Source of the DNA: Octopus vulgaris
Lineage: Eukaryota
Direction of reading: 5' to 3'
Length of the DNA stretch: 64,000 bases
Assembly (NCBI GenBank): GCA_951406725.2
Contig: OX597835.1
Coordinates: 1-64,000 of the forward strand
The notes beneath the pieces were generated by a model. That model saw only the letters and a program-made list of their open reading frames with translations, searched no databases and had not been told where the DNA came from. This document shows, piece after piece, positions 1 to 64,000 of this stretch. Position 1 is the first letter of the stretch. The number at the start of each line of letters is the position of its first letter. A program made the translations under genes and the position numbers.

Positions 1-12100: not shown

Positions 12101-15100
12101 ACATACACCAGAATAAGATACACCTGAATTACCTGCCCCAAAATTACATACCCCTGAATTACCTGCCCCTAAATTACATGCATCTGAATTGCCTGCCCCT
12201 GAATTACATGGCCCTGAATTATCTGCCCCTCAATCACATGGCTCTTAATTACATGCACCTGTATGACCTGACCCTGAATTATCTGCCCCTAAATTACCTG
12301 AATTACCTGCCCGAGAATGACTGCCCCTGAATTACATGCCCCTGGATTACCTGGATTACCTGACCCAGAATTACATGTCCCTGGATTACCTAACCCAGAA
12401 TTACATGCCCCTGAATTACCTGCCCATGAATGACATTCCTCTAAATTACCTGTCCCTGAATTACCTTCCCCTGAATTACATGCCCCTGAATTACATGCCC
12501 CTGAATTACATGCCCCTGAATTACATGCCCCTGAATTACCTACCCCTGAATTAACTACCCCTGAATTACATGCCCCTGGATTACCTAACCCAGAATTACA
12601 TGCCCCTGGATTACCTAACCCAGAATTACATGCACCTGAATTACATGCCCCTTAATTACATGCCCCTCAATTACCTGCACCTGAATAACATGCCCCTGAA
12701 TTACGTGCCCCTGAATTACGTGCCCCTGAATTACGTGCCCCTGAATTACCATCCCCTGAATTTTATGCCCATGAATTACGTGCCCCTGAATTACCTGCCC
12801 CTGAATGACCTGCCCCTTAATTACATACCCCTGGATTACCTGTCCCTGAATAACCTATACCTGAATAACCTGACACTCAATAATCTGCCCCTGAAATTCC
12901 TGCCCCTAAATTACCTTCCCCTGAATTACATGCCCCTGAATTACCTGCCCATGAATTACATGCACCTGAATTACATACACCTGAATTACCTGCCCCTGAG
13001 TCACATGTCCCTGAATAACCTGCAATTGAATTACCTGCCCCTGAATTACATACACCTGAATTACGTGCCTTTGAATTACCTGCCCCTAAATTATGGGCCC
13101 CTGAATTACCTGTCCCTGAATGACATGCCCCTCAATCACCTGCCCATGAATGACATTCCTATAAATTACCTTTCCCTGAATTACCCCTGAATTACCTTCC
13201 CCTGAATTACACTCTAAATTAAGTGCCCCTGAATTACCTGCCAATGAATGACATTCGTCTAAATCACCTGCACCTGAACTACCTGCCCCTGGATTACCTT
13301 CGCCTCAATTACCCGCCCATGAATTACCTGCCCCTAAATTACTTGCCCCCAAATTACATGCCCCTGAATAACCTGCCCCTGAATTACATGCCCCTGAATT
13401 ACCTGCCCCTGAATTACATACACCTGAATTACCTGACCCTGAATTACATGCCCCTGAATTATCTACCCCGGAGTCCCTGAATAACCTGCACCTGAATTAC
13501 CTGCCCCTGAATTACATACACCTGAATTACATGCCCGTGAATTACCTGCCCGTGAATTTCCTGCCCCAAAATTACATGCCCCTGAATTACCTGGCCATGA
13601 ATTACCTGCCCCTGAATAACATACACCTGAATTAACTTCCCCTCAATTACCTGCCCCTGAATTACATACCCCTGAAGTACCTGCCCCTAAATTACATGCA
13701 TCTGAATTACCTGCCCCTGAATTACAAACACCTGAAATACATGGCTCTGAATTACCTGCCTCTTATTTACATGCACCTCAATGACCTGCCCTGAATGACA
13801 TGCCTCTGAATTATCTATCCCTAAATTACCGGCCCCTGAATTACCTACCCGTGAATGACATGCCTCTGAATTACATGCCCCTAGATTACCTGCCCTGAAT
13901 TACATGCCCCTGAAACACCTTTCATCTGAATTACATGCCCCTGAATTACATGCCCCTCGATTACCTGCCCCTAAATTACCTGCCCCTGGATTACCTTCCC
14001 CTGAATGACATTCCTCTAAATTACCTGTCCCTGAATTACCCGCCCCTGGATTACCTTCCCCTGAAATATATTGCTCTGAATTACCCACCCACGAATTACA
14101 TGCCCCTAAATTACATGCCCCTGAATTACCTACCCCTGAATTACATACACCTGAATTACATGCCCCTCAATTACCTGCACCTCAATTACATGCCCCTGAG
14201 TTACATGCACCTGAATTACCTGCACCTGAATTACATGCCCCTGAAATACATTGCTTTGAATTACCCACCCACGAATTACATGCCCCTGAATTACATGCCC
14301 CTGAATTACCTTCCCCTGAATTACATTCCCCTCAATTACCTGCTCCTCAATTACATGCCGCTGAATTACATGCCCCTTAATTACATGCCCTGAATTACCT
14401 GCCCCTGAATTACATGCCCCTCAATTACCTGCGTCTGAATTACCTGCCCCTGAATGAAATGCCCCTTAATTACTTAACCCTGAATTACCGGCCCCTGAAT
14501 TACCTGCCCCTGAATTACATGCATCTGAATTACCTGCCCCTGAATTAAAACACCTGAATTACATGACCCTGAATTACCTGCCCCTCAATTACATGTCTCT
14601 TAATTACATGCACCTGAATGACATATCTCTGAATTATCTATCCCTAAATTATCTGCCCCTGAATTACCTGCCCGTGAATGACATACCCCTGAAATACCTG
14701 CACCTAGATTACCTGCCCCTGAATTACCTGCCCGTGAATGACATACCCCTGAATTACCTGCCCCTGAATTACCTGCCCCTGAATTACATTTCATCTGAAT
14801 TACATGCCCCTGAATTACCTGCCCCTGAATTACAAGCTCCTGAATTACCTGCCCATGAATGACATTCCTATAAATTACCTGTCCTTAAATTACCCCTGAA
14901 TTACCTTCCTCTGAATTACCTGCCCCTGAATTACCTGCCAATGAATGACATTCCTCTAAATCACCTGCCCCTGGATTACCTTCCCCTCAATTACCCGCCC
15001 ATGAATTACATGCCCCTGAATTACCTGCCCCTGAATGAAGTGCACCTGAATTAAGTGCACCTGAATTAAATGCCCCTGAATTACATACACCTGAATTATC

Positions 15101-18100
15101 AGCTCCTGAATTACATGCCCCTGAATTATCTGCCCCTGAGTCCCTGAATTACATGCCCAGGAATTACCTGCCCCTAAATTACAAGCCCCTCAATTACCTA
15201 CCCATGAATTACATACACCTGAATTACATGCCCGTGAATTACCTGCCCCTAAAATACATACACCTGAATTACATGCCCGTGAATTACCTGCCCCTAAAAT
15301 ACATGCCCCTCAATTACCTGCCCATGAATTACATGCCCCTGAACTACATGCCCCTTAATTACATGTCCCTGAATTATCTGCCAATGAATGACATACCTCT
15401 AAATTACCTGCCCCTGAATTACCTGCCCCTGAATTACCCCTGAATTACATGCCCCTCAAATTACATGCATCTGAATTACATGCCCCTGAACTACGAACAC
15501 CTGAATTACCTGCCCCTCAATTACATGCCTCTTAATTACATGCACATGAATGATCTGACCCTGAATGATATGCCCGAATTATCTATCCCTAAATTACCTG
15601 CCCGGAATTACCTGCCAGTGAATGATATACCCCTGGATTAACTGCCCCTGAATAACCTGCCCCTGAATAACATACACCTGAATTACATGCCCCTGATTTA
15701 CCTGCCCCTGAATTACATGGCCTTCAATTACCTGCCCCTCAATTACATGCACCTAAATGACCTGCCCCTGAATTATCTATCCCTAAATTACCTGCCCGTG
15801 ATTGACATAACCCTGAATTACCTGCACCTAGATTACCTGCCCCTGCATTACATGCCCCTGGATTACCTAACCCAGAATTACAAGCCCCTGAATTACCTGC
15901 CCATGAATGACATTCCTCTAAATTACCTGTCCCTGAATTACCCCTGAATTACCTTCCCCTGAATTACCTGCCCCTAAATTACATGACTCTTAATTACATG
16001 CACATGAATGATCTGACCCTGAATGATGTGCCCCTGAATTACCTATCCCTAAATTACCCACCCGTGAATGACATGCCCCTGAATTACATACACCTGAATT
16101 ACATGCCCCTGAATTACCTGCCCCTGAATGACATGCCCCTGAATTGCATACCCCTGAATTACCTGCCCATGAATTACATGCCCCTGAATTACATGCAACT
16201 GATTTACATGCCCCTGAATTACATACACCTGAATTACACTCCCCTGAATTATCTACCCCTGAGTCCCTGAATAACCTGCACCTGAATTACATACACCTGA
16301 ATTACCTGCCCCTCAATTACCTGCCCATGAATTACCTGCCCATGAATTAAATGCCCCTGAAGTATCTGCCCCTAAATTACATGACCCTGAATGACCTGCC
16401 CCTGAATGACATGCCTCTGAATTACATGCCCCTGAATTACCTGCCCCTAAATTACCTGCAGATGAATGACATTCCTCTAAGTTACCTGGCCCTGAATAAC
16501 CCCTGAATTACCTGCCCCTGGATTACCTTCCCCTGAATTACATGCCCCTGAATTACATTCCTCTGAATTACCCACCCACGAATTACATGCCACTGAATTA
16601 TATGTGCCTGAATTACCTACCCCTGAATTACATACAGCTGAATTACAGACACCTGAATTACATGCCCCTCAATTACCTGCACCTCAATTACATGCCGCTG
16701 AATTACCTAACCCTGAATTACCTGCCCCTGAATTACATGCCCATGAATTACATGCACCTGAATTAAATGCCCCAGAATTACATGCCCCTGAATTACCTGC
16801 CCGTGAATTACCTACCCATGAATTAAATGCCCCTAAATTACCTTCCCCTGAAGTACCTGCCCCTAAATTACATGCATCTGAATTACGTGCCCATGAATTA
16901 CAAGCACCTGAATTACCTGCCTCTTAATTACATGCACCTGAATGACCTGCCCCTGAATTTCATGCCTCTGAATTATCTATCCCTAAATTAACTGCCCGTG
17001 AATGACATGCACCTCGATTACCTGCCCCTGGATTACCTGCCCATGAATGACATTCCTCTAAATTACCTGTCCCTGAATTACGCCTGAATTACCTGCACCT
17101 GGATTACCTTCCCCCGAATTACATTCCTCTGAATTACCCACCCACGAATTACATGCCCCTGAATTACATACACCTTCATTACGAGCCCCTCAATTACCTG
17201 CACCTCAATTACATGCCCCTGAATTACCTGCCCATGAATGACATTCCTATAAATTACCTCCCCCTGGTTTACCTTCCCCTAAATTACATTGCTCTGTATT
17301 ACCTGCCCCTGAATTACCTGCCAATGAATGACATTACTCTAAATCACCTGCACCTGGATTACCTTCCCCTCAATTACCCGCACATGAATTACATGCCCGA
17401 TTAACCTGCCCCTCAATGACATGCCCCTGAATTACATACCCCTGAATTACCTTCCCATAAATTACATACACCTGAATTACATGCCCGTGAATTACCTGCC
17501 CGTGAATTACCTGCCCCTAAATTACATGCCCCTGAATGACCTGCCCCTTCATTAGTTACCCCTGGATTACCTGCCCCTGAATAACCTGCCCCTGAATAAC
17601 ATACACCTGAATTACATGCCCCTCGATTACATGCCCCTGAATTACATGCAACTGATTTACATGCCCCTGAATTACATACACCTGAATTACATGCCCCTGA
17701 ATTATCTACCCCTGAGTCCCTGAATAACATGCCCCTGAATTACATACCCCTGAATTACCTGCCCCTGAATTACCTGCCCCTGAATGACATGCCCCTCAAT
17801 TACCTGCCCATGAATTACCTGCCCCCCAATTACCTGCCCATGAATTAAATGGCCATGAACTACCTGCCCCTAAATTACATGACCCTGAATGACCTGCCCC
17901 TGAATGACATGCCTCTGAATTATCTATCCCTAAATTACCAGCCCCTGAATTACCTGCCCGTGAATGACATGCCCTGAATTACCTTTCATCTGAATTACAT
18001 GCCCCTGGATTACCTGCCCCTGAATTACCCCTGAATTACCTGCCCCTGAATTACCTTCCCCTGAATTACATGCCCCTGAATTACATTCCTCTGAATTACC

Positions 18101-21100
18101 CACCCACGAATTACATGCCCCTGAATTACCTACCCCTGAATTACCTGCACCTCAATTACATGCCGCTGAATTACATAACCCTGAATTACCTGCACCTGAA
18201 TTACCTTCCCTGAATGACATGCCTCTGAATTATCTATCCCTAAATTACCAGCCCCTGAATTACCTGCCCGTGAATGACATGCCCTGAATTACCTTTCATC
18301 TGAATTACATGCCCCTGGATTACCTGCCCCTGAATTACCCCTGAATTACCTGCCCCTGGATTACCTTCCCCTGAATTACATGCCCCTGAATTACATTCCT
18401 CTGAATTACCCACCCACGAATTACATGCCCCTGAATTACCTACCCCTGAATTACCTGCACCTCAATTACATGCCGCTGAATTACCTAACCCTGAATTACC
18501 TGCACCTGAATTACCTTCCCTGAATGACATGCCCCTGAATAACGTGCTCCTGAATTACATACCCCTGAATTACCTGCCCATGAATTACATGCAACTGAAT
18601 TACATGCCCCTGAATTACCTGCCCCAGAATTACATGCCCCTGAAGTATCTACCCCTGAGTCCCTGAATAACCTGCACCTGAATTACCTGCCCCTGAATTA
18701 CATGCCCCTGAATTACCTGCCCTCAATTACCTGCCCGTGAACTACCTGGCCCTAAATTACATGCCCCTGAATTACCTGCCCATGAATTAAATGCCCCTAA
18801 ATTACCTTCACCTGAAGTACCTGCCCCTAAATTACATGCATCTGAATTACGTGCCCCTGAATTGCAAGCACCTGAATTACATGGCCCTGAATTACCTGTC
18901 TCTTAATTACATGCACCTGAATGACCTGCCCCTGAATGACATGCCTCTGAATTATCTATCCCTAAATTACCAGCCCCTGAATTACCTGCCCGTGAATTAC
19001 ATGCCCCTGAAATACATGCACCTCGATTACCTGCCCCTGAATTACCTGCCAATGAATGACATTCCTCTAAATTACCTGTCCCTGAATTACGCCTGAATTA
19101 CCTGCCCCTGGATTACCTTCCCCTGAATTACATGCCCCTGAATTACATACACCTGGATTACAAGCCCCTCAATTACCTGCACCTCAATTACATGCCCCTG
19201 AATTACATGCCCCTGAATTACCTGCCCATGAATGACATTCCTATAAATTACCTCCCCCTGGATTACCTTCCCCTCAATTACCCGCACATGAATTACATGC
19301 CCCTGAATTACCTGCCCCTGAATGACATTCCCCTGAATTACATACCCCTGAATTAGCTGCCCATAAATTACATACACCTGAATTACATGCCCGTGAATTA
19401 CCTGCCCGTGAATTACCTGCCCCTAAATTACATGCCCCTGAATGACATGCCCTCAATTACCTGCCCATGAATTACAAGCCCCTGAACTACCTGCCCCTTA
19501 ATTACATGCCCCTGGATTACCTGCCCCTGAATTACCTTCCCCTGAATTACATGCCCCTGGATTACCTGCCCCTTAATTACCTTCCCCTGAATAACATACA
19601 TTTGAATTACCTTCCCCTGAATTACCTGCCTCTGAATTACCTGCCCTGAATTACCTGCCCCTGAATTACATACCCCTGAATTACCTGCCCCTAAATAACA
19701 TGCATCTGAATTACCCGCCCCTGAATTACATGGCCCTGAATTACCTGCCTCTTAATTACATGCACCTGAATGACCTGCCCCTGAATGACATGCCTCTGAA
19801 TTATCTATCCCTAAATTACCAGCCCCTGAATTACCTGCCCGTGAATGAAATGCCCTGAAATACCTGCCCCTGAATTACATGCCCCTGAATTACAGGCCCC
19901 TGAATTACCTTTCCTCTGAATTACATACCCCTCAATTACCTGCCCCTGAATTACATGCCCATGAATGACATTCCTCTAAATCACCTGCACCTGAATTACA
20001 TGCCTCTGGTTTACCTGCCCCTTGATTACCTGCCCCTGAATTACATGCTGCTCAATTACCTGCACCTCAATTATATGCCCCTTAATTACATGCCCCATAA
20101 TTACATGCCCTGAATTACCTGCACCTGAATTACATAAACCTGAATTACATGCCCCTCAATTACCTGCCACTGAATTACCTTGCTCTAAATTACATGCCCC
20201 TTAATTACTTGACCCTGGATTACCTGACCCTAAATTACATGCATCTGAATTGCCTGCCCCTGAATTACAAACACCTGAATTACCTGACTCTTAATTACAT
20301 GCACCTGAATGACCTGCCCCTGAATGACATGCCTCTGAATAATTTATCCCTAAATTACCTGCCCGTGATTAACATGCCCCTGAATTACCTTTTATCTGAA
20401 TTACATGCCCCTGAATTACATACCCCTGAATTACCTGCCCCTGAATTACCTGCCCATGAATGACATTCTTATAAATTACCTGTCCCTTAATTACCTTCCC
20501 CTGAATTACATTCCTCTGAATACCTGCCCCTGAATTACCTGCCAATGAATGACATTACTCTAAATCACCTGCACCTGGATTACCTTCCCCTCAATTACCC
20601 GCCCATGAATTACATGCCCCTGAATTACCAGCCCCTGAATTACCTTCCCTGAATGACATGTCCCTGAATTACATACCCCTGAATTACCTGCCCATGAATT
20701 ACATGCCCCTGAATTACCAGCCCCTGAATTACCTTCCCTGAATGACATACCCCTGAATTACATGCACCTGAATTACATGCACCTGAATTTTCATGCACCT
20801 GAATTACATACACCTGAATTACCTGCCCCTGAACTATCTGCCCCTGAATTACCTGCCCCTCAATTACCTGCCCAAGAATTACATACACCTGAATTACATG
20901 CCCCTGAATTACCTGCCCCTCAATTACGTGCCCCTGAATTACATACCCCCTAAGTACCTGCCCCTAAATTACATGCATCTGAATTACCTGCCCCTGAATT
21001 ACCTGCCTCTTAATTACATGCCCCTGAATGACATGCCTCTGAATTATCTATCCCTAAATTACCTGCCCGTGATTGACATGCCCCTGAATTACCTTTCATC

Positions 21101-23795
21101 TGAATTACATGCCCCTGAATTACATACCCCTGAATTACATGCCCCTGAATTACCTGCCCCTGAATTACCTGCCCATGAATGACATTCCTATAAATTACCT
21201 GTCCCTTAATTACCTTCCCCTGAATTACGTTCCCCTGAATTACCTGCACCTCAATTACATGCCCCTGAATTACATGCCCCTCAACTACCTGCCACTGAAT
21301 TACCTTGCTCTGAATTACATACCCCTTAATTACTTAACCCTGGATTACCTGCCCCTGAATAACCTGACCCTCAATTACCTTCCCCTGAATTACCTGCCCC
21401 TTAATTACATGCACCTGAATGACCTGCCCCTGAATGACATGCCTCTGAATTACCTGCCCCTGAATAACCTGCCCATGAATGACATTCCTCTAAATTACCT
21501 GTCCCTGAATTACCCCTGAATTACATGCCCCTGGATTTCCTAACCCTGAATTACCTGCCCCTGAATGACAATCCTCTAAATTACCTTCCCTGAATTACCC
21601 CTTAATTACCCACCCATGAATTACATGCCCCTGAATTACATACACCTGAATTACATGCCCCTCAAATACCTGCACCTCAATTACCTGCCCATGAATTACA
21701 TGCCCCTGAACTACCTGCCCCTTAATTACATGCCCCTGGATTACCTGCCCCTGAATTACCTTCCCCTGAATAACATACATCTGAATAACCTAACCCTAAA
21801 TAACCTGACCCTGAATTACCTTCCCCTGAATTACCTGCCCCTGAATTACAAACACCTGAATTACCTGCCCCTCAATTACATGCCTCTTAATTACATGCAC
21901 CTGAATTATCTATCCCTAAATTACCTGCCCGTGAATGACATGCCCCTGAAATACCTGCCCCTGAATTACCTGCCCATGAATGACATTCCTATAAATTACC
22001 TGCCCCTGAATTACCTTTCATCTGAATTACATGCCCCTGAATTACATTCCTCTGAATTACCTGCCAATGAATGACATTCCTCTAAATCACCTGCACCTTG
22101 ATTACCTGCCCCTGAATTACATGCCCCTGAATTACATTCCCCTGAATTATCTGCCCCTGAGTCCCTGAATAACCTGCACCTGAATTACCTGCCCCTGAAT
22201 TACATACACCTGAATTACATGCTCGTGGATTACCTGCCCCTAAATTACATGCCAATGAATCACATACACCTGAATTACATGCCCGTGAATTACCTGCCCC
22301 TAAATTACCTGCCCCTGAACTACCTGCCCTTTAATTACATGCCCATGAATTACCTGCCCCTGAATAACATACACCTGAATTACCTGCCCATGAATTACAT
22401 ACCCCTGAAGTACCTGCCCCTAAATTACATGCATCTTAATTACCTGCCCCTCAATTGCAAACACCTGAATTACATGGCCCTCAATTACATGCCTCTTAAT
22501 TACATGCACCTGAATGACCTGCCTCTGAATTATCTATCCCTAAATTACCTGCCCGTGAATGACATGCCCCTGAATTACCTGCCCATGAATGACATTCCTA
22601 TAAATTACCTGCCCCTGAATTACCTTTCATCTGAATTACATGCCCCTGAATTACATTCCTCTGAATTACCTGCCCCTGAATTACCTGCCAATGAATGACA
22701 TTCCTCTAAATCACCTGCACCTGGATTACCTTCCCCTGAATTACATGCCCCTGAATTATCTGCCCCTGAGTCCCTGAATAACCTGCACCTGAATTACCTG
22801 CCCCTGAATTACATACACCTGAATTACATGCTCGTGAATTACCTGCCCCTAAATTACATGCCAATGAATCACATACACCTGAATTACATGCCCGTGAATT
22901 ACCTGCCCCTAAATTACCTGCCCCTGAACTACCTGCCCTTTAATTACATGCCCATGAATTACCTGCCCCTGAATAACATACACCTGAATTACCTGCCCAT
23001 GAATTACATACCCCTGAAGTACCTGCCCCTAAATAACATGCATCTGAATTACCTGCCCCTGAATTGCAAACACCTGAATTACATGGCCCTCAATTACATG
23101 CCTCTTAATTACATGCACCTGAATGACATGCCTCTGAATTATCTATCCCTAAATTACCTGCACCTAGATTACCTGCCCCTGAATAACATACCCTGGATTA
23201 CCTAACCCTGAATTACCTGCCCATGAATGACATTCCTTTAAATTACCTGTCCCTGAATTACCCCTGAATTACCTGCCCCTGGATTACCTTCCCCTAAATT
23301 ACATGCCCCTGAATTACATACACCTGAATTATATGCTCCTCAATTACCTGCACCTCAATTACATGCCCCTGAATTACATGCACCTGAATTACATTCCCCT
23401 GAATTACCTGCACCTGGATTACATAAACCTGAATTACCTGCCCCTGAATTACATGCCCCTCAATTAACTGCCTCAATTAACTACCTTGCTCTGAATTACA
23501 TGCCCCTTAATTACTTAACCCTGGATTACCTGCCCCTGAATAACCTACACCTGAATTACATACCCCTGAATTACATGCCCCTCAATTACCTGCCCGTGAA
23601 TTACATGGCCCTGAATTACATGTCCCTGAATTTCCTGCCCCTTAATTACATGCCCCTGAATTACCTGTCCCTGAAATACATGCACCTGGATTACCTGCCC
23701 CTGAATTTCCTGCGCCTGGACTACCTGCCTTGAATTACCTTCCCCTGAATTACCTGCCCCTGAATTACCTGTCCCTGAATTACATGTCCCTGAAT
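6172..23795. repeat. 15-bp satellite, consensus CCCCTGAATTAC(A/C)TG, ~17.6 kb (roughly 1,170 monomers), with higher-order repeats
   Basis: Uninterrupted 15-bp periodicity, visible as MPLNY/LPLNY pentapeptides in the ORF track. Diagnostic variants such as CCCCTGAGTCCCTGAATAACC recur. Confidence 0.97.
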
Positions 23796-23807
23796 GTATG
23801 AATATCT

Positions 23808-24210
23808 ATGTATGGACGCATGATGTGTGGACGAGGCTTGTGTGTATGGACGCATGATGTGTGAACGAGGCTTGTTTGTATGGACGCAAGATATGTGAAC
23901 GAGGCATATTTGTATGGACGCATGATGTGTGAACGAGGCTTGTTTGTATGAACGCATGATGTGTGAACGAGGCTTGGTTGTTTGGACGCATGATGTGTGA
24001 ACGAGGCTTGTTTGAATGGACGCATGATGTGTGAACGAGGTGTGTATGAGTGGACGCATGATGTGTGAACGTGGCTTGTTTGTATGGACGCATGATGTGT
24101 GAAAGAGGCTTGTTTGTATGGACGCATGATGTGTGAACGAGGCATGTTTGTATGGACGCATGATGTGTGAACGAGGCATGTTTGTATGGACGCATGATGG
24201 GTGAACGAGG
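23808..24210. repeat. 34-bp satellite array 1 (~12 copies; GTGAACGAGGCTTGTTTGTATGGACGCATGATGT)
   Basis: ACGAGG at 23831 and 23865 gives period 34. Units are head-to-tail with no spacers. Confidence 0.95.
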
Positions 24211-24737
24211 CAGCACTTATTCTTTCTAAGCCTAGTATTTATTCTAACTTATTCTTTTCTGCCGAGCCGCTGAAATACAGAGAGGAAAACACACCAGCAT
24301 TGTTTGAAAAATCTACTATAGCCCCGAGCCGACCAAAGCCTTGTGATTGGATTTGGTGGAAGGAAACTGGAAAACTCCAGTCATATATATGTTTATGTGT
24401 GCGTGTGTGTCTTTGTTCCCAAACATTGCTACACAACGGATGCTAGTCTGTTTACGTCCCCATAACTTAGAGGTTCAGCGAAATAGACTAATAGAATAAG
24501 CACTAGGCCTACAATGAATAAGTCCTGGGGTCGATATGCTCGACTAAAGGTCGTGCTCCAACATGGCCACAGTCAAATGACTGAAACAAGTAAATGAGAG
24601 TAAAAGAGTTAAATAACGAGAAAAGTCCATGACCTGTTAACTAGGGAGATCGCAGAAAATATCTCCTAGAGTTACTTCCCTAACGTCATATAATACGTTT
24701 CATGTTGTAATATCTGTAAGAAAGTAATAATGACATA
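24211..24737. repeat. SINE-composite block duplicated at 32715-33228
   Basis: Both copies start CAGCACTTATTCTTTCTAAGCC. ORFs 24239..24436 and 32743..32940 are near-identical. Confidence 0.85.
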
Positions 24738-24802
24738 ATCAAGTTTCTTTTTGTTTTATATAGTATATATGCGTATGTGGGTATATACACGTATATCTGT
24801 AA

Positions 24803-24837
<35 letters not shown>

Positions 24838-24944
24838 CTGGAGCGCCGCCTTTAGTCGATCACATCGTCCGCAGCACTTCTTTGTAAGCCTAGTATTTTA
24901 TTCTCTTTTGCCGAACCGCTAAAATACAGGGAGTAAAACAGCTA

Positions 24945-25185
24945 CAGTCGTTCGAAGGTAATGACCAAACTGTCTACTTTTATCCACCAGTTCCAACACG
25001 ATTTAACAAAAAAGGAGACAAATTGCTTGACTAGATTTCACTGCAAAGCCAGTAACATCTATGAACTTCCCAAAATCTACAAAAGGTAAGCCATAAACAA
25101 AACCTGTAACAAGTTAACTTCTATAGTTATAAATATTCCACACCCGAGAGATATCCGAATGAGGCCAATTATGGCCAATCCAGGT
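24945..25185 (+). mobile_element. Penelope-like element RT N-terminal fragment, copy 1
   Basis: Paralog of 27560-27805. Translates as ...KETNCLTRFHCKASNIYELPKIYK...RMRPIMA. Confidence 0.7.
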
Positions 25186-25319
25186 ATGTAGATACGGGAG
25201 GCATTGGGTGCTTAACACTCGCAAATCTGAAGTCGCTAAAGGTGCAATAAATTGAACTTCTTTTCATTTAGAACTTAGGGATCTGCAAATGTGGGTATCT
25301 TGGAGATGCTTAAAGTGTC

Positions 25320-27200
25320 TGCTGTAGCTGTAATCGTCGCACAAACAAACGAATAAAAACACAGTCGCTCACACACACGTACACACAAAAATAAAAACAT
25401 TCACACAAACACAGACACTGAAATGAAAATAGCAACACACACACATATAAAAAGTCCCACGCACACAAACACTGAAAAAAAAATTCTCACAAAAACACTC
25501 ACATACGCACAAAAAATAAAAATACAGATACATATTCACACACTCAAACACGCGGACAAACACAGAAATGAAAACAGTTACATACCTACACATGCACAAA
25601 CACAGACACACAAATACAAATGGAAAATACGGTAACACATCCAAACTCTAACACATTAACATACGCACAAACACATACACACAAACATAAGCACCCACAC
25701 ACAGAAATGAAAACACAGTTACACACTCACACATAAACCCTAACCCTAACTAGCACAAACATACAAGTTATTCAGAATGTAAAGGGGCATTGGGTGCTTT
25801 GCACTCGCAGTTAGAATATCAGCCCCCTCCACGCCAGTATGAGAATTTCTTTTATCCACTTGTGAAATTAATACGTTGTCGACACATGGGAAAAATATGA
25901 GCAACATCTGAAGTCACTAAAGGTGCAATAAATTGAACTTATTTTGATTTAGTAGTTAGTGATCTCAAATGTGGGTATCTTAGAAATGGTCAAAGTGCTT
26001 GTTGCATTTGTAAGTGTCGCACACACACAAACAAATAGAAACACTCAGTCGCTCACACACTCACGCACACAGAAATAAAAACACTCTCACACACACACAA
26101 ACAACCACTGAAATGAAAATACCCATACTCACATAAATAAAAACAGTCCCACACACACAAGGAGCCCCAATAGGTCTATCAAAAAAGTTTCTAGTATTTT
26201 TCCTAGCCCATAATTTATGATAATTGAAGTTCTTACAATAAATAAATACCTACTAAATCAGTACATCGAACATTACGTCCCCGTAACTTATCGGTTCTGC
26301 AAAAGAGACCTATACGTTAAGTAATAGGCATACAAAGAATAATTGCTGGGGTTGATTTGCTTGACTAAAGGCGGTGCTCCACCATGGTCACAGAGAAATA
26401 ACTGAAAGAGTATAAGAGCGACAAAGTGTATATTACGATAACTACATACTTAAGGGAGATAACTACATACTTAAGGGAGATAACTACAGAGTATCTTCTA
26501 CAGTTACTTCCCTTGAATATTATATTTTAACAATAATAAAATATTTTAGGATATTAACTCTCGGAAGGGAGATAACTAGATAACATCTTCCAGAGTTACT
26601 TTCCTTACATATAATTATTTTACTTTTATTAAATTATAATATGCGAGAGAAATAGCTCTAGAATATATAATTCAGACGTGACACACACCCTTTAACGCTT
26701 TTCTAGAGCAAATCGACACTAGGACTTACTCTATGACAGCCTAGAATATTATTTATTGGTCGTCTTTTCCCGAAGTTACTGGGGTGTAAAAAGACCAGCA
26801 TCAGTTGTCAAGCGGTTTTGGGGACACAGAAACATATATATAAATATCTATCTAGTTTACTGCTGAGAAAACCACGCGAGAGTGGTGGATTTGGAAAAGT
26901 AATATCATATAGACTCGAGACAGTTATTATCGCCTCGAGCCTATATGCTAGTAAAAGACATTTGCCTAACGTGCCACTCAGTGGGACTGAACTCGGAAGT
27001 AATTGTTAGGTAAGCAAGCTAATTCCCATTCAGACACTACTGTTTGTTAACCGGACAACTTCAATGTGAGCCCTAATTGTTGATATGCAAATGAGTTCAT
27101 TAATGGGGTCTGGAACTTTCGCGGCTGGGTCCCATAAGACAACGCAACAATCTTGGGTATGGGTGGACTGTCCTCACACACGCACAAACACACACACGTC
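25320..27200. repeat. Subtelomeric module copy C (AC-rich block with CCCTAA seed plus module head)
   Basis: 25320-26600 is colinear with 33675-34970. ORFs at 25423 and 33781 share MKIATHTHIKSP. Confidence 0.8.
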
Positions 27201-27363
27201 AAATAAATATTGACCAGCTGATCATTTACATTTCACTACACCCCACAAATATATAAAGTAATAATGTTATCTAGTACTACTCTTCGGACATAATCAAGTT
27301 TCATTTTTGTTTTAGATTATATATATATGCGTGTGTGGGTATATATACGTATATCTGTATGTG

Positions 27364-27420
<57 letters not shown>

Positions 27421-27559
27421 TGGAGCGCCGCCTTTAATCGAGCACATCGTCCGCAGCACATATTCTTTGTAAGCCTAGTATTTATTCTAACTTGTTCTCT
27501 TTTGCCGAACCGCTAAAATACAGGGAGTAAAACACACCTGTATCGGTTAAAAGCATCAA

Positions 27560-27805
27560 CAACTACAGTCAATCGAAGATAATGACCAAACTGTCTACTC
27601 TTATCCACCAGTTCCAACACGGTTTAACAAACAAGGAGACAAATTGCTTGACTAGATTTGACTGCAAAGCCAGTAACATCTATGGACTTCCCAAAATCTA
27701 CAAAAGTTGAGCCAAAAACAAAACCTGTAACAAGTTAACTTCTATAGTCATAAATATTCCACACCCGAGAGATCTCCGAATGAGGCCAATTATGGCCGAT
27801 CAAGG
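27560..27805 (+). mobile_element. Penelope-like element RT N-terminal fragment, copy 2
   Basis: Manual translation from 27582 gives MTKLSTLIHQFQHGLTNKETNCLTRFDCKASNIYGLPKIYKS*...PHPRDLRMRPIMA, matching the YGLPK(I/V)HK...RPI motifs of Penelope RTs. Confidence 0.75.
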
Positions 27806-28288
27806 TATGTATATACGGGGTGCTTAACACTCGCAAATCTGAAGTCGCTAAAGGTGCAATAAATTGAACTTCTTTTCATTTAGAAATTAGGGATATACAA
27901 ATGTGGGTATCTTAGAGATGCTTAAAGTGTTTGTTGTAGCTGTAATTGTCGCACACACACAAACGAATAAAAACACACAGAGGCTCACACACACTTACAC
28001 ACAGAAATAAAATCATTCACACATACACAAACACTGAAATGAAAACAGTTACATACCTACACACGCACAAACACACACACACATATAGCAACGAAAAAGA
28101 CACAATTACACATCCAAACTCTCACACACTCACATACGCACAAACACAAACACACAAATGAAAATACAGATACATATTCACACTCAAACACGCGGTCAAA
28201 CACAGAAATTAGAACAGTTACATACGTACACATGCACAAACACACAGACACACACAAATAGAAATGAAAAATACAGTTACACACTCAC

Positions 28289-28419
28289 TAACCCTGAATT
28301 ACATGCCCCTGAAGTACCTGCTCCTCAATTACATGCCCCTTAATTACCTGCCCCTGAATTACCGTCCCATGAATTACGTGCCCCTGAATTACCTGTCCCT
28401 GAATTAAAAGCCCCTGAAT
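28289..28419. repeat. Short 15-bp satellite stub (~9 copies)
   Basis: Same CCCCTGAATTAC monomer as 6172-23795. Confidence 0.92.
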
Positions 28420-28430
28420 GTATGAAAATC

Positions 28431-29840
28431 TATGTATGGACGCATGTGTGAACGAGGCTTGTGTGTATGAACGCATGATGTGTGAACGAAGCTTGTTTGT
28501 ATGGACGAATGATGTGTGAACGAAGCTTGTTTGTATGGACGAATGATGTGTGAACGAGGCTTGTTTGTATGGACGCATGATGTGAACGAGGCATATTTGT
28601 ATGGACGAATGATGTGTGAACGAGGCTTGTTTGTATGGACGCATGATGTGTGAACGAGGCTTGTTTGTATTGACGCATGTGTGAACGAGGCTTGTTTGTA
28701 TAGACACATGACGGGTGAACGAGGCTTGTTTGTATGGACGCATTACGGGTGAACGAGGATTGTTTCTATGGACGCATGACGGGTGAACGAGGATTGTTTG
28801 TATGGACGCATGACGGGTGAACGAGGCTTGTTTGTATAGACGCATGTGTGAACGAGGCTTGTTTGTATAGACGCATGACGGGTGAACGAGGCTTGTTTGT
28901 ATAGACGCATGACGGGTGAACGAGGCTTGTTTGTATAGACGCATGATGTGTGAACGAGGCTTGTTTGTATGGAAGCATGATGTGTGAACGAGGCTTTTTT
29001 GTATGGACGCATGACGTGTAAACGAGGCTTGTTTGTATGGACGCATGACGTGTGAACGAGGCTTGTTTGAATGGACGCATGACGGGTGAACAAGGCTTGT
29101 TTGTATGGACGCATGACGGGTGAACGAGGCTTGTTTGTATGGACGCATGACGGGTGAACGAGGCTTGTTTGTATGGACGCATGACGGGTGAACGAGGCTT
29201 GTTTGTATGGACGCATGATGTGTTAACGAGGCTTGTTTGTATGGACGCATGTGTGAACGAGGCTCGTTTGTATAGACGCATGACGTGTGAACGAGGCTTG
29301 TTTGTATTGACGCATGACGGGTGAACGAGACTTGTTTGTATGGACGCATGACGGGTGAACGAGGATTGTTTGTATGGACGCATGACGGGTGAACGAGGAT
29401 TGTTTGTATGGACGCATGACGGGTGAACGAGGCTTGTTTGTATGGACGCATGACGAGTGAACGAGGCTTGTTTGTATGGACGCATGACGGGTGAACGAGG
29501 CTTGTTTGTATGGACACATGACGGGTGAACGAGGCTTGTTTGTATGGACGCATGACGGGTGAACGAGGCTTGTTTGTATAGACGCATGAAGGGTGAACGA
29601 GGCTTGTTTGTATGGACGCATGACGGGTGAACGAGGCTTGTTTGTGTGCACGCATGATGTGTGAACGAGGCGTGTATGTATGGACGCATGATGTGTGAAC
29701 GAGGCTTGTTTGTATGGACGCATGATGGGTAACCGAGGCTTGTTTGTGTGGACGCATGACGAGTGAACGAGGCTTGTTTGTATGGACGCATGATGTGTGA
29801 ACGAGGCTTGTTTCCATGGACGCATGATGTGTGAACGAGG
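28431..29840. repeat. 34-bp satellite array 2 (~42 copies)
   Basis: Same monomer as array 1. A GACGGGTGA variant dominates ~28700-29630, and some 31-bp deletion units are present. Confidence 0.96.
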
Positions 29841-29901
29841 CTAACCCCAACCCTAACCCCGACCCTGAAACTAACCCTAACCCAACCCAACCCAACCCCA
29901 A
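29841..29901 (-). repeat. Interstitial degenerate telomeric tract (~10 repeats)
   Basis: CTAACCCCAACCCTAACCCCGACCCTGAAACTAACCCTAACCCAACCCAACCCAACCCCA, in the same polarity as the terminal array. Confidence 0.88.
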
Positions 29902-30002
29902 TCGTAATGTAATTACATGTAAGGGAAGTAACTGTGGAAAATCTTGTACCTATTTCCCTTTCTAGAGTCACTTCCCTAGAATATATAATTTAATACATAA
30001 TA

Positions 30003-30337
30003 GGCGCAGCAGTGGTAAGTAGCTTGCTAACCAACCACATAGTTCCGGGTTCAGTCCAATTGCGTGGCATCTTGGGCAAGTGTCTCCTGCTATAGCCCCG
30101 GGCCGACCAATGCCTTGTTAGTGGATTTGGTAGACGGAAACTGAAGGAAGCCTGTCGTATGTATATGTATATGTGTGTGTGTTTGTCCCCCTAGCATCGC
30201 TTGACAACCGATGCTGGTGTATTTAGGTCCCCGTCACTTAGCGGTTCGACAAAAAGAGACCGATAGAATAAGTACTAAAAGGTGGTGCTCCAGCATGGCC
30301 GCAGTCAAATGACTGAAACAAGTAGAAGAGTAAAAGT
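30003..30337 (+). mobile_element. tRNA-derived OK-like SINE, near full length
   Basis: GGCGCAG head, B-box-like GGTTCAGTCC, internal (TA/TG)n tract and (AAGAGTA) tail. Confidence 0.85.
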
Positions 30338-30429
30338 AATTTAATTAGATATAATGGAACTCGGGAAGATTTTAGAGTTATCTTCCTTCGTATAGTTACT
30401 TACCTTCACGTTATAAGTTAATAATAATA

Positions 30430-30927
30430 TAGAAGGGGAGTAACTCTAGAAAGGGAGATAACTAAAAAATCTTTCAGAGTCACCTCCCTTACATCTAATT
30501 AAATAACTATTATGTATTATTAAATTGTAAAGTTCAATGGGGGATAACTTTAAAAATCTTCAAAAGTTACCTCCCTTACATTTAAATACATGACTATTAT
30601 CAAAATGTATTATGGAAGCTAATTAACTCTACAATATAATGTTCAGATGTACCGCATACACTTTTACTCTTTTCCTTGTTTAGTCATTTCACTGTGCCAC
30701 TGCTAGAGCACAGCCTTTTCTAGAGCAAATCGACACTAGGACTTTTATCTACGTCAGTCTAGTATTTATTCTGTTGGTCTTCTTTTCCCGAACGGATAAG
30801 TTAATGGAGTGTAAAAAACACCGGCATTGGTTGTCAAGCGGTTTTGGGGACACCGAAACATACACACATATACATATATATAAATATCTATATGTATATA
30901 CATGTTTCTCTCTCTATATATATATAT
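30430..30927. repeat. Paralog of the telomere-adjacent sequence 1396-1898 (106-bp repeat remnants plus SINE fragment)
   Basis: Colinear from AAGGGGAGTAACTCTAGAAAGGGAG through to the (TA)n tract before the LINE. Confidence 0.9.
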
Positions 30928-32640
30928 TGCAAAAACAATACTGCTGTCTTTAGTGTTCCCACTGATATTGACGTAAGAGAAGCGAACGAAGTTGACTCCC
31001 AACACAAAATTGCAGACAACCTTCACTCCCACTGACATCGTAGCAGCAATAAATGAGGTCAAATACTACTCTGCTGTAGGCCCTGATAGGATTCCCCGTT
31101 AGTCTCCTGAAGGAATGTAAACACCAACTTGCAGTCCCACTGACCAACCTCTGGAGAAATTCGTTACATGCAGGTTATATACCAAAACAGTTTCTATCCC
31201 AGTCAGTCATCCCGGTTTTCAAACAGGGAAACAGATCCCTCGCACTCAACTATCGCCCAATCTCACTCACCTCCCACATCATCAAAGTGTTTGAAAGAGT
31301 GTTAAGATCAAGGATGGCTGACTTCCTGGAGACCCACAAACTCCTAAATGCAAAACAGCATGGCTTTCGCTGTGGCAGGGACTGTCTAACACAGCTCTTA
31401 CACCACATTGAAGTTCTACACTGGATCAAGTATTTCCTGGCGAATACAACACATGTTGTAGTTGATGGAGTCCACTCAAGCCCAGCAAAAGTCACCACCA
31501 GCGGTGACCCCCAGGGGACTGTCTTGGGTCCGCTACTCTTCATAATCTACATAAACGACCTTTCCAGTGTCGTACATTACTGCAAAGTGAAAATATTTGC
31601 TGATGACACCAAGCTCCAGTAAATCGTCAATGAAGAAGCAGACCGAACTCAACTCCAGTCTGATCTATATGCTGTGAGTCAATGGGCAAACAGAAACAAA
31701 ATACAACTAAACGAGGGAAAATTTGAGCTGATGCATTTTGGAAGAAACTCCTCACTAAAACAGCCATACTCTCTTCCTTCAGGGGAACCGCTCACAGACT
31801 CTAACAATATCAGAGAACTGGGTGTAATTGTTGATGACCATCACAGTTGGAGTGCACACATCAACAAGAAGGTCGATATAGCTCGTAGGATGAGTTCCTG
31901 GATCTTAAGAACTTTCCGGTCCAGAGAACAAGGTGTCATCATACCACTTTTTTCCTCCTTTGTACGGCCACACCTTGAATACTGCTGCCCACTGTGGTCT
32001 CCTCAAACAAGACTAAACATCTCCAGAATTGAGTCACCCCAGAGGGCACTCACTAAACGAATTGAAGGCATGGCTGCTCTCGATTACTGGGATTGCCTTA
32101 AAGCCTTGAAACTTTACTCCCTCCAGCGTGAGCGGTACATCATTTGTACGATGTGGAAAATATACCGCCAACTATGCCCAAACGACCTAAACATTAGCTT
32201 CAAGGTTCATCCAAGACTTGGACCACGGGCTATACGTCCCCTGCCCAATTCAAGATCACAACATACATGTACACTGCAACATAATTTCTTTTCCTCAACA
32301 GGCCCTGCCCTATTTAACATTGTCCCGAGAGAGATCAAAGAGGAAAAGGATCCCATCAATTTTAAACAGAGTCTGGATAGATTCCTTCAAAGAATACCAG
32401 ATAAGCCACCCATAATTGGATACAAGTCACCCAACAAGAACTCACTACTTGAACAAAACTGGATACAACTCACCCAACAAGAACTCACTACTTGAACAAA
32501 ACTGGATACAACTCACCCAACAAGAACTCACTACTTGAACAAAATTTGACTTAAACAGGATTCGAATAATCCTATCAGGTGGTGCTATTAAGTTAGACAT
32601 GTCCTGGACCAATCTTTGGTCGAAACATATCTAAGTTTAT
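30928..32640 (+). mobile_element. 5'-truncated CR1/L2-type LINE (RT, C-terminus and 3' UTR), pseudogenised
   Basis: GDPQGTVLGP, FADDTK, RPHLEYCCPLWSP. Carries a ~130-bp internal deletion at ~31411, a stop at ~31620 and a 3' hairpin GACCAATCTTTGGTC. Confidence 0.93.
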
Positions 32641-34287
32641 ATATATCTGATATATCTTTATAAATATATATATATATATATATACCAATCTATCTTCTTC
32701 GAGCACATCGTCAGCAGCACTTATTCTTTCTAAGCCTAGTATTTATTCTGACTTATTCTTTTCTGCCGAGCCGCTGAAATACAGGGCGAAAAACACACCA
32801 GCATCGTTTGAAAAATCTACTATAGCCCCGAGCCGACCAAAGCCTTGTGATTGGATTTGGTGGAAGGAAACTGGAAAACTCCAGTCATATATATGTTTAT
32901 GTGTGCGTGTGTGTCTTTGTTCCCAAACATTGCTACACAACGGATATTAGTCTGTTTACGTCCCCATAACTTAGAGGATCAGCGAAAGAGACTGATAGAA
33001 TAAGCACTAGGCCTACAATGAATAAGTCCTGGGGTCGGTATGCTCGACTAAAGGTCGTGCTCCAACATGGCCACAGTCAAATGACTGAAACAAATGAGAG
33101 TAAAAGAGTAAATAACGAGAAAAGTCCATGTTCACTAGGGAGATAGCAGAAAATATCTCCTAGAGTTACTTCCCTAACGTCATATAATACGTTTCATGTT
33201 GTAATATCTGTAATAAAGTAATAATGACACTCGAAGGGCACACGAGAATGCATTCACGTACTATCACACATGTAGATGCAAGTTTTCTTAATAAAACGGA
33301 AAGAACTCACATTCCATGCCTTAGCTTCTTTTTTGTTTTAGACACTACATATACGTGCGTGGGTATATACACGTATATCTGTATGTGTATGTCTGGGTAA
33401 AACAGACATTCGCGGTTGGGTCACAACCGATGCGGCAACCTTGGGTAGGTGTGGACTGTGCTCACACACGAACAAATACCCACACTTCCGCACTCATGCA
33501 CATAGATACATGCAAAGCTATTTTATGTTTTCAATAAGTTGTGCCCTTCGAGTGCGAACAAACGCACACACACACACACACGCACACATTTAAACATATA
33601 TACGATGGTATTTTATCAGTTTCCTTCCACTAAATCCAATCACAAGGATTAGGTCGGCCTTGGGGTACAATAGTGTTTGTTGTAGCTGTAATTGTCGCAC
33701 AAACAAACGAATAAAAACACAGTCGCTCACACACACGTACACACAAAAATAAAAACATTCACACAAACACAGACACTTAAATGAAAATAGCAACACACAC
33801 ACATATAAAAAGTCCCACGCACACAAACACTGAAAAAAAAATTCTCACAAAAACACTCACATACACACAAAGACAAACACAAATAAAAATACAGATACAT
33901 ATTCACACACTCAAACACGCGGACAAACACAGAAATGAAAACAGTTACATACCTACACATGCACAAACACAGACACACACAAATACAAATGGAAAATACG
34001 GTAACACATCCAAACTCTCACACACTAACATACGCACAAACACACACACAAACATAAGCACCCACACACAGAAATGAAAACGCAGTTACACACTCACACA
34101 TAAAACCCTAACCGTAACTAGCACAAACATACAATTTATTCAGAATGTAGAGGGGCATTGGGTGCTTTGCACTCGCAGTTAGAATATCAACTCCCTCCAC
34201 GCCTATATTAGAATTTCTGTCATCCACTTGTGAAATTAATACATTGACGACACATGGGAAAAATATGAGCAACATCTGAAGCCACTA

Positions 34288-35015
34288 AAGGTGCAATAAA
34301 TTGAACTTATTTTGATTTAGTATTTAGTGATCTCAAAAGTGGATATCTTACAAATGGTCAAAGTGTTTGTTGTAGTTGTAAGTGTCGCACACACACAAAC
34401 AAATAGAAACACTCAGTCGCTCACACACTCGCGCACACAGAAATAAAAACACTCTCACACACAAACACTGAAATGAAAATACCCACACTCACATAAATAA
34501 AAACAGTCCCACACACACAAGGAGCCCCAATAGGTATATCAAAAAAGTTTCTAGTATTTTTCCTAGCCCATAATTTATGATAATTGAAATTCTTACAATG
34601 AATAAATACCTACTAAATCAGTATATCGAACATTACGTCCCCGTAACTTATCGGTTCTGCAAAAGAGACCTATACATTAAGTAATAGGCATACAAAGAAT
34701 AATTCCTGGGGTTGATTTGCTTCACTAAAGGCAGTGCTCCACAATGGTCACAGTGAAATAACTGAAACAGTCTAAGGGAGATAACTACAAAGTATCTTCT
34801 ACAGTTACTTCCCTTGAATATTATAATTTAACAATAAAAAAAATATGAAGGGAGATTAACTCGCGGAAGGGAGATAACTACATAACATCTTCCAGAGTTA
34901 CTTTCCTTACATACAATTATATTACTTTTAATAAATTATAATGAGCAAGAGGAAGTAACTTTCGAATATATTATTCAGACATGGCAATATATATATATAG
35001 ATATATATATGTATG

Positions 35016-35074
<59 letters not shown>

Positions 35075-36134
35075 CACCTATCTATATACCACGGGCTACT
35101 TTCTGTTTCGGTGTACCAAATCTACTCAGAAACGTTGGTCTGTCCGAGGCTATATTGGAAGACACTTGCCCATGGGGCCACATAGTTGGACAGAACCAGA
35201 AACACCGTGTTTGGAAAGCAAGCTACATAGCCACTCTTACTGCTTATATATATATATATATATATATATACATACGACAGTCTTCTTTTAGTTTCCGTCT
35301 CCCAAATCCACTCACAAGGCTTTGAGCGTCCCGAGACTATAGTAGAAGACATTTGCCCAACATGCCACCCAGTGGGACTGAACACGGAAACATTTGTTAG
35401 GTAAGCAAGCTAATTCCCATTCAGACACTACTGTTTGGTAACCGGACAAGTTCAAGGCGAGAATTAATTGTTTGTATGCAAATGAGTTCATTAATGTGGT
35501 CCGGAACTTTCATGGCTGGTTCTTATGAGACAATGCAACCAGCTTGGGTATAGGTGGACTGTGCTCACACACGCACAAACTCTCACACGTCCACACCCAC
35601 GAATATAGATACATGCAAAGACGCAATCTCGTACCTATTTATGTTTTAAATATGTTGACCTTAAAACTGAGACATTCTGGAAACACACGTCCGCACCCAG
35701 GCACAAAGATACATCCATATACGCAAACTCGTAGCTATTTATGTTTTAAACATGTTGACCTTTAAACCGTGACATTCTGTGTCTGTTTGTGCTCGCATTT
35801 CAGCGAGAATGATTGCTCACGAACCGCAATGTGCTGAGTTCAAACCAACAGCGTTGCACCTTTGGCAAGTGTATTCGACTATAGCCTAGGGCCGACCAAT
35901 GTTTTCTGAGTGGAGTTTGTAGAGGGAAACTGAAATAGCCGTCGTATACATGAATATCGACGTATGAATGGCTATGTTGTAAGTAGTTTGCTTACGAACC
36001 ACATGGTTTCGGGTTCATTCCGACTGCCTGTCATCTTCTGCAATTGTCTACTATTGTAGCCCAGGGCCTAGCTAATCCTTGTGATGGGATTTAGTGGAAC
36101 AAAACTGACAGAATCTCGTCGTACATATATTTAA

Positions 36135-36171
<37 letters not shown>

Positions 36172-36363
36172 TTTGCACTCGAAGGGCACACGAGAATGCA
36201 CGCACGCACGTACTATCACACATACAGATGCAAGTTTTCTTAATAAAACGGAAAGAACTCCCATTCCATCCCTTACAGTTTCTTTTTGTTTTAGATACTA
36301 CATTTACGTGTGTGGGTATATACACGTATATCTGTATGTGTATATATATATATATATATATAA

Positions 36364-36414
<51 letters not shown>

Positions 36415-37325
36415 TATATAAATATATATATATACATATATATATATATACGACGCAATATACGACATATAAATACACAAACACATACATGTGTGTGTGT
36501 GTGTGTGTGTGCGTGTATATATATAAATGTGCAATAAATTAAACTTATTTTGATTTAGTATTTAGTGATCTCAAATGTGGGTATCTTACAAATGGTCAAA
36601 GTGTTTGTTGTAGTTGTAAGTGTCGCACACACACAAACAAATAGAAACACTCAGTCGCTCACACACTCGCGCATGCAGAAATAAAAACACTCTCACACAC
36701 AAACACTGAAATTAAAATACCCACACTCACATAAATAAAAACAGTCCCACACACACAAGGAGCCCCAATAGGTATATCAAAAAAGTTTCTAGTATTTTTC
36801 CTAGCCCATAATTTATGATAATTGAAGTTCTTACAATAAATAAATACCTACTAAATCAGTATATCGAACATTACGTCCCCGTAACTTTTCGGTTCTGCAA
36901 AAGAGACCTATGCATTAAGTAATAGGCATACAAAGAATAATTCCTGGGGTTGATTTGCTTCACTAAAGGCGGTGCTCCACCATGGTCACAGTGAAATAAC
37001 TGAAATAGTCTAAGAGCGACAAAGTGTATATTACGATAACTACATACTTAAGGGAGATAACTACAAAGTATCTTCTACAGTTACTTCTCTTGAATATTAT
37101 AATTTAACAATAAAAAAATATGAAGGGAAATTAACTCTCGGAAGGGAGATAACTAGATAACATCTTCCAGAGTTACTTTCCTTACATATAATTATATTAC
37201 TTTTAATAAATTATAATGAGCAAGATAACTGCTCTCTCTAGTGAGTCGGATGTCCCATTATGGCCATCCCATATATGTTTAAATATCTATATGTATATAC
37301 ATATATCTATCAATATATACCTATG

Positions 37326-37381
<56 letters not shown>

Positions 37382-37456
37382 TATACTTTATTTTAAGCAG
37401 CAGAAAATTCAGTACTCTTTTTTCCACCTTGTTTCACATTTATGTGTTTACTCCGG

Positions 37457-37487
<31 letters not shown>

Positions 37488-37651
37488 ATCTATATACCAC
37501 GGGCTACTTTCTGTTTCGGTGTACAAAATCTACTCAGAAACGTTGGTCTGTCTGAGGCTATATTGGAAGACACTTGCCCATGGGGCCACGCAGTTGGACT
37601 GAACCAGAAACACCGTGTTTGGAAAGCAAGCTACATAGCCACTCTTACTGC

Positions 37652-37699
<48 letters not shown>

Positions 37700-38250
37700 C
37701 GACAGTCTTTTTTTAGTTTCCGTCTCCCAAATCCACTCACAAGGCTTTGGCTCGTCCCGAGACTATAGTAGAAGACATTTGCCCAACATGCCACCCAGTG
37801 GGACTGAACTCGGAAACATTTGTTAGGTAAGCAAGCTAATTCCCATTCAGACACTACTGTTTGTTAACCGGACAAGTTCAAGTCGAACCCTAATTGTTTG
37901 TATGCAAATGCGTTCATTAATGTGGTCCGGAACTTTCACGGCTGTTTCTTATGAGACGATGCAACCAGCTTGGGTATAGGTGGACTGTGCTCACACACGC
38001 ACAAACACTCACACGTCCACACCCACGAATATAGATACATGCAAAGACGCAATCTCGTACCTATTTATGTTTTAAATATGTTGACTTTAAAACTGAGACA
38101 TTCTGAAAACACGTCCGCACTCATGCACATAGATACATGCATATACACAAACTCGTAGCTATTTATGTTTTAAACATGTTGACCTTTAAACCATGACATT
38201 CTGTGTCTGTTTGTGCACGCATTTCTGTGAGAATGATTGATCACGAACGG
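34288..38250. repeat. Two head-to-tail subtelomeric modules (D 34288-36526, E 36527-38250)
   Basis: Paired ORFs 34981/37260 and 35544/37970. Both modules are colinear with 3246-5624. Confidence 0.85.
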
Positions 38251-38345
38251 TAAATTTTGGAGTCAATCCGACGGGATGTAGTGGTCTTTAAACCGTTCCA
38301 GACAAACAAACAAACAAACTTTTCGCATTTCAGTTTTATAAATAG

Positions 38346-38350
<5 letters not shown>
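38240..38350 (-). mobile_element. Possible non-autonomous Helitron-like 5' end
   Basis: Minus strand reads TCTATTTATAAAACTGAAATG...GTTTGTTTGTTTGTCTG...CGGATTGACTCCAAAATTT, similar in layout to invertebrate Helitron 5' termini. Confidence 0.4.
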
Positions 38351-38391
<41 letters not shown>

Positions 38392-38395
38392 TGCT

Positions 38396-38566
38396 AGGCG
38401 TAGGAGCGGCTTTGTGATAAGTAGCTTGCTTACGAACCACTGTGTTCTGGGTTCAGTCCCACTGCGTGGAACCTTGGACAAGTGTCTTCAACTATAGCCT
38501 CGGGGTGACCAAAGCCTTGTGAATAGATTTCGTAGACGGAAACTAAATGAAGCCCATCGTGTGTGT

Positions 38567-38601
<35 letters not shown>

Positions 38602-38836
38602 CATACATACATATATATATATATACATACATACATATATATATATACATATACGTTTGTATGCCTCTTTATCCATCGAACAGTGCTTGACAAACGATGC
38701 TGCTGTTTTCACGCACCCGTAACTGAACGGTTCGGCAAAAGAGAATAGGTCCTGGGCTCTATTTCTTTGACTGAAGGCGGTGCTCCAACATGGCCGCAGT
38801 CAAATAACTGAAAGTAGCAAAAGTGAGTGAAAGAGT
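38396..38836 (+). mobile_element. tRNA-derived OK-like SINE
   Basis: GGCGTAGGAGCGGC head, GGTTCAGTCCC B box, central microsatellite and GAGTGAAAGAGTA tail. Confidence 0.85.
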
Positions 38837-38931
38837 AATTAGCGAAAACAGTGTATATTCTGTTGTGTCTGGGGATAGTCTTTCTCTTTTAGTGCCTTAT
38901 TATTAAATACACACTCACCAGTAAAAATTCA

Positions 38932-39391
38932 AGGAGTGATATTAGTAGAGGCCAGAGCCCATGGAGAACTAGCCCGTAGATTTAGAAAAGCTCTGAAAGA
39001 GACCAAACTCAACATTAAAATTGTTGAAAAGCCAAGGAACTCCGTCAGGTCACAATTATGAAGGACATGCCCGTTTAAGAATACCATATGCACAATTGAT
39101 AACTGCATGGCATGTAGAATTAGCCCTGGTATTAACTGTAGAACTCGAAATGTAGTTTACAATATAAGATGCATAGAAGGTGCTTGTAAGGACATGAACA
39201 TGATGTACATAGAAGAGACGTCTAAGAGCATTGCGGAACGGATAAATGAACATTTAAGACAACTTGACGACAGAAAACAGTCTTCTATACTCTACCAACA
39301 TGCCAAAGACCACCATGGAGATAACTTGGATCAACCTGACATCCGCATCTTATCCAAGCACCCAGCCCCCATCCCTGCTTTTCAATGCTAA
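38932..39391 (+). mobile_element. Penelope-like element 3' fragment with a degenerate GIY-YIG endonuclease
   Basis: ORF 39107..39391 contains CRTRNVVYNIRC...MYIEETSKSIAERINEH...HAKDHH, the VVY...YIGET...R..EH pattern. Confidence 0.82.
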
Positions 39392-39877
39392 ACCCGATAT
39401 AAAACAGTCATCAACACTATAAATAAACCTGTTCAATCTCTACTCTCCTCATCACCCCAAATCCCAACCTCTAGTTCAAACTTTGATCTCTTACTTGACT
39501 ATTCTCTCTAAAAACCCTTCACAAATCCTCAAGCTGACCCTAATATAGACTAAACTCTGAAAACCAATCCTAACAGTAAACCCACACCAAAATAAGAAAG
39601 ACCACTTACCTTTGGCCATTTGGGATCTATAATACAAGGCATGATATGCAAACAACAAGCAAAATATCAACCAACATTTGAAAGTCAAGTTTTATCTGTG
39701 TCGAATCATGATATACACTTGTTTAATAAATACAGTTGTCCTTACATTTACACAGTACATTGCTTCCACAAGTCATCAAACTAATCATTCTGATGCGAAA
39801 TCAATTGTTTTTATTTATAAATAGAAACAAATTAATTATTGAAATTAATATAAGAAATACAATTAACGTGTATGTGT

Positions 39878-64000: not shown

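Follow-up and report, generated by a model that had tools for sequence, protein, structure and literature searches.

A putative relic telomere boundary within a duplicated subtelomere of Octopus vulgaris

Organization of the left end of scaffold C22

The window, the whole stretch of 64,000 nucleotides that was analysed (G000:C22:1-64000), is the left end of the 50.8 Mb scaffold C22 and contains no N. From the scaffold end inward its features are as follows.

1-757, + strand: terminal telomere, (CCCTAA)n, with variant repeats at its inner side
758-1577, + strand: telomere-adjacent 102-106-bp repeats of the cap lineage
1637-1895, no strand: SINE-like fragment and (TA)n, with a counterpart at 30654-30923
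1896-2737, + strand: 5′-truncated LINE, its 3′ side also cut
2734-6171, + strand: duplicated modules, 90-91% identical to 34043-36168
6172-23795, + strand: 15-bp satellite, 17.6 kb in the window and 0.4-17.6 kb at other ends
23809-24211, + strand: distal 34-bp satellite, joined with 2-bp microhomology to a copy of the sequence from 32716 onward, breaking a SINE-like piece
24212-28291, + strand: second set of duplicated modules
28292-29841, + strand: short 15-bp satellite and 34-bp satellite, the inner end of the putatively captured cap
29842-29900, + strand: buried degenerate telomere tract in terminal polarity
29901-30653, + strand: telomere-adjacent flank, homologous to the live junctions C22R, C13L and C24, with a SINE-like interruption at 30004-30336
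30004-30336, no strand: SINE-like insertion, present in a clade of ten copies and missing from five other copies examined
30654-30923, no strand: SINE-like fragment and (TA)n
30924-32684, + strand: 5′-truncated LINE with an RT remnant (PF00078, E 7.5e-13), a complete 3′ end and a (TA)n tail
32686-38300, + strand: modules of the buried unit
38300-64000, + strand: core subtelomeric duplicon, 97-99.7% identical on C27, C7, C19 and others, with ORF remnants of retroelements only

The internal CCCTAA tract (about 29841-29900; 10.2 copies and 79% matches in TRF) has the polarity of the terminal telomere at 1-757 and directly abuts the 34-bp satellite at 28433-29842. Its best 60-bp window contains 8 AACCC motifs, compared with a maximum of 3 in 200 block shuffles. 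Inward of the tract, remnants of the 106-bp repeat occur at 29900-30003 and 30331-30600, the flank being split by the 333-bp SINE-like insertion; the label 'SINE-like' reflects the presence of further copies scattered through the window and a very high depth of contigs. A SINE-like piece is shared by 1637-1861 and 30654-30892, the LINE begins after (TA)n, 1 kb inward of the tract, at the same base in both copies (1896 and 30924), and 1396-2391 aligns with 30433-31419 at 92.0% identity. An earlier sequence-only reading of this DNA had described a degenerate tract of about 60 bp in terminal polarity, followed by 106-bp-repeat remnants, a SINE fragment and a LINE with the same 5′ truncation as the copy near the terminus, and all of these were recovered. 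LINE copies at 51801 and 60636 extend upstream of the shared start into endonuclease-coding sequence, so the truncation is a real derived marker and a natural 5′ end of the element is ruled out. The buried LINE is complete to its 3′ terminus (about 32684), whereas its counterpart near the scaffold end is truncated at 2737.

Between 24 and 64 kb, 56 ORFs encode 100 aa or more. Eleven were scanned against Pfam, and the remainder are repeat-derived or of low complexity by inspection. The 11 scanned gave matches to RT, endonuclease and PHD only, with no helicase among them, and coding cargo beyond retroelement remnants was rejected for the ORFs scanned. Degenerate ORF pieces at 39062-39391 and 27540-27800 resemble, by eye, a Penelope GIY-YIG endonuclease and RT; the piece at 39062-39391 has no Pfam match. 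Local duplications occupy 48220-62440 (48875-50726 and 52774-54715 at 94%; 50898-52479 and 59732-61312 at 98.7%), and a near-full-length LINE with an endonuclease domain is located amid them.

The inner junction of the buried tract

At its inner edge the tract can be aligned with the corresponding edge of long telomere arrays at C22R, C13L and C24 (81-87% over 145-167 bases), and the flank of the degenerate tract is homologous to the DNA beside those terminal tracts. Because this inner junction is homologous to live telomere junctions, the buried tract is interpreted as a relic telomere-subtelomere boundary, in agreement with the earlier proposal that a former chromosome end is present here. 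The terminal junction of the window itself is of a different type, and together with the live-junction homology this indicates that the buried unit copies a living class of ends, not C22L itself. The claim that the tract is followed by a copy of the telomere-adjacent sequence therefore holds in that the flank is homologous to live junctions, but the type is that of C22R, C13L and C24 rather than the window's own. Live ends such as C13L have the flank, LINE, modules and core in the order of the buried unit, without satellite.

Twelve copies of one junction

A 16-base pattern placed over the satellite-tract junction has 12 exact matches in the genome, versus 1 for the reversed control. The copies are on C22, C27, C19, C7 (two), C20, C30, C28, C15, C10, C52 and C53, and in all those read the satellite is broken at one phase, where 2 bases (CT) could belong to either side. 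When 32 copies of the segment comprising flank and LINE are placed in a tree, ten buried copies form one clade (99/98), and the terminal caps together with the distal C15 copy form a separate clade (100/99), about 94% identical to the buried one. This tree omits a deletion-bearing cap copy from C7, a duplicate from C30, the copies at C27:36.163 and C5:106.12 Mb, and four partial matches. Within the ten-copy clade the sequences adjacent to the interstitial telomeric sequence (ITS) are 98.5-99.8% identical, compared with 93.5-94.6% to the cap clade; the buried copies of C15 and C10R fall outside both clades (94-95%). The SINE-like insertion at 30004-30336 is restricted to the ten-copy clade. As this clade combines a common junction with a clade-limited insertion, burial appears to predate the spread of the structure.

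The satellite-telomere junction would, on this evidence, have arisen once and then been copied, and a private history of C22L is ruled out by a junction common to 12 loci. The proposal that this end was itself eroded and extended finds no support in that form: the junction probably has a single origin and was copied, and its ten flank copies are 1.3-14.7 substitutions per kb apart. The view that the distal ~30 kb is a duplicated terminal segment is supported. Many contigs carry near-identical copies of the DNA on both sides of the junction. From one end to another, caps diverge by no more than about 1%, whereas cap and buried unit within the window are only 90-92% alike. Cap size ranges from 3 kb (C52) through 12 kb (C10R) to 29 kb (window), mostly as a result of variation in the 15-bp satellite.

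Buried tracts are about 55-105 bp in length. The present tract does have the ~10 repeats to which the end was supposed to have eroded, but the C10R copy retains ~105 bp, so the present 60 bases need not equal the length at capture and the erosion itself is uncertain. The buried C10R flank clusters with the terminal flank of C10R (95/94), which implies conversion or local duplication; a single origin requires that conversion came later. In the buried unit, 5 informative sites place C27 with C22 and C19; the cap does not show this grouping, which hints weakly at exchange between cap and buried unit. Some of the copies, namely C52, C53 and perhaps C19/C27, may represent alleles or redundant haplotypes, in which case the count of 12 is too high.

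Continuity of the sequence across the junction

Four public runs, carrying four organism labels, were compared against 29700-30700. Run X10 has an exact 85-base short-read contig over 29816-29900, across the junction, with 26 bases on the satellite side, fewer than the 31 of the bridging rule. Contigs from run X3 (29889-30039, 1 difference) and run X12 (29904-30039, no difference) both include the SINE insertion point, and no single contig among the pieces listed for the four runs spans the whole of 29700-30700. Satellite and telomere repeats are common sites of misjoining and the assembly does have miscalled telomeres, but a contig join at 29.8 kb is almost certainly not the explanation: the window is N-free, the junction is present at 11 other places, with lineage-specific variants among the 12, and the X10 contig matches exactly. 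In this respect the order on which the earlier reading depended is supported. Part of the stretch also occurs in data sets that may be RNA, but it includes SINE-like DNA and is therefore not taken as a sign of transcription.

The subtelomeric duplicon and its placement in the assembly

The window matches C27, C7, C19, C20, C28, C30 and C5 over tens of kb at 96-99.7% identity. A 351-base core marker has 41 matches, 38 of them full length at 89-100%, often in pairs 37-52 kb apart, and the junction sits inside a subtelomeric duplication of more than 40 kb. On C1-C30, 14 of 33 marker matches are less than 400 kb from a scaffold end (at 11 ends, 12 facing outward; 0.28 expected) and 19 are more than 400 kb away; this set omits six matches on C31, C52 and C53 and two weak matches on C1, and the binomial P for the enrichment at ends is overstated, as it treats paired copies as independent.

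By placement, two of the 12 junction copies are at scaffold ends, two are on the unplaced contigs C52 and C53, which start with telomere, and eight are interior, megabases from scaffold ends by coordinates. Reading outward from C27, C19 and C28 leads to a telomere tract at 16-21 kb and then a 100-N gap, and from C20 and C30 to a gap that interrupts the 15-bp satellite 12-14 kb away. On C7, the outer of the two copies leads without a gap to a 22-kb head-to-head telomere array, the inner C7 copy lying 47.7 kb behind; no gap was found in C7 59.55-59.67 Mb. Outward of the C15 copy, another buried tract follows after 18 kb and a gap after 67 kb, with no long telomere before that gap. The telomere arrays of the interior caps reach 6-22 kb, and several contain (CCTGG)n or (TTAAAA)n, matching the pattern of strand-specific nanopore miscalls. 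CCCTGG and TTAAAA are described as strand-specific nanopore miscalls of telomeres in the available part of one report (PMC9414165). The C7 array (C7:59,563,571-59,585,549), a gap-free TTAGGG/CCCTAA structure in mid-scaffold, could be assembler-joined ends or a telomere fusion.

A terminal telomere is present at only 4 of the 60 ends of C1-C30 (C22L, C22R, C13L and C10R), a tally that excludes an inverted telomere array at 3-20 kb of C17L, and at least nine interior telomere tracts abut gaps. No gaps occur in 464 kb of control stretches, which are scaffold tips and hence biased. As the interior junction copies mostly lead outward to telomere tracts or gaps, most are likely misplaced chromosome ends, although long interstitial arrays also break contigs and a neighbouring gap is no proof of an end. 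The sequence-only reading had held that a block common at non-terminal loci would refute a former end; by coordinates 8 of the 12 copies are non-terminal, but most lead to telomere tracts or gaps and their position is likely a product of scaffolding. Many true ends of this assembly probably lie within scaffolds; the core marker offers a means to locate and move them.

Turnover and other buried tracts

Four ends with the same type of cap have lost the tract by deletion. At C5 and the second C30 end the 15-bp satellite is joined to the equivalent of window position 32686, at the second C27 end the 34-bp satellite is joined to position 31227, and at C31 the loss is by recombination between module copies. 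Neo-telomeres are present inside the block at window positions 27187 (C52, 3-base microhomology) and 38896 (C28). There is no tract in the stretches read at the second core copies of C27, C28, C5, C30, C10 and C13.

At C28:20,831,809-20,946,391, the core duplicon bears a neo-telomere of 527 bases that is itself capped by 34-bp satellite, about 95 kb long and inverted relative to the satellite in the window. The satellite array was read as four stretches, with 20.87-20.915 Mb covered only partly; beyond it come three 410-bp units of tract and flank in tandem, then a miscalled telomere and finally a gap. Within the satellite, C28:20,837,340-20,843,018 is occupied by an LTR-retroelement-like insertion of 5.7 kb whose ends are repeated. 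The site at C5:106,112,757-106,119,900 has a 13-bp satellite that caps a 2-kb degenerate tract, then a 67-bp satellite, a short tract and a diverged flank, with no gap in 26 kb outward. At C15:59,807,530-59,807,927 the buried tract is interrupted by a templated insertion of 85 bp, whose source is LINE sequence about 0.9 kb further in, and at C31:7,116,786-7,118,580 a 1.8-kb degenerate tract on a diverged flank is followed by non-family DNA, gap-free for 20 kb. A fusion-like structure of short tract, filler and inverted tract is found on four contigs, C31, C33, C42 and C48, as exemplified by C31:9,865,811-9,868,197 with its 1.7-kb filler of 18-bp repeats. Tracts capped by other DNA occur on C15, C31 (two sites), C33, C42 and C48, and in three cases the outer neighbour of a buried tract is satellite. 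C42:76,160-80,873 is a fold-back (inverted) junction of two cap copies. The independent buried tracts on C28, C5, C15 and C31 indicate that burial is recurrent.

Origin of the buried junction

In the history that we consider likely, a microhomology-level event attached a satellite-ended terminal segment to an uncapped end, and ectopic exchange then distributed the product. The capture probably took place once, onto the inner stump of a former telomere, with the terminal segment of another end as donor. In this sequence of events, a LINE would have inserted beside a telomere, and the junction lineages would then have diverged by about 5-6%. An uncapped end and a 34-bp satellite array would next have been joined, by template switching/break-induced replication (BIR) or by an end-joining translocation, providing a ready-made cap with its own telomere. 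One descendant would have received the SINE insertion, the SINE-bearing version would have reached ten loci by ectopic exchange, and satellite expansion and the duplication or deletion of modules would have followed. The two routes of joining are indistinguishable because they leave the same junction, and the 2-base microhomology fits both. A search of the genome with the telomerase profile PF12009 gave no match and its control was likewise without signal, so the search is uninformative; telomerase may act alongside, as the neo-telomere junctions suggest.

It is unlikely that a Y′-like unit was instead added repeatedly to shortened ends by invasion of the tract or flank, each tract marking its own extension. 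Tandem units separated by a tract do occur on C7 (47.7-kb period), C10R and C15, as do the three 410-bp units at the C28 end, the buried C10R flank does cluster with its own terminal flank, and tract lengths do vary. The outer breakpoint and the inner junction letters are, however, identical across all buried tracts, cap and buried unit in the window are 90-92% alike while caps across ends differ by about 1% or less, the second core copies on six scaffolds have no tract in the stretches read, and none of the 11 ORFs scanned encodes a helicase. A terminal fragment, tract plus flank, might alternatively have been inserted or copied into a satellite-bearing subtelomere, with no addition beyond a real end here. 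The satellite junction at 24211/24212, which has no tract, flank or LINE, resembles the empty site for such an event, and the 85-bp templated insertion in the C15 tract establishes that template switching occurs there. This account is nevertheless very unlikely, as the supposed empty site is a derived state: it breaks a SINE-like piece of which 32700-32730 holds an intact version, making insertion of a cassette into it improbable. C13L-type live ends retain the order of flank, LINE, modules and core without satellite, and no target-site duplication is visible.

If the interior placements were correct, the block could be a dispersed interstitial duplication or a large mobile element with telomere-like DNA. 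This would accommodate the 19 of 33 marker matches on C1-C30 that are distant from scaffold ends, and also the degenerate tracts of 1.8-2 kb on C31 and C5 and the C15 tract, beyond which non-telomeric DNA continues gap-free for at least 20 kb. It is highly improbable given interior caps that end in arrays of up to 6-22 kb, often miscalled, and then 100-N gaps, terminal telomeres at so few scaffold ends, and no transposase or helicase among the ORFs scanned. Helitron termini have the sequence CTRR; a Helitron-type terminus at the junction (CTAA) was considered and dropped, as the second satellite junction lacks it and no Rep/helicase ORF was found among those scanned. Beside the seeding of telomeres, satellite might have been captured repeatedly onto telomere stumps, with the telomere rebuilt further out so that ends grow in layers, but we regard this satellite-first rescue as doubtful. 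The cases that it would bring together are the 34-bp satellite, which occurs in either orientation and reaches about 95 kb on C28, and the 13-bp satellite on C5. Capture of a satellite-ended terminal segment by an uncapped end, followed by ectopic exchange, is therefore the history we prefer.

Comparison with known systems

In HeT-A/TART, TRAS, Athena and MoTeR, the 3′ end of a retroelement is joined directly to telomere repeats. The octopus structure differs from such telomere-targeted retroelements, as the tract is abutted by satellite, not by a retroelement 3′ end, and the LINE lies 1 kb inward. The kind of structure described here is already known outside cephalopods, in human, yeast, worm and fungi. 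In the available portions of the human studies, internal (TTAGGG)n islands are telomere-oriented and located at duplicon boundaries beside subterminal-like DNA (Ambrosini 2007, PMC2323237; Stong 2014, PMC4032850); the ITS-adjacent copies are 90% alike mutually versus 85% to subterminal copies, and a short 11p allele terminates at an internal tract (PMC2323237; PMC4032850). As far as these accounts extend, the octopus tract is similar in being degenerate, in terminal orientation, at a duplicon boundary, beside DNA of the type that adjoins terminal tracts, and common to many ends; its ITS-adjacent copies also resemble one another more than they do the terminal ones. It differs in that the outward DNA is satellite, the corresponding identities are 98.5-99.8% and about 94%, and there are no genes in the ORFs scanned.

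In the new subtelomere of chromosome VR in C. elegans CB4856, little is left of the old telomere; duplicated DNA follows this remnant and a new telomere closes the end, which is read as repair of a damaged end in the sections available (Kim 2019, PMC6581047). Insertions on human chr6p with a short repeat block are similarly presented as an old end extended by duplicated DNA, in the accessible text of that paper (PMC11707537). Judged from those sections, the octopus DNA beyond the relic likewise duplicates other subterminal DNA and ends in telomere, but the worm and chr6p cases are single-end events attributed to TALT or ITS homology, whereas the octopus junction has 2-base microhomology and is copied to many ends. 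Relics in Pyricularia, as set out in the available part of one study, are former telomeres internalised by duplicative capture of subterminal DNA, with later deletions centred on the relics (Rahnama 2021, PMC8381367). On that description the octopus shares a probable internalised former telomere and later deletions at relics, but not the telomere-targeted retroelement MoTeR, and capture is here inferred from sequence.

In S. cerevisiae, according to the available excerpts of two reports, the X-ITS-Y′ arrangement has a terminal unit split from the inner subtelomere by a telomeric tract of 20-500 bp, at some ends only, and Y′ is a defined unit of 5.2-6.7 kb with a conserved helicase ORF and ARS (PMC13177704; PMC6410037). 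The earlier analogy with Y′, so far as these excerpts go, holds for layout, a terminal unit beyond a telomeric tract that is present or absent among ends, and fails in content. The octopus cap consists of satellites and TE debris, 3-29 kb in all, and, as no helicase was found in the ORFs scanned, it is not a Y′ element. Tandem units do occur on C7, C10R and C15, with variable length and with cap and buried unit 90-92% alike. A literature search, mostly of open-access sources and covering titles, abstract openings and parts of PMC13218726, found no cephalopod report, consistent within that coverage with the earlier reading, which was aware of no description in this group.

Significance

The mechanism itself is not new biology, and it is the spread, recurrence and assembly placement that add detail to a known kind of structure. 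Together, these data provide a first sketch of subtelomere structure in octopus, with a shared duplicon of more than 40 kb, a datable buried junction, and several independent burials, deletions and neo-telomeres, and so make the failure and repair of germ-line telomeres in a cephalopod testable.
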